64,000 bases of DNA from Promethearchaeota archaeon (GTDB taxonomy: Archaea > Asgardarchaeota > Lokiarchaeia > Sigyniarchaeales > SOKP01). Position 1 is the first letter of the stretch, and every line of letters starts with the position of its first letter. Under the pieces are notes generated by a model. It worked only from the letters and a program-made list of their open reading frames with translations. It was not told the origin of the DNA and made no database searches. Of this stretch, positions 1 to 64,000 are shown piece after piece. The DNA is taken from contig JAHLWP010000008.1 of assembly GCA_019057865.1 (NCBI GenBank), positions 1 through 64,000 on the forward strand, in the 5' to 3' direction. A program made the translations under genes and the position numbers.

Positions 1-534
1 GAAGGTATCAGAAGTGTAATACTGCTCTCCCCACCGAAAGAAGAATATTCAGATGAGTTTCTTAATCACGTTAATAAACATCATTCATGGTTATTAAAAA
101 AAGGAGATAAACAGGTTGTTTTTTCTAAGATCATAGGTAATCAGGCGAAGACTCAAAAGGATGTATATTACCTAAAAACACAAGAATATTTTAAAGACAT
201 CGTTGATGAAACTTCAAATCAAGAGGGTTTGTTGATATTAGAAGAACTGACAGAGATAATTAACAAAAATGAAAAGTTCTCAAAGATTCTTTATACATGG
301 AGAGAAGTCGAACATGAACTAAGACTTATTAAACAAAATCCTAATTTAACTAAGCCAAATTATATTATTCTAACTGAAGAATATCTAAAAAATCCAAAAA
401 ATAGAAACAAAACACATCAAATTTTACAAATCGCAAAAAATCTTGAGATTAAAACTAAAATCGTCAGTCAAGAATCCGAGGCGGGTGCTATCGTAGAGAA
501 ATTTGGAGGATTAGTATGTTATTTTAAATTATAG
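1..534 (+). CDS. Pelota/aRF1-family protein, C-terminal part (5' end outside window)
   Basis: Frame is open from base 1 (EGIRSVILLSPP...). It ends KIVSQESEAGAIVEKFGGLVCYFKL, resembling the eRF1/Pelota domain-3 end (S.E.E.G..L..FGG...L). The ORF-track start at 229 is internal. Confidence 0.6.
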   Translation, partial: EGIRSVILLSPPKEEYSDEFLNHVNKHHSWLLKKGDKQVVFSKIIGNQAKTQKDVYYLKTQEYFKDIVDETSNQEGLLILEELTEIINKNEKFSKILYTWREVEHELRLIKQNPNLTKPNYIILTEEYLKNPKNRNKTHQILQIAKNLEIKTKIVSQESEAGAIVEKFGGLVCYFKL

Positions 535-679
535 TTGGTTTAATAATTAACTCTTTAAATATCTTATATATGAACTTTTAGTCAGATAATGATTCTAAAA
601 TATTAATAAACTGTTTTCCTATTATAATATTTAAGGAAGCCTTTATTATGAAATAATAATAATTTTAAATGAAAAATAA

Positions 680-904
680 ATGACAAGTGAACCAAATAAA
701 AACTTTAGAAAGATAGCACGAGATTTTAAAGGAAGAATAGAACTAATGAAAAAAATTCCAATTGAAACTTCGATATCACTTTTTTTTGAACTATGTAATT
801 TTAATTTGAATAATTACATTAAAACTGAAAAAGAGAGATATCCGAATAAATCAATTAAAGATATCGTCATAAAAATGTACAAAATCAATAAGAAAATAAA
901 ATAG
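680..904 (+). CDS. Small hypothetical protein, putative antitoxin partner of the downstream nucleotidyltransferase
   Basis: 74-aa ORF ending 12 nt upstream of the NTase gene on the same strand. Confidence 0.5.
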   Translation: MTSEPNKNFRKIARDFKGRIELMKKIPIETSISLFFELCNFNLNNYIKTEKERYPNKSIKDIVIKMYKINKKIK

Positions 905-916
905 AGACAACATATT

Positions 917-1546
917 ATGGAAATAAGATATGAAAAAGCTTTTTTTCAAATTGTCAATTTTTTAGAAAAAATTGAGAGAGAATTTGGTATTAAATATTAT
1001 TTAGTTGGGGGAATTTTAGTAAGCATTTATTCTGAGACTAGAACAACCCAAGATATTGATTTCGTAGTTGATATCTATTCTGTTAATCATAATATAGATA
1101 CTTATATAGAAATATTAAAAAGGAATGAATTTTATCCAATACAAGATTGGGATTCAGCTTCAAAATTAGCCAAAGATATCAAGTTATTACAGTTTTTAGA
1201 TAACCAACAAGTTATTAAATTTGATAATTATATTATTGATCAAAAAAGTCTTAGTAAATATAAAAAAATTGGACCAATAGGGCTCAAGAGAAGGGTTAGA
1301 ATCAATTTTGGAGGATTGGAGTGTTGGGTCACCTCAAAAGAAGATTATATATTAAGTAAACTTGTATTTGGAGGTTGGCAAGATTATACTGATGCATTGG
1401 GTTGTTGGTTACGCTTTCAAGATGAATTAGACAAGGAGTATTTGGAATTAATTAGCAAAGAACTTGAAATACAACGAGAATATACATTATTAAAATCTGG
1501 AATAGATGATCCAGACGATTTTTTCAAACAATTAAAATCAATTTGA
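917..1546 (+). CDS. Nucleotidyltransferase-fold protein (AbiEii/DUF6036-like)
   Basis: Motifs LVGG...S...RTTQDIDF, S.EDYILSKL and W.D..D. Confidence 0.7.
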   Translation: MEIRYEKAFFQIVNFLEKIEREFGIKYYLVGGILVSIYSETRTTQDIDFVVDIYSVNHNIDTYIEILKRNEFYPIQDWDSASKLAKDIKLLQFLDNQQVIKFDNYIIDQKSLSKYKKIGPIGLKRRVRINFGGLECWVTSKEDYILSKLVFGGWQDYTDALGCWLRFQDELDKEYLELISKELEIQREYTLLKSGIDDPDDFFKQLKSI

Positions 1547-1580
1547 ATGTATTAATTATTATTATTAAAAAATAATGAGC

Positions 1581-2402
1581 TTATTTTCCAATAAAACATG
1601 GTTCTCTTTTTTCCTTTAAAGCTTTTAATGATTCTCCAAAATCTCTACTTTGAATTGTCTTGGTCCACATTTTATTTTCCAAATCTAACTGTTTTTCTAA
1701 AATATCTCTAACATAGGTATGTATGGTTTTTTTCATTAATTTGATTGAAAGAGATGGTCCCTTCGGTGGAATAAGTCTTAAAGCTTGGTTTCTTGCATAA
1801 GGCATCAATTTATCTCTCGGTAATACTTTATTGACAAGACCTAAATTTTCTGCGTCCTTTGCTGTCATCCGATCACCAAAATAAAACAGTTCCTTAGCTT
1901 TAATCATGCCTATCATGAAAGGTAAAAGATATGTAGTGGCAAAATCAGGTATAACAGCTCTTTTTACAAAGAATAACGCCCACCATGCGTCCTCAGCCAT
2001 ATAAACTAAATCTGAACAAATTACTGGAAGTGTAAATCCACCACCTACTGCAAAACCATTAATTACGGATATTACTGGTTTTGAAAAATCCCAAAACTTG
2101 AGACATAACCTTTTTGATGCCATGTCTCTTAAGTTTATCTCTGCTCTATACTTTTCAGGTATATCCTTCAATATCTCCTCTGAAAAATACCCTCCCGAAG
2201 AAAAAGCTCCTGCTTCCTTACAACCAGTTAGTATCATTACTTTAACTTCTTTATCTTTTTCAGCGTGGTCTACGGCATACCAGAGTTCTAAAAGACCTAA
2301 TGGTGAAAGAGCATTCTTTTTTGCTGGCCAGTTTAAAGTAACCGTTAAAATCCCGTTTTCTTCTTTTCTGTATTTGATTTGGTTAAATTCTTCTGATAGC
2401 AT
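1581..2402 (-). CDS. Enoyl-CoA hydratase/isomerase family protein
   Basis: LNWPAKKNAL, FSSGG, KPVISVINGFAVGGG, A..LGLVNKV and C-terminal EKREP.F.GK. Confidence 0.9.
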   Translation of the reverse strand: MLSEEFNQIKYRKEENGILTVTLNWPAKKNALSPLGLLELWYAVDHAEKDKEVKVMILTGCKEAGAFSSGGYFSEEILKDIPEKYRAEINLRDMASKRLCLKFWDFSKPVISVINGFAVGGGFTLPVICSDLVYMAEDAWWALFFVKRAVIPDFATTYLLPFMIGMIKAKELFYFGDRMTAKDAENLGLVNKVLPRDKLMPYARNQALRLIPPKGPSLSIKLMKKTIHTYVRDILEKQLDLENKMWTKTIQSRDFGESLKALKEKREPCFIGK

Positions 2403-2447
2403 TAATTCAATAAAATCAAAATATAATAAAACATTTTACAAAAATTT

Positions 2448-2637
2448 TTAATAAAGATCAAAAGAAGCTAATTTGAATCTAATTTGAAATTTTAATCTTT
2501 TATTATAGATTTTATAAATTCCACTTCTTCAATTGAGGAGTGCCATCTTCATAAAAAATATCATGAAACCACACTTCTGGTCTAGGATCTCCTTGTTTCG
2601 AAAACCATGAATAAATTGTCTGGGTTTTTCCAGACAA
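2448..2637 (-). pseudogene. 3' remnant of a glycoside hydrolase (cellulase/'1,4-beta-xylanase'-like) gene with a frameshift
   Basis: Manual translation gives LSGKTQTIYSWFSKQGDPRPEVWFHDIFYEDGTP, which continues in a shifted frame as SIEEVEFIKSII. No start or N-terminal part is present. Confidence 0.6.
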
Positions 2638-2836
2638 TCAAATTATTATTATCCAGTAAAATTAAATCCATTCAAAAAATTAATCGGCAGATTTTTCGAC
2701 ATGATGGGAACTCGGATGGCGAAGAGTAACTAAAAAATATTAAGCACAAAAGTAATTGATTTTAATCAAGTTGGCATCGCTAGAAGTATGGGTAAAAATA
2801 AAGATAATGTTTTGAAAATTTCTGATAATTATTTTT

Positions 2837-3718
2837 CTAATTACTCTTCTTACTATTCCTAACTAATGCATTTATAATACGTGGTAAAACTTCACGAGGA
2901 AGACTATGCCCCATTCCATCCAGAATCAATAATTCTGCACCAGGTATACTTGTTGCGATATCTTTACCCGCTTCAATAAGATTAAATGGATCTTCACTAC
3001 CATGTATAACAATTGTTGGTATCGCTATTGAAGTTATATAAGGTTTAATATTACCTGGAATCGCCATTGCTGCTAATTGGCGTGCTATTCCATTAGGGTA
3101 ATAACTCCGATCATACTCGTTTGATCTATAATCTCTTGACTGATTCTCATCATAAGGAAATGCACCGTTAATTAAACTATCTCGCTTGACCATCTCATCA
3201 ATATATGCCTTGCGTTCGGATGGAACAGGTGCAAAGAATTGCATCAAGATTTCAGGCTTTGAAGGTGGAAGTTCGGGATTTCCAGTAGTGCTCATAATTA
3301 CTGCGAGAGATAACACACGAGAAGGATGTCTATATGCTATAATTTGTGCGATCATTCCTCCCATAGAAGCACCACAAATATGTGCTTTTTCAATATTCAA
3401 AGCATCCAATACACCAATGGCATCATCAGTCATATCTTCTAAAGTGTAGGGAAGCTTGGGTTTTTCTCCACGAGTATAAGCAGCACTAATCTCCATCATA
3501 TCTGGTATACCTGCATCTTCAAATTTTGTTGACAAACCAATGTCTCGGTTGTCGAATCTGATGACAAAAAAGCCATTTTCGGCAAGATTTTCGCAAATTT
3601 CATCCGACCAAGCAAGTAACTGACTCCCCAACCCTGCTATCAATAGTAATGGTTTTGAAATTGGGTCTCCAATTGTTTCATATTCAATCGTTATATTGTT
3701 TACATTCGCTTTCGGCAT
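2837..3718 (-). CDS. Alpha/beta hydrolase
   Basis: RFDNRDIGLS, nucleophile GASMGG, HGSEDP, GMGH. Confidence 0.9.
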   Translation of the reverse strand: MPKANVNNITIEYETIGDPISKPLLLIAGLGSQLLAWSDEICENLAENGFFVIRFDNRDIGLSTKFEDAGIPDMMEISAAYTRGEKPKLPYTLEDMTDDAIGVLDALNIEKAHICGASMGGMIAQIIAYRHPSRVLSLAVIMSTTGNPELPPSKPEILMQFFAPVPSERKAYIDEMVKRDSLINGAFPYDENQSRDYRSNEYDRSYYPNGIARQLAAMAIPGNIKPYITSIAIPTIVIHGSEDPFNLIEAGKDIATSIPGAELLILDGMGHSLPREVLPRIINALVRNSKKSN

Positions 3719-3803
3719 TTTGGAATACCTTGTTCTTATTCTTACTATTATTCTAATAGATATATTGCATATTCATTTTGCATCTTCCTTAATAAAAATT
3801 TAA

Positions 3804-4847
3804 TTACCTCAATTTATTAATAATTTTTATCATAGTCTGAAACGCGATATTTGGCTTTGCTTGTTGATTTATAGATCCTGTGATATAAAGATCAATATCG
3901 GGTACAAAAAAAGCCACTGAGCCGGTAGAACCACAATGACCAATAATATCGGGAATAGCCTGAAATGGCGAAAGAATGCGAGGTATATAGAATTTTTGTA
4001 TACCAATACCATATTTAAAGGGAAAGAAAATATTATTCCACTTCTCCAATTCTTTCAGTCTTTCTTTGGGGAAAAAATAACCGCTGAAGAATGCTTTTAA
4101 AAATGTCATTTGGTCCTTCGCAGTGGAAATGATATCATTTTTTGTAGAGTTAAGAAAAAGGGGGATAAATCGTTCCTCCGATTTATACCGGATAGGAATA
4201 AAATCTTGATTCATACTTTCTTCACAAACATATGTTTTATTTAGGTTCAAGGTTCTAAATAAATTTTTCAGTACAATATTTATAGGTTCTCCTGTAATAT
4301 TTTCGATGATTAAGCTCAAAATTTGATGGTTTGTATCAATATATTTGGCTTTACCTTTTTTTCCAGGTTGGAAGTGTGTTTTCATACGCTTTATTTCTTG
4401 GATTACTTTATTAATTGGCCAAGATTAATCAATACCTGCTTCAAGCTCAGCCATTGCTATTTTCCCATTAGCTTGTTTATCAATTAGATAACCGGGTAGC
4501 CCAGATGTATGAGATAATAAATGAGTAATAGTAAGGTCATAAGAATAATCCCTACCTTTATAAATATGTAATCCCTGTACAATTTCTTCTGAGAGATATT
4601 TTGAGATTTTATCATGCAAGTTTATTTTGTTTTGAGTATATAAATTCAGAATAATTGAAGAAACAAATAGCTTATTTATACTAGCGATATAATATTGACT
4701 GTCTTCTTTCATATTTCCTGATGCACTTATTAATTCAATATTACCGTTCCCAGATGATATATAAAAAACAGCACCGTAAATATATTTCTTTTTACTAATA
4801 TTACTTACTAGTTGATTTAAAATTGATTGATAATGTTTCTCTTTCAT
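3804..4847 (-). pseudogene. Beta-lactamase-like serine hydrolase interrupted by one in-frame TAA (4425-4427)
   Basis: The two track ORFs are in one frame: ...AGID*SWPINKVIQEIKRMKTHF.... SxxK (ASINK) and LLSHTSGL lie upstream of the stop; YIDTN and GHCG lie downstream. Likely start ATG 4847. Confidence 0.75.
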
Positions 4848-4936
4848 TTCTATCCTAATCGTAATTATTATGTTTGTAAAATTAAGAAAAAAATAAAAAA
4901 AATATTTCAATTAAATAAGAAATTAAATTCCGTTTA

Positions 4937-6130
4937 CTATTTCTGATAACTATTCCATTTATCCTCAAGATTAGGATCTTGAAGTGTTTCCATTATATAT
5001 TTGGCAAATTCTTCACCTGTTGCTCCTGTGTCTCTTCCGGTTACTTCTATTTTCTTTTCATATTGAGCACAGATATCTAATGCCATTTCGAGGCTTTTTG
5101 CTTTTGCAGTAAAACCAATATGATTCAATAGCAATGCTGCTGCTTTAATAATACTTGATGGATCAGCAAACTTTGTTCTACCTGTTTCAACCATTCTCGG
5201 AGCTGTACCATGAATAGCTTCAAACATAGCGTATTGTTTACCTATATTTGCACTTCCAGCTGTTCCCACACCACCTTGAATTTGAGCAGCCTCATCTGTT
5301 ATAATGTCACCATAAAGATTTGGCGCAACAAAAACTTTAAAATCGCTTTGACGAGCGGGGTCAACTAACTTCGCTGTAGCTATATCAATATACCAATCAT
5401 CCCATTTTACTTGTGGGTATTCTTTAGCGATTTCTTCCGCCATAGCAAGGAATTTACCATCTGTAGCTTTTACAACATTAGCTTTGGTTATCACAGAGAC
5501 TCGATTGATATTGTTTTTTGCGGCGTAATCAAAGGCTAAACGTATAATTCTATCTGAACCCTGTTTTGTGATTACCTTGAAATCTATTGATAAGTCTTCT
5601 GTAATATTAATCCCTTTAGAACCTAATACATAGGCCCCTTCTGTATTTTCTCTGAAAAACATCCAATCTATTCCTAATTCTGGAACTTTAACTGGTCGCA
5701 CATTAGCAAAAAGGTCTAACTCACGCCTCATGGTGACATTAGCACTTTCTATATTGGGCCATTGGTCACCTTTACGAGGAGTTAATGTAGGTCCCTTTAA
5801 TATTACATGGCATTTCTTTAATTGTTCAAGAACATCGTCCGGTATTGCTTTCATATGTTTTGCTCTATTTTCAATTGTTAATCCTTCAATATCTCGTATC
5901 TCAACTTTTCCTTTTTCAACTTCCTCTTTTAAAAGAAATTCTAGAATATTACGTGCATGCTTCGTAATTTCTGGACCAATGCCATCCCCTCCAGCAGCTC
6001 CTATAATAATTGGCTCTAATTTTGAATAATCCTTCCAACCTTTTGCTTTTTTCATTCGTTCTACTCGTTCTAGTTGTTCCTCTACAAGGTTTCCAAAGTG
6101 TTCTTTCGCTCTTTTTACAATATCTCCCAT
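4937..6130 (-). CDS. icd: Isocitrate/isopropylmalate-family dehydrogenase, probably isocitrate dehydrogenase
   Basis: GDGIGPEI, SANVTMRRELDLFANVRP, KANVVK, NLYGDIITD, FEAIHGTAP. Start moved to ATG 6130 (GAGGT upstream; avoids overlap with aclA). Genomic context supports isocitrate as substrate. Confidence 0.8.
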   Translation of the reverse strand: MGDIVKRAKEHFGNLVEEQLERVERMKKAKGWKDYSKLEPIIIGAAGGDGIGPEITKHARNILEFLLKEEVEKGKVEIRDIEGLTIENRAKHMKAIPDDVLEQLKKCHVILKGPTLTPRKGDQWPNIESANVTMRRELDLFANVRPVKVPELGIDWMFFRENTEGAYVLGSKGINITEDLSIDFKVITKQGSDRIIRLAFDYAAKNNINRVSVITKANVVKATDGKFLAMAEEIAKEYPQVKWDDWYIDIATAKLVDPARQSDFKVFVAPNLYGDIITDEAAQIQGGVGTAGSANIGKQYAMFEAIHGTAPRMVETGRTKFADPSSIIKAAALLLNHIGFTAKAKSLEMALDICAQYEKKIEVTGRDTGATGEEFAKYIMETLQDPNLEDKWNSYQK

Positions 6131-6236
6131 ATTTATTACCTCAATATCTTTTTTTTGATTTGTCGATTGTATTTTAAATTCTTGACCTTTCTTAAAATTT
6201 ATTATTTTATGAATTTGATAAAAAAAAAATAGTGAA

Positions 6237-8072
6237 TTAACTACTAAATAAAATTTCATCCCAGGGTTGTCTATATAAACCAGCACGTTGCCGTTTTTGA
6301 TCAAAAACATGCCCCATCATTCCTATAGAACGCCCAAGTACAAAAAGACCATTTAATGCTTCGCTGTAGATTACATCTTCAATTTCTTCAGGAGTATAAT
6401 CTAAGTTTTCTAATAAGTCCAGAAACGTAATTCCTATACATCCATCAACATTTAATATTAAATTATTTCTTTTAGCAGTTGTAATTTTCTCTACTTCTAA
6501 AGCAAAATCTAAGTGTGGATGTTTTGGAAAATTTTTAAACACAAATTCTTTCAATAATTGAACTCTTACGTCTGGATTCTGAACGGATTTAATTCTGTGA
6601 CCAATTCCGGGAATATTAATTTTAGCAACATCTTTCATATATTTAACAAATTCTTGTGGTTTCATCCCTTTTTGCAGAGCGTCTCTTACATATTTCGCAG
6701 CATCGGATATTGCTCCTCCAAATCTAGGACCAATAGTTAATATCCCACTTGCTAAAGCTGACATAAGATCTTTTCCTGCTCGAGCAGTAATAATTGCATT
6801 ATGAGCTCCTGATACTGCTGGACCATGATCTGCTGTTAATTTTATCACAATTTCGATGAATTCCTGAGCAAATTCGGGCAATTCTCGTTTAAACCACAGA
6901 AGACCGATGACATAACCAATTGATTTATTATCTCGGATTATCGTATCTAATCCAACACCAGCAAAAGTAGGGACATCTCCACGATCATCACTAATGGTAA
7001 CAATAACATCAGTTGGTCTCCTTACTAATCCTAGTCTTATTGCGTCATTGAAATTGACAGGAATTTTAGGTGGCTCGAAATCTTCAATAGGTTCGATTTT
7101 TCCTTCCTGCTTTAATTTATCAAATGTTTCTCTAATCTTCTTATCTAAATCCTCATAGGAACCCGGTACAATTGCTCCTGCATCTCTTAAAGCTTTATTC
7201 TTAGCTTCTGCAGTCTCCATATCACTTCCTGCCATAGCACCTGCGTGCCCAAATTGTAAACCACTTGGTAAGATTTTAGCAGCAGTTCCAGCAACCCAAA
7301 TTACTAGTGGTTTTGTTATCTTTCCTGATTTAAGAGCATCAACAATAGCATATTCATCCTTACCACCTATTTCACCTAATGAAACTAACATCTTAATCTT
7401 TGGATTAACTTCATATCGCATTATATGATCAATTAAACGTGAACCTGGGTATCGATCCCCGCCAATAGCAATTCCTTCATAAATTCCATCGGTACACGTA
7501 CTTATCATAAAATTCATTTCATTTGAAAGACCACCAGATTTACTTACAAACCCAACTGAACCTGGTCTATACAATTTTGAAAGAATTATATTTTCAGTAG
7601 TACCCGCAGTGTTACCAATTTTAAAAGCTCCCGCCTTAATACCTCCGACAGTAGCAGGACCGATTATTCTTTTATTTTTTTCCTCAGCAATTTTAATTAA
7701 GTGTCGACTTTGCCTTTCAGGCACACCTTCTGCTATTATTACTACTGTACGGATTGTATCTGATTCAAGTGCTTCTTTACTTGTTGGAAAAGCACTTCTA
7801 AAAGAAGAAAAATTGATCATTACATCTGCATTTGGATGTTTCTTAATTGCCATTTGTAGTGTTTTATAAACAGGAACAACAACTTCTTTACTACCCCAAA
7901 ATGCTTTATGATATGAAACTGCTGCTCCTTGAGTAGGTCTTATTACTGCAGCAACTGAAGGCGTTTCGCGTTTACATAAGAAATCAAAATCAATCATCCT
8001 CTGGATTGCTCTTTGTTGAAAACCATAAATTATTGCCTGTGTACTTCTGTCAAATAAATCATAATCTTCCAT
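6237..8072 (-). CDS. aclA: ATP-citrate lyase alpha subunit
   Basis: GPATVGGIKAG, SKSGGLSNE, phospho-His motif QFGHAGA, and a citryl-CoA lyase C-domain (ADHGPAVSGAHN, GPRFGGA, GIGHRIKS, LILNVDG). Confidence 0.95.
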   Translation of the reverse strand: MEDYDLFDRSTQAIIYGFQQRAIQRMIDFDFLCKRETPSVAAVIRPTQGAAVSYHKAFWGSKEVVVPVYKTLQMAIKKHPNADVMINFSSFRSAFPTSKEALESDTIRTVVIIAEGVPERQSRHLIKIAEEKNKRIIGPATVGGIKAGAFKIGNTAGTTENIILSKLYRPGSVGFVSKSGGLSNEMNFMISTCTDGIYEGIAIGGDRYPGSRLIDHIMRYEVNPKIKMLVSLGEIGGKDEYAIVDALKSGKITKPLVIWVAGTAAKILPSGLQFGHAGAMAGSDMETAEAKNKALRDAGAIVPGSYEDLDKKIRETFDKLKQEGKIEPIEDFEPPKIPVNFNDAIRLGLVRRPTDVIVTISDDRGDVPTFAGVGLDTIIRDNKSIGYVIGLLWFKRELPEFAQEFIEIVIKLTADHGPAVSGAHNAIITARAGKDLMSALASGILTIGPRFGGAISDAAKYVRDALQKGMKPQEFVKYMKDVAKINIPGIGHRIKSVQNPDVRVQLLKEFVFKNFPKHPHLDFALEVEKITTAKRNNLILNVDGCIGITFLDLLENLDYTPEEIEDVIYSEALNGLFVLGRSIGMMGHVFDQKRQRAGLYRQPWDEILFSS

Positions 8073-8090
8073 TTTTCTTTCTTACCTCCT

Positions 8091-9383
8091 TTATGTTTTT
8101 CCCTCTTCTGCTCTTTTAATTAATTCAACAACTCTTGTCATGTGTGTATATCTATCATAAACTTCAATAGGTATTCCAGTTTCTTTCCCTACTTGCTCCA
8201 TTAACTCTAATCCTTGCCTTTCATTCGGTCCGCCCCTTCGTACAAAGATTTTCACATTCGCTTTTTTCAACTTATCAACTGACTTTTTTATAGCACTTAC
8301 TATCCCTGTAAAGGTGGCTTTCACGTCCGTAAAGTTTGCTATACCCCCTCCGATGATAAGGTATTTCGCTCTACCTTTTGGATCAGGTTTTTCTGTTATC
8401 AAATCAATAACAGTTTGAGCATAAATTTCAGTATGCTCTCGTGAAGGATTACCACTATACTCTCCATAATTCCCCAATTCAGTACCCAATCCAAGATCAA
8501 CTACAGTATCAGCATATATAACACTTGCTCCCCCACCAGCTACCATTGTCCATAGACGCCCTTCTCTATTTAATATTGTTAATTTAAGAGAGGCTCCCGT
8601 TTTTTCATCCAACTCACTAATCATAGCCTCTTCTTCTGACATCTTTTGTCCAAATCCTGCTGGAAATTCAATCGGATTGTTAGGATTTCCCCATGTATCA
8701 GGGTGAAGAAAGGCTGCAGTATCATCTAAACGAGCTTTTATATCTAATGGTACAATATTTTTATCTTCAGTAATCGCAAAAGGATTAATCTCAAGAAAAG
8801 CAAAATCTTGGTTGATATATACTTGGAATAAGCTTTTAATAAAAGATATTAAAACTTCTTTTAAATCGCCTAAATCAGGCATTTTGCCTACTAAATCGAA
8901 ATCTTTTATGTTAGTTCCCAGAGGGATAGGAAGATGGGTTACCTTATCCCAATTTTCCTCAATAAATATACCTCCTTCAAAACTAAAGTGGATAATATCA
9001 TTTTCTCTGTCAGAGGTAATAGAAACATAATATTCTTTCTCATGAGGAATAAATGGTTCAATAAGTAAACGGGTTAACTCTCCTTTTACACTTCCGATTA
9101 CAAACTCTTTATTTAAATTATCTTTACAAAATTTCTTTACTTGATTAAGATCAGCATCTAATAAAATTAATTTTGCTTTACCTCTCTTTCCAAAGAGTTG
9201 GTCAGGTTTAACCACTACTTTATCTGGTTTAATCCAAGGATTTTCCGCAACTAATTTATCTAATTCAGTATCACTTTCTATGATTGCTATTTTATTATGA
9301 TAATTAAACTGAGGAAAATATTTAGGTAATTGATCTGCTAAAAGTTTTTTAGCATCATATTCATAAATATTTTTCTGTGCCAA
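8091..9383 (-). CDS. aclB: ATP-citrate lyase beta subunit
   Basis: VKPDQLFGKRGK, LEINPF, TMVAGGGASVIYAD, NYGEYSGNP, GGGIANFTDV, VRRGGPN. TTG start. Confidence 0.95.
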   Translation of the reverse strand: MAQKNIYEYDAKKLLADQLPKYFPQFNYHNKIAIIESDTELDKLVAENPWIKPDKVVVKPDQLFGKRGKAKLILLDADLNQVKKFCKDNLNKEFVIGSVKGELTRLLIEPFIPHEKEYYVSITSDRENDIIHFSFEGGIFIEENWDKVTHLPIPLGTNIKDFDLVGKMPDLGDLKEVLISFIKSLFQVYINQDFAFLEINPFAITEDKNIVPLDIKARLDDTAAFLHPDTWGNPNNPIEFPAGFGQKMSEEEAMISELDEKTGASLKLTILNREGRLWTMVAGGGASVIYADTVVDLGLGTELGNYGEYSGNPSREHTEIYAQTVIDLITEKPDPKGRAKYLIIGGGIANFTDVKATFTGIVSAIKKSVDKLKKANVKIFVRRGGPNERQGLELMEQVGKETGIPIEVYDRYTHMTRVVELIKRAEEGKT

Positions 9384-9514
9384 AATTCTCTAACTCACTC
9401 TGTAAATATAAAAATCTGATAATAAAGTATAATTTAGTTAGAATCTGTTTTCTAATAAATTTTTCTTATATAAAAAATGTGGGAATTCCTTCCCTTAATA
9501 CACTTCTTTTATTA

Positions 9515-10123
9515 CTACTTCTTTACAATATAATCTAAAATACAGGTACGACCAGTAGTAAAATATTTACCCTTTAGAATACGTCTTTTTTCCTTATAAA
9601 TGATGTGAAATTTATTGAAATATTCATCAGGTTCTTCATCTTCATAATAACTATGAACAAACTCTTCGTTTCCATGTTTATGAATGATTTCACCAGGTTT
9701 TGTTTTTTCTTTTTCATTGAAATTAACATCATCTTTAGAAAGGAAGTTTAGATAACATAATCCTCCTTTCATTAAAACACGATACATTTCGTTTACAGCG
9801 ATGGCAGTATCATCTTTACTCAAATGAACCATTGAGAGATATGAATAAACATAACCAAAAAAATTAGAGTCAAAAGGTATATTTCTCATGTCTCCTTTAA
9901 TAATATTCAAATTAATGCCATGCTGTTTACAATATCTTTCTGCATCAATGATCTGTTCATCAGAAATATCAATCCCATATGTTTCAAAACCGTTTTCAAA
10001 AAATAAGGCAAGTTTCGGATCCGACCCACCTGCCCCGCAATCCAATATTCTTTTTTTAATAGGATTAGATTTTGTAAACCTAAGAAAAAGATATAATGAA
10101 GATGGATAAAATTTTCCAATCAT
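9515..10123 (-). CDS. Class I SAM-dependent methyltransferase
   Basis: ILDCGAGG, GIDIS, GDMRNIPF, RVLMKGG. Confidence 0.85.
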   Translation of the reverse strand: MIGKFYPSSLYLFLRFTKSNPIKKRILDCGAGGSDPKLALFFENGFETYGIDISDEQIIDAERYCKQHGINLNIIKGDMRNIPFDSNFFGYVYSYLSMVHLSKDDTAIAVNEMYRVLMKGGLCYLNFLSKDDVNFNEKEKTKPGEIIHKHGNEEFVHSYYEDEEPDEYFNKFHIIYKEKRRILKGKYFTTGRTCILDYIVKK

Positions 10124-10145
10124 TTTAAAAGAAATTTAGTTTGCT

Positions 10146-10256
10146 TTATAAAATTTCTTTAAATATGTGAGGAATATCCCAAGGAGCATCAGCAATGTAG
10201 GCTCCAGCATTTTTTAACGCTTTTATTTTTCCTTGAGCAGTGCCAAGACCATTTTT
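10146..10256 (-). pseudogene. 3' remnant of a succinyl-CoA synthetase alpha (SucD)-like gene
   Basis: Manual translation KNGLGTAQGKIKALKNAGAYIADAPWDIPHIFKEIL* matches the SucD C-terminal pattern G.GTA..K..AL..AG..IA..P. Confidence 0.65.
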
Positions 10257-10330
10257 ACTATTAAATAGATTACATTAATAAATAGTTAAATGGATAAATT
10301 AATAACAAAAAAAGCGGTAGAGAATTAACC

Positions 10331-11755
10331 ATGAACCCATTAGAAAAAGATTTGAAACCTTCTAAAGTTGAAGATACAAATACAAAAAAAATGATAATGT
10401 TCTCTTTAGGATACTTTTTCAATGCTTTTATGATTGTAGCTTTCAATACCTATGTCTGGAGATATTATGAAGGTGAACTAGGGTTAATAAATATTACTGC
10501 TTTATGGTATATTTATTTAGCAATTGCGAATGTAATATTTACGATATGGAGTATGGTCACTAATCCTTTAATAGGTTACCTTACTAATAAACCAATGAAA
10601 TGGACAAGAAAAAGAGGATTTCATTCGCCATGGATAATAATTGGAGGTGTTCCAACTATAATATTGTTTTTCTTACTCTTTACACCGCCAATTGTAATGG
10701 GAATCGAAAGTGTATTACCCATCCTGATATACTATTTGGTAATATCTTGTCTATACGATACAGTTTATTCCCTTTTCCAAATTCATTCTTTTGGAGCCTT
10801 TCCTGCTCATTTTCGGGGAGATTTAACTCGAAGAAAAGCAGGGGCTATAACTCAAGTCTTTACATTCTCAGCAAACTTTTTTGTGATTATGATATGGTCT
10901 CAAATTATTATGCCTGGTGATAAAACATCATTCACTATAGCTGCCTTTGTAAGTACAATATGTTTGGCTGTTTCCTTGGTAATTTTCATACCAGGATCGA
11001 AAGAATCAGATGAAATTAAAGAACGGTTTATTATAGGGTATGAAGCAACTGAAAAAATGTCATTTCTCAGCACATTGAAAATGGCCATAAAGCAAAAAAA
11101 CTTTATGTTAGTTCTTATTGCATATCTTTCTTTCATGATTGCATTAGGTATAACAAGCATGAATGCTGTATCTTTTGTTGATGATGTGCTACAAGAGGAA
11201 CAACATATCAGAACAATTGGATCTCTTTTTATGCTATGTTCTTCCTTTTTGACAATGCCTTTATGGATTCGGGTTGCTAAAAAAATCGGTCATTCTCGTG
11301 CATTTACCATAGGGCTTATATTTATGGGGGTTAGTTATTTATTATATATGTTTATTGTAGATGTATTTGGATTTTATTTAGTAAGTATTTTGAATGGTAT
11401 AGCTTTCACGATGTATTTAATAATGCTATCGCCAATTTTTGCCGATTCTTATGATGAAATCACCGTAAAGACTAAAAAGCACCATGAAACGACTCTAGTA
11501 GGTATTCGCAACTCTTTCATTAGAATTTCACTAACAATCCAAAGCTTTATTATAGCAATTATTCATACAATAACAGTTTATAACCCAAAAGATCCTATAC
11601 ACAGTAAGGAAGCTTTATTGGGGCTTCGCTTGATCCAAGGACTTTTTCCATTTATTTTCTGCCTTATAGGAGCTTTAATCTTTTATAAATGGTTCGATAT
11701 GAAAGGAAAGAAAAAACAAGATATCATGAAGAAATTACAGGAAATGGGTTTATAA
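10331..11755 (+). CDS. MFS transporter, glycoside-pentoside-hexuronide (GPH) type
   Basis: About 12 hydrophobic segments; NPLIGYLT...RGFHSPWII resembles the GPH DP..G...D...R.GR..PW motif. Confidence 0.85.
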   Translation: MNPLEKDLKPSKVEDTNTKKMIMFSLGYFFNAFMIVAFNTYVWRYYEGELGLINITALWYIYLAIANVIFTIWSMVTNPLIGYLTNKPMKWTRKRGFHSPWIIIGGVPTIILFFLLFTPPIVMGIESVLPILIYYLVISCLYDTVYSLFQIHSFGAFPAHFRGDLTRRKAGAITQVFTFSANFFVIMIWSQIIMPGDKTSFTIAAFVSTICLAVSLVIFIPGSKESDEIKERFIIGYEATEKMSFLSTLKMAIKQKNFMLVLIAYLSFMIALGITSMNAVSFVDDVLQEEQHIRTIGSLFMLCSSFLTMPLWIRVAKKIGHSRAFTIGLIFMGVSYLLYMFIVDVFGFYLVSILNGIAFTMYLIMLSPIFADSYDEITVKTKKHHETTLVGIRNSFIRISLTIQSFIIAIIHTITVYNPKDPIHSKEALLGLRLIQGLFPFIFCLIGALIFYKWFDMKGKKKQDIMKKLQEMGL

Positions 11756-11852
11756 ATTAAATATACCTCCTAATATAACCTAAATATAAACTTTTTTTAT
11801 TGTTCTTTTCCTAATTACATTAATAGAAAATACTATACTTAATGAGTAAAAA

Positions 11853-13241
11853 TTGAGTTTTCGTATAGAAAAGGATGTATTAGGTGAAATTGAGGTTCCA
11901 AGTAATGTATATTGGGGAATTAATACTCAAAGAGCGATCCAAAACTTTCAAATAAGTGGAAAAACCTTTCCGCAAATATTCATTATGTCATTAGCCGAAT
12001 TAAAAAAAGCTTGTCTACTGGCAAACAAAAAATTAGATCTAATTGATAACGAAAAGTGTAATGCTATACTTCAAGCTGTGAATGAAATTTTAGATGAAAA
12101 TAAATATTTAGATCAATTTCCAATAGACATATATCAAACAGGCTCTGGAACTCAAACTAATATGAACATGAATGAGGTATTAGCCAATCGAGCGAATGAA
12201 ATCTTAGGATTTCCAATGGGTAAAAAACATCCTGTGCATCCAAATGATCATGTCAATAAAGGACAATCTTCTAACGATGTTATTCCAAGCACAATGCATA
12301 TCTCAGCATTACATGTAATAAATGAAAAACTTTTTCCCATATTAAAAAGATTGATAGAGCACTTGGCAAAAAAGATTGAACAATTTAAAGACATTGTCAA
12401 AGTTGGAAGAACTCATTTACAAGATGCCGTACCAATCCCCTTATCTTTAGAATTTGAAGTTTACAAAAGGCAAGTTGAAATGAATGTGGATCGATTAAAG
12501 AGAGTACGTGAAGAATTATACTATATTCCAATTGGAGGTACGGCATTAGGAACTGGAATAAATGCTCATAAAGAATTCCCAAAACTTACGGTTTCTCATC
12601 TTTCTGAGATTACTAATTTACCTTTCAAAATCAATCCTGTAAAAGCAGAAGGAATAGCTTCTCATAATACAATAGTAAATGCCAGTGGAGTTCTACGGCA
12701 ATTAGCCCTATCATTATTAAAAATGGCAAATGATATTAGATTGATGGGAAGCGGCCCAAGAGCAGGGTTCTCAGAATTAATTTTACCCCAAAATGAATCT
12801 GGATCTTCCATTATGCCTGGAAAAATTAACCCTACTCAATCAGAGGCTTTAATTCAAGTATGTTTGCAAGTTCTTGGGAATGATTCGGTTATATCATTTG
12901 GAGAAGCCTATGGAAGTATTTTAGATTTGAATGTATGTAAACCATTAATGATTTTCAATTTTATTGAATCTGTAAATATTATGCATGGAGCTGTTAACTC
13001 TTTCATCGATTATTGCTTATTAGGCTTAAAAGCAAACAAAGATCAAATAAATTCTCAATTAGAAAGAATGCTAATGATTGTGACCAATCTAACCCCATTG
13101 ATAGGATATGATAAATGTTCAGAAATTGCACAAAGAGCTTATAAAGAAGGAAAATCGTGTAGAAAAGTCATAAAAGAGATGGGATTGGATATTAATGATA
13201 AGGAATTAGATGATTTATTAGATCCAAAAAGAATGGTATAA
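11853..13241 (+). CDS. fumC: Class II fumarate hydratase
   Basis: TGSGTQTNMNMNEV, VHPNDHVN, GRTHLQDA, GSSIMPGKINP. Confidence 0.93.
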   Translation: MSFRIEKDVLGEIEVPSNVYWGINTQRAIQNFQISGKTFPQIFIMSLAELKKACLLANKKLDLIDNEKCNAILQAVNEILDENKYLDQFPIDIYQTGSGTQTNMNMNEVLANRANEILGFPMGKKHPVHPNDHVNKGQSSNDVIPSTMHISALHVINEKLFPILKRLIEHLAKKIEQFKDIVKVGRTHLQDAVPIPLSLEFEVYKRQVEMNVDRLKRVREELYYIPIGGTALGTGINAHKEFPKLTVSHLSEITNLPFKINPVKAEGIASHNTIVNASGVLRQLALSLLKMANDIRLMGSGPRAGFSELILPQNESGSSIMPGKINPTQSEALIQVCLQVLGNDSVISFGEAYGSILDLNVCKPLMIFNFIESVNIMHGAVNSFIDYCLLGLKANKDQINSQLERMLMIVTNLTPLIGYDKCSEIAQRAYKEGKSCRKVIKEMGLDINDKELDDLLDPKRMV

Positions 13242-13353
13242 TTTCAAAATAGTATTAACTGATCTTAACATAGATATTTTATTAGTTATAAATTAAACTT
13301 TGCTCAATTTGAAAATTAGTTAAAGAATGCAAGTATAATTAAAAAGTTTTATT

Positions 13354-14124
13354 TTAGGCTAAAATACCATAATATACTTCTGTATTATATTCTAGTCTTA
13401 CAGTTCCATTCTTTTGATATGTTAAAAAGATTTTTTTCAAATCTTCTAACATTTTATTAAATCGTGGATTATCCTCTAAAGGAATATAAGATGTAGATAG
13501 TAATCTACCCTTGAATCCGTCATAATCTAATTCTTGATAATTATAGAATACTTTCTTATTGTGTTCATAAAATTCATTAACATTTTTTTCATTTTTCCTA
13601 ACTTCTTTATAATCTGTTCCATATTTTAATACAAGCTTTTCATAATCACTAGATAAATTATCTCCTGATTTTTTACGATTATTCCATATTAAAACAACAT
13701 ATCCATTAGGTTTTAATATCTTTTTAAATTCCCTTTTTGTTTTCTCAACATCAAACCAATGAAATGCCTGACCAGCAGTAATTAGATCAATAGACGATTC
13801 CTTTAATCCCGTTTTTTCAGCTGAGCCACCAATACTTATAAAATTATTATATTTTTCTAATAATTTTTCAGCAGCTTTTCTCATATCAAGATTAGGTTCT
13901 ACACTATAAACTTTATTACCATTTTTTAAAAATAATTCACTTAATATGCCTGTGCCTGAACCAATATCAGCAATTGCAATATTTTTGTTTAATATTTTCT
14001 TTTCTGTAAGAAATTTGATAATCTTTTGAGGATAACTTGGACGATATTTAATATAATTCTCTACTCTGGAAGAGAATCTCTTTTTAGGATCAGATTTATA
14101 TCCGAGTTCATTCATAAAATTCAA
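13354..14124 (-). CDS. Class I SAM-dependent methyltransferase
   Basis: YRPSYP, ADIGSGTG, VEPN..M, AGQAFHWFD. Confidence 0.9.
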   Translation of the reverse strand: MNFMNELGYKSDPKKRFSSRVENYIKYRPSYPQKIIKFLTEKKILNKNIAIADIGSGTGILSELFLKNGNKVYSVEPNLDMRKAAEKLLEKYNNFISIGGSAEKTGLKESSIDLITAGQAFHWFDVEKTKREFKKILKPNGYVVLIWNNRKKSGDNLSSDYEKLVLKYGTDYKEVRKNEKNVNEFYEHNKKVFYNYQELDYDGFKGRLLSTSYIPLEDNPRFNKMLEDLKKIFLTYQKNGTVRLEYNTEVYYGILA

Positions 14125-14167
14125 TTAAATATAAAATAGAAAGATAAAAAAAATTTTTCTTAACTAA

Positions 14168-16105
14168 TTATTGACTATATTTTTGCTTAATATAAGTTAG
14201 TTTGCCTCCCGCTTTCAAAACCTCAATTTCAGTTTCACTTAATGAATGAGTAAGAGCAACTTCTATATTTTTAGTATGGTCTTTTAATTTCACTTCGCCA
14301 GTTTCAATAGTACTAAGATCAATTTCAAACTGATCTCCTTGTTCTAGTTGATTATAGTCATCTTTATTAACAAAGGTTAATGGTACAATTCCAAAATTTA
14401 CTAAGTTTGCTAAATGGATTCGAGCAAATGATCTCACGATAACAGCTTTAAGGCCTAAATATTTTGGTGCTATTGCTGCATGTTCTCTACTAGATCCTTG
14501 CCCATAGTTATCTCCACCTATAATAAATCCTCCACCTTTTTCAAGTGATCTATCATGAAAGGATTCATCTACAATATTGAAGACAAATTTGCTAATCTCT
14601 GGAATATTGGATCGAAGCGGTAAAATTTTTGCCCCAGCAGGCATTATGTGATCTGTAGTAATATCATCTTCAACTTTAAGAAGAACCTCTCCTTCTAATT
14701 TATCAGGCAAAGGATTAAATTCCGGTAAGGGTTTAATGTTTGGCCCCCTCACAATATCTACGGTTTTGGCTTTTTCGGGTGGTAATGGTGGAATAATCAT
14801 GTTATCATTTACCATAAATTTCTTAGGCATATCAATTTTTGGTAACTTCTCAATTGTCCTTGGATCTGTTAGTTTACCTGTTATTGCTGAAGCTGCAGCA
14901 GTTTCAGGGCTTACAAGATAAGCCTGAGCACTTTTGGTTCCTGATCTTCCAAGGAAATTCCTATTAAAAGTTCTTAAAGTCACAGCATCACTTTTAGGTG
15001 CTAAACCCATACCAATACACGGACCGCATGCATTTTCGAGAATTCTAGCTCCTGCTTCTACTAAATAAGCCATCTCACCTGATTTTACCATATGATTTAC
15101 AACTTGTCGAGAGCCAGGTGAAACTGTAAGGACAGTGTGTTCATTAACAGTTTTTTCTTTCAAGATATTTGCGACTACTTTAAGATCCCTTAATGATGAA
15201 TTTGTACAAGAACCGATACAGACTTGATCTACAGCTAATCCTTCAATTTCTTTTACAGTTTTTACATTACCAGGACTATGAGGTTCAGCGATAAGTGGCT
15301 CAAGTTCACTTAGACTAATTTCAATTGTTTCGTCATATTCAGCATCTTTATCTGGTTCTAATTGAACCCATTGTTCCCCTCTTTCTTGAGCTTCTAAAAA
15401 TTCCTTAGTAATTTCATCTGAAGGAAATATTGAAGTAGTTGCTCCAGTTTCAGTTCCCATATTTGTGATTGTTCCTCGTTCTGGAACAGATAAGTTTTTA
15501 ATACCTGGACCTGTGTACTCTAAAACTTTATTAACAGCTCCTTTTACACCTATTCTCCTCAAAACCTCTAAAATGACATCTTTTGCTGATACAAAATCAG
15601 GAAGTTTTCCGGTTAGATAAACATTTACTACATTAGGCATTTTTAAATGAAAAGATTCTCCTGCCATGGCCGCAGCAACATCAAGACCTCCTGCACCAAT
15701 AGCAATCATCCCTACACCACCACCCGTAGGGGTGTGACTATCAGAACCTAATAATGTTTTTCCAGGTCGTGCAAATCTTTCTAAGTGAAGTTGATGGCAT
15801 ATTCCATTTCCAGGGCGAGAAAAAAACAATCCATATTTTGCTGCGATGCTTTGAAGATATCTGTGATCATCGGGATTTTTAAAATCAGTTTGTAAAGTGT
15901 TATGATCTACGTAACTCACTGATAACTCTGTTTGAACTCGTGAAACACCCATAGCTTCAAACTGGAGATATGTCATCGTGCCTGTTGCGTCCTGAGTAAG
16001 CGTTTGATCTATTCTAATTGATATATCAGTCTCTTTTTCCAATTTTCCTTCTAGTAAATGTTGCTCTAAGATTTTCTCGGTTAAAGTTTTTCCCATAACT
16101 TTCAA
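14168..16105 (-). CDS. acn: Aconitate hydratase (single-chain, about 640 aa type)
   Basis: QDATGT, GICHQ, GSDSHT, GSCTN, CGPCIG, NRNF.GR, TTDHI, NYGQGSSREHA. The true start may be ATG 16096. Confidence 0.9.
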   Translation of the reverse strand: MKVMGKTLTEKILEQHLLEGKLEKETDISIRIDQTLTQDATGTMTYLQFEAMGVSRVQTELSVSYVDHNTLQTDFKNPDDHRYLQSIAAKYGLFFSRPGNGICHQLHLERFARPGKTLLGSDSHTPTGGGVGMIAIGAGGLDVAAAMAGESFHLKMPNVVNVYLTGKLPDFVSAKDVILEVLRRIGVKGAVNKVLEYTGPGIKNLSVPERGTITNMGTETGATTSIFPSDEITKEFLEAQERGEQWVQLEPDKDAEYDETIEISLSELEPLIAEPHSPGNVKTVKEIEGLAVDQVCIGSCTNSSLRDLKVVANILKEKTVNEHTVLTVSPGSRQVVNHMVKSGEMAYLVEAGARILENACGPCIGMGLAPKSDAVTLRTFNRNFLGRSGTKSAQAYLVSPETAAASAITGKLTDPRTIEKLPKIDMPKKFMVNDNMIIPPLPPEKAKTVDIVRGPNIKPLPEFNPLPDKLEGEVLLKVEDDITTDHIMPAGAKILPLRSNIPEISKFVFNIVDESFHDRSLEKGGGFIIGGDNYGQGSSREHAAIAPKYLGLKAVIVRSFARIHLANLVNFGIVPLTFVNKDDYNQLEQGDQFEIDLSTIETGEVKLKDHTKNIEVALTHSLSETEIEVLKAGGKLTYIKQKYSQ

Positions 16106-16418
16106 CTATTTGTTATTTTTATTTAACGTTTAATCAATCGAATTATTAAATTTATCAATTCATTTTATTTTTGGATAAAATAGATACAAGTATGAAAAAA
16201 ATAAAATTCTTATAAACCTTTTCTTTAAGAATATCATTAAATTTTCCCATCTTCATCCCAATTTTTTACATTTTTCTTCTGATGGATTTACCCCTTTTAA
16301 ATAAAAGCTCTAAATTTATTAACTTATCAAACTAATATAATTCACATTAAAGATTTATTAGTTAATTTAAAAATTAACATTTGATTAAAAATCACTAAAT
16401 TTTTTGTAAAAATCGAAG

Positions 16419-16913
16419 GTGACAGGTATAACTCAGACTGATAGGGCAAATTCTACTGATATAGCTACAAAAGCTGAAAATTTAGTAAGGGAAACAAAAG
16501 TACTTAATATTACTAGACTAGCTAAAATGTTAGTAGATCTGTTTGGATCAGATGAGCCTTTCAAAAAGATAGGTAAGAGAGAAGGTCAAGAAGTAGAGAT
16601 GTATTTAAAAGAATTAGATGGCTATATTACTTTTATCCTTACTTCAGATAGGAACAATTTTGATTGCCACGCGGAAAAAGCTAAAAATCCTGTATCAAGA
16701 ATCATAATAAACGTTAAAGAAGAGAAAATTCTTCAAGTTATAAGCGGTATTATACGTTCTAAGAATAATCTATTTGGATTATTAAAACTCTTAAAATATA
16801 TTATTCCTGGAAAGGCAAAAATTAAAGGATCGTTGGTGGCAACACTCAAATTAGTAAGATGTTTGATGATTGGCAAACATGAGATATATAAAAAAGGTAA
16901 GGGAGGTGCATAA
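16419..16913 (+). CDS. Hypothetical protein with SCP2 (sterol carrier)-like C-terminal motif
   Basis: GKAKIKGSLVATLKL resembles the SCP2 G.LK..G....A.KL motif. Ends 2 nt before the dehydratase genes. Confidence 0.5.
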   Translation: MTGITQTDRANSTDIATKAENLVRETKVLNITRLAKMLVDLFGSDEPFKKIGKREGQEVEMYLKELDGYITFILTSDRNNFDCHAEKAKNPVSRIIINVKEEKILQVISGIIRSKNNLFGLLKLLKYIIPGKAKIKGSLVATLKLVRCLMIGKHEIYKKGKGGA

Positions 16914-16915
16914 TT

Positions 16916-18067
16916 ATGAGTTTACAAAACGATCCTTTTCTCAACATTTCCAATTCCATAAAGAATTCTTACATTGAAGAATGGCAAAAAAATAATAAAA
17001 AAGTAGTAGGGTATTATTGTACCTACATTCCAGAAGAATTACTTTATGCTGCTGATTTATTACCTTTCAGAATTAGGACAACAGGAAATAAAGACACTGA
17101 ATTAGGGGATATTTACATGGTTAGATTTACTTGTTCTTTTGTTAGAGCAACTTTAGATATGGCTTTAAAAGGAATTTATGATTTCTTAGATGGCTTTTTG
17201 GTTTGTAATAGTTGTGATCATAGCCGCAGAATGTATGAACTTTTTGACCTTAAAGTGTTTAATCGAGAGAACTTCAAAAAGAAAGTTTCCCGGTTTTATC
17301 TCGCATTACCTCATATTATTACTAATGAGGGTTTTGAATGGTATAAAAAAGAAGTAGAAGAACTTAAAGAAGAGCTACAAGAGAATTTTAATATTGCAAA
17401 AATATCAAATGAAAAACTTATAGAATCTATAAAAATTTTTAATGAAAATAGAAAAATTCTAAGAGAAATTCATGAATTAAGAATTCAAAGTAGCCCCAAA
17501 CTTACAGGAACTGAAGCTTTACAAATAAATATGGCAAATTCATCAATTCCTAAAGACATTGCTAATCAAGAATTAAAAAGAATTTTAACTTTCTTAAAAG
17601 AACGTGAAGAAATAGATAGTGGAAATAAAAAAAGAATTCTATTAGTTGGTAGTGTTGTTGATAATATAGATTTTACCCAGTTAATAGAAAATTCAGGAGC
17701 TTTTATAGCATCTGATATCTTATGTTTCGGAACACGAAATTTTATGGATGATGTTCAATTAAAAAATGGTGAGAATCCTTTAGATAGTATAACAAGGCGT
17801 ATATATTACAGGTTATCTTGTCCAAGAATGATGGATGATCATCAAAGAAGACTAGACTTCTTAAAAGAAGAAATTAAAAGAGCTAACATTGAAGGTGTTA
17901 TCCTACAACGTATAAATAACTGCGATCTACATGGTTGTGATAACATGCTTTTTACTCATGAATTAAAAGAATTGAAAATTCCCGTTCTAAATTTCGATAG
18001 AGAATTCTATCAGGCAGATACAACGCGTTTACAAACACGGATAGAAGCATTTTTAGAAATGATTTAG
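16916..18067 (+). CDS. 2-hydroxyacyl-CoA dehydratase / benzoyl-CoA reductase family subunit
   Basis: GYYCTYIPEEL, CSFVR, NSCD, SCPRM, CDLHG, TRIEAFLEM. Confidence 0.9.
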   Translation: MSLQNDPFLNISNSIKNSYIEEWQKNNKKVVGYYCTYIPEELLYAADLLPFRIRTTGNKDTELGDIYMVRFTCSFVRATLDMALKGIYDFLDGFLVCNSCDHSRRMYELFDLKVFNRENFKKKVSRFYLALPHIITNEGFEWYKKEVEELKEELQENFNIAKISNEKLIESIKIFNENRKILREIHELRIQSSPKLTGTEALQINMANSSIPKDIANQELKRILTFLKEREEIDSGNKKRILLVGSVVDNIDFTQLIENSGAFIASDILCFGTRNFMDDVQLKNGENPLDSITRRIYYRLSCPRMMDDHQRRLDFLKEEIKRANIEGVILQRINNCDLHGCDNMLFTHELKELKIPVLNFDREFYQADTTRLQTRIEAFLEMI

Positions 18068-18091
18068 AAATCTAAAAAGAGTGGATTTCAA

Positions 18092-19381
18092 GTGTATATT
18101 AAAAATGAAAATCAAAATCGAATTATTCCTTATAGAATGTTATTAAATGCTACATCAACAACAAGAGAATTAGTAAAACAAATTTTACCTGAGAATGGGG
18201 TTCCTCCAATGAAAGTTGGTCTGGAAAAGCTTGAGTTCGTTCTAGAATCTTCTATAAAAAAAGCAGAAGATGGACTTCCTATAGTTGGCTATCACTTCTC
18301 TTTTCCACCTGAATATCTTCAATGTTTTGATTGTGTTCCTATTTGTGTTGAAGGTACTTCATATTTCCTTGCTGCCTTTTTGGAAGGTGGTTCCGAGAAA
18401 TATTATGATCTTATGCATCATTATGGACATCCGTTTCATACTTGCACTTCTCAAAAAGGTACAATGGGAATGACTTTAGATAATTTATTCAAGTTTGATT
18501 CTTTAATTACACCTTCTGCCCCTTGCGATTGTACAATAGCTTCTTATCCATTTTTTAAGTATGAAAAGGATATACCACTTGTATTAATGGATTTGCCATT
18601 TTTACGTGAAGAAAAAAGTTATATATACTTTGCTGATCAACTTAAAACGGGATTAATAAAACTCGGTGAGATAATAGGGCAAGAACCAGATTTCCATAAA
18701 TTAAAAAAAGCAATAGAGTTAGAAAATCAAGTTAATAAATTAAAATTGGAAATTTTTGAATTAATTAAAGCTACTCCAAGTCCAATATCAAATCTTTACA
18801 ATGCGATTTCGGCAGGATTGAGTATTTTTATTGCGGGTACTCCTGAGAATCTTTCATATTATGAACAAATGCTAGATATAGTTAAAAGAAGATATAAAAA
18901 TAAGGAACACTATGGGGGAGAGGAAAAAATTAGGTCCATCTGGCCTTATATGATAACCTTCTTTTCTATTGATTTAATGGAGTGGTTAGATAGAGAGTTA
19001 GGTTTAAGTGTTTTATTCGATATTTTTAACTATAATTTTTATGATCCTATAAACACTAAATCGGATTTGAATACAATGTTTTATGGTATGAGTAGAAAAG
19101 CTATGGGATTACCAATGGTTAGGCAATCTACAGAGTTTTTTGGACCTTTTATTGAATATTGTGTAAATTTTGCTAAAAACTTTTCTGCGGATTGCTTCAT
19201 TTATACACAGAGTATAGCATGTAAACAATTCGGTTCGGTTCCGCAACTTTTAAGAGAAGCATTAAAAGAGGAAGTACGAATTCCGATGCTGCTTATTGAA
19301 TTTGATGCCGGAGATGCAAGGATGACTTCTCTAAAATCGTTTAAAGAAAAGATTAGTATGTTTACTCAAACAATATCTTGA
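18092..19381 (+). CDS. 2-hydroxyacyl-CoA dehydratase family subunit
   Basis: HTCTSQKG, APCD, ACKQ, EFDAGDAR. Confidence 0.85.
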   Translation: MYIKNENQNRIIPYRMLLNATSTTRELVKQILPENGVPPMKVGLEKLEFVLESSIKKAEDGLPIVGYHFSFPPEYLQCFDCVPICVEGTSYFLAAFLEGGSEKYYDLMHHYGHPFHTCTSQKGTMGMTLDNLFKFDSLITPSAPCDCTIASYPFFKYEKDIPLVLMDLPFLREEKSYIYFADQLKTGLIKLGEIIGQEPDFHKLKKAIELENQVNKLKLEIFELIKATPSPISNLYNAISAGLSIFIAGTPENLSYYEQMLDIVKRRYKNKEHYGGEEKIRSIWPYMITFFSIDLMEWLDRELGLSVLFDIFNYNFYDPINTKSDLNTMFYGMSRKAMGLPMVRQSTEFFGPFIEYCVNFAKNFSADCFIYTQSIACKQFGSVPQLLREALKEEVRIPMLLIEFDAGDARMTSLKSFKEKISMFTQTIS

Positions 19382-19419
19382 AATTTAATAGAGTAATTAT
19401 TAAAACTTAGGAATATAAT

Positions 19420-20709
19420 ATGGTTAATAAAGCAGAGATGGAAAATAGAATAATTCCATATAAAATGTTATATGAAGCGGTCACATCAACTTATGGATTA
19501 GTGGAGGGAATTCTCCCTGATCATGGAATCCCATCATTGCGAATTGGATTAAAACATTTAAAATCAGTAATGGAAGAATATATCCAAAAGGCAAGAGAAG
19601 GCTCACCAATAATTGGGCATCACTTCTCTTTTCCTACAGAATACCTTTCTTGTTTTGATTGTGTTCCGGTCTGTATAGAAGCTGTCTCATATTTATTAGC
19701 CGCTCTATTACCGCATGGTTCTGAGCCGTATTATGATTTAATCACCAATTGGGGGCACCCGTTTCACACTTGCTCCTCTCAAAAAGGTACGATGGGAATG
19801 ACTTTGGATGATCTTTTTAAGTTTGATGCTATTATAACTCCAACAGCTCCTTGCGACAACACGTATGCTTCATATCCCTTTTTCTCTTATTATAAAAAAA
19901 TCCCCCTTATAGCACCAGATTTACCTTTTTTAAAAGAGGAAAAAAGTTATCTTTATCATGGAGAGCAAATTAAATTAGGATTAGAAGCGTTAGGTAAAGT
20001 TATCAATCAAGAACCTGATTATAGTAAATTACGAGAAGCAATTGAATTAGAAAATCAAGTCTCTAAAATGCAATTGGAAATTTTCGAATTAAAAAAAGTA
20101 ATACCCTGTCCGGTAGAGAATATGTTTAACGCGATGTCAGCAGCAGCAGCAATTTATTTTTCTGGACGTGGTGAAAAAGTAAGTTATTATAATGACATGC
20201 TAGAAATAGCAAAAAAACGGTATAAGAATAATGAACATCATGCTGGAGAGGAAAGGGTTAGGAGCATTTGGCCATATATGATTATATTCTTTGATCTAGA
20301 ACTTGGAGAATGGTTAGATCGTCATCTTGGAATGTCAATTTTATTTGATATTTTTAATTATAATTTTGCTGAACCAATTAATACAAAATCAGATTTAGAT
20401 ACTATGCTTTATGGTATGGCAAGGAAGTCAATGGAAGCTCCCATGGTTAAACAATCTGCAGAGTTTTATTATTCTTTTATTGATGACTGTATACAATTAG
20501 CAAAAGACTTTTCAGCAGATTGTTTTATTTTTACTTCTCATATTGGTTGTAAGCAATTCGGAAGTGTACCTCAAATTTTAAGAGAAGCATTAAGAGATGA
20601 AGTTGGTATACCAATGCTCTTAATTGATGTGGACGTAGGTGATGCTCGTTTTGCTTCTGAAAAAATTATAAGAGAAAAAATTAAACTATTTACTCAGACT
20701 CTTATGTAA
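19420..20709 (+). CDS. 2-hydroxyacyl-CoA dehydratase family subunit (tandem paralog of the previous gene)
   Basis: Shares long identical blocks with 18092..19381 (GHPFHTC.SQKGTMGMTLD, LFDIFNYNF..PINTKSDL, CKQFGSVPQ). Confidence 0.85.
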   Translation: MVNKAEMENRIIPYKMLYEAVTSTYGLVEGILPDHGIPSLRIGLKHLKSVMEEYIQKAREGSPIIGHHFSFPTEYLSCFDCVPVCIEAVSYLLAALLPHGSEPYYDLITNWGHPFHTCSSQKGTMGMTLDDLFKFDAIITPTAPCDNTYASYPFFSYYKKIPLIAPDLPFLKEEKSYLYHGEQIKLGLEALGKVINQEPDYSKLREAIELENQVSKMQLEIFELKKVIPCPVENMFNAMSAAAAIYFSGRGEKVSYYNDMLEIAKKRYKNNEHHAGEERVRSIWPYMIIFFDLELGEWLDRHLGMSILFDIFNYNFAEPINTKSDLDTMLYGMARKSMEAPMVKQSAEFYYSFIDDCIQLAKDFSADCFIFTSHIGCKQFGSVPQILREALRDEVGIPMLLIDVDVGDARFASEKIIREKIKLFTQTLM

Positions 20710-20808
20710 AAAAGGAATTTGAATGACCCTTAGGGAATTCCCATAATTTTTTTATGTTCTTAAATTTTACATCTCAAGTTATATTTTTACATTGAGTATT
20801 GAATAAAA

Positions 20809-21324
20809 TTGAATGAAGAATTAAAAAAGCTCTCAAAGGAAGAATTAATCGAATATATTGAAGATATTTCAAAAAATTGGTTAGCTATTGATGGAACGTG
20901 GTTCCAAACTGTTGAAAAAGAATATGGACTTGAGAAAGCTATGGACCTTGATGTTAAACAATGGAAAAAATTTACGGTTATAGAAGCTAAAAGAATTAAA
21001 CAACGGTTTAATCTTCCTGAAAGGGGAGGAATCCCTGCCTTAATGAAGGCATTACAATTTCGAATATATGCTAATATTAACGTACAAGAAATAGTTGAGG
21101 TCTCTGAAAAGCGATGCGTTTTTCGAATGAATAATTGTCGAGTTCAATTTGCGAGGAAGAGTAGGAATCTTCCTGATTTCCCGTGTAAGCCAGTTGGAAT
21201 TGTAGAATATGGTGAATTTGCTAAAACCATTGATCCGCGAATAGAAACCAAATGTATTTGTTGCCCACCAGATTCGCATCCAGATGAGTATTGGTGTTCA
21301 TGGGAATTTACATTAAAAGACTAA
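20809..21324 (+). CDS. DUF6125-like protein (V4R-like, Cys-containing)
   Basis: NWLAIDGTWF, CRVQ.AR....L..FPCK, C.CCPPD.HP....C.WEF. Confidence 0.7.
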   Translation: MNEELKKLSKEELIEYIEDISKNWLAIDGTWFQTVEKEYGLEKAMDLDVKQWKKFTVIEAKRIKQRFNLPERGGIPALMKALQFRIYANINVQEIVEVSEKRCVFRMNNCRVQFARKSRNLPDFPCKPVGIVEYGEFAKTIDPRIETKCICCPPDSHPDEYWCSWEFTLKD

Positions 21325-21422
21325 AAAATTACATAAGTGTAGTCAAATTCCTATAGAATTAATATTTAAGACTCATTATTCAATTCATTATTCAATATTA
21401 AGAAAAAAAAAATGAGCTAAAT

Positions 21423-22439
21423 ATGTTTGATAAATCAAATTGTGAAAATTGTGAAAATATTGATTGCTTAACCCGTTGTCAGTGGATTGATTTTGAGAGC
21501 GTCGAGGAGGCAAGAGCAGAACAATTGAAAATGATTAATGGAGAAAATTCTCGTGTGTTGAGTGAATGTGTTACATGTTTTGGGTGTGATGAATACTGTC
21601 CATATGGATCTCATCCATTTGATTTAAAGGTAGAACTACAGGAGAAATATAATTCTCACAATATAGCACAAAAATTTATAGAAACGTCAATAAATAGGTA
21701 TAAACCTCACGATGAATTAAGAATAAAACATATAGACTCAGGAAATCCAGTTTTAAATAAATGTGCTTTTGTAAAATCTCACGCTAAACATATAGAAGGA
21801 CAACTTTTTGAGAACTTGCAATACGTTGCTGGTCTTGATTATTTTTGCAATCTCGCATACCACCATATGGATAGAGACTCAGTTATCAGGGAAAGGGTAC
21901 CACTCATAATTGAAAATATTCAAAAACAAAGCATACAAGAGATGATTTGTTTTCATGATGAATGCTATGGATTATACACTTCATATTGTCCACGAAATAA
22001 TATTGAAGTTCCTTTTAAACCTATTCATTTATTCGAATATCTTTACAATTATTTAAAGGAGCACGAGTCAGGTATAGAGCAACTTAATATGAAAATCGCA
22101 TACCAGAGAAACTGTTCTAATCGATTTATTCCTGAAACAGATAAATGGGTTGATAAAATCTGTGAATTAATTGGGGTAGAAAGGGTTGCTAGAGAATATG
22201 ATAGAGAAAATGCCCTTTGCTGTGCAGCACCTTTTGGAATGATAGGGAAAGGGAACTTAGTGAGACCGACACAAAATAAAAACGTTAAAGATATGTTAGA
22301 CCATGGATCAGAAGCTTGTATATTCAATTGCCCGATGTGTTTAGATATATTAGGCGCTAAAACCGAAAGGAAAGGATTAAAAAACTATTTACTAAGTGAC
22401 CTATGCCGCCTTGCCTTAGGAGAAAAATTAGATTACTGA
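21423..22439 (+). CDS. Fe-S oxidoreductase with CCG domains
   Basis: CVTCFGCDEYCP, YQRNC, ALCCAA, NCPMC. Confidence 0.8.
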   Translation: MFDKSNCENCENIDCLTRCQWIDFESVEEARAEQLKMINGENSRVLSECVTCFGCDEYCPYGSHPFDLKVELQEKYNSHNIAQKFIETSINRYKPHDELRIKHIDSGNPVLNKCAFVKSHAKHIEGQLFENLQYVAGLDYFCNLAYHHMDRDSVIRERVPLIIENIQKQSIQEMICFHDECYGLYTSYCPRNNIEVPFKPIHLFEYLYNYLKEHESGIEQLNMKIAYQRNCSNRFIPETDKWVDKICELIGVERVAREYDRENALCCAAPFGMIGKGNLVRPTQNKNVKDMLDHGSEACIFNCPMCLDILGAKTERKGLKNYLLSDLCRLALGEKLDY

Positions 22440-22675
22440 ATAGATTAAAATATTGTATAAAATTTTTCTATAATCTAAAAAATCTATTCTATTTTATTTT
22501 TATCTGGAAATCTTTAACTAGTATTAAAATTAATTATAATATCTAAAAGTAGCAAACAACTTTCATACATTAAATTTAGATTATCGTTAGGTACAACGAT
22601 AAAATAAAATTTATAATTTAGAAAAAATAACTAAACCTAATAGAAATACGAAAAAATTCATAAAGAAGTTTTAAA

Positions 22676-23092
22676 ATGACAGAAGAAGAATTAAGGATTC
22701 AAATTAGTGATAAAGAAGACGACATAACCAGAATAGAAGAAGATGCTGCAAAAAAAGAGGCTGGGGCGGAAAAAGAAATTGAGGCCGATTGGGATGCTGA
22801 TATTAATGATACAAAATCTAAACTGGAAGTTTCAGAAGTTGATTTGAAAGAAGCTAAAGAAAAAGCATCAGAATGGGTTTCTAAAAGAGATAAATTAACA
22901 AATGAGGTAAATTCTTTAAGCACAAAACTTACAAATTTAAAGAAAGGAAAAGCTAAAGCCTTAAAAAAGAAGCTAAATAACATAGATAACGAAAAGAATA
23001 CAAAGATTAAAAAAATCGATAAAGAAATCAGAACCATAAGAAATAAGCTAAAGAAGCTAGAAGCCGAAAAGTTAAAACAACAAGAAGGCTAA
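22676..23092 (+). CDS. Coiled-coil hypothetical protein
   Basis: E/K-rich heptad pattern; acidic N-half and basic C-half. Confidence 0.7.
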   Translation: MTEEELRIQISDKEDDITRIEEDAAKKEAGAEKEIEADWDADINDTKSKLEVSEVDLKEAKEKASEWVSKRDKLTNEVNSLSTKLTNLKKGKAKALKKKLNNIDNEKNTKIKKIDKEIRTIRNKLKKLEAEKLKQQEG

Positions 23093-23168
23093 ATAATCCC
23101 TCATTTAAGCCAATTTTTATTTTTTTAAATTTTTTTCATTTATTTCTTAACCACGGAAATTTTAAAAA

Positions 23169-23723
23169 ATGATAATTCTAACTGGTTTTGAAAGATATGG
23201 TAAATATTCATATAATCTTAGTAGTGAAATTGTAAAGAATTTTAAAGAACAATTAGATGATTATTTAATAAAAAAGGTTATTTTACCAGTATCTTGGGAG
23301 AAAAGCATTAAAATTTATAAAGAGATATTATTAAAAATTAAAAAAAATCCAAAATTAGTAATTCTCTTAGGAATTTATTCGAATAATTCGATATCTATTG
23401 AGAAGATTGCATGGAACTTTGCAATAGGAAATGATATAGAAAATAAAGTTAAATTTGGACTCATTAAATTATATTCAAAACTTTATATTAAAACAGGTTT
23501 AGATTTAAAAAAGATCTATTCTCTTCTCAGAGATAAAATGAAGATTCAAATATCCTACTATCCGGGGTTATATTTGTGTAATTATCTTTATTACTGGGCT
23601 TTATATTTATCAAATAAAAGATATCCAGTTATTTTTATACACATACCTCATAAGGGAAAATCAAATAGATATATTCAGATAATTGAAATAATTATAAAAC
23701 TAATAATTAAATTAAGTAATTAG
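23169..23723 (+). CDS. pcp: Pyroglutamyl-peptidase I family protein
   Basis: ILTGFERYG, LPVSW, E.IA.N, GLYLCNYLYY, FIHIP. Confidence 0.8.
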   Translation: MIILTGFERYGKYSYNLSSEIVKNFKEQLDDYLIKKVILPVSWEKSIKIYKEILLKIKKNPKLVILLGIYSNNSISIEKIAWNFAIGNDIENKVKFGLIKLYSKLYIKTGLDLKKIYSLLRDKMKIQISYYPGLYLCNYLYYWALYLSNKRYPVIFIHIPHKGKSNRYIQIIEIIIKLIIKLSN

Positions 23724-23741
23724 GAAGGAGTTTTTAACCAT

Positions 23742-23885
23742 TTAAAGGTTAAGTGGTAATTTTTGCCCTTTCTCGTTAATAAAATCTCTGTATTTATCTG
23801 GATGGATATGAAGTTCCTCATATAACCAATTTAGAAGTCGCATTTTAGAATTATAAATCTCTACTTCTTCTTCAAATAATTCCAT
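23742..23885 (-). CDS. Small hypothetical protein (47 aa), not in the ORF track
   Basis: Manual translation MELFEEEVEIYNSKMRLLNWLYEELHIHPDKYRDFINEKGQKLPLNL*. It fills an intergenic gap and has protein-like composition. Confidence 0.45.
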   Translation of the reverse strand: MELFEEEVEIYNSKMRLLNWLYEELHIHPDKYRDFINEKGQKLPLNL

Positions 23886-24023
23886 TCTAAAACACTTTTA
23901 ATAATTCTGTTTATCCTAACCCCAATTTATTCAAAAATACATATTTACTGATATAATATTCAGAGGATATCTAATTCAAAAAATGCCGAATATCTTTTTG
24001 AAAATAAAGAAATTTATTGAAAA

Positions 24024-24437
24024 TTAGGATTTCTTATAATTTTTTTCTATTTTTTCAAGATCATATGCAATATTTTCTATAGGACTTCCATTTATCACTT
24101 GATGTAATTTATCAAATAATTCTTTTGGAAACATTTTAAATTGAGCCATTAAATCCTTGTATTCTCTAAACTCATCAGTAACAGTGTATTCACTTGTACT
24201 TCTCTTAGCATCAAATTCTTTCATTACGATCTTCACAAATGAATCAATCATTTCATTGTTGATATCATTTTCGAATTTTTCTACTTCATAATTAATCTCA
24301 TAAATTAAATGGTCATATTTTTTGTTAACTTCTGCGATTTCTTCTTCCTTCTTAATATTTAATTCTTCGATTTTTGGTTGAACTTCTTTCTTTCGTCGTT
24401 CTAACTCTTCAAGTTTAGATTTAAATTTATTAATCAT
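24024..24437 (-). CDS. Coiled-coil hypothetical protein
   Basis: 137-aa E/K-rich helical ORF. Confidence 0.65.
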   Translation of the reverse strand: MINKFKSKLEELERRKKEVQPKIEELNIKKEEEIAEVNKKYDHLIYEINYEVEKFENDINNEMIDSFVKIVMKEFDAKRSTSEYTVTDEFREYKDLMAQFKMFPKELFDKLHQVINGSPIENIAYDLEKIEKNYKKS

Positions 24438-24552
24438 AATACATTTAATAATAGAATTTATTTAAAAACTTAATTCTATATTTATAGTCATATAAAAATA
24501 AAAAACAAAATACAATAACAATACAGATTCTTAATTTGTAATAATTTACAGA

Positions 24553-25848
24553 TTATTTTAGGAAAAATAATACTGTTGGTACTAAATGCCCTTTAAGTGA
24601 TAAATTCTCGTTTTTTGAAAGATTCACTAAATTTGATGCCATTTTATTAATTGTATGTTCAGCGGAATCGAGGTTGAATAACCTTCTAAGTTTAGGATCA
24701 TCTGGATTTGATAATATTAATTTTTGCCACTGTAAACCTAAAGCATTTGCTTGGAGCTGTAATCCTGCTAGTGCCATTCCGGCTTCAACCTCGGCCCAAT
24801 ATTTGGTGTTCATAAATAATTTTCCAATTTTACTATGCGTAAACCCAGAACACGGTTTTTTTCTATCTATACATAATAAAATTATGTAGTTTGAAAAATT
24901 AATACCGAATTCTTTTTCTATTTCAGCTTTGGAATTCTTAGAGGTAAATTTTTGTAGGAAATGATCATAATTTAATCTATCATGTAAACGAATCCATCTA
25001 TTTAGTCCGGAAAATCCAATTGGGTTGTAGAAATAAGCTCCTTTTGGCAGATCGGCGATATTATTCACAATAAGTATTGGATATACAGCATATCCCGCAC
25101 AACCCGTTGCATGGACGCGACCATAACCATTTTTTTCTAAAACATCTCGGTTACCATGAGTCGTATGATCAGTTTCTCCCTGGCAAGCCCAAAGTAATTG
25201 GGAAAGTTCATGGATTGATGATGGTTTGGGCGATTTTTTTTCAATTTGATTGAAAATCGCAGCATCTAATGGAACACCATGGTATCGATTCTCATAAATT
25301 GCTCGATTTTTATAGCAATCTGGAGTATCAAGGAGATAGATTCCCTCCTCAAGCTCTTTCTTAAGGAATTCTGATGGGTCCTCAACTAGAGCCTTACGAT
25401 CTCTATCTCGGACTGCCACCGAATATATAAAAATATAATTTTGTTTTGTGACACTATTAAGAAGTTTATTAATTTTTTTAGGTGCCCTTGCGCGTTGTGA
25501 TACTCCAAGTCCTATACTTCCCACTTTTAATGAAAGATATTGCCAAATAAGTCCTAAACGAATCAATTCCTTTAACTCGATTGATTCTTTCCAAATCAAT
25601 TCTGGGTAGAGCTCCATGCTATATCTTGTTTTTTCTTTATCAGTTATTAGAATAAACTCCTTATTATTATACATATATATACCACCTTTATAATCACTAC
25701 TATCAGGAAGCACAATAAATAGAGACTTTGAGGGCGCTGCTTGGTGTGTCGAGTTACAAATATCTAAAACCTCAGTCATCGGTAAGGGTCGACCTTCACC
25801 TGAACAATCTTTACGACTTGCTAAACATTCTTGCAAACTCATTATCAT
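24553..25848 (-). CDS. Nitroreductase-fold (SagB/ThcOx-like) protein, apparently two domains
   Basis: LSQLLWACQG, R..ATGCA.Y...P, LPKGAYFYNP, AEVEAG....LQLQANALGL. The N-terminal half has a degenerate copy (GLIWQYLSLKVGSIGLG). Confidence 0.6.
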   Translation of the reverse strand: MIMSLQECLASRKDCSGEGRPLPMTEVLDICNSTHQAAPSKSLFIVLPDSSDYKGGIYMYNNKEFILITDKEKTRYSMELYPELIWKESIELKELIRLGLIWQYLSLKVGSIGLGVSQRARAPKKINKLLNSVTKQNYIFIYSVAVRDRDRKALVEDPSEFLKKELEEGIYLLDTPDCYKNRAIYENRYHGVPLDAAIFNQIEKKSPKPSSIHELSQLLWACQGETDHTTHGNRDVLEKNGYGRVHATGCAGYAVYPILIVNNIADLPKGAYFYNPIGFSGLNRWIRLHDRLNYDHFLQKFTSKNSKAEIEKEFGINFSNYIILLCIDRKKPCSGFTHSKIGKLFMNTKYWAEVEAGMALAGLQLQANALGLQWQKLILSNPDDPKLRRLFNLDSAEHTINKMASNLVNLSKNENLSLKGHLVPTVLFFLK

Positions 25849-26102
25849 ATCATTTTTTCATAATTTTATTACATTTTAAATTTATCAATCATAATTTTCA
25901 TTTAAACGATTTGTATTTATATTCTGAAAATATATTTTTTTTCATTCCTAAATAAAAAAACTTAAGGTTTTTTATCAAAAAAGTATTTTTCAAAAAAAAT
26001 TTATGGAAATGAGTTAATACGATCTAAATTATATAAAAAAATAATAAATCTGAAAATAGATTTTCAATATCAAAACGATTAGATTTAATGATATAAATTA
26101 AA

Positions 26103-27011
26103 ATGTCTAAGAAGAGAATAATAATACCAGAGCCAGAAGAAGGATTAAAATTTATTGATGTACATTGTCATTTACCTTTTCCAAGACCTAAGAAGAATGA
26201 CAAATTACCTTCTGATGAGGAACAATATTATAATTATTTTAAGGACGGGGGTGTCTTTTTAATTACAAGTTCTATCGATATGAATACATTGAAAATGATC
26301 TTAAGATTTTTAAAGGACAAGGATAAGATCGGCTTTTCATGTGGTTGGGCACCTCAAACAGTTACGTACACACCAAAAAATAAATATGATCAAGAATGGA
26401 AAGAATGGATAGATTTCATAAAGGAGAATCCAGAGAGATATCTAGCCATAGGAGAAATTGGCTTAGATTTTCACCACGCTCGAACATTGGATAAAAGAAA
26501 TAAACAGGTCGAAGTATTTAAAAAAATTATTGAAATTACCGAGGATCTTCAAAAACCCTATATTTTGCATGTGAGAAATGCTGCTGAACATGAATATGAT
26601 AGAGATAACCCAAAACATCGATATAATAAAAGAGATGGAGTCAATCAGGAAATATTGAAAATATTAAAAATTTATAATATAGATCCAAAAAGAGTTATGT
26701 GGCATTGTTTTTCTGGTCCAGAACAATATGGGATGAATTTATCTAAACAAGGCTTTTTACTTTCTGTTCCTAGTTCTGCATATGGAAATAATAGATGGCG
26801 TAAAGTAACAAGAAATGCTTCCCTGGATTCTTTAGTAACAGAAACAGATAGTTATTATCAACATCCATTCCTTAGAGGACCAGTTAATGTACCATCAAAC
26901 GCGAAATATGCAGTAGCTGCAATTGCATATTTACATAAAGTTTCACAAGAATTAGTCAGTAAAAAGACTATTGAAAATGCTATAAGATTTTTCGGCTTAG
27001 AATTAGAATAG
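26103..27011 (+). CDS. tatD: TatD-family metal-dependent hydrolase
   Basis: DVHCHL, AIGEIGLDF, LHVR, WHCFSG, TETDS. Confidence 0.88.
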   Translation: MSKKRIIIPEPEEGLKFIDVHCHLPFPRPKKNDKLPSDEEQYYNYFKDGGVFLITSSIDMNTLKMILRFLKDKDKIGFSCGWAPQTVTYTPKNKYDQEWKEWIDFIKENPERYLAIGEIGLDFHHARTLDKRNKQVEVFKKIIEITEDLQKPYILHVRNAAEHEYDRDNPKHRYNKRDGVNQEILKILKIYNIDPKRVMWHCFSGPEQYGMNLSKQGFLLSVPSSAYGNNRWRKVTRNASLDSLVTETDSYYQHPFLRGPVNVPSNAKYAVAAIAYLHKVSQELVSKKTIENAIRFFGLELE

Positions 27012-27084
27012 GTTTTTATACAAATTTCGAATTTTTAAAAAAATTTTAATTTAAATTAAAACTTTAACCTTTAACTTAATTGTT

Positions 27085-27618
27085 ATGAAAAAGGTTGATA
27101 ATTTGAAAATATTAATTACATATTTTTCTCAAACTGGTAATACAGAAAAAGTCGCAATGAGTATGAAAGAAACTTTAACAGGTGAAGAAGTAGATCTAAT
27201 CTCTGTTAAAGATATAGATCCATCCAATTTAAGTACCTATGATCTAATCTTTTTAGGCTCAGGAGTTTATGCCAGCCGGGTTCATAATTCAGTTGTAAAT
27301 TTAATTAAAAATACTCCTGAACTGCCCTCTAAATTTGCTTTTTTCTGTACTCATGCAAGTCTAGAATTTTATCAAAAGCCATTTGATAAGATTAACAAGG
27401 TACTTGAAAAGAAAAACTGTACAGTATTAGGAACATTTGATTGTGTAGGAGAAAACCTAGGAATCCCTGAAGAAACTCAAATTGCAATGCTTAATAGATT
27501 ACCAGATGATCAAAGGAAAAAAGCTGAAGAAGACAGGAAAGAGATTAAAGGTCATCCTAATGCGGAAGATTTAGAAAATGCAAAAAGCTTTGCAAAAGCA
27601 ATTCTTAATAAACTTTAA
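27085..27618 (+). CDS. Flavodoxin family protein
   Basis: YFSQTGNTEKVA, FLGSGVY, HPNAEDLENAKSFA. Confidence 0.88.
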   Translation: MKKVDNLKILITYFSQTGNTEKVAMSMKETLTGEEVDLISVKDIDPSNLSTYDLIFLGSGVYASRVHNSVVNLIKNTPELPSKFAFFCTHASLEFYQKPFDKINKVLEKKNCTVLGTFDCVGENLGIPEETQIAMLNRLPDDQRKKAEEDRKEIKGHPNAEDLENAKSFAKAILNKL

Positions 27619-27689
27619 TTTCTCTTATTTAAAAAAAATTCAATAAAAAAAATTTTAATTATTATATTTAGTATATTTCTTATTTTATC

Positions 27690-28535
27690 TTAGAATGTTA
27701 AGATTGAAACCACTGGTAAATGATCAGAACCAAATTCAGCAGGATCATCATCTATATTTGGATTAAAATCTCTAATTACATAACTATCTATTACACTACT
27801 ATAACCTGTAGCAAAAATATAATCTATTGATGTTTCTGGAACGTCATATAGATTATAACTAGGAAAAGTAATTGGATCAGTATCGAATCCATCCATCGTA
27901 TCATTAAAAACTTCTCTAATGGTTTGGATTTCTGCTGTGTTATTGTCTAAATTAAAATCTCCCATCAAAATTTTCGGATTTACTACAGTTGCATTAGTTT
28001 TAGAAAGAACAAAATCGACTTGCGCAGTCAGGTCTTCATCACGTTCAATAAGTCCGAGATGTGTTACAAAGACATCTAAACTTAAAGTAGAATTTATTTT
28101 TATAGTTCCATGAATCAAAACTCTTTGTAAATCAATGCTAGGAATCATATAGCCCTTTTGAAACGTAATTGGATATTTGCTAAGTAGAGCACATCCCAGA
28201 GTATGTTCGTTTTCTGCTGGAAAATAAAAGTAATACATTTTAAGTCTATTTGCCAGCCAAAGAGCCATATCAATTCCTTGAGTAGTTATCCTCCCATTAT
28301 CTACTTCTTGTAAGCCTAATATATCGGGTTTGTCTGTCAAAATATTTTGTGCTATTCGCTCTAAATTTATTTCGTCATCCATTCCCTGTCCAAAATGAAT
28401 ATTATAAGTCATAAATTTAAATTGTGTTTTTGTAGGTGTTTCAATCGGAATTTCACTAATACCATACATTATGAATGCAGATATTAATGGTGAAAAAAAT
28501 AAAATTACTGCTATTATTTTATACTCTTTTTTCAT
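27690..28535 (-). CDS. Membrane-anchored endonuclease/exonuclease/phosphatase-fold protein (CWH43/PGAP2IP C-terminal-like)
   Basis: N-terminal TM; TYNIH, GLQEVD, HTLGCALLSKYPI, MGDFN, IDYIF, SDHLPV. Confidence 0.8.
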   Translation of the reverse strand: MKKEYKIIAVILFFSPLISAFIMYGISEIPIETPTKTQFKFMTYNIHFGQGMDDEINLERIAQNILTDKPDILGLQEVDNGRITTQGIDMALWLANRLKMYYFYFPAENEHTLGCALLSKYPITFQKGYMIPSIDLQRVLIHGTIKINSTLSLDVFVTHLGLIERDEDLTAQVDFVLSKTNATVVNPKILMGDFNLDNNTAEIQTIREVFNDTMDGFDTDPITFPSYNLYDVPETSIDYIFATGYSSVIDSYVIRDFNPNIDDDPAEFGSDHLPVVSILTF

Positions 28536-29809
28536 CGTTTGAGCTCCTCCTGATTTGATTTAAATATAATTGCACAAAAAGTAGAGATAGAAAATATAAT
28601 TCCTGCTATAAGCATTATAATAGGTCCTAATCCTTTAAGAAATTCACCAATAGTAGCCCATTCAGTTGTAAAGATATGAAGAACACTGAATAAAACCATA
28701 AAAAGAAGACCAATGGTAAAGCCATTAGATATTGTTTTTACTTTCTCCCATTTAAAGTTAATTTTAGCCATTCGAGAAAATAATAGATACAAATTTATAT
28801 ACATGACTATTAATGAAATTGAGATAAAGATACTTGCCACATAGGTTAAATCCTTTGGAAAAAAGAAAAATATTATCAAGGATATTATTAAGAATATATT
28901 TAAAACTGCTATAATTTTAAAATTTGAAAGAAAGTCTGATTTTACAAAAAGGATTATGCAGATTGATCCCATTAGCGAAATTATATTCAAAATATTATTG
29001 AAATAGTAGTTTGTTGCTGTAAATTGAGCAATTGCATTTGGATATATAAATAGATTAAATTGAAGAAAAAGAAATAATCCAATTCCTACAAAAATTAATG
29101 AATATTTTGTGCTATAAATTCCATTATTTTGTAGTTTTTCAGGTTTAATCTCATTAGAAAATCTCACAAAGTGTTTTTTTGTTAAATAAATACATAAAAC
29201 ACTTAAAGGAACTTGAATGAACAACCAAAAGTATTGGGTTATCATCCAATCAATTATCAATCCCGGAGTTACCAATGATAAATCTAAAGTTAACCCTATA
29301 GTTCTAATAAAATAATCAATTAAAATAGCAATAAAGATTGATAGGACAAAAAAAACAATTTTATGGTTTGTATCAATATCGTCAGTTTCTTTAATCCATA
29401 AAGTAAGGAATGTACTCATAAAAAAACCATAAAAAGTTACAATCAATCCAGCAAATATAGTTTCTAATTTAGAATGCAAATGAAAAACCATCAAAAATCT
29501 AACTATAGCAATAATATATATAGATAAAATCATTAAACGATTTAATCCGATTTTTTTGCAAATAGTATTTGTTAAAGCAGGTAGAAAGAAAAATACGAAG
29601 GCTAGTAATATTATTGTATTAATTAGAACATCTTCACCAAATACAACGTGGGTTAACGATACATAAATTGCCGGTATAAATGCACGCAATGCTTGAATGA
29701 AAAACAAATTAATATATATCGTAATAAATCCAAGACATACAAAAGTTTTAGTAGATAACTTATTTTCTATTTCTATTAATGAGAAATCAGATTTTACTTT
29801 TGATGTCAT
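28532..29809 (-). CDS. Polytopic membrane protein (about 11-12 TM), translationally coupled to the EEP-domain gene
   Basis: Highly hydrophobic; 4-nt ATGA overlap with the downstream gene. Confidence 0.75.
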   Translation of the reverse strand: MTSKVKSDFSLIEIENKLSTKTFVCLGFITIYINLFFIQALRAFIPAIYVSLTHVVFGEDVLINTIILLAFVFFFLPALTNTICKKIGLNRLMILSIYIIAIVRFLMVFHLHSKLETIFAGLIVTFYGFFMSTFLTLWIKETDDIDTNHKIVFFVLSIFIAILIDYFIRTIGLTLDLSLVTPGLIIDWMITQYFWLFIQVPLSVLCIYLTKKHFVRFSNEIKPEKLQNNGIYSTKYSLIFVGIGLFLFLQFNLFIYPNAIAQFTATNYYFNNILNIISLMGSICIILFVKSDFLSNFKIIAVLNIFLIISLIIFFFFPKDLTYVASIFISISLIVMYINLYLLFSRMAKINFKWEKVKTISNGFTIGLLFMVLFSVLHIFTTEWATIGEFLKGLGPIIMLIAGIIFSISTFCAIIFKSNQEELKR

Positions 29810-30125
29810 TCTTCTCAGATTTTTTTTAATAATTCATTATTGAATTAAAAAATAGTTAATTATTTTATAAGTCTATATTCTTTTAATAAATATCGCTTAT
29901 TTGAAGGCGAAATATTTGAAGTAAGTTTTCGTTTATTGGAAAAAGTATAGGCTTTTAGATTATTAAAATTCTATTTCTTTTATTAATAAAATGTCCTTAC
30001 TAGGGGGCTAGAATTTTCATTCTTTTGATATTTTACACTAAAGTTCGAAAATTATTTAATCTCAATCATCTAATACATTTAATATTAAATACTGAAATTA
30101 TTAATTTTTTGTTAGTGATTAAAAA

Positions 30126-31601
30126 ATGAATAATAGTAAAGTAGTTTCAGAATTAGAGCAAATTGTAGGAGATAGATATGTATCCGATGAGCCAGAAATA
30201 CAATTCTTATATCATTATGATTTTATAACAGCAGAGCCAGAAGGCAAATGTGATATTGCTATTATGCCTGAATCTGCTGAGGAAGTCCAAGAAATAGTTA
30301 AAATTGCTAATAAATATAAAATTCCAGTTGTTCCCTGGGTTTCAGGAATAAACTTTGGTTCGATTGCTACACCCCGAAAAGGAGGAATTGTTGTAGATTT
30401 ACGGCGCATGAATCGAGTGCTTGAAGTAAATGAAGATGATATGTATGCTGTGGTAGAGGGTGGAATAACTTGGGCAGATTTAAAAGGATATCTCGATAAA
30501 CATCATCCGAATTTTAGGGCAGGTATCACTTATTCTCCTCCAGGTACAGGTGTTATTCCCTCATGCTTATGTTATGGAATGTTTGATCTTGGAATGATCG
30601 GTGGAACTGGGGCAGAATTCATTAATGGATTGGAGGTTGTATTACCTACAGGAGAATTAATAAGGACTGGTTCATGTAGCCTCTCTAAATATTGGTTTGG
30701 AAGACAACCATTACCAGATATCTCTGGTTTATTTATAGGTTGGGAAGGTACTACAGGGATAGTTACAAAAGCAGCGATAAAATTATGGCCAAAACTTCCA
30801 TATCGAACAGATTTTTTACCTATTGCTTCAAGAATGGAAGTTGGTGCTCCCATGATGGTAAAATTATCAAAAGCTGGATTGGGAATTGTGGATCTGTGTA
30901 TGATTAATATGGGATGGACTCAATCACTTCAATGCTTTAATCAAAAAAGTGTAGCAAAAGACCCAGTGGCTCTTGGTATTCCTGATTTCGTAGCTTTAAT
31001 TACAACACAGGCTTATACTGAAGAACAACATAAAGCTCAATGTGAAGCTATTAAATCAATCTGTAAGGAACATAAAATCGAACCTTTTACAGCGGAAGTA
31101 CAAATAAGAAACTTTCCAAAAAATATGTGGGGTCTTATTCCTCATATTTTTCCATCTACAGGAGGACAATTACCTATGCATTTTTGGACTTGCTGGGATT
31201 TTTCAAGAGGAGGAGGAGGAGAATGGATTGGATGTTATGTTTCAATCCGTAATATTGTGAAATATTATAATTTGGCAAGAGAGATATGTCTTAAGTATGA
31301 TAAAACTCCTCAATTCTATAGTAGAATTATGTTTGGAGGGCATTATTGTGTAGCTCGTATAAATGTGAATTTTGATAAAAATGACCCTGAAGATATTAAA
31401 AAGACCAGACAAATTTTAAAAGAAATTCATGATGCTGTTCAACAGTTAGATGGCGTAATTATGTATAAACCTCCAAAATGGGTTGTTCAGTATTATAAAG
31501 ACAAGACACTTCCAGCTACAAATAAACTAGTTGAAAATGTAAAAAAGTTTCTCGATCCAAATAATATTATGAATCCAGGACAAGGTATTGGAGAGGATTG
31601 A
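30126..31601 (+). CDS. FAD-binding oxidoreductase (GlcD / D-lactate dehydrogenase-like)
   Basis: P.SAEEVQEIV, VDLRRMN, GLEVVLPTGELIRTG, FIGWEGTTGIVTKA, DPNNIMNPG. Confidence 0.88.
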   Translation: MNNSKVVSELEQIVGDRYVSDEPEIQFLYHYDFITAEPEGKCDIAIMPESAEEVQEIVKIANKYKIPVVPWVSGINFGSIATPRKGGIVVDLRRMNRVLEVNEDDMYAVVEGGITWADLKGYLDKHHPNFRAGITYSPPGTGVIPSCLCYGMFDLGMIGGTGAEFINGLEVVLPTGELIRTGSCSLSKYWFGRQPLPDISGLFIGWEGTTGIVTKAAIKLWPKLPYRTDFLPIASRMEVGAPMMVKLSKAGLGIVDLCMINMGWTQSLQCFNQKSVAKDPVALGIPDFVALITTQAYTEEQHKAQCEAIKSICKEHKIEPFTAEVQIRNFPKNMWGLIPHIFPSTGGQLPMHFWTCWDFSRGGGGEWIGCYVSIRNIVKYYNLAREICLKYDKTPQFYSRIMFGGHYCVARINVNFDKNDPEDIKKTRQILKEIHDAVQQLDGVIMYKPPKWVVQYYKDKTLPATNKLVENVKKFLDPNNIMNPGQGIGED

Positions 31602-32847
31602 TTTGAAAAAAGAAAAAACAACTAAATATCTTGAAGATAGAGGAATATCCCATATTACTGCTGTTCCTGATCAGCAAAAACTTGATAGGTATAAAAATTT
31701 AGAATATTACAAAGATATCTTATATCAATGTGGAAAATGTGGTACTTGTAGAACTGCATATCACGAAGAAGGATGGCCTCACGTTTGTCCTTCTGGAGAA
31801 TTTGGAAAATTTGAGGCATACTATTTAGGAGGCAAAAATTTACTTTCCTGGGCTTTAACCACGGGACGTCTTAAATGGACTGAAAATATGGCAAAGATTT
31901 TTTATCAGTGTTCAGTCTGTATGGCATGCATGCAGCAATGTCAAATTCCAGAAATTCATCATTATGCGGGAGAATGGCTCATGGCAATGAGAGAAGAAGC
32001 TGTTCAAAAAGGTTTTGGGCCAATGCCAGAACAACAAAAATATTCTGAGCATGTTACTAAAGAATATAACCCTTATATGGAAAAGCATAAGGATCGGACG
32101 AATTGGATAACTTCAAATATAAAGGAAACCCCAGATGCAAAACTAGCTTACTTTGTCGGTTGTACTACTAGTTATAGAGAACAAAATATAGCTATTGCTA
32201 CAGCAGAAATATTGAATTCACTTGGGGTTGAATTCAGGGTTCTTAAGGATGAACGCTGTTGTGGTTCTCCTGTATACATGACAGGTCAAACTAATAAAGC
32301 AAAAGAAATTGCTGAAACAAATATAAATACTTTTAAGAATGAAGGGATTGAAAGAATTATTACATCTTGCGCTGGCTGTTATAGGACTTTAAAAGAGATA
32401 TATCCTAAGAAATTTGGTTTTGAACATGGTATTGAGGTTTTGCATTTGCCAGAGTTTCTATTAGAGAAATTAAATAATGATGAATTAACTTTCAATAATA
32501 AAGTTAATATGAAAATAACGTATCATGATCCTTGTCATATCGGTCGGCATATGGGTATTTATGAACCACCACGAGAAGTTCTAACTAAAATACCTGGAAT
32601 TGAATTAATAGAAATGGCAAGAAATAGGCATAATGCATGGTGTTGTGGATCTGGTGGAGGGGTACGTTCAGCATTTAAAGATTTATCAACTTTTGCTGCA
32701 AATGAGAGAATTGAGGAAGCAAAAGAAACGACTGCCAGTGCAATAGTCTCATGTTGCCCATTCTGTTTAAATCAATTTAAAACAAATATTGATAATAATG
32801 AAATTCAAGCTTACGATCTATCTGAGTTGATTAGAAAGGCAATCTAA
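31588..32847 (+). CDS. Fe-S oxidoreductase (GlcF/HdrD-like; 4Fe-4S plus two CCG domains)
   Basis: CGKCGTC, CSVCMACMQQC, YFVGC, CCGSP, YHDPCHIGR, CCGSGGG, CCPFC. Confidence 0.88.
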   Translation: MERIDLKKEKTTKYLEDRGISHITAVPDQQKLDRYKNLEYYKDILYQCGKCGTCRTAYHEEGWPHVCPSGEFGKFEAYYLGGKNLLSWALTTGRLKWTENMAKIFYQCSVCMACMQQCQIPEIHHYAGEWLMAMREEAVQKGFGPMPEQQKYSEHVTKEYNPYMEKHKDRTNWITSNIKETPDAKLAYFVGCTTSYREQNIAIATAEILNSLGVEFRVLKDERCCGSPVYMTGQTNKAKEIAETNINTFKNEGIERIITSCAGCYRTLKEIYPKKFGFEHGIEVLHLPEFLLEKLNNDELTFNNKVNMKITYHDPCHIGRHMGIYEPPREVLTKIPGIELIEMARNRHNAWCCGSGGGVRSAFKDLSTFAANERIEEAKETTASAIVSCCPFCLNQFKTNIDNNEIQAYDLSELIRKAI

Positions 32848-32987
32848 TATCAAATAAAAACCATTTTCAATTTTTTTATTCTTAATTTTTAAAAAATTTT
32901 AAAAATTTTTAAATTTCTTAAAGGAGAGAATATTAATTATTAACATACCCTAAATAATAAGAAAAGAGTATATAGTGGAAATTTATA

Positions 32988-33767
32988 GTGGAAATTAAAA
33001 GGATAATTAAACAAATAAGAAACTTTGTTAAAGAACAGGACCAAAGTGGAATAAAATTAAATCTCTATAAATCAGTATATGATTTTTCTCAATACTTCAA
33101 AGATTTAGATTTAAGTGTTGATCTAGATAAGAATAAGGAAATTATTCTTCAAGAAGAGACTCAACTAGAACTTGGAGGATTGAATAGAAAATCTTTTTCA
33201 TTAGTATACCCTACAATAGAATTGAATCAGATTGAAGATGGAAAAATATCTTTACTAGGACCTGAAATACAAGAAATTAAAGAACCAAGTGTTGATTTTG
33301 GACTTTTTCTTTTAATACAAGTAAAAAGTTTATCAGAAAAAGAGTTTAATAATTTAAGGTTATTAAATTTCATTTCTAATGGAATAGAAGGATTCCTAAT
33401 TCGAACAATTCCTAGAAAATTTTGGTGTAGAATAAGCACAGACGTTATAAAGAAAAACTTCTCTTTTGAATTTCTAGGAAATGCGATTTTCTATTTATAT
33501 AAGCAAAAATTCAAAAATTTAATTGAATCTATGGAAGTTCTTTTTATAAATTCTTATCCAAATCCTATAGATGAGTTTATGAGTATCGTTTCTGAGATTA
33601 TTGCTCATATCAATGATCAATGGATAAAAAAGATTGAAGAATGGAGAAAAAGAATAGATTGTGAGTATGATTGGGGATGTGAAATTTGTCCTTACCAAGA
33701 AGAATGCTATGAGATAAAACAAGTTTTAATTGAAAGAGAAAAAATAGATAATATCCCTAAAAGTTAG
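32988..33767 (+). CDS. Acetyl-CoA synthase (CdhC/AcsB) domain-like protein with C-terminal 4-Cys motif
   Basis: ETQLELGG, IEDGKISLLGPEI, IEGFLIR....FWCRIS...K.FSFEFLG; C-terminal CEYDWGCEICPYQEEC. Confidence 0.6.
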   Translation: MEIKRIIKQIRNFVKEQDQSGIKLNLYKSVYDFSQYFKDLDLSVDLDKNKEIILQEETQLELGGLNRKSFSLVYPTIELNQIEDGKISLLGPEIQEIKEPSVDFGLFLLIQVKSLSEKEFNNLRLLNFISNGIEGFLIRTIPRKFWCRISTDVIKKNFSFEFLGNAIFYLYKQKFKNLIESMEVLFINSYPNPIDEFMSIVSEIIAHINDQWIKKIEEWRKRIDCEYDWGCEICPYQEECYEIKQVLIEREKIDNIPKS

Positions 33768-33779
33768 GAGAAAATTTTA

Positions 33780-34562
33780 ATGGGAGAAGATATAGGTTTA
33801 AAGAAACCACTGGTAATCGCAGTCGCCGGGAAAGGGGGTGTTGGGAAAACCGTAATTACAGCGTTACTTGCTAGAACTATTTCAAAAAACTATGATTACA
33901 AAATGCTTTTAATTGATGCTGATCCAACACATCCCCATTTAAGTAATATGGTTAAATTAATTCCAAAAAAAAGCCTTGAAAAAATACGAATCGATGTTAT
34001 TGTTAAAACTCTGAAAAAGGAAAAAACAGCTCAAAATTTAGCAGAAAATATCGATTTTGAAATCTATAATGCTATAACAGAAAGTAAGGAATTTTCTTTA
34101 TTTTCAATTGGTCAACCAGAAGGACCAGGTTGCTTTTGTCCTTCAAATGCTCTACTAAAAAAAGTAATTGAATCTATTTCACAAGATTTTGATATTGTGT
34201 TAATAGACTGTGAGGCTGGTCTTGAGCAAATTAATAGAATGGTTATTAAATCTGTAGATATAATTTTAATAATTACTGATATATCTTTAAGAAGTATAGA
34301 TACAGCAGATTCTATTAGAAAGAGCGCTAAAAAATTTACAAATTATAAAAAATTAGGTATTATTATTAATAAAACTAGAGGGAATATTGATGTTATTATT
34401 GAAAAATTAACTAAATTACACTTACCTATTTTAGGGCAAATCCCAGAAGATCAGAATATCATAAAATATGATTTGGTTGGTAATTCAATAATTGATATCC
34501 CCGAAAACGCACCAAGTAAAGTGGCAATAAATCAAATGTTAAAAGAAATATTTAGCTTTTAA
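33780..34562 (+). CDS. cooC: CooC/AcsF-type nickel-insertion ATPase
   Basis: GKGGVGKT, IDADP, GPGCFCP, DCEAGLE. Confidence 0.85.
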   Translation: MGEDIGLKKPLVIAVAGKGGVGKTVITALLARTISKNYDYKMLLIDADPTHPHLSNMVKLIPKKSLEKIRIDVIVKTLKKEKTAQNLAENIDFEIYNAITESKEFSLFSIGQPEGPGCFCPSNALLKKVIESISQDFDIVLIDCEAGLEQINRMVIKSVDIILIITDISLRSIDTADSIRKSAKKFTNYKKLGIIINKTRGNIDVIIEKLTKLHLPILGQIPEDQNIIKYDLVGNSIIDIPENAPSKVAINQMLKEIFSF

Positions 34563-34597
34563 TCCTATAAAATACATAAGACCTGAATAAGGTTAAT

Positions 34598-34711
34598 TCA
34601 AGAAAAAAATCCTCTTAATTCTATGGTTTTAGTAATCTTTAAAACTGCTATGATGTAAGCAGCAGTACGAAGTGAAATATTTCTTTCTTTTGAGACTTTA
34701 TGTATTAACAT
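34598..34711 (-). pseudogene. 3' remnant of a glutamate dehydrogenase gene
   Basis: Manual translation HKVSKERNISLRTAAYIIAVLKITKTIELRGFFS* matches the GdhA C-terminal helix (LRTAAY..AV.R...A...RG). Confidence 0.65.
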
Positions 34712-34776
34712 ACTATTGAGTATATAAATTGAATAGGGTAACTAATAAAATTTAAGTTTAAATTTTAAAAAATAGA

Positions 34777-35823
34777 TTAAAGATTCACAAGACAGTATTG
34801 AACAAACTTTAATGGTTCAATCGCACATCCTCCTGAATCTAATCCTCCAAGCTCATCTATTAAATCTTGAGGAATCTCAGTATCTTTAATCCATAGATCT
34901 TTTAAGTTTATCAGAGATTCCAGACCTTTAACACTTCTTATCTGGTTAATACTTAATTCTAATGTTTCTAATTTCGTAAGTGGTTCCAAACCTTTAATTT
35001 CAGTTATTTTATTTCCAGAAAGAAATAAGCTCTCGAGATTTGTTAATGAATATAATCCTTTAATATGAAGAATATCATTTTCTTTTAAGTTTAAAATTTT
35101 TAAATTTGTAGAATTTTCTAACTCTTTTATTACTTCAATTTGATTTGAATTGAGCCAGAGGTTATTTAAATTTTTAAGTGCTTTTAGTCCTTCCATTTCT
35201 TCTATTAAATTGTTATTTAAATAGAGTTCTTGCAAATTTATTAAATTCTCTAGATTTACTATTTCAGCAATCTGATTTCCTCCAAGGTTTAATATTTTCA
35301 AGTTCTTTAAGTTATCTAAACCCTCAATTTTTTTAACTTGATTACCAGCAATCCATAAAACTTCAAGATTTTTCAAATTATCTAATCCAGATATTTCTGT
35401 AATTAAATTCCAAGAAAAATCTAATTTTTGTAAATCTTTTAGATATTCAAGACCTTGAATTTTAGCAATTGAATTTCCTCTTAAATATAATTCTTTCAAA
35501 TTAGTTAAATTCTCTAATCCTTTAATCTCAGAAATTTGATTACTTATTAAGTGAAGAATTTCTAGATTTTCTAAACTTTCGAGACCCTTTATTTCTGAAA
35601 TGTTATTACTGCCTAAATTTAAAATTTCTAAGTCTTTAAGGTTTTCTAATCCCTCTATTTTTGATATTTCATTAGAGCTAAGTTCTAAATGCTTAAGATT
35701 TTTTACTTTCTCTAGTCCTTCTATTTCATTTATATCCTTAATTTCCAATAAGCCTAAATCTAGAAAACCATCCTCTATTTCAAATTTTGAACCTGCAAAT
35801 TCGACAAATTTCATAACTTTCAC
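34777..35823 (-). CDS. Leucine-rich repeat protein (Sds22-like)
   Basis: About 12 tandem 22-aa repeats LxxLxLxxNxIxxIxGLxxL. Confidence 0.92.
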   Translation of the reverse strand: MKVMKFVEFAGSKFEIEDGFLDLGLLEIKDINEIEGLEKVKNLKHLELSSNEISKIEGLENLKDLEILNLGSNNISEIKGLESLENLEILHLISNQISEIKGLENLTNLKELYLRGNSIAKIQGLEYLKDLQKLDFSWNLITEISGLDNLKNLEVLWIAGNQVKKIEGLDNLKNLKILNLGGNQIAEIVNLENLINLQELYLNNNLIEEMEGLKALKNLNNLWLNSNQIEVIKELENSTNLKILNLKENDILHIKGLYSLTNLESLFLSGNKITEIKGLEPLTKLETLELSINQIRSVKGLESLINLKDLWIKDTEIPQDLIDELGGLDSGGCAIEPLKFVQYCLVNL

Positions 35824-35944
35824 ATAGAAATAACTTTCTTATATTATAATAATCCCTAATTTTTAATTATTGCAAAATTAAAATGTTTATACACTATAAA
35901 ATTAATATTTAAAAGATACAAAAGTATCTATTTATTGTTATATT

Positions 35945-36058
35945 ATGGTTGTCTGCCAAAAATGTGGAAATTTATTAAATAAAAACGAAAGTGGATACTA
36001 TTACTGTACTACCTGCAAAAAATTAACTTATTTTTTAGAATTTGTATCCAAATGTTAA
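35945..36058 (+). CDS. Zinc-ribbon microprotein (37 aa), not in the ORF track
   Basis: MVVCQKCGNLLNKNESGYYYCTTCKKLTYFLEFVSKC*; paralogous to 36854..37042. Confidence 0.7.
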   Translation: MVVCQKCGNLLNKNESGYYYCTTCKKLTYFLEFVSKC

Positions 36059-36132
36059 TCAAATCTGAGGTTTATACTCGTTAATAATTTATATTCAATT
36101 ACTTTAAATTTAAGATCAGAAATATATTTAAT

Positions 36133-36657
36133 ATGAACGATGAAGAACCTCCAAGACCTAGTGGCTTATCTATAGGTACAAAAGCCCCACTCTTTATTAC
36201 ACAAGATATATATGGAAATGAAATGAAATTATCCAAACTTCTCGAAACTTATGATGGGGTAATGATAGACTTCTTTCGGGGAAATTGGTGAAGTCATTGT
36301 AAAAAACATTTAAAAATTTTGACTGAAAAAATATCAGAATTCAAAAAAAGAAATATAAAGCTTATCTCTATAGCTAGCGACAGTGTAAGATTATTAACAG
36401 AATTTAAGGAAGAAAATGGATTTACTGTTGACATTATCTCTGATCGTGGAGCCAAAATTGCTAAAGGATATGATGTTTATTGGTTTGCTCCAGGTGGAGG
36501 TAAAAATTACAAATTTAAACAAGCCGTACCTAGTAAATTTCTGATTAATAATGACGGAGAAATAGTATGGACATATATTGGTAAAGATAAAACAGACCGA
36601 CCTTCGATAGAATTAATGACAGAAATTATTGATAAAAAAATTAAAAATCCTGAATAA
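36133..36657 (+). CDS. Peroxiredoxin-like (AhpC/TSA, thioredoxin fold) selenoprotein; Sec at codon 53 (TGA 36289-36291)
   Basis: Continuous frame from ATG 36133: ...GLSIGTKAPLF...DFFRGNW*SHCKKHL..., running into the track ORF 36319..36657. The TGA sits at the first Cys of the W-C-x-x-C motif. A SECIS-like hairpin follows the stop. Confidence 0.88.
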
Positions 36658-36659
36658 GA

Positions 36660-36695
36660 ATGAAGCATGTGTAAAAAAACGAGACATATGTGGAC
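36660..36695 (+). promoter_or_regulatory. Eukaryote-type SECIS-like element in the 3' UTR
   Basis: ATGA-A-GCATGTGT-AAAAAAACGAG-ACATATGT-G-GA-C: UGAN/NGAN core, 8-bp helix (two G-U pairs), unpaired A-run at the start of the apical loop. Confidence 0.78.
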
Positions 36696-36853
36696 AACCT
36701 TGCAAGGGTTTTGGGATTACTTTCGATTTTTTTTTTAAATTTTTTATTTATTTATTTTTTGGTTTAAGGACTTATTATTAATTCTCTTGAAAAAGGACTT
36801 ATTTCTAATCTATAAAAAGAATCTATTAAAATCTAGTTTGTTACATAACTAGT

Positions 36854-37042
36854 ATGAATGTAATAGCTTGTAAAAAATGTGGTTTAACCATAGAGAATAA
36901 GGAACCTGGTACCTATTATTGTGAAAATTGCTCTAAAGATATGAGATTTTTTAAAGTGGATGCATTTTGTGGAGGGAAACCAGGAGAACTTTATGATCAT
37001 GATGATGATCATGAAGATGGAGATCATAACGTTATACACTAA
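36854..37042 (+). CDS. Zinc-ribbon microprotein with His/Asp-rich tail
   Basis: CKKC-x13-CENC; tail DHDDDHEDGDHNVIH. Confidence 0.75.
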   Translation: MNVIACKKCGLTIENKEPGTYYCENCSKDMRFFKVDAFCGGKPGELYDHDDDHEDGDHNVIH

Positions 37043-37126
37043 AATTCAAATTTATTTTATTTGATTTAAAATATTTATAAGTTTAAAAATTAGAATAACT
37101 TTAAAGCTAAATCTTTTTTTTGAGCT

Positions 37127-37306
37127 ATGAAAAAATATGCTATTTGTAAAAAATGCGGATTTACTATAGAAAATATCGATCCTGGTAATTATTACTGTCC
37201 CTAGTGTAAGAAAGAAGATCAATTTTTCAAATTAGAATTGTTTGATGGCTCTAAACCTGGTAAAATATATGAAAAGGATGATTATGATTATAATACCAAA
37301 TCTTAA
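37127..37306 (+). pseudogene. Zinc-ribbon microprotein paralog with in-frame TAG (37202-37204)
   Basis: MKKYAICKKCGFTIENIDPGNYYCP*CKKEDQFFKLELFDGSKPGKIYEKDDYDYNTKS* aligns with 36854..37042 on both sides of the stop. Confidence 0.7.
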
Positions 37307-37347
37307 TTAGATAATTTTACAATAATATTATAAAAATCCTTTCTTTT

Positions 37348-38064
37348 TTGTATATTATGACAAACGCATTATACATGGATGATAGCTATTTAAAAACTTG
37401 GAAAGCTAAAGTTGTAAGCGTAGAAGATGATAAATATATCATTCTTGACAAAACAGCCTTCTATCCAAAAGGGGGAGGGCAACCGTGGGATGAAGGTTTC
37501 TTAATAAAAAATGGAGATAAATTTAGAGTTGTTTACGTTGGTAAGTTCTCTGGTGAAATTAGCCATGAAGTAGATAAACCTGGTCTAAAAGAAGGAGATG
37601 AAATTTCCTGTGAACTAGATTGGGAAAGGAGATATACTTATATGAGATACCATACAGCATCTCATCTAATTTCCAATATTCTGTATAGAAGGGCTAATGC
37701 TAAAATAACCGGTAACCAAATAGAGATGGATAAAACAAGAATGGATTTTTCAATGATTGATTATTCACCAGAAAAGCTGCGAGCTTACGTTGATGAAGCA
37801 AATAGAATTATTGACCAAAACTTGCCTATTACAATAGGCTACATGTCTCGAGAAGGAGCCTTACAAAAGCCCGAATTAGCACGCTTAGCTATTGGATTAC
37901 CAAAAAATATTAAGGAGTTTCGTATTGTTAGAATAGGAGATATCGATGAGCAAATAGATGGTGGAACCCACATTAGTCATCTAAAAGAAATCGGTAAGAT
38001 TGAAATATTGAAGACAGTAAACAAAGGTAAAAATAATAGAAGGATGTATTTTATACTTAAATAA
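37348..38064 (+). CDS. alaX: Alanyl-tRNA editing protein AlaX
   Basis: TAFYPKGGGQPWD, MRYHTASH, DGGTH, GKNNRR. The start may be the ATG at MTNALY. Confidence 0.9.
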   Translation: MYIMTNALYMDDSYLKTWKAKVVSVEDDKYIILDKTAFYPKGGGQPWDEGFLIKNGDKFRVVYVGKFSGEISHEVDKPGLKEGDEISCELDWERRYTYMRYHTASHLISNILYRRANAKITGNQIEMDKTRMDFSMIDYSPEKLRAYVDEANRIIDQNLPITIGYMSREGALQKPELARLAIGLPKNIKEFRIVRIGDIDEQIDGGTHISHLKEIGKIEILKTVNKGKNNRRMYFILK

Positions 38065-38077
38065 CAATAATTATCGG

Positions 38078-39019
38078 TTAAATATTGAAATCGTCCTCAA
38101 AATCATCATATTCTACCTCAAGACGTTTCTTTTCATCTTCTTTCTTTTCCTTCTTTATTTCTTTGCGTTCCTTATGTTTCAGTTCATCATATCTTTTTAT
38201 ATAGATTTGTTCATATTTTTCTCTTAAGGTTTCAACATCTTTAACGGCTCCTATTTTGTCTTCCAAACCATCTTCAAAAAAATAGTTCTTCTTGAATTTG
38301 CTTGCCGGAATCCCAGCATATATCCACTCCCTTTCTAAAACTTGCCCAACAGTAGTAACTGAATTTGCTGCTAATATGCATTTTTGACCAATTTTAGTAC
38401 CTGGCATAACTATTGAATGGGAACCAATTCTTACATCGTCTTCAATAACAGTCTTCCTGATTATTAAGAGATTGCCAATAATACAAGCAGATTGAATAAT
38501 TGCTGCCTGACCGACAACCACATTTTTGCCAAAGTCAATAAATTCGGTGTCAACCCATCCCTCGAAAAGTGAATTTGAGATTTTTGTTTTTACTCCAAAC
38601 GCTTTGAAGCATATATTATCTAAAATTCCAGGGAAAGGAAATCTGTGGGCAAGCCAAATAGGCCACCTCTTAATCGTATTACGAAGACTCCAGTACCGAT
38701 AATCTTTATCAGCAGCAGTTCTTAAAAAAACACCTTCTTTGGGATGGTGAATAACATTAACTATAACCAACAAAATCTTTGCAAAAAATATTGCCGCAAA
38801 GACAATTGTGACATACATCAAGATAGCTAAAAGAGGAAGAAATGTATAAAAATGGATGGGTCTTTCGTAATTCCATAGCAACCGCCAATAAACCCAAAAT
38901 TCTAAGAGAAGCGGAATTATACTTGCCCATATAAGGAAAAAGTAAAAGATTAAATATTTTTTCTTCACTAAAACTGTTGGAGTAAAAGGACCCAACCTCA
39001 TCGTGTTTGGTACAGACAT
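38078..39019 (-). CDS. 2TM + left-handed beta-helix acyltransferase-like protein, module C
   Basis: Two TM helices, PKEGVF...YWSLR, hexapeptide repeats (IEDDVRIGSHSIVMPGTKIG), YAGIPA. Start moved to ATG 39019 (GAGGAG upstream). Confidence 0.8.
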   Translation of the reverse strand: MSVPNTMRLGPFTPTVLVKKKYLIFYFFLIWASIIPLLLEFWVYWRLLWNYERPIHFYTFLPLLAILMYVTIVFAAIFFAKILLVIVNVIHHPKEGVFLRTAADKDYRYWSLRNTIKRWPIWLAHRFPFPGILDNICFKAFGVKTKISNSLFEGWVDTEFIDFGKNVVVGQAAIIQSACIIGNLLIIRKTVIEDDVRIGSHSIVMPGTKIGQKCILAANSVTTVGQVLEREWIYAGIPASKFKKNYFFEDGLEDKIGAVKDVETLREKYEQIYIKRYDELKHKERKEIKKEKKEDEKKRLEVEYDDFEDDFNI

Positions 39020-39023
39020 GCTT

Positions 39024-40910
39024 TTACATCTCCTCAACTTTTTTATTATCTTGGTTAATTTCTTTAGTTTTAATCAGTTCTTTTTTATCTTCATCTATAT
39101 TTACTTCATGCTCAATTTCAAATTTCTTTTCCTCATCGACATCTCTTTTCATCAGTATTTCCCTGCGGGATAATGCATATTTATTTGGTTTGAATTTAAG
39201 GACTGGTATTCCAGTGTAAATCCAACCCGGCTCAAGAATTTGATTCACTGTAGTTGTACTAGCCGCACCCACCATTGTTTCTTTACCTATAATTGTACCT
39301 GGGACGATAGTGGTCTGTGCACCAACCATTACATAGTCGTCTAAAATTACACTTCGAATTAATAGATATTTTCCAACGATCATCGAGGACATTATCACCG
39401 TGGCCTGACCAATTAAATTCTTTCTCCCAAATTTAATAAACTCACCATCACACCAAGTATCATTAAGATGGCTAGAAGTATCCATATTGATTCCTAAAAG
39501 CTTAAAAGCTAGTACGTCCGTCCATGTAAATGGCGAATTTCGAAAAAGCCAAAAAGAGAGTTTCCTTAACTCAGTTCTAATCATCCAGAATTCAAAATCA
39601 GTGTTTTTAATTTCAGCCTTGAAAACACCTTCTTTAGGTTTATGAAGTAAATTTATGAGAATTAAGAATAGTTTGCTAAATATGAGACAGGCTAAAGTAA
39701 AAAAATAAATTGAGCCAAATATGGCCAGAGGAAGAAATGCTATAATAGGAATCCAATTTTCATCAAGAAAATACCAATACCAAAAAATAGCAACGAGAAA
39801 TCCTGAAAGAAAAAAGATGGGAAGATAGATTGCTAAAAATTTGATATTCACTCTACTTATTGCTGAACTTGTAGTAAAATCAATAGCTAAGTCTTCATCC
39901 GTTAAAGAATTTATATCAATTTTATCCTCAGGTAATTCAGCAATTAGTTGTTCTTTATCATCTTCGGGTTTATTATCATTTAATTCTTCAGCTTTTAATT
40001 TTTTCAGTAGCTTTTTATCTTTATACCCTTCAATATTTTCATTTCTCTCTAAATCTTTCTGAGATACATCTAAATAACCCATTATTTTTCTCCTAAATAT
40101 CTTTCTTAATGGCATGCCCCAGTAAAAGTTGTTACCTTTTATCAGACTATGTTTTACGGCTGAAGCCCAAGGAAGTAAATAAGAATTATCGTGTATTTCT
40201 GATCCAGGACCAACCAGATTGGTTGCGGCAGCGGTTACATTATTTCCTACTTTAACTTTAAAATATGAGATATTTCCGAATATTCCTTCCACCACATGAG
40301 TCCCTAAAGCTGAATTCACGCCGAAATAGCAGTTTTCGCCGATCTCGAGAAACTTATCATTAACTATAGATTCCTCAAAGGTAGTTCCTGTCCCTATTTT
40401 ACTTGCCCCCAAAAAGTTAAAAAACCAATTGCTAAGCCAGGGAAAAACGCCTTTCGCGAAGGAATTCTTTCCGTATTTAAGTATGAAGGATCTTATATGA
40501 TAGTAGTTTGCAGCTTTGCTTCTTATATTTCGTGGAATTATTCCTTCTTTGGAGGGAGAGATTTTTTCAGTTATTTTCCATAATAATCGAGTAGCTAAAG
40601 CTAAAAAGGACAAATGAAGTAAATAACACCCAATAAGAACAAATGGCATAGATAGCAGAGACAATAAGGGTTTAAGTTCTATGAAAAGTGATAAGAAATC
40701 TGGTGTTTCTAAAACATTTGGAAGAAAAAATTGTAGAACATAATAAAAAAAGATTATTCCAGAAAACACCCACGATATATAAAAAATAAAGGCAAATAGA
40801 GTTATATAAACATGATAATGGAGCTCAACTTCTTCTTTTATGATTTCATCCTCAGAGTCATTCGAATTTGGTGAATCACTATCTTCAGCTTCTTCGCTCA
40901 TTTTTATCAT
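39024..40910 (-). CDS. Fused A-B membrane left-handed beta-helix acyltransferase-like protein
   Basis: Two tandem [2TM + hexapeptide repeat + G.P] modules. Confidence 0.8.
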   Translation of the reverse strand: MIKMSEEAEDSDSPNSNDSEDEIIKEEVELHYHVYITLFAFIFYISWVFSGIIFFYYVLQFFLPNVLETPDFLSLFIELKPLLSLLSMPFVLIGCYLLHLSFLALATRLLWKITEKISPSKEGIIPRNIRSKAANYYHIRSFILKYGKNSFAKGVFPWLSNWFFNFLGASKIGTGTTFEESIVNDKFLEIGENCYFGVNSALGTHVVEGIFGNISYFKVKVGNNVTAAATNLVGPGSEIHDNSYLLPWASAVKHSLIKGNNFYWGMPLRKIFRRKIMGYLDVSQKDLERNENIEGYKDKKLLKKLKAEELNDNKPEDDKEQLIAELPEDKIDINSLTDEDLAIDFTTSSAISRVNIKFLAIYLPIFFLSGFLVAIFWYWYFLDENWIPIIAFLPLAIFGSIYFFTLACLIFSKLFLILINLLHKPKEGVFKAEIKNTDFEFWMIRTELRKLSFWLFRNSPFTWTDVLAFKLLGINMDTSSHLNDTWCDGEFIKFGRKNLIGQATVIMSSMIVGKYLLIRSVILDDYVMVGAQTTIVPGTIIGKETMVGAASTTTVNQILEPGWIYTGIPVLKFKPNKYALSRREILMKRDVDEEKKFEIEHEVNIDEDKKELIKTKEINQDNKKVEEM

Positions 40911-41038
40911 TAAATTCTAATTCCAAACTATTTTTAATAAATTTTACTTTATTAGAATGCAATTGAAAATTATAATACTTTAATAGATATTTTTTTCCTT
41001 TTAAACTTATAAATCTTAAGTAAAAATAAAAATTTATT

Positions 41039-41434
41039 ATGAGAAACAAATGTGAAAATTGCGGAAAGTGTTGCTTAGAAACAGAAATGATTCTTTCTCC
41101 ACAAGATATTAAAATAATAATAAATAGTTTGCCTAATAATATAAGAAAAGAAGATTTTACATTTAAAAATATTAATGAGCAGTATCAATTAAGAAATATT
41201 GAAGGCCATTGCTTTTTTTTAGATTATTCTAATAAGGAATGTAAGATCTATAAGTTTCGACCTCAAGGATGTAAGTTTTACCCGTTAATATATGATATTA
41301 ATAAAAAAAAGTGTAGACTTGATGAAGAATGTCCTAGAAATAACCTTTTCTATAAAGACAATCAAACTTTAAGAAATGAATGTCAAAATGTAAAGATGTT
41401 TTTAAAAAATCAATTAAATATAAAAATCAATTAA
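41039..41434 (+). CDS. YkgJ-family CxxCxxCC cysteine-cluster protein
   Basis: CENCGKCC, C.FL....C.IY..RP.GC..YP. Confidence 0.88.
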   Translation: MRNKCENCGKCCLETEMILSPQDIKIIINSLPNNIRKEDFTFKNINEQYQLRNIEGHCFFLDYSNKECKIYKFRPQGCKFYPLIYDINKKKCRLDEECPRNNLFYKDNQTLRNECQNVKMFLKNQLNIKIN

Positions 41435-41513
41435 AGAGCAAGATTATTTAGCAGATTTCAGGTTTATGGATAATTGGGAAGATTTTGATGATTTTTAATA
41501 AATAAATTTTTTT

Positions 41514-44420
41514 TTATTTTTTTTCAATAATAACGTCATTATCAATTATTAATTCAATAATTGGAACGTTAGGAATGGATGTAGGAAGAGCCGATACATC
41601 AGTGTTCAATAGCTCTATGCTATATTGTACACCTTTTATTTTCCCTATTTCACTGAAGATCCAATCGAGATTTTTAGATAAATCTGGATAGCCTTGAATT
41701 TCAATTTCTACCAGATCCTCAGTAGGATTAACAGAAAATAAAAACGATTGATCATACAAATGATCCACTGGTTCACATGGAAAATGAGGCTCTATTTCGA
41801 AATTGAGCTCCAATTTTGTTATTATATTTTTAATTTTCTGAAATTTTTTAGGAAGCATCCGTAATAGTTCTGATTTAGAAAAAGTGATTTTGTCTCTTAC
41901 AAAAAATATTTCATACCAAAGTTCTGACAGATCACTGTATTCTTTAAACCACGTATTTTTTAACTCCTTTACTATATTTGGATCATTTAAATTTCTTAGA
42001 TCGCTATTTCTTGATTTAAATCGTCTCGTAACTTCCTCCTTATACATCCGCTCATCAATTATTTCGTCACATCTGAGGTGGAGGATATCTCTTATTGATA
42101 GAGTCTTTAGCATATCTTTCAAGGTTTTCGATCCTAGCATCTTTTTGAACTTTTCTTTGTCTTGGTCTACAGAATTGCCTAGATGACGTACATCAAGTAA
42201 GGCATTAAAATATGTTCTAATCTCTTTTTTCGTCGTTTCGTCCATGACTTCATATCTTTTAAGGAGCGTCAATGATAGATTATAAAAGATAAGTTCTTTT
42301 GTGACCTCTTTAACTATTTTAAACAATAACTGCTTTAAATCAGATGACCAGTAGACAAAATTACCTGCTTCGCTTCCAAGTATATAGTTGAGTATATAAA
42401 CATCACTGCTAATACTAACATCTCCACTAAATAAATCTTCCACTGGTCCCTTAAGATTTGGAGCTATGATAGCAGATGCCTCTTCTATGGATAAGAAACC
42501 AAAATCTTTAAACATAAATTCTTCTTTCCAAAAGGAATCCAAGTACCCATACTCAAGTAAAAAACGAAAAATTCGAAAATGATGAGGATTCCACCACTCA
42601 AATCCGACAGACAATTCCTTGACTATTGCTTTTGAATTTGGTATGATGATCTCAGATATATCTTTCTTAGACAAATAAGCTAAATAACCATGCTCTATTA
42701 AAATTAGAAACCTATAAGAATCCCACTGTTTAAATCCGTTAGCCAATTCTTTTTTGACTATCGTTATTAAATCTTTATCTTCGTACAAGTACATATGCTC
42801 CAGTAAAAAATCTACGCTTTTGAGAGGAATTTTTTGTAAGATATCTTGAGTTAGTATCGCTAATTTTTCGTCCTTATTCAAGAGGTTGAAATACCCACCA
42901 TTGCTAGAAAATAGAAAATTTAAGAATCCAGCAGATGAGTCTTCTTTAAGCATCTTTGATACTTCCTCTTTAATAATGATTAATAATTCTTCTCTGTCTG
43001 GTGCCGTTTTCAATTTCCTCAACTCTTTAAACACACTATCAAAATCGTAAAGGGAATTCAGATCTGTAAAGTAATATTTTTTATATAATCGAAAATTTCT
43101 TCGGATTAATTCTTTCATTACAGTCTTGAATTCAAACGGCAAACTTTTCAAAATTTTTTTCGACGCATTGTGTAAGATGTCTTGAGTTAACACAGTTGAT
43201 AACTCTTCTTTCTTTAGCAAGAAGAGATACTTTTCAAAGTTAATATCCATTTTTACAATTTTAGACAAATTCGGCGTTATAATCGCAGATAATTCTTCTA
43301 TTGATAAAAAATCTAAATAATTATACTTAATTAGAATGTCAATCTTCTTAGAATCCCCATGATCAAATATTTCAGTTATTTCCTCTTTGACCATCGTTTT
43401 TAACCATTCATTTAATGATTTACCAAGTAAATAACCGAGTATGGCGCGATCACTGACACGATCTCTGAACACATCTTTCAATAATTTTTTGAATTTCGGA
43501 GTTATAATCGCAGAGAGTCTTTCTTTAGAAATATATTCCAAGTATCCACGCCGATAAAAAAAATAAAGAGTTTCTAAGGATTCTTTTTCAAGTATTTTGG
43601 CTAAAGCTTCTTTGACCATCGTTTTCAAATCTTCATTTAATGATCTTTCAAGTAAATAGCTAATCAGTTGGAGATCTTGTTTCCTACCTCTTAACAAATC
43701 TTTTAATAATAAGTAGAAATTCGGAGGTATGATCTCAGATAGATCTTCTTTGGACAAAGATAAGGAATCCAAGTGTCCGTGATCAACTAAAAAACGAATC
43801 ATATCAAGATCTCCCCGTCCTAATCCTTCGGCTAATTCCTCTTTGAGTATTGATTTTAATTCTTCATTTAACGATCTCTCAAGTAAATAGTTGAGTAGTT
43901 GGTGATCTTCTTTAGAAACACTTCCTGTAAGGACGTGAATTAATTCTTTAAAATTCGGAGTTATAATTGCAGATAAATCTTCTTTAGACAAAGAATCCAA
44001 GTATTCGTGTTCAAATAAAAAACGAATCATCTCTACAGATCCATGTTCAAATCTTTTAGCGATTTCTTCTTTTAGTATCATACTACTAACGCATCCTTCT
44101 TCAACCAACTTCTTAAGCAGAGAAAAGGATAAATTACTGTGCAACATTCTAGTATTAAAGTTGTTTTCTACCCAGGCTTGTAAATTGGAACAATGGACGA
44201 AAAATCTGGTTTCTGGATCGATTACAATAGTCTTAGGGGATTCTTTAATATCATCGATTGATTCTAGCAGTAGTACATTTTCAATTTCATCAGTGTGAAC
44301 GGTAGTTAACACATGGGAACATTGGATAAAATGATGTCCATTTATGTAAATTGCGGTTTTATCATTCTCTGTAAGAACGACTTCTAAATAGTCCGTGATT
44401 GGGAAACGTTTTTTAATCAT
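41514..44420 (-). CDS. Large helical-repeat protein with Lokiarchaeia-type N-terminal domain
   Basis: N-terminal FVHCSNLQAWVENNFNTRMLHSNLSFSLLKKL; degenerate repeats of about 75-80 aa (KEE....F..G....I.FL....YLD.LSKE.LS.II.PN). Confidence 0.75.
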   Translation of the reverse strand: MIKKRFPITDYLEVVLTENDKTAIYINGHHFIQCSHVLTTVHTDEIENVLLLESIDDIKESPKTIVIDPETRFFVHCSNLQAWVENNFNTRMLHSNLSFSLLKKLVEEGCVSSMILKEEIAKRFEHGSVEMIRFLFEHEYLDSLSKEDLSAIITPNFKELIHVLTGSVSKEDHQLLNYLLERSLNEELKSILKEELAEGLGRGDLDMIRFLVDHGHLDSLSLSKEDLSEIIPPNFYLLLKDLLRGRKQDLQLISYLLERSLNEDLKTMVKEALAKILEKESLETLYFFYRRGYLEYISKERLSAIITPKFKKLLKDVFRDRVSDRAILGYLLGKSLNEWLKTMVKEEITEIFDHGDSKKIDILIKYNYLDFLSIEELSAIITPNLSKIVKMDINFEKYLFLLKKEELSTVLTQDILHNASKKILKSLPFEFKTVMKELIRRNFRLYKKYYFTDLNSLYDFDSVFKELRKLKTAPDREELLIIIKEEVSKMLKEDSSAGFLNFLFSSNGGYFNLLNKDEKLAILTQDILQKIPLKSVDFLLEHMYLYEDKDLITIVKKELANGFKQWDSYRFLILIEHGYLAYLSKKDISEIIIPNSKAIVKELSVGFEWWNPHHFRIFRFLLEYGYLDSFWKEEFMFKDFGFLSIEEASAIIAPNLKGPVEDLFSGDVSISSDVYILNYILGSEAGNFVYWSSDLKQLLFKIVKEVTKELIFYNLSLTLLKRYEVMDETTKKEIRTYFNALLDVRHLGNSVDQDKEKFKKMLGSKTLKDMLKTLSIRDILHLRCDEIIDERMYKEEVTRRFKSRNSDLRNLNDPNIVKELKNTWFKEYSDLSELWYEIFFVRDKITFSKSELLRMLPKKFQKIKNIITKLELNFEIEPHFPCEPVDHLYDQSFLFSVNPTEDLVEIEIQGYPDLSKNLDWIFSEIGKIKGVQYSIELLNTDVSALPTSIPNVPIIELIIDNDVIIEKK

Positions 44421-44598
44421 ATTTAGACTCTACTCTATAAACAGAACTACAGTATTTAAAATTATGCGCTAATTTACAATAGAAAAAGCAAGGCGACAGT
44501 TAGTTAAGGCGCTCGCCGCAAGTGTTGCAATATATATCATTTTTTTCCACTACACTTTTACACGTTTTACAATATATCTTTTTTTCAATATAAGTTTT

Positions 44599-46359
44599 TT
44601 AAGCAAGATCTTTTTTCTCTTCTTCGATGTTAACTTCATGTTCAATTTCAAACTTTTTACGCGCATCTACATCTTTCTTAACAATAAGGTCCCTACGAGA
44701 TTCTGCATATTTATTAGGTTTTAATTTTCTCACTGGCATTCCAAAATACACCCATCCTGGTTCTAAAACTTGATCATATACAGTAAATGACATAGCACCA
44801 ACAAAAGTCTCATTGCCTACAATTGTACCTGGAGCGATTGTGGTCTGTCCGCCAATAAGAACGTAATCACCAAATATTACCTTCTTGATAATCAAATATT
44901 TGCCAACAACCATGGAAGACATGATAGTTGCCGCTTGCCCGATTAAATTTCTGCGCCCGAATTGAATAAACTCTCCATCACACCATGAATCATACAGACC
45001 ACTCGAAAAATCCATCTTTACTCCAAAAAGCTTGAAAGCTAGTACATCAGTCCATGGAAATGGCCAATTTCGTACGAGCCAAAGGGAAATTTTTTTTAGC
45101 TCAGTTCTTAACATCCAGAATTCAAAATCTGTATCGCCAATTTCAGCCTTGAAAACACCTTCTTTGGGACGATGAAATAAATTTATAAGAATCAAAAAAA
45201 GCTTGCTAAAAAAGAAACATCCAAGTATAAAAGTTAGATGCATTATTATCAACATCGCAGGCAAAAATAAGAGCATTAAATACAAGTTTGCAACGAAATA
45301 AGTGTACATATAGAAAAGCATTGAAACTAAAAATCCACTACAAAAAAATATTGGGATATATACTGCTAAAAATTTTATATTAACTCTACTGATTGCACTA
45401 CTCGTTGTGAAATTAAGCGATAAATCTTTAATATCATCCTCCTCATTCTGGTTTTGTGACTCAAGCGGTGGAGTATCAGTTGAATCTTCAACGTCCTCTA
45501 ATTGTTTTAGGCTTTCGGGATCTATTTTTAAATAGTTCTTGATTCTTCTTTTAAATATTTTCCGGAGGGGTAGTGCCCCTTGCGAAAAATAATAACCATT
45601 TCCTTTTATCACACTATGTTTTGTGGCTGAAGCTAAAGGAAGTAAATAAGAGTTATCATATATTTCCGATCCTGAAGCAATTAGGTTCATCGCTGCTGCT
45701 GTAACATTATCTCCTACTTTAATTTTAAAGTATGAGATATTACCGAATATTCCATCGACCAGATGGGTCGCTAAAGCTGAATTCACGCCGATATAGCAGT
45801 TTTCGCCAATCTCGAGAAACTTATCATTAACTACAGATTCTTCTAATATCGTTCCTTTCCCAATTTTGCTTGATTTTACAAAATTATAAAGCCAAGGCAC
45901 TAGCCATGGAAAAAACCCTTTCGTGAAAGTATTTTTGGGATATTTCAGCAGAAAAGATCTTATATGATAATAGTTTAATGTCTTACTTGGGAGATTTCGA
46001 GGTATTATTCCTGATTTCGAAGGAGATCTTTTCTCTGTTAATCCCCAGAACCAGCGAGCAATTAAAGCAATTAAAAATAAGTGAATTAAGTAGCATCCGA
46101 TAATGACTAATGGCATAGATATTAATGCCAAAAGGGGTTTAAAATTGATAAAAAGTGAAAGAAAATTTGTTGTTTCTAAAAAGTAAGGTAAAAAATAAAA
46201 CAATACATATGTCATGAAGATTATTACTGGGACCAAATAAGATATTAAATAAATAGTAAAAAAAATAATTAAATACCAGAAATATTGAAACTGGACATCT
46301 TCTTTTATTATATTTTTGATTGAAAGACTTGGACTTACTTTTTCTTTTATTTTAGGCAT
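44599..46359 (-). CDS. Fused A-B membrane left-handed beta-helix acyltransferase-like protein (paralog of 39024..40910)
   Basis: Shares near-identical blocks with 39024..40910 (NDKFLEIGENCY.GVNSAL, FTTSSAISRVNIKFLA, PKEGVFKAEI..TDFEFWM). Confidence 0.8.
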   Translation of the reverse strand: MPKIKEKVSPSLSIKNIIKEDVQFQYFWYLIIFFTIYLISYLVPVIIFMTYVLFYFLPYFLETTNFLSLFINFKPLLALISMPLVIIGCYLIHLFLIALIARWFWGLTEKRSPSKSGIIPRNLPSKTLNYYHIRSFLLKYPKNTFTKGFFPWLVPWLYNFVKSSKIGKGTILEESVVNDKFLEIGENCYIGVNSALATHLVDGIFGNISYFKIKVGDNVTAAAMNLIASGSEIYDNSYLLPLASATKHSVIKGNGYYFSQGALPLRKIFKRRIKNYLKIDPESLKQLEDVEDSTDTPPLESQNQNEEDDIKDLSLNFTTSSAISRVNIKFLAVYIPIFFCSGFLVSMLFYMYTYFVANLYLMLLFLPAMLIIMHLTFILGCFFFSKLFLILINLFHRPKEGVFKAEIGDTDFEFWMLRTELKKISLWLVRNWPFPWTDVLAFKLFGVKMDFSSGLYDSWCDGEFIQFGRRNLIGQAATIMSSMVVGKYLIIKKVIFGDYVLIGGQTTIAPGTIVGNETFVGAMSFTVYDQVLEPGWVYFGMPVRKLKPNKYAESRRDLIVKKDVDARKKFEIEHEVNIEEEKKDLA

Positions 46360-46583
46360 ATAATAAATTTTATATTAATAATTTTCAGATATATTTACTA
46401 GTTAAGTATTTTTTTCTAAAAAACTCTGATAATAATTAATAATATTTGTTATATTAAGTTGAATCTTTAGAATTTTTAAATAAAATGGACTCCAATACCC
46501 TTTGGATACAGATACTTTAGATAGATATTATTGATTACTTTCAGAAATAAAAAATAAAGAAAAAAATAAAGAAAAAAATAAAA

Positions 46584-46838
46584 TTAAGATTTATTTCTCT
46601 TTCTTATTAAGATGAAAGCTATGACACCCACCACCTCCAAAAGTATGTACACATCATAACCAGGAATTTCAGGTGATGGTTGCTTAACCACATCCTTTAT
46701 CATGATATTTTCCGCAGAAGTCTCAAACCCTAATGAATTGTTCACATAAAATTTGAGAGTAACAGCTCCATTTTCTCGCTTATTCCATTCCGTCTGGCTA
46801 ATTTGTCCTGTGGGTCCGGTGAAAGTAATATTTATCAA
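46584..46838 (-). pseudogene. C-terminal fragment of a surface protein with an IPGY-TM-basic sorting tail
   Basis: Partial beta-sandwich-like sequence followed by EIPGYDVYILLEVVGVIAFILIRKRNKS; no signal peptide; non-ATG start. Confidence 0.55.
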
Positions 46839-46923
46839 TATCTTTATAAAAAAAGCTATCCTATATAGTTTGAAATCTACAATTTAGTAATATTTCAATA
46901 TTCATTGTAGAGGATGAGAAATC

Positions 46924-48495
46924 TTGAAGAAAAAAAATTTTAAAATCTTAATATTAATAATAGTTGTAATTTCAACAGTATTTTTTATAAATAGATCTTT
47001 TGCAACTAAAAATCAAACTATTGGAGAATCAAGTGTAACTAACATTGAGATACCTCAATTATCATTTGAGACTTTATGGACACCTAATGGTATGGCCATA
47101 TGTACAGCGGAAGATAATCAAAATTTCCCTCAAATATGTAGTGATGGGGCAGGGGGAGCAATCATTACTTGGGTAGATGATAGAAGCTCGGAATTAGATA
47201 TTTACGCTCAGAGGGTTGATTCAGATGGAAATATTCAATGGACACCTAACGGAACAGCCATCTGTACCGCAGACAATGACCAAGAGGATCCTCAAATATG
47301 TAGTGATGGGGCAGGGGGAGCAATCATTACATGGGATGATCAGAGAAGCTTATCTGATGGAATTTATGCTCAGAGGGTTGATTCAACTGGTAATATTCAA
47401 TGGACGCTTAACGGAACAGCAATTTGTACAGCACCTGAGTTCCAATCTGGACCTCAGATATGCAGTGATGGGGCAGGGGGAGCAATTATAACATGGTTGG
47501 ATACTAGAGGAGGTAGTGATAATATCTACACACAAAAAGTTAATGCAACTGGAGATGTGCAATGGGTCATCAATGGTATAGCTATATATATAGAAGGTTT
47601 TATCCAATTAGCCCCTCAAATATGCAGTGACGGAGCAGGAGGGGCGATTATTGCATGGGATGATCTTAGAAGCGAATTAGATGAAGATATTTACGCCCAA
47701 ATGGTTGATTCAGATGGAGTTGTGCAATGGGCAAGTAATGGTACAGCTATATGTACGGCAAATAATGAACAACTGTATTATCAAATATCTGCTGATGGAG
47801 CAGGGGGGGCAATCATAACATGGTCAGACTATAGAATTAATCCGTCAGGTGATATTTACGCCCAGAAAGTAGACTCGTCCGGGAATGTACAATGGACTAC
47901 CGATGGAATAGCTATATGCACGAATATTGACGGATTCCCCCTAAAATTTGTCCCCCAAATCTGTAGTGATGGAGGAGGAGGAGCGATTATCTCATGGAAC
48001 GGTTATGGCATGGGTATGGATATCTATGCTCAGAGAGTTGATTCAACTGGAAATGTACAATGGACTGTCAATGGCATAGCTATATGTACAGCAGATGGAA
48101 GGCAAGTTGATCATCAAATTTGTAGTGACGAAAATGGGGGTGCAATCATTACTTGGACAGATGGTAGATACTCAATTAGGGATATTTACGCTCAGAAAGT
48201 TAGTGCTAATGGAAATACACAATGGACGTCTAATGGGAAACCAATATGCACGGAAAGCAATACCCAAGCATACCCGCAAATTTGCAGCGACGGAACAGGT
48301 GACGCAATCATCACCTGGGAAGATCTTAGAAGTGGTGCAGACTACGACATTTACGCTCAGTGTATAAAAGATGTTCCATCGAAAGGAGGAGGAGCAATTC
48401 CATTTGGAAATTACTACCTCCTTTTTACTTTGATTAGTATACTTTCTCTAGTAATTCTTGAAAAATGCCGAAATATCCGCAAATTCAAATCCTAA
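46924..48495 (+). CDS. Secreted, membrane-anchored repeat protein (probable 8-bladed beta-propeller)
   Basis: Signal peptide; 8 repeats of about 54 aa; C-terminal IPFG + TM + basic tail. Confidence 0.85.
   Translation: MKKKNFKILILIIVVISTVFFINRSFATKNQTIGESSVTNIEIPQLSFETLWTPNGMAICTAEDNQNFPQICSDGAGGAIITWVDDRSSELDIYAQRVDSDGNIQWTPNGTAICTADNDQEDPQICSDGAGGAIITWDDQRSLSDGIYAQRVDSTGNIQWTLNGTAICTAPEFQSGPQICSDGAGGAIITWLDTRGGSDNIYTQKVNATGDVQWVINGIAIYIEGFIQLAPQICSDGAGGAIIAWDDLRSELDEDIYAQMVDSDGVVQWASNGTAICTANNEQLYYQISADGAGGAIITWSDYRINPSGDIYAQKVDSSGNVQWTTDGIAICTNIDGFPLKFVPQICSDGGGGAIISWNGYGMGMDIYAQRVDSTGNVQWTVNGIAICTADGRQVDHQICSDENGGAIITWTDGRYSIRDIYAQKVSANGNTQWTSNGKPICTESNTQAYPQICSDGTGDAIITWEDLRSGADYDIYAQCIKDVPSKGGGAIPFGNYYLLFTLISILSLVILEKCRNIRKFKS
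47077..48369 (+). repeat. Eight intragenic tandem repeats of about 162 nt
   Basis: Unit W..NG.AICT.....PQICSDG.GGAIITW.D.R...DIYAQ.VDS.GN.Q. The DNA block cctcaaatatgtagtgatggggcagggggagcaatcattac recurs exactly in units 1 and 2. Confidence 0.9.
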
Positions 48496-48595
48496 ATTAA
48501 ACCATATCCTAAATTAAACCAATAATAAGCTTAAATTTTTTTTTCTTTCTTTCAATATATTTTTACATTAAAATACAGAGATTTAGTTTTTAATT

Positions 48596-48634
48596 ATGAG
48601 AAAGGGTAATAGTAAGGCCATCCACCTTTATGAA
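48596..48634 (+). promoter_or_regulatory. Candidate SECIS-like hairpin upstream of the second Sec-peroxiredoxin
   Basis: ATGA-G-AAAGGGT-AATAGTAAGGCCATCC-ACCTTTA-TGAA: UGAN/NGAN core, 6 pairs plus one A-A mismatch, AA opening the loop. Confidence 0.35.
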
Positions 48635-48738
48635 TCGCATAAAAGAATAATAATTATAATTTTTAATAGGAATATAGTTAAGCAACATTTATTTCTTATT
48701 TATTTAAATTATAAATAAAATAACTAAGTGAACTCAAA

Positions 48739-49212
48739 TTGAAAGATAAATTTAATTTAATAGGAAAAAAAATCAAGGAATTTTCACTATCAAATTCTAG
48801 AGGGGAAACTAGAGATATCCGTGAATTTGAAGGTGAAAAAAACGTAGTAATTGTACTATTCAGGAGTAAAAGTTGACCTTATTCTAAAGCTCATTCAGAA
48901 AAATTAGGAAATGACTATGAAAAATTCATAGAACTAAATACAGAATTGTATGCAATCTTACCAGATGATTTCAAAAATGCTAAAAATTTTGAATCGAATT
49001 TTGCGAAAAAGTATCCTATATTTTATGATCATAAAAAAAAGGTAAATAAAATGTTAAAACAAGAAGTAAAGCCATTAAAATTAGGGAGAATGCCAGCGCT
49101 TCTTATCATAGATAAACAAGGGATTATAAGATATGCATATTATAGTGATTCTATGGATGATATCCCTGAGAATGAGGATTTATTTGAGGTACTTGAGAAC
49201 TTGAATAACTAA
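48739..49212 (+). CDS. Peroxiredoxin-like (AhpC/TSA) selenoprotein; Sec at codon 46 (TGA 48874-48876)
   Basis: Frame from TTG 48739: ...IGKKIKEFSLSNSRGE...NVVIVLFRSKS*PYSKAH..., running into the track ORF 48946..49212 (PALLIIDKQGIIRYAY). The TGA sits at the C of a C-P-Y-x motif. Confidence 0.8.
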
Positions 49213-49403
49213 AACGATTTGGTATGAATAAAATAGAATAAATTTTTGAATTTTATGCATAAAAGTTAGCCACACTTTACCAAATCAAAAATTGTTGCCA
49301 TATTACCACCTTAAGTAATAATTTGAATAATGGTAGAATGGATTAAGAAAATAATATTAATAAATATTACAGAACCATTTATCAAAACTATTTATTTCAG
49401 AAT

Positions 49404-50189
49404 TTAACTTAAGTAATAATCCTTTCTTCTGTCATAAATGATATCATTGAATTCATTCAGTTTCTTATCTCTAACTTTTTCTATATCAATTTCTACCAAA
49501 TCTATAGATGCTTTATCTGAGGGGGCTGATGATAAAACTTTTCCATCATATGAAGTAATCTGACTCTCCCCTGTGAATTTAAAATTATCCTCGCCCCTTG
49601 TCTCTCGTCCAATTCTGTTAGCTGTCACAGCATAAACTCGATTTTCTAAACATCGCGTAATTATTGCTTTTTGACAATAAGGAAGTACAAGATTTGCTGG
49701 ATGAGCGATAATATCGGCCCCAAGAAGAGTTAGAGTTCGAGCAGTTTCAGGAAAGAACCAATCAAAGCATATCATTATTCCTATTTTGATTCCATTGATT
49801 TCATATATTTTTAATGGTTTGTCACCAGGAACAAACCATAATTTTTCCTTGTAATACAAGTGAAGTTTTCTATACACTCCTAACAATTCTGAACCAGATA
49901 TTATCATAGCAGAATTAAATATTTTATCTTTATCTTTTTCTATAAACCCTCCAACTATAGTAGCCGAAGCCTTTTTAGATAAATCCTTTAAAAATTGAGC
50001 AGTTTGTCCATCTAATCCTTCTGATAATGATTCAGCTTCCTTTTTTGAAATAAATGTGTAACCTGTAGCAAATAATTCGGGTAAAACAATTAAATCTGCT
50101 CTCAATTTGGCTGTTAATTTTTCAATTTCCTTAAAATTTCGCTTTTTATCTCCAAAGAATGGTGATGTTTGAATATATCCAACTTTCAT
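49404..50189 (-). CDS. Carbon-nitrogen hydrolase (nitrilase family)
   Basis: Catalytic triad motifs LPELF, YRKLHL, ICFDWFFPE. Confidence 0.9.
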   Translation of the reverse strand: MKVGYIQTSPFFGDKKRNFKEIEKLTAKLRADLIVLPELFATGYTFISKKEAESLSEGLDGQTAQFLKDLSKKASATIVGGFIEKDKDKIFNSAMIISGSELLGVYRKLHLYYKEKLWFVPGDKPLKIYEINGIKIGIMICFDWFFPETARTLTLLGADIIAHPANLVLPYCQKAIITRCLENRVYAVTANRIGRETRGEDNFKFTGESQITSYDGKVLSSAPSDKASIDLVEIDIEKVRDKKLNEFNDIIYDRRKDYYLS

Positions 50190-50239
50190 TTTACATCAAA
50201 TATAATTTTATTTTAATAGAATAAGAAAATAAGGTTATT

Positions 50240-51091
50240 TTAATCAATTTCAGTTTCTTTATCCCTTCGCATTGTGTATAAATCCTCATATTTTGCAAGC
50301 GTTTTTAAATCCTCTTCTCCTTTCCTATCAATTATGTCTTCTAAATTATCTTCAAAATATACATTTTTCTTGTATTTCTTTGCTGGTGCTCCTAAGTAAA
50401 TATAATTTTCTTCTAATTCTTGACCAACAGTGGTCATTGAGTTACCTCCTAATATAGAATTCTTTTTCATATGCGTTCCAGGCATAACAATACTATGGGC
50501 ACCAATGACTGCGTTATTCTCAATAATCGTTTTCCTTATGATAAATAAATTTCCAACTATGATTGCTGATTGGACAATTGCGCTCTGTCCACAGACTATG
50601 TTTTTACCAAATTCTATAAATTCTGTATCTACCCACCCCTCAAAAAGAGAATTAGAATATTTAGTTTTAACACCAAACATTTTTAAACAGATATTATCCA
50701 TAAAAGGAAGGGGAAATTTATGAGATATCCAAAATGGCCATTTTTTTATAGTACTTCTTAAACTCCAATATCTATAATCTTTATCAGAAGGGTGCCTAAG
50801 AAAAACCCCCTCGCGCGGTTTATGAATAAGATTAACGATAACAAGAAAGATTTTTGCAAAAATTAAAGATACCATTATGGATGTTAAGTACATAACAAAT
50901 ATTAGAAGAGGTAAGAAAAATAAAAAATGAATAAATTTCCAGTCATATAGAAGATTCCAATACCACCAAAATTCAAACTGAATTGAAAAAATACTAATCC
51001 AAATTAAAAAAATATAGAAAGCTAAATATCTCTTTTTTACTAAGACTAACGTAGTATTTGGTCCAACTTTTAAACTCGATGGCACTGACAT
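50240..51091 (-). CDS. 2TM + left-handed beta-helix protein, module C
   Basis: Paralog of 38078..39019 (MSVP..L..GP, DKDYRYWSLR, SNSLFEGWVDTEFI). Start moved to ATG 51091 (GGAGGA upstream). Confidence 0.8.
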   Translation of the reverse strand: MSVPSSLKVGPNTTLVLVKKRYLAFYIFLIWISIFSIQFEFWWYWNLLYDWKFIHFLFFLPLLIFVMYLTSIMVSLIFAKIFLVIVNLIHKPREGVFLRHPSDKDYRYWSLRSTIKKWPFWISHKFPLPFMDNICLKMFGVKTKYSNSLFEGWVDTEFIEFGKNIVCGQSAIVQSAIIVGNLFIIRKTIIENNAVIGAHSIVMPGTHMKKNSILGGNSMTTVGQELEENYIYLGAPAKKYKKNVYFEDNLEDIIDRKGEEDLKTLAKYEDLYTMRRDKETEID

Positions 51092-51095
51092 ATTT

Positions 51096-51986
51096 TCAAT
51101 CCTCCTTATTATCATTTATTAGCTTTTTCTGCTCCTCATCAATATTAACTTCTTGTTTAACTTCATATTTTACTTCTTCATCTACATGTTTCCTATAAAT
51201 GATATCCCGTCTTTGTTCTGCGTACTTATTAGGTTTTAATTTTCTTGAAAATTGTGGGCCTAAGTAAATCCAAGCCTGCTCTATAATTTGATTTGGAATT
51301 GTTGTAGAAAAAGCAGCAAGGATTGATTCTTTACCCATAATAGTACCAGGAGAAACATTTGATACACCACCGACAACTATATGATCTCCAAGGATGATCT
51401 TTTTAATTATCAAATAGTTTCCTACGATACTAGAGCTCATTATCACACTTCCTTGCCCTACCGTAATGTTTCGACCAAATTCTATAAACTCTCCATCCAC
51501 CCAAGCATCTTGTAAGTGGCTAGAAAAATCAATTCTTACTCCTAACCACCGGAAACCCCACATTACTACCCATGGGAGTGGACCGTTACTCATAAACCAA
51601 AGTACTAGTTTTTTAAGTTCTATACGTAATCTCCAAAATTCATAATCTTGATTACCTTCTTCTGCTCGAAATACACCCTCTTTAGGTTTATGAACCATAT
51701 TTATGATAAGAAGGAATGCCTTTGTAAATATAGCAATTCCAAATATAAAAATGAAATATAAAATGAATGACCATACGGGAAGTAAGAACATATTTATATA
51801 CCATGGGATATATTGTGATGCGTCGAAGAAAACCGCAACCGCCATGTACCCTGAAATCCACATGATTGGGATATATAAAGCAAGAAATTTATAACCAATT
51901 TTGCTAATTACACTACTTGTTACAAAATCAATTGTATAATCTATTTTATTAGCATTAATTTTTTGCTCTTCTATATTCTCACTCAT
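51096..51986 (-). CDS. 2TM + left-handed beta-helix protein, module B
   Basis: Matches the C-terminal half of the fused proteins (DF.TSS.IS, PKEGVF, KPNKYA..RR). Confidence 0.8.
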   Translation of the reverse strand: MSENIEEQKINANKIDYTIDFVTSSVISKIGYKFLALYIPIMWISGYMAVAVFFDASQYIPWYINMFLLPVWSFILYFIFIFGIAIFTKAFLLIINMVHKPKEGVFRAEEGNQDYEFWRLRIELKKLVLWFMSNGPLPWVVMWGFRWLGVRIDFSSHLQDAWVDGEFIEFGRNITVGQGSVIMSSSIVGNYLIIKKIILGDHIVVGGVSNVSPGTIMGKESILAAFSTTIPNQIIEQAWIYLGPQFSRKLKPNKYAEQRRDIIYRKHVDEEVKYEVKQEVNIDEEQKKLINDNKED

Positions 51987-52906
51987 TTAGTCTTTTCTCT
52001 CTTCTTCTTTTTTGTCTGTTCTGATAAATTTTTTTTTAATTCTTCTGCTCTTTTCAAATCTTCCTCTGTGACTTGTAGATATTCCATAACCTTTCTTTTA
52101 AACACTTTCCTGAGGGGAGTTCCAAAATAATACGAGTTCCCTTTCAAGATATTATATTTTGATGCTCCTGTCATTGGTAACCACCAAGAATTATTTCCCG
52201 TATCTACACCAGGACCAAAACAATTAAATCCCGCAGATGTAACATTATTTCCAATTTTTACTTTAGCAAATGAAATATTACCAAAAATGCCTTCTACAGC
52301 ATGGGAGCTAATACCTGGATTTGTACCAATATAAACATTTTCTCCAACTTCTATAAATCGATCCCCAGCAAGTTGTTCCTCAATAACAGATCCCTTCCCT
52401 ATTTTATTAGTACCGACAAAATTATACATCCATTTCAATAGCCAGGGGAATGGGCCCCGAGAAAAAGCATTTTTGGGATACTTGATAATAAAACTTCTAA
52501 AATGGTAAAAATTCAGAGTTTTACTGGGTATATTTCGAGGGATAATTCCTGATTTGGAGGGTGACTTATTTTCCGAATAGTTCCAAAACCAACGAGTTAT
52601 TAGAGCTACAATAAACAAATGTATTAAATAACATATTATAATTACAAACGGTATTGTTATGGAGGCAATGAGGGAAGGTAAATTAGTAAAAATAGATATA
52701 AAATTTTTTATTTCCAAGAAATAAGGTAAATAAAAAAGCATTATATACATCATAAAAATTATACTAGGTATTAAAAAAGAGCAAAAATAGATAACATAGA
52801 ACGCTGGTAACCATAAATACAATCGTAAACTAATTTCTTCTTTAATAATATTATTTCCGGAATTTTCTATCTGATCTGAACTTTTCGATTCCAACTTTTT
52901 TCCCAC
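51983..52906 (-). CDS. 2TM + left-handed beta-helix protein, module A
   Basis: Matches the N-terminal half of the fused proteins (SPSKSGIIPRN, H.VEGIFGNIS). 4-nt overlap with module B. Confidence 0.8.
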   Translation of the reverse strand: MGKKLESKSSDQIENSGNNIIKEEISLRLYLWLPAFYVIYFCSFLIPSIIFMMYIMLFYLPYFLEIKNFISIFTNLPSLIASITIPFVIIICYLIHLFIVALITRWFWNYSENKSPSKSGIIPRNIPSKTLNFYHFRSFIIKYPKNAFSRGPFPWLLKWMYNFVGTNKIGKGSVIEEQLAGDRFIEVGENVYIGTNPGISSHAVEGIFGNISFAKVKIGNNVTSAGFNCFGPGVDTGNNSWWLPMTGASKYNILKGNSYYFGTPLRKVFKRKVMEYLQVTEEDLKRAEELKKNLSEQTKKKKREKTK

Positions 52907-53394
52907 AAAAGTTATATATTTCTTTTTTTAGCGCTTTTCTTGTATGTTTCTTGATTATATACTTCTGAATATTTAAAAATTTTCAGATTCAAAATCATAG
53001 GATAAGTGTAAAAAAAAGTATTTATTTTTATTAATTGGATTTAACTTAATAAAAAAATTAGAAAACATCTAATCAGTTTTTGCTTTAAACGTATTAAAAA
53101 TATTTATAATATGTTTCTAAACGACAATATTTCGACAAAAAATAAAGAAAAATTGATATCGCATAAGCGTTAAAAATTTATTTTTGAATTATCGTTAATA
53201 TCATAGATTCTAAAAAACATCAAATTAAAAAAGTAAAAGAGGTTAATCAATCGATTAATAAAATCCAAACATTAATTTTATATTGTATAATATCATTAAG
53301 TTATAGGTAGGTTAAGGCAATTTAAATTATATTTTAATATATTAAGCCGATAAAATCTAAATTAAAAATATTCTCATAATAATGGAGGAAAATA

Positions 53395-56300
53395 ATGACC
53401 AATAACTCATTCTCGTTAACAGATCTGTACCCAAAATATGTAATCAATTCAAAAGGCGAAAAGAAAAAATTCGATGAGAGTAATATTGCTAAAGTACTAA
53501 ACAAAGAGACAGGCTTGGATATGCACATTGCTGAAAAAGTTGCTGAAGATGTAATAAGAAAAATAATAGGTCTTGGAATAGAGGAGATTACCACTAATTA
53601 TATTAGAGAACTAGTTTGTGTGGAATTAACTCAACGCGGCCTGAATAAATATAGAAATCTGTTCGCTCGAGCTATAAATTTGGAGAATATCAGCTTTAAA
53701 TTAGATGAGACTTTTATTGAAAATTATGTAGGAAAGCGGCCAACTTTCGGCCCATTAGGTTACATTACATATAAAAGAACTTATGCAAGATTTATAGAAG
53801 CAGAGAATAGAAAAGAAGAATTCTGGGAAACCATTAGAAGAGTGGTTGAGGGTTGTTATTCAATCCAAAAAGAACATTGTATTAAACTTAGCTTACCATG
53901 GAGCGATGCAAAAGCACAAAAATCTGCTCAAACCATGTTTAAAAAGATATGGGATTTCAAATTTTTGCCTCCTGGAAGAGGTTTATGGATGATGGGAACA
54001 GAGTTTATTGCTCGCCATGGTTCTATGTCTCTTAATAATTGCGGATTCGCCTCTACAGAAGATATTGATCTAAAATATTCAAAAGCCTTTGAATTTGTAA
54101 TGGATGCTTTAATGTTGGGGGTTGGAGTAGGTTTTGATACAAAAGGAGCAGGAAAATTTAAAATCAAAAAACCACAAGAAGGTCATTTTGACTATCAAAT
54201 TCCTGATAGTAGAGAGGGTTGGGTTGAGGCTTTAAAACTAGTACTTGAAGCTTATTTCTTAGGGAAGCAAGTTCCAACTTATGATTTTAACCTCATTAGA
54301 CCGGCAGGGAAGCCAATAAGAGGCTTTGGAGGGATTGCCTCCGGACCAGGTCCTTTAAAGGAAATGCTCGAAGATATTCACAACATATTAGAAGCTCGAG
54401 TTGGGCAACCGATTACATCTGTTGATATTGTTGATATAATGAATTACATTGGTAAATGTGTTGTGGCGGGTAACGTTAGAAGGAGCGCAGAAATTGCTTT
54501 AGGAGATCCAGGTGATTTAAGTTTTGTGACATGTAAACAAGATCAAGAAAAATTATATTCTCATAGATGGGCTAGTAACAATAGTGTTTTTGCTGTAAAA
54601 GGCTTGGATTATTCATTCATTGCAAATCAAATAGCTGTGAATGGAGAGCCTGGAATTTTTTGGCTAGAAAACGCAAAAGCATATTCTCGAATGGGAGATA
54701 AGCCAGATTATAAAGATAAGAAAGCTGCTGGCGTAAATCCTTGTGGAGAACAGTCCTTAGAATCTTTCGAGCTGTGTTGTGTCACAGGAGATACAAGAAT
54801 TCAGATCAAAAATGGTGCTCCTCGAATCTCAGAGATGGTTGATAAAGAAGTAGAAGTATGGAATGGAGATCGTTGGTCAAAAGTCATCCCTTTTATAGCA
54901 GCTAAAGATAAGGAAATTTATCGAGTACATATATCAGATGGGTCTTATTTAGATTGCACTCTGGATCATAAATGGCATATCAAACCATCAACTGCCAGAA
55001 TTTTTCGATCAGTCCAGACAAAAGAGTTAAAACCAGGAGATTATGTAGTATCATTCGAAATTGATAAAGAATTCGGTGGTATCTATGAACCAAATGCATT
55101 TGAATATGGTTTATTTTCGGGTGATGGTTATATTGATAAAAATTATCCTATGGTTTGTATTTGTGGAGAAAAATCAAAATTAAAAGATCTTGATGTTAAA
55201 GGAACTTGGTATAAGGAACAAATAAAAGAAGGTTATAAAGAACCTTATAACCGACTGAATCTTAATGGTGTTATTGAATTAGAACTATCACTGATTCTGA
55301 ACGATAAATCTAGTGGCCTTCCTGATATTATTTTTAGTTGGGATCGTGAGTCAATATTAGAATTTATTGCAGGATTAATTGAGACTGATGGAAATTTATG
55401 TCATCAAGTAAATACAGATAACTATAGGATTTTTGGAAATGAAGAAAAAATACGAGATCTTCAGTTACTTCTTAGGAGAGTAGGAATAAATCATTCTAGT
55501 ATTTATTCTGCAGGTGAAGCTGGAGAAGAAACGAATTTTGGAATCAGAAATTATAGTATTTATTGTTTATTTATTCCATCATATGAATGTGGGGATATTC
55601 CTACTAGAATTAAAAAAGCAACTCGTATAGGGAAGAGGTATGTTATAAATAATCGCCATCCAGAGGGGAAATTTATTGATAGGGCTAGGAAACAAAAAAT
55701 TATAAAAATCGAGCAATCAAATAAAAAACAATCTGTTTATTGTTTTACAGAACCCAAAAATCATATGGGCGTATTTGGAAATGTTCTAACTTATCAATGC
55801 TTGGTAGAGACGTTTCCTTCGAGACATGACTCTTTTGAGGAGTTCCAAGGAACTTTAAAGTATGCTTATTTATATGCCAAATCTGTTACGCTTGTAAATA
55901 CGCATTGGCAAGAAACTAACGCAGTAATGCTTAAGAATCGGAGGATGGGAATTTCCCAAACAGGAATAATAGAAGCTTTTGTGAAATATGGAAGAAGGGC
56001 CATATTAGAATGGTGTGATAAAGGATATAAATATTTACAGGAACTAGACGAACAATACTCTGGTTGGCTTTGTATACCGAGAAGTATAAAACTCACAACT
56101 GTAAAGCCAAGTGGGACCGTAAGTTTGCTCCCAGGAGTACCACCTGGTATTCATTATCCTCATTCTGAATATTATATTAGAAGGATACGCATTTCAAAGA
56201 ATTCTGACTTAATTAAGCCACTTAAGAATGCGGGTTATTATATTGAAGAAGATTCATATTCACCAAATACGGTTGTTGTCGAATTCCCTGTCCATGAGAA

Positions 56301-56649
56301 ATATTTCGATCGTTCAAAAAACGATGTATCTATCTGGGAACAAGCAGAGAATGCTGCTGCATATCAAAAGTATTGGTCTGATAATCAAGTATCAATAACG
56401 ATTACATTTAAAGAAGAGGAGGCAGATCAAATTGAATATGTTCTTGAATGCTACGAAGATAAATTGAAAAGTGTAAGTTTTTTACCAATCAAGGAACATG
56501 GGTATAAACAAGCTCCATATGAAGAAATAACAAAAGAAAAATATGAGGATATATTATCAAAAATAAAACCTTTAGATTTAGATACTACAAAAGATCGAGC
56601 AATTGGAGAACGGTTTTGTGATACTGAAGCTTGTGAAGTTCGATTCTAG
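53395..56649 (+). CDS. nrdJ: Class II (B12-dependent) ribonucleoside-triphosphate reductase with N-terminal ATP cone; intein-containing
   Basis: ATP cone; PPGRGLW, LNNC, GNVRRSA, NPCGEQ, TTVKPSGTVSLL; C-terminal CDTEAC. Confidence 0.93.
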   Translation: MTNNSFSLTDLYPKYVINSKGEKKKFDESNIAKVLNKETGLDMHIAEKVAEDVIRKIIGLGIEEITTNYIRELVCVELTQRGLNKYRNLFARAINLENISFKLDETFIENYVGKRPTFGPLGYITYKRTYARFIEAENRKEEFWETIRRVVEGCYSIQKEHCIKLSLPWSDAKAQKSAQTMFKKIWDFKFLPPGRGLWMMGTEFIARHGSMSLNNCGFASTEDIDLKYSKAFEFVMDALMLGVGVGFDTKGAGKFKIKKPQEGHFDYQIPDSREGWVEALKLVLEAYFLGKQVPTYDFNLIRPAGKPIRGFGGIASGPGPLKEMLEDIHNILEARVGQPITSVDIVDIMNYIGKCVVAGNVRRSAEIALGDPGDLSFVTCKQDQEKLYSHRWASNNSVFAVKGLDYSFIANQIAVNGEPGIFWLENAKAYSRMGDKPDYKDKKAAGVNPCGEQSLESFELCCVTGDTRIQIKNGAPRISEMVDKEVEVWNGDRWSKVIPFIAAKDKEIYRVHISDGSYLDCTLDHKWHIKPSTARIFRSVQTKELKPGDYVVSFEIDKEFGGIYEPNAFEYGLFSGDGYIDKNYPMVCICGEKSKLKDLDVKGTWYKEQIKEGYKEPYNRLNLNGVIELELSLILNDKSSGLPDIIFSWDRESILEFIAGLIETDGNLCHQVNTDNYRIFGNEEKIRDLQLLLRRVGINHSSIYSAGEAGEETNFGIRNYSIYCLFIPSYECGDIPTRIKKATRIGKRYVINNRHPEGKFIDRARKQKIIKIEQSNKKQSVYCFTEPKNHMGVFGNVLTYQCLVETFPSRHDSFEEFQGTLKYAYLYAKSVTLVNTHWQETNAVMLKNRRMGISQTGIIEAFVKYGRRAILEWCDKGYKYLQELDEQYSGWLCIPRSIKLTTVKPSGTVSLLPGVPPGIHYPHSEYYIRRIRISKNSDLIKPLKNAGYYIEEDSYSPNTVVVEFPVHEKYFDRSKNDVSIWEQAENAAAYQKYWSDNQVSITITFKEEEADQIEYVLECYEDKLKSVSFLPIKEHGYKQAPYEEITKEKYEDILSKIKPLDLDTTKDRAIGERFCDTEACEVRF
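54778..55797 (+). mobile_element. Intein (340 aa) with LAGLIDADG homing endonuclease
   Basis: Begins CVTGDT; block B CTLDHKW; LAGLIDADG-like YGLFSGDG and FIAGLIETDG; ends VYCFTEP..H.GVFGNVLTYQ followed by C. Removing it restores ELC-CLVETFP. Confidence 0.9.
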
Positions 56650-56650
56650 C

Positions 56651-57769
56651 TTAACTTTTCTCAGCTCGAGCTAATTCCGCTTTTTTATCCATTATTGCTA
56701 AATAGGTATTATATGAATTTTTTGGTGGAATAGTCTCTTTCTCTTTTTTATGAAGAGACATTGCTTCTGAGGTACAAGTTGGTATACAAACACCGCAACC
56801 TATGCATCTTGCCTTATTTATATTTGATATATTATCTTCTATCGTTACAGCATCCATATTGCAGCGTTCTTCACAGATTCCACAGCCTGTACATAGATCT
56901 TCATCCACTTCAGCATAATAATTAGTTGCAAATAATCGAGCAGGCTCCGGAAATTTCTTTTGATTTACAAGGACTTCACAACAACAACCACAACAAGTAC
57001 AAATGGATCGTGGTTTTAAAGAGTTTGCTGGTTGAATTACTAAGCCATCTTCTTCAGCTTTCTCTAAAACCTTTATTGCTTCTTCTTTTGAAATTTCTCT
57101 ACCTAGACCTTTTTCTATATACATCTGTGCAGCTGTCCTGAACGAAAAACATGACTCACGAAGATTCGTCTTCTTACAAGGATCTCCAATAAGGTCTTTA
57201 CTCTTTCTACAGATACATTCAGCTAATGATATTGGACCTTTAATGTTCTCAATTATCGCTCTTAAATCATCATAAGTAGAAATAGATTGCTCATATTCAA
57301 TACTTTGCTCTATTGGTATAGTACGTAATTGTGGAATCCCTGTTTTATTAAATTCTCTCTCCCAAAATGCTTCTTCGAAATATTGATATATATCTTTAAC
57401 AAAATCTTCTGTTAATCGATTTAATTGATATTCAAACATTCCGACCACTATTGGCGCAGAACCATAATATTTTACCTCTACGCTGCCTTCCTTCCTCCTT
57501 CCCATATTAATTGTACCTTTTTGATACATCTCATCTAATTTCTTTTCAAGGTCTTCCATTGAAATACCGCTTTTTTTCACTCTTCTATAAATTGCTTTTA
57601 ATGGCTCAGGTTGAAAATTTAAATTTATTGCTATTCTTGCCTCTTCTGGAGTAAAGAGATGAGATAAGATTCGTATTTCTACTCCAGATTCCGTGGCAGG
57701 ATACCCAACTGGCATCTTATCGAGATGCTGCTGTAATTCTCTATAGACATCTAAACTTACTTCATTCAT
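56651..57769 (-). CDS. 4Fe-4S ferredoxin-domain protein with N-terminal HTH-like region
   Basis: CICR, ICTCCGCCC, CTGCGICEERC, CIGCGVCIPTC. Confidence 0.85.
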   Translation of the reverse strand: MNEVSLDVYRELQQHLDKMPVGYPATESGVEIRILSHLFTPEEARIAINLNFQPEPLKAIYRRVKKSGISMEDLEKKLDEMYQKGTINMGRRKEGSVEVKYYGSAPIVVGMFEYQLNRLTEDFVKDIYQYFEEAFWEREFNKTGIPQLRTIPIEQSIEYEQSISTYDDLRAIIENIKGPISLAECICRKSKDLIGDPCKKTNLRESCFSFRTAAQMYIEKGLGREISKEEAIKVLEKAEEDGLVIQPANSLKPRSICTCCGCCCEVLVNQKKFPEPARLFATNYYAEVDEDLCTGCGICEERCNMDAVTIEDNISNINKARCIGCGVCIPTCTSEAMSLHKKEKETIPPKNSYNTYLAIMDKKAELARAEKS

Positions 57770-57994
57770 AATAAATATTTATATTTTTTTTATAATAAAA
57801 TTAATCAAAAGTATGTTTAATTTAAATGAAAATATTGAAATTCAATTCTCTAAACAAGATCAGTTACTTTAGTAAATACACATTGGTTAGAAATAAATGC
57901 AGTAAATATATTCTATTTTTCATTTTTTTAAAACAATAAGAAATTTATAATTAATTATCTTATATAATTTTATTAAGATTTTTGGTGAAATTTA

Positions 57995-59824
57995 ATGAAA
58001 AAAAAAAATATATACTTGGTTCTATTAATTTTCCTATTCTTCAATACAGCATACTTTAAATTCAACATTTCTTATGCTGATCAACAAAATATTAATAAAA
58101 ATGCTAAACCAATTTTATCAGATGTAATAGTAGGAAATTACACTGTTCCAGGTATTTCAGTACCAATACCAATAAGTCAGGTAATAAAGATTGGCATTCT
58201 TGATGATATGAAATATATTACAGGTGAACATGCATGGAATGGAGCCATATTAGCTGCTAAAGAAATAAACCAGGCTGGAGGTGTTCTGCTTAATGGTACT
58301 ATACATTACGTTGGTCTTGTAGCTGAAGATACTGACGAAGCTAATCCCAATTTAGAAATAATCGATGGAATTCTCGCTGCAACAAAAATAATAAGCAATG
58401 ATCCCCACTATGTTATAGGGGGGTTTTTAAAAGAATCATTGCAAGCATATTATGAAGTTATTATGGATGCTAAGATACCTTTTCTTTGTACAGGTTGTCC
58501 TTCAGATAGTTTTTGTGAAAATGTATATAATGACTATAATCGGTATAAATACTTTTTTAGAGCGTCCCCAATTAATGGAACTAGTCTAGCACGCGAACTA
58601 ATATCTTATTTAGTCTATCTTACATCTTTTTTGAAAGCTGTTTATGGACAAGATGCTGAGAAGTTCGGCATTCTTCGTGAAGATCTAGCCTGGACAATGC
58701 CTATAGCAAATATCTTGAAATCAATTCTACCTGTGTACATCCCAAATTATACTTTGGTACAGGAGGTTGTATATCCAATTAGCGCTGTTCCAGTAGACTT
58801 TGATACTTATTTAAATATGTTTGAAGCTGCTGGTGCCCAAATAGTAATTCCAATAATTTCGGGACCAACAGGAGCTTATTTAGGTGCTAGATACGGACAA
58901 TTGAAACCTGAATATCTTTTATGTGGGATTAATTTTATTGCACAAAGTGATACTTATTGGGATCTAACTGCTGGGGGCGGTAGGTATGAAATTACAATGC
59001 AACCTATTCATAACACAAATAAGACTTATCTAACGATACCATTTTGGGATACCTTTCTAGCGGAGTATAACAAAGAACCAATTTATACAGGAGTAGGTTC
59101 TTATGATGCCGTTAGAATGCTAGTATATGCAACTAGCCAAGTTCAATCATTTAATGCTGATATCATTGTATCGGAATTAGAGCAAATTAATCAGAGTAAT
59201 CCATTTGCGGGGGTCTCTGGAAATATTGCCTTTACAGAATCCCATGATTTACTAGAAGGTTGGCCCTATTCGACAGAATTATTTTGCCAATGGCAAATGG
59301 ACGGAAACAAAGTAGTACTTTCCACAGGGAATTTAATATATCCTAATTCTATTGTAACTGGCTCATTGTCAATTCCATATTGGGGTATTTATAATCTTGT
59401 AGATGATTATTCATATAAATTACCGGGTAATTTTTCATTATTTAGTGATGCTGATGATCCAGATCCTGATGGTGCTTTTGATCTTATCTGGACGGATTCT
59501 GAAGGAGCAGATAATTATTCAGTATACATGTTCGACAAATTTATAACAGAAATAAATGAAAGTCTTACTTTACATGCTAATCAGACTGCTATATCCCCCT
59601 TCCCCATATCTGGATTACTTAACGATGAATATTATTTTACGATATTAGCATATAATGAAAATGGAGCAACAATGTCAAACAATGAATATATTATTGTTTA
59701 CTTACCTGATTCCAATGGTGATAAAATTATAATTCCCGGATATAGCTTTATTTTGATTTTAAGTATTGGATTTATTGTATCGCTATTATTAGTAAAAAAC
59801 ACACTACACAAAAAAATTAAATAA
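57995..59824 (+). CDS. Branched-chain amino acid-type ABC substrate-binding protein with IPGY sorting tail
   Basis: Signal peptide; IKIGIL, GAILAAKEINQAGG, YKYFFR, YDAV, GVSGNIAF; C-terminal IPGY-TM-KK. No permease genes adjacent. Confidence 0.85.
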   Translation: MKKKNIYLVLLIFLFFNTAYFKFNISYADQQNINKNAKPILSDVIVGNYTVPGISVPIPISQVIKIGILDDMKYITGEHAWNGAILAAKEINQAGGVLLNGTIHYVGLVAEDTDEANPNLEIIDGILAATKIISNDPHYVIGGFLKESLQAYYEVIMDAKIPFLCTGCPSDSFCENVYNDYNRYKYFFRASPINGTSLARELISYLVYLTSFLKAVYGQDAEKFGILREDLAWTMPIANILKSILPVYIPNYTLVQEVVYPISAVPVDFDTYLNMFEAAGAQIVIPIISGPTGAYLGARYGQLKPEYLLCGINFIAQSDTYWDLTAGGGRYEITMQPIHNTNKTYLTIPFWDTFLAEYNKEPIYTGVGSYDAVRMLVYATSQVQSFNADIIVSELEQINQSNPFAGVSGNIAFTESHDLLEGWPYSTELFCQWQMDGNKVVLSTGNLIYPNSIVTGSLSIPYWGIYNLVDDYSYKLPGNFSLFSDADDPDPDGAFDLIWTDSEGADNYSVYMFDKFITEINESLTLHANQTAISPFPISGLLNDEYYFTILAYNENGATMSNNEYIIVYLPDSNGDKIIIPGYSFILILSIGFIVSLLLVKNTLHKKIK

Positions 59825-60068
59825 TAATTCTTATTTTTTTATTTTCTTTCTAAATATAATACCTACTATTTTGAGTTCTTAAATTTGAAATCTTCAGATT
59901 AAATTCAGCTAATGGTATTTCAAAAAAAAGTTTTTTCTCATTTAGATTTAGAATTTTATAAGGATTAATCAATAAAAGTTTAAAGTAAAAATTATATAGT
60001 ATCCAAATGAAAATTACATTAACAATATAATATTTTAATAATCAAAAATTTGAAAGATGTGATAATTC

Positions 60069-60938
60069 ATGGCAAAAAAACAAGAAACTGAACCAAAACC
60101 AAAAAAAACAAAAGCAGCCAAAGCTAAACCAGCAGAACCCCCAAAACCAAAAAAGATCGTATATAAAAAGATAAAAGTAAATTTCTGGAGGACACGCTTA
60201 CATGATGAAGAATTAGGAATTCATCAACAACTTAAATATCAAGCAAAAACGCGTTATTTCTCTAAAAATTTTGATATTGAAGGTGTTATCGAATATGATG
60301 GTAAGAAGAAATACATTGTTGCCTTTAGCAAGGATAATTGGGAAGAAAAGCCAACTCTCGAGAAAAGACTTGTTTGTCGTTTCTTTACTATTATGGAAGA
60401 ATCGATGGATGCTACACCGAAAGGAGGAAATTTTAAAGGAGGATTAGAGCTAAGTGTTACTCACTCTTTAATACAAAGTTATGAAATTAAACACCCAGCT
60501 CCTGTCTTTTTCATGCAATTGCCAGGTACTCTTACATTAGTTCGAGTAGTTAGGGGTTGGAGACTTGTTGGAACAAGATGGACCTTCCCATTAATTCCAG
60601 AAGAAGCAGGGGATAAATTACAAGTGGTAATGGCTAAGGGAATTGTAGGGCCTGGTAGAAATTATAATATCTTTCTTGGGGACAAAAAGATCGCAAGGAT
60701 TGATGGACAAGTTGTGCAAAAGAATTTTGAAGTTGAAATTTATGATGAAAAATACGCAAAAGATAAGTCATTTATAATGTATCTTACATTATTTGGCGCT
60801 ATTTGCAATTTTATGAAAGGTGCTGAAAAAATGATTAAAGAATTATATAAAAAGATGAAGAAGACAGCAACTACAAATTTTAAACCACCAAAACAAGAAA
60901 TAGATCTGTTCAGGAACCCAAGAATGATGAGACGTTAG
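60069..60938 (+). CDS. Hypothetical protein (Lys/Pro-rich N-terminus; possibly tubby/LURP-like beta-barrel)
   Basis: 289-aa ORF with a beta-rich body and C-terminal hydrophobic helix. Confidence 0.6.
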   Translation: MAKKQETEPKPKKTKAAKAKPAEPPKPKKIVYKKIKVNFWRTRLHDEELGIHQQLKYQAKTRYFSKNFDIEGVIEYDGKKKYIVAFSKDNWEEKPTLEKRLVCRFFTIMEESMDATPKGGNFKGGLELSVTHSLIQSYEIKHPAPVFFMQLPGTLTLVRVVRGWRLVGTRWTFPLIPEEAGDKLQVVMAKGIVGPGRNYNIFLGDKKIARIDGQVVQKNFEVEIYDEKYAKDKSFIMYLTLFGAICNFMKGAEKMIKELYKKMKKTATTNFKPPKQEIDLFRNPRMMRR

Positions 60939-61023
60939 TTCAAACTATTTTAACGCTACAGCTTTAATATAAATAACGTAAAAAAAAATGTAAAAAATTA
61001 ATTTTTATTTATTATTTTTTTAG

Positions 61024-61791
61024 TTATGATTTAAGTTTCGCTTTCCATTCTTTATATCCCCGTGTCTCCTTGCCTCTATAGATTGCTTTTTGTCCAGTCT
61101 CTTTCTTATATATGTCTCTTAATGTCCTTTCATCAGCATTCTTTATCGCGTCCTTTTTAATCTGTTCTTCTATCTCAATTTCTTCTTCTATTTCTTTGAC
61201 ATGTCTTAGAACCCAAAAAACACCATGATTCCAAATATAAAATCCTAAAAAGATCATAGCAACAATAATGAAAAGAATCCCCCCTACCCACATAATCCAC
61301 ATCCCAGGTGTAAACTCATCTACCATATAACTCCAAACTTTTTTTACAAATGTAAGAAATGTGGTTGGTAGCAACCCGATAATAAGGCTTATGATTGTTA
61401 TATATAGACCCATCAGAGCTATTCCTATAAGCATTCGCAACCCGTAATAATCTTGCCATTTATTTGCAATTGCTCGATCTTTAAACATAAATTGGCATAA
61501 ACGCACCATTCCTCCACGGAAAAGAGTATAAAAGAGAACTAATAAGAATAAATGACCAGTAACTGCTCCAGCAATGATTGCAATCTGATACCCAAGTTGA
61601 TATCCTAAAAATGTATCCCATGCACCACCTGCGAATACAAATCCTAAAATTACTCCCCATACACCAATTACTAATACTACAGTGGCAATTATCAGTCCAT
61701 AATAAACAGTTTTTGCAAATCTTAAGTCCCACGTACTATATGCATCTAGCGGGTCCTCTCTATCAGGTGCTTTTCTAGCTGCTCTTGGCAT
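61024..61791 (-). CDS. 4-TM membrane protein
   Basis: Four hydrophobic segments; charged C-terminal tail. Confidence 0.75.
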   Translation of the reverse strand: MPRAARKAPDREDPLDAYSTWDLRFAKTVYYGLIIATVVLVIGVWGVILGFVFAGGAWDTFLGYQLGYQIAIIAGAVTGHLFLLVLFYTLFRGGMVRLCQFMFKDRAIANKWQDYYGLRMLIGIALMGLYITIISLIIGLLPTTFLTFVKKVWSYMVDEFTPGMWIMWVGGILFIIVAMIFLGFYIWNHGVFWVLRHVKEIEEEIEIEEQIKKDAIKNADERTLRDIYKKETGQKAIYRGKETRGYKEWKAKLKS

Positions 61792-61933
61792 AATTTTCTC
61801 ATCTTTTAATAATATTTTTAAAATTTTTAGGTTTTCAAATTTCTATAATTAAATATTTAGTTATACTATTATTTATTTTTAATAGTTTATTGATATTCAG
61901 AAAATATTTTACATTAAATGCACTTTTAAAAAG

Positions 61934-62419
61934 TTAAAATTTTAACGTAGCTTGACAAGCTGGACAATTTGGATAATCTTCATCCAATTCTTCTCCACAA
62001 AATGGGCAATAATTCTTTTTTTCTTTTTCTTCTTCCTCTTCCTTCTTAGGTTTCTTTCCAGCGGGTTTCTTTTTTTCCGGTTTTTTTTTTTGTGGTTCTT
62101 TTTTAACGGGTTCTTCTTCTGGGCCTTTTTCTTCTTCAACTTTTTCAAGTACTCTCTCTTTAGGTGTCATAGCTTCGCGTTTCTTTTTTGGTTTTTCAAA
62201 AGGTTCATCTGAATATTTTAATTTAGTAAAACAATCTGGGCAATAAGCTTTAGTTTTATTAGCAAGATAGATTAGATATACAATTACTGCAATACCGAGT
62301 GTTGCAATTATGACTATTTTCCATCTTGTTTTTTGACTTCTATTCAGTGGTTTTCTACTTGCTTGCTCGACTTCTTTCTTACATACCTCACAATATGCAT
62401 ATTTGATTTTTTTTGGCAT
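61934..62419 (-). CDS. LITAF-like zinc-ribbon membrane protein with second C-terminal zinc ribbon
   Basis: CEVC-hydrophobic stretch-YCPDC, a K/E/P-rich linker, then CPFC..CPAC. Confidence 0.65.
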   Translation of the reverse strand: MPKKIKYAYCEVCKKEVEQASRKPLNRSQKTRWKIVIIATLGIAVIVYLIYLANKTKAYCPDCFTKLKYSDEPFEKPKKKREAMTPKERVLEKVEEEKGPEEEPVKKEPQKKKPEKKKPAGKKPKKEEEEEKEKKNYCPFCGEELDEDYPNCPACQATLKF

Positions 62420-62541
62420 TTTTCCCCATCATTTAACGTTTAAAATGTGCTTTTTTATTAATAGATTATATAATTAAAAAAAGTTTTTAATACCTAATAA
62501 TCAAGTTCTTTTATTTTTATATAAATTTATATGAATTTATC

Positions 62542-63855
62542 TTGCAAGAAAACTCATTTTACATTGAAACGTATGGATGCACATCTAATAAAGCAGACTC
62601 TTATATAATTTCTAATGCCCTAAAAAAATCAAATTATACACAAACAAGCTTAGAAGATGCCCAATTTGTAATAATAAATACATGTGCCGTTAAGGAGCAA
62701 ACGGAGAATAAAATTAAAGCACGTTTAAAAAATTTATATGAATTATTTCATAACAATCCTAATAAGCATACTATTATTGCTGGATGTTTACCTCATATTG
62801 CCCCCAATTATATCGAAGTTATTAAGAAAATTGTCCCAAATTTTTCTGCAATTATAGATTTGGATAATATACACGTAATTCCAGAGATATTTCAAGATAT
62901 TAAGGAAGGAAAGGAAAATCTAATTTTTAAATCAGAAAAACCAATAGATAAAGCAGAATTTTATATCGATCATGAACCAGGAAAAATTACAGGAATTATT
63001 CCAATTTCAGAGGGGTGTTTAGGCTCATGTACTTATTGTTGTGTTAAAAACGCACGAGGTAAGTTAAATTGCTACAATCCAAAAAGAATTGTTGAAAATA
63101 TCGAGTATCAATTAAATCAGGGAATTAAACAAGTATATTTGACTTCACAAGATTGTAGTACATATAGATATAATGGCACTAATTTGCTTGATTTAGTTAA
63201 GCAAATCGTCAATTTAGACTTCAGGTTTTTTCTGAGAATTGGAATGATAAATCCCAGTTTTTTAATTGATAACATTTATCAGTTGATTTCGATTTTTAAA
63301 TTAAACAAAGTGTATCAATTTCTACACATTCCAATTCAATCTGGTAGTAATAGAATTTTAAAAATAATGCAAAGAAAATATCTCATTCCTGATATTGTCA
63401 ATAAAATTGGAATTTTAAGAGACAGTTTTCCTAATTTAACTATATCAACTGATATTATCTGTGGATTTCCAGGTGAAACTGAAGATGACTTCTATAGAAC
63501 TATTGATTTTATAAAATGGTTAAAGCCAGAAATATTGAATATCTCAAAATTTACTCCCCGTCCTGGAACAAAAGCGAAGGATATGATGCAATTAGATAGT
63601 AGAATAATAAAAGAAAGATCAATCCAATTATCAAGAGTGTTTCGTAAGAGTTTAACTAATATCAATGAAAAATGGAAAGATTGGGAGGGAGAGGTCTTAG
63701 TTTTACATGAGGGTACAAAACGAAATCAAGCTTTTGGGAGGAATATAGCATATAAAAATATCTTTATAGACAAATTTAAAGGAGAGTTTGGGAATTTTGT
63801 TAATGTAGAAATTCATAGAGTTGATGGTTTTAATTTATTTGGAAAAATTTTCTAA
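62542..63855 (+). CDS. tRNA methylthiotransferase (MiaB-like, archaeal/eukaryotic e-MtaB/CDKAL1 type)
   Basis: ETYGC..N, NTCAV, GCLGSCTYC, RIGMINP, HIPIQSGS, TDIICGFPGET, TRAM domain. Confidence 0.88.
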   Translation: MQENSFYIETYGCTSNKADSYIISNALKKSNYTQTSLEDAQFVIINTCAVKEQTENKIKARLKNLYELFHNNPNKHTIIAGCLPHIAPNYIEVIKKIVPNFSAIIDLDNIHVIPEIFQDIKEGKENLIFKSEKPIDKAEFYIDHEPGKITGIIPISEGCLGSCTYCCVKNARGKLNCYNPKRIVENIEYQLNQGIKQVYLTSQDCSTYRYNGTNLLDLVKQIVNLDFRFFLRIGMINPSFLIDNIYQLISIFKLNKVYQFLHIPIQSGSNRILKIMQRKYLIPDIVNKIGILRDSFPNLTISTDIICGFPGETEDDFYRTIDFIKWLKPEILNISKFTPRPGTKAKDMMQLDSRIIKERSIQLSRVFRKSLTNINEKWKDWEGEVLVLHEGTKRNQAFGRNIAYKNIFIDKFKGEFGNFVNVEIHRVDGFNLFGKIF

Positions 63856-63870
63856 CTAATAATTAACTTT

Positions 63871-63951
63871 TTAAGCCATTCCAAAATATTCTAATGCTTT
63901 TTTTGCTATTTGATCACCCCATTCTTGGACAAAATGTCCTGCTTCCTTAAT
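63871..63951 (-). pseudogene. 3' remnant of a haloalkane dehalogenase-like alpha/beta hydrolase
   Basis: IKEAGHFVQEWGDQIAKKALEYFGMA* (catalytic-His motif AGHFVQE), with an in-frame TGA at 63955-63957 upstream. Confidence 0.55.
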
Positions 63952-64000
63952 TCTTCATACACTTTAAGGCTATCAATATAATGACGTTTATAGGGAAAAT

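Follow-up and report, generated by a model that had tools for sequence, protein, structure and literature searches.

What kind of membrane enzyme is encoded by a locus in which one unit, a pair of transmembrane (TM) helices joined through a linker to a left-handed beta-helix (LbH), is repeated gene after gene? The question is raised by the window analysed here, a stretch of 64,000 nucleotides from a Promethearchaeota archaeon (Asgard, Loki-type). An earlier note on this DNA had described six minus-strand genes built from such modules and had proposed that they form a stand-alone counterpart of the terminal region of Pls/PosA, the synthetases of epsilon-poly-L-lysine (Pls) and delta-poly-L-ornithine (PosA). 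All six open reading frames (ORFs) are present, and they amount to eight modules of three types, A, B and C, arranged as A/B/C, AB alone and AB/C (a slash marks a gene boundary). The features of the locus are as follows.

A1, 51983..52906, minus strand: type-A module (2 TM + linker + LbH), with the conserved His in 'SSHAVEG'
B1, 51096..51986, minus strand: type-B module, with Ser where type A has the putative catalytic His
C1, 50240..51115, minus strand: type-C module, ORF-finder start at 51115
AB2, 44599..46359, minus strand: fused A+B, with A at about 45460-46359 and B at about 44599-45459
CxxCxxCC (PF03692) metal-binding protein, 41039..41434, plus strand: divergent from AB3, E 4e-13
AB3, 39024..40910, minus strand: fused A+B, containing His205
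C3, 38078..39037, minus strand: type-C module, translationally coupled to AB3, ORF-finder start at 39037

B1 and A1 overlap by 4 nt. The type-C genes most likely start at ATG 51091 (C1) and ATG 39019 (C3) rather than at the positions given by the ORF finder, since each of these codons lies 4 nt past the upstream stop (TGA of B1, TAA of AB3) and follows a GGAGG-like site situated inside the upstream gene (AAGGAGG in B1, GAGGAG in AB3).

Every module has two hydrophobic stretches, with Lys and Arg enriched before the first and after the second. A conserved motif follows the second TM segment (HKPKEGVF in types B and C, SPSKSGIIP in type A), and hexapeptide repeats come next (Pfam Hexapep / LbH). 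Assignment of these repeats to a left-handed beta-helix relies on the Pfam matches, on the strands of AlphaFold2 (AF2) models and on a Foldseek probability of 1.00 to structures of maltose and galactoside O-acetyltransferases (MAT/GAT). Sequence identities (BLASTP) delimit the three types, with values of 45-62% for A versus A, 49-66% for B versus B and about 60% for C versus C, as against 34-40% for B versus C and about 21-25% for A versus B or C; the A1 protein, for example, scores 466 bits with the type-A HMM and 62 bits with that of the next-best type. The alignment of the 17 modules of this genome nevertheless reveals homology over the full length; a G (that of PKEGVF), an R and a further G are invariant. 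Only Hexapep / LbH matches were returned by Pfam for the six proteins, and an AMP-binding domain is absent from all of them. Database entries name these proteins 'hypothetical' or 'acetyltransferase-like', and the matches in the ESM Atlas are only automatically named Asgard acetyltransferase clusters.

Beyond the eight modules of the window, the genome holds one CA/B locus on each of contigs C54 and C75, two solo modules on C23 and one on C45. The A-B-C order, which the earlier note considered invariable, holds within the window, but the CA/B loci depart from it, and what is conserved is a cyclic order. Survey of this genome and five family relatives (G147, G040, G135, G144 and G030) showed that A, B and C co-occur in other genomes as well: all full sets classified (11/11) comprise a single A, a single B and a single C, co-directional, as A/B/C, AB/C or CA/B, in a count that leaves out the orphan AB2, solo modules and partly sampled loci. 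Fusions of three kinds are known (AB, CA and CAB), the last occurring naturally as the single chains P0129, P0278 and P0315. Module proteins 60-96% identical to those of the window are found in many Asgard metagenome-assembled genomes (MAGs), and the system is present in 25/25 genomes of the same family and 2/2 of the sister family; in other Asgard families, only dispersed single modules occur. Judged from these genomes, this membrane enzyme system is strongly conserved and occurs in one order. No C gene accompanies AB2, either here or in relatives, where orphan AB genes also occur (loci L005-L007), and exchange of AB paralogs between sets is therefore plausible. The paralogous sets of the genome (A1/B1/C1, AB3/C3, the orphan AB2 and the two CA/B) probably serve different substrates.

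LbH enzymes are normally homotrimers. The strict 1:1:1 cyclic co-occurrence, the three kinds of fusion and an AF2 model, predicted with confidence, of a natural C-A-B chain argue instead, in agreement with the earlier proposal, for a heteromeric A+B+C assembly. In the model of P0129 (pLDDT 87.3, and a pTM of 0.88 that would suit a packed trimer), each module is folded as TM1-TM2-strand-helix-helix-LbH; AB3 modelled alone is poorer (pLDDT 73.2, pTM 0.64), both being single-chain predictions. Thus, one A, one B and one C most likely combine into a single membrane-bound acyl-transfer complex, for which we infer a heterotrimeric stoichiometry.

How such a complex relates to Pls/PosA was addressed by profile searches. 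The similarity anticipated by the earlier note was found at E of about 1e-35 over the TM pair, linker and helix. The module profile (alignment A1, 287 positions) matches Pls-type non-ribosomal peptide synthetases (NRPSs), namely P0260 at E 4.6e-35 (1320 aa, with adenylation (A) and thiolation (T) domains and TIGR02353 at 590 bits) and P0266 at E 2e-34; each protein has three matched stretches, and the best spans profile positions 22/33-252/256 of 287. Comparison of alignment A1 with the Pls alignment (A4) by hhalign gave a probability of 99.2% (E 3e-19) over a stretch that starts where TM2 ends and takes in the linker motifs and the LbH, pairing PKEGVF with KPGxYP and YxYWxLR with YYxRFW. The family model TIGR02353 scores the six proteins at 11-47 bits, so that none reaches its curated cut-off of 423.1 bits, while genuine members score 580-615 bits; the match covers residues 37-250 of C1 (model positions 5-215) and residues 66-237 of B1, TM2 included. 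As a membership test this model was rejected as unspecific, its LbH part matching in all 14 control genomes. Because of these low scores and of the matches in the controls, homology is based on the profile searches and not on TIGR02353; on that footing the modules, TM pair and linker included, are homologous to the Pls/PosA terminal region.

Likenesses of architecture are extensive. The Pls/PosA terminal domain (TM1-2/C1, TM3-4/C2 and TM5-6/C3; TIGR02353; PMC10522769) likewise consists of three modules of two TM helices, a linker of about 180 residues and an LbH, and in it, too, only some modules keep the His. The PosA model has the topology TM1-TM2-strand-helix-helix-LbH in each module (PMC10522769); for both systems the prediction is thus of a TM hairpin followed by a strand, two helices and the LbH, with three helices packed as a pseudo-trimer. 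However, the Asgard genes lack adenylation and thiolation domains, their modules are distributed over two or three genes (one or two modules per gene in the window) and several paralogous sets exist per genome. For the Pls/PosA terminal domain, neither a solved structure nor an agreed mechanism is available (PMC10522769); sequence searches of the PDB matched only soluble LbH enzymes and no terminal domain of Pls type. No publication on the Asgard system was found.

A reading of ABC as a split Pls did not hold. The tree groups the Pls modules in a clade apart from A, B and C (AU test p = 0.017). A, B and C could not be equated one to one with Pls C1, C2 and C3: the type HMMs pair inconsistently, and both tree and AU test oppose such an orthology. 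By this phylogeny, the Asgard modules are a sister lineage of the Pls modules that differentiated independently. The branching further suggests at least three separate origins, from single-module ancestors, for LbH membrane enzymes with three modules in pseudo-trimeric form. The bacterial proteins P0199, P0249 (from an Elusimicrobia MAG) and P0214 (with an N-terminal SDR domain) have, as in Asgard, three TM-hairpin + LbH modules without NRPS domains, and their TIGR02353 scores are intermediate (157-184 bits); they are, however, single polypeptides that form a separate clade. P0267, considered as a stand-alone terminal domain, was discarded, its record being a partial NRPS.

For the soluble part, the closest solved folds (Foldseek) are CoA-dependent maltose and galactoside O-acetyltransferases in CoA-bound form (target-normalised TM-score 0.56-0.60). 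The LbH of Maa and LacA, which belong to these enzymes, is followed by the same C-terminal 'G.P' as in the Asgard modules. Whereas MAT/GAT enzymes are soluble and assemble as homotrimers whose three sites are identical, the Asgard modules carry a TM hairpin and a Pls-type linker, and only one of the three has the His. Mapping of conserved residues, for which the earlier note had singled out the module-A His, places this residue opposite LacA His115 and the 'ATH' of Maa. It is retained in 50/58 rows of the fusion alignment A3 (staggered CA, AB and CAB fusions, each row checked for correct module placement) and replaced by Gln in 8/58; as His205 (AB3 numbering), it occurs without exception in 74 AB fusions, whereas its place is taken by Ser in types B and C. 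No conserved His lies within the LbH of B or C and two lie in that of A (H205 and H254), the remaining conserved His preceding the LbH. Membership in the gamma-class carbonic anhydrases is not supported, no module having three conserved zinc-binding His in its LbH. Since type A alone keeps the His aligned with LacA His115, we infer one putative active site per trimer, of A type.

The absence of adenylation and carrier domains noticed earlier holds for the six genes (Pfam) and, as A/T domains, for the whole genome. In this genome (99.67% complete), neither PF00550 (PP-binding carrier) nor PF01648 (phosphopantetheinyl transferase, PPTase) has a match, while matches do occur in the control genomes. 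AMP-binding ligase-like genes number about 18; none scores above the TIGR01733 cut-off for NRPS adenylation, and none stands beside a module locus anywhere in this genome. An A/T partner encoded in trans, one of the donors that the note had envisaged, is therefore unlikely, and a CoA thioester appears the likelier donor, given a genome devoid of carrier domain and PPTase.

Neighbouring genes name neither donor nor acceptor, as no neighbour of that kind is conserved across the loci compared. An AlaX gene adjoins C3. AlaX and the C-N hydrolase were rejected as partners, as their adjacency to modules is confined to the window and L006/L007 and both are absent from L008-L019; the doubt already voiced about their relevance was thus justified, neither being conserved beyond close relatives. 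The other module loci of this genome are accompanied by genes for an acyl-CoA dehydrogenase, an M50/AN1 protein, SAM synthetase, a metallophosphatase, ThiI and an MFS transporter, none of which recurs. Bacterial fused relatives, in contrast, lie in operons with SDR, GT1 glycosyltransferase, AMP-binding and sugar-nucleotide genes, and such neighbours are missing from the Asgard loci.

Taken together, these features make it probable that each A+B+C set is one membrane-anchored hetero-trimeric LbH acyltransferase with a single active site and a CoA-thioester donor. Six TM helices, one hairpin per module, would hold three cytoplasmic MAT/GAT-like beta-helices on a pseudo-threefold axis, an architecture that is also predicted for the C-terminal polymerisation domain of Pls/PosA. 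The single active site would lie at the A-B or A-C interface, its general-base His being supplied by A only, while B and C would serve as a scaffold or bind the substrate. As donor of the acyl or aminoacyl group a CoA thioester is most likely, and the acceptor would be an amine or hydroxyl at the cytoplasmic membrane face, whether of a lipid, of a lipid-linked glycan or of a chain leaving through the TM bundle.

Alternatively, ABC could be a polymerase or ligase resembling the Pls terminal domain that exports an isopeptide-linked poly-amino acid or polyamide, with monomers supplied by a trans activating enzyme, aminoacyl-CoA or aminoacyl-tRNA. Pls and PosA, the only studied relatives, are polymerases (PMC10522769), the homology takes in the TM pair and linker, and mutations in the linkers connecting the Pls TM domains lead to a shorter chain (PMC8506220); the many AMP-binding ligases and the AlaX gene beside C3 would also fit. 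This alternative is nonetheless unlikely in view of the missing carrier domain and PPTase, and of AMP-binding genes that neither reach the NRPS cut-off nor adjoin the module loci; AlaX adjacency is confined to close relatives, function need not carry over from a separate Pls clade, and the SDR, GT1 and sugar-nucleotide genes of the bacterial A/T-less relatives point to small-molecule or glycolipid acylation. Its carrier-independent form, in which acyl or aminoacyl units from a free donor (e.g. CoA thioester) would be taken up directly at the single A-type site and a growing or acylated product threaded through the six-helix bundle towards the cell surface, is doubtful; in that form, and with as little likelihood, the five or six paralogous sets per genome might make different surface polymers or lipid modifications.

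Less probable still is a set of three separate membrane acetyltransferases, each a homotrimer of A, of B or of C, clustered as paralogs with substrates of their own and forming no hetero-complex. The usual state of LbH enzymes, the dispersed single modules of other Asgard families and the solo modules on C23 and C45 speak for it, but it accommodates poorly the loss of the catalytic His from B and C, the strict 1:1:1 ratio with cyclic order and translational coupling, the AB, CA and CAB fusions that put unlike modules in one chain, and the C-A-B fusion modelled as one compact body (pTM 0.88). Least probable is a non-enzymatic structural, channel or regulatory membrane assembly with the LbH trimer as scaffold. 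In its favour, the gamma-carbonic-anhydrase-like subunits of complex I, which turn up in both the sequence and the fold searches, are a precedent for an LbH scaffold; only one module in three has kept the His, type A itself has Gln in some cases, and no partner enzyme is conserved nearby. Against this stand the His that is invariant in 74 AB fusions and aligned with the catalytic His of GAT/MAT, best fold matches that are CoA-bound acetyltransferases, and the want of three conserved zinc-capable His in any module.

The terminal domain of Pls/PosA makes epsilon-poly-lysine, which is used commercially. A version split into subunits, free of A and T domains and with apparently one active site, would permit a subunit-by-subunit study of the Pls fold, and a carrier-independent ligase or polymerase, if real, would be a minimal, dissectable version of the Pls polymerisation mechanism. 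For the biology of the Asgard archaea, relatives of eukaryotes, the system described here adds a membrane enzyme of strong conservation. The CxxCxxCC protein, a possible part of this system, occupies the same divergent position in L005, L006, L007 and L017 and is the sole neighbour that recurs in another genus.

The Asgard A-B-C system, of which literature searches returned no description, is supported as a variant related to the terminal region of Pls/PosA, with a putative acyl-transfer function. All six minus-strand genes described in the earlier note are present as open reading frames, and their translations hold eight modules of three types (A, B and C), each built from two transmembrane (TM) helices, a linker and a left-handed beta-helix (LbH).

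51983-52906, minus strand: A1, ORF
51096-51986, minus strand: B1, ORF
50240-51115, minus strand: C1, ORF
44599-46359, minus strand: AB2, ORF with fused A and B modules
39024-40910, minus strand: AB3, ORF with fused A and B modules
38078-39037, minus strand: C3, ORF

Gene coupling is tight: A1 and B1 overlap by 4 nt, and the most likely starts of C1 and C3 are ATG 51091 and ATG 39019, each 4 nt past the upstream stop codon with a GGAGG-like site ahead. BLASTP resolves the three types, with identities of 45-62% for A versus A, 49-66% for B versus B, about 60% for C versus C and 34-40% for B versus C, A being about 21-25% identical to B or C. The two hydrophobic stretches of every module are flanked by K/R enrichment, ahead of the first and behind the second, which fits an N-in, C-in hairpin with a cytoplasmic soluble part. 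TM2 is followed by a conserved linker motif (HKPKEGVF in types B and C, SPSKSGIIP in type A) and then by hexapeptide repeats (Pfam Hexapep/LbH).

Pls/PosA proteins are poly-amino-acid synthetases with adenylation and PP-binding domains and a three-module terminal domain, modelled as TIGR02353 (NCBIfam). The 11-47 bits of the window proteins against this model are undecisive on homology, because its LbH part matches in 14/14 control genomes. The proposed homology is borne out by a profile of the 17 modules of this genome, searched against 1.84 billion representative proteins, which matches the Pls-type synthetases P0260 (1320 aa, E 4.6e-35) and P0266 (1296 aa, E 2e-34) in three stretches each; the best stretch (profile positions 22/33-252/256 of 287) covers TM pair, linker and helix. 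TIGR02353 scores the two synthetases at 590-615 bits, and AMP-binding and PP-binding domains are found in both. It is likewise borne out by hhalign of the same alignment against four Pls terminal domains (99.2% probability, E 3e-19, 166 columns), the aligned region starting where TM2 ends and taking in the linker and the LbH.

The PosA terminal domain has no experimental structure, and none appeared among the PDB sequence or fold search results; it has been described as six bent TM helices, with a strand and two helices ahead of each of three five-turn left-handed helices that pack as a pseudo-trimer (PMC10522769). Natural full C-A-B fusions exist (P0129, 797 aa; P0278, 805 aa; P0315, 808 aa), and P0129 was modelled from a staggered alignment in which CA fusions covered modules 1-2 and AB fusions modules 2-3, the full fusions spanning all three; the placement was verified row by row. 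The model (mean pLDDT 87.3) has a pTM of 0.88 over 797 residues, which implies that the three modules are confidently placed relative to each other. Every module is predicted as a TM helix of about 27 residues, another of about 37, a short strand, two helices and the LbH, the same topology as published for PosA. AB3 modelled alone shows this per-module topology with lower scores (pLDDT 73.2, pTM 0.64), as would be expected of an incomplete assembly. The heterotrimer suggested earlier gains support from this model, the natural fusions and the 1:1:1 sets considered below. Foldseek against the PDB returned no membrane LbH protein; CoA-dependent maltose and galactoside O-acetyltransferases came top (TM-score 0.56-0.60 normalised to target), followed by AntD, serine acetyltransferases and gamma-carbonic anhydrases.

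The genome (4.26 Mb, 87 contigs) encodes 17 modules, eight of them within the window, which corresponds to contig C3:1-64000. The order 'always A-B-C' holds within the window and fails genome-wide, since contigs C54 and C75 each carry a CA fusion with a separate B; the conserved order is cyclic rather than linear. Two solo B/C-like modules lie on contig C23 and a solo A-like one on contig C45. These three solo modules, which resemble A, B and C respectively once each, could together form a dispersed extra set; they lie at the following loci.

L003 6702-7610, plus strand: solo module
L003 11263-12012, plus strand: solo module
L004 6453-7310, minus strand: solo module

The overall tally of 6 A, 6 B and 5 C fits a C subunit shared by AB2. 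Such sharing with the orphan AB2 is plausible; an AB2 ortholog without its own C gene occurs in L005-L007, and an extra AB lies near a set of separate A, B and C genes in other genera. Homologs of the AB fusion number in the hundreds (58-96% identity) and without exception derive from Asgard MAGs, where they are annotated 'hypothetical protein' or 'acetyltransferase-like'; in species-representative genomes, each of the best 80 loci belongs to a MAG named Promethearchaeota or Promethearchaeia or bearing another Asgard name. Among 151 genomes sampled across the phylum, strong matches occur throughout the window's family (25/25 genomes, most with at least eight) and in 2/2 of the sister family, the remaining families giving weak matches only. 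Modules were classified at 12 loci from seven relatives (five same-family genomes and the sister family). Co-occurrence of A, B and C in other genomes of the family was confirmed: every full set in the five same-family genomes has exactly one of each, co-directional, laid out as three separate genes, AB with C, or CA with B (11 full sets including those of the window's genome). Sister-family loci hold A and one B/C-like module. Five genomes from the remaining families have single [2 TM + LbH] modules, nearly all dispersed, and these single-module genes suggest a homotrimeric ancestor.

Whether the Asgard system might be a Pls gene broken up was considered with a maximum-likelihood tree of 94 modules (LG+G4, SH-aLRT support). 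Modules of the window's order form one clade (support 99), within which are nested an A clade (98) and a B/C clade with B and C apart from each other; Pls modules form their own clade (96), and the bacterial fused proteins P0196, P0199, P0214 and P0249, which lack adenylation and PP-binding domains, another (99). Constraining A modules to group with His-bearing Pls modules, a group chosen post hoc with the tree already seen, lowers the log-likelihood by 31.6 units (AU test p = 0.017). The separate Pls clade and the AU test speak against a broken-up Pls gene; on this tree the Asgard system is a sister lineage that would have turned heterotrimeric independently.

Type A carries the motif T-H-x-x-[ED]-G, whose aligned counterparts are 'TGHPVHHE' in LacA and 'ATHP' in maltose acetyltransferases; counted off the alignment, the type-A His corresponds to LacA His115, the general base. 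This His is invariant in 74 AB fusions and present in 6/6 type-A modules of the genome; in the staggered alignment it occupies 50/58 rows, with Gln in the other eight. Types B and C have Ser there, from which we infer a single catalytic site per A-B-C complex. Among the aligned Pls terminal domains, the same position is His in modules 1 and 3 and Ser in module 2. Peptide-ligase chemistry is not supported for the A-B-C modules. An adenylation/carrier partner acting in trans is not supported either, as neither a PP-binding domain nor a 4'-phosphopantetheinyl transferase is encoded in the genome (99.67% complete), families that the control genomes match. Of some 18 AMP-binding ligase-like genes, 0 reach the NRPS adenylation cut-off and none adjoins a module locus of the genome. 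These absences make a carrier-bound donor unlikely. CoA thioesters are the usual donors of MAT/GAT-like enzymes, and by analogy a CoA thioester would be the most economical donor here.

Doubt over the relatedness of the AlaX and C-N hydrolase genes was justified, neither being conserved beyond close relatives; both were rejected as members of the system.

50 nt downstream of C1: C-N hydrolase, in the window and close relative L006 only, absent from L008-L019
Convergent with C3: AlaX, in the window and close relatives L006/L007 only
Divergent from the A gene: CxxCxxCC gene (PF03692), in the window, L005-L007 and another genus (L017)
41514-44420, minus strand: repeat protein, 968 aa, between AB2 and the CxxCxxCC gene, absent from syntenic locus L006
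46924-48495, plus strand: predicted surface protein, 523 aa, with N-terminal signal or anchor and C-terminal hydrophobic anchor
53395-56649, plus strand: class II (B12-dependent) ribonucleotide reductase with ATP-cone and an intein with LAGLIDADG motifs, divergent from A1

The CxxCxxCC gene is weakly linked to the system. The 968-aa protein is cytoplasmic, with many copies of an approximately 50-residue helical repeat ('L..EEL/SAIITPN...') and no Pfam match; given its absence from L006, its gene is probably a lineage-specific insertion. The 523-aa protein has about ten propeller-blade-like repeats ('ICSDGAGGAIITW.D.R....DIYAQ.VDS.GN.QWT.NG.AICTA'). A ribonucleotide reductase gene also adjoins separate A, B and C genes in relatives L016 and L019. 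In two related genomes a heliorhodopsin gene lies between module sets in the syntenic block (L005 1903-2709, L006 3034-3873); none was found in the corresponding interval of the window.

P0327 (848 aa, a three-module member of the cluster of P0270) comes from a transcriptome set of the eukaryote Goniomonas pacifica and may be either a genuine eukaryotic gene or prey contamination. Bacterial fused relatives adjoin SDR, GT1 glycosyltransferase, AMP-binding and sugar-nucleotide genes, which for that clade suggests that a glycosylated small molecule or lipid is acylated. In P0214 an SDR is fused to the three modules.

L034 8001-16407 and L035 6931-13144: apparent operons with a fused three-module TM+LbH protein (P0199, P0249) lacking adenylation and PP-binding domains

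These operons, with SDR, GT1 glycosyltransferase, GMC oxidoreductase, AMP-binding and dTDP-sugar-type genes, look like an uncharacterised bacterial pathway.
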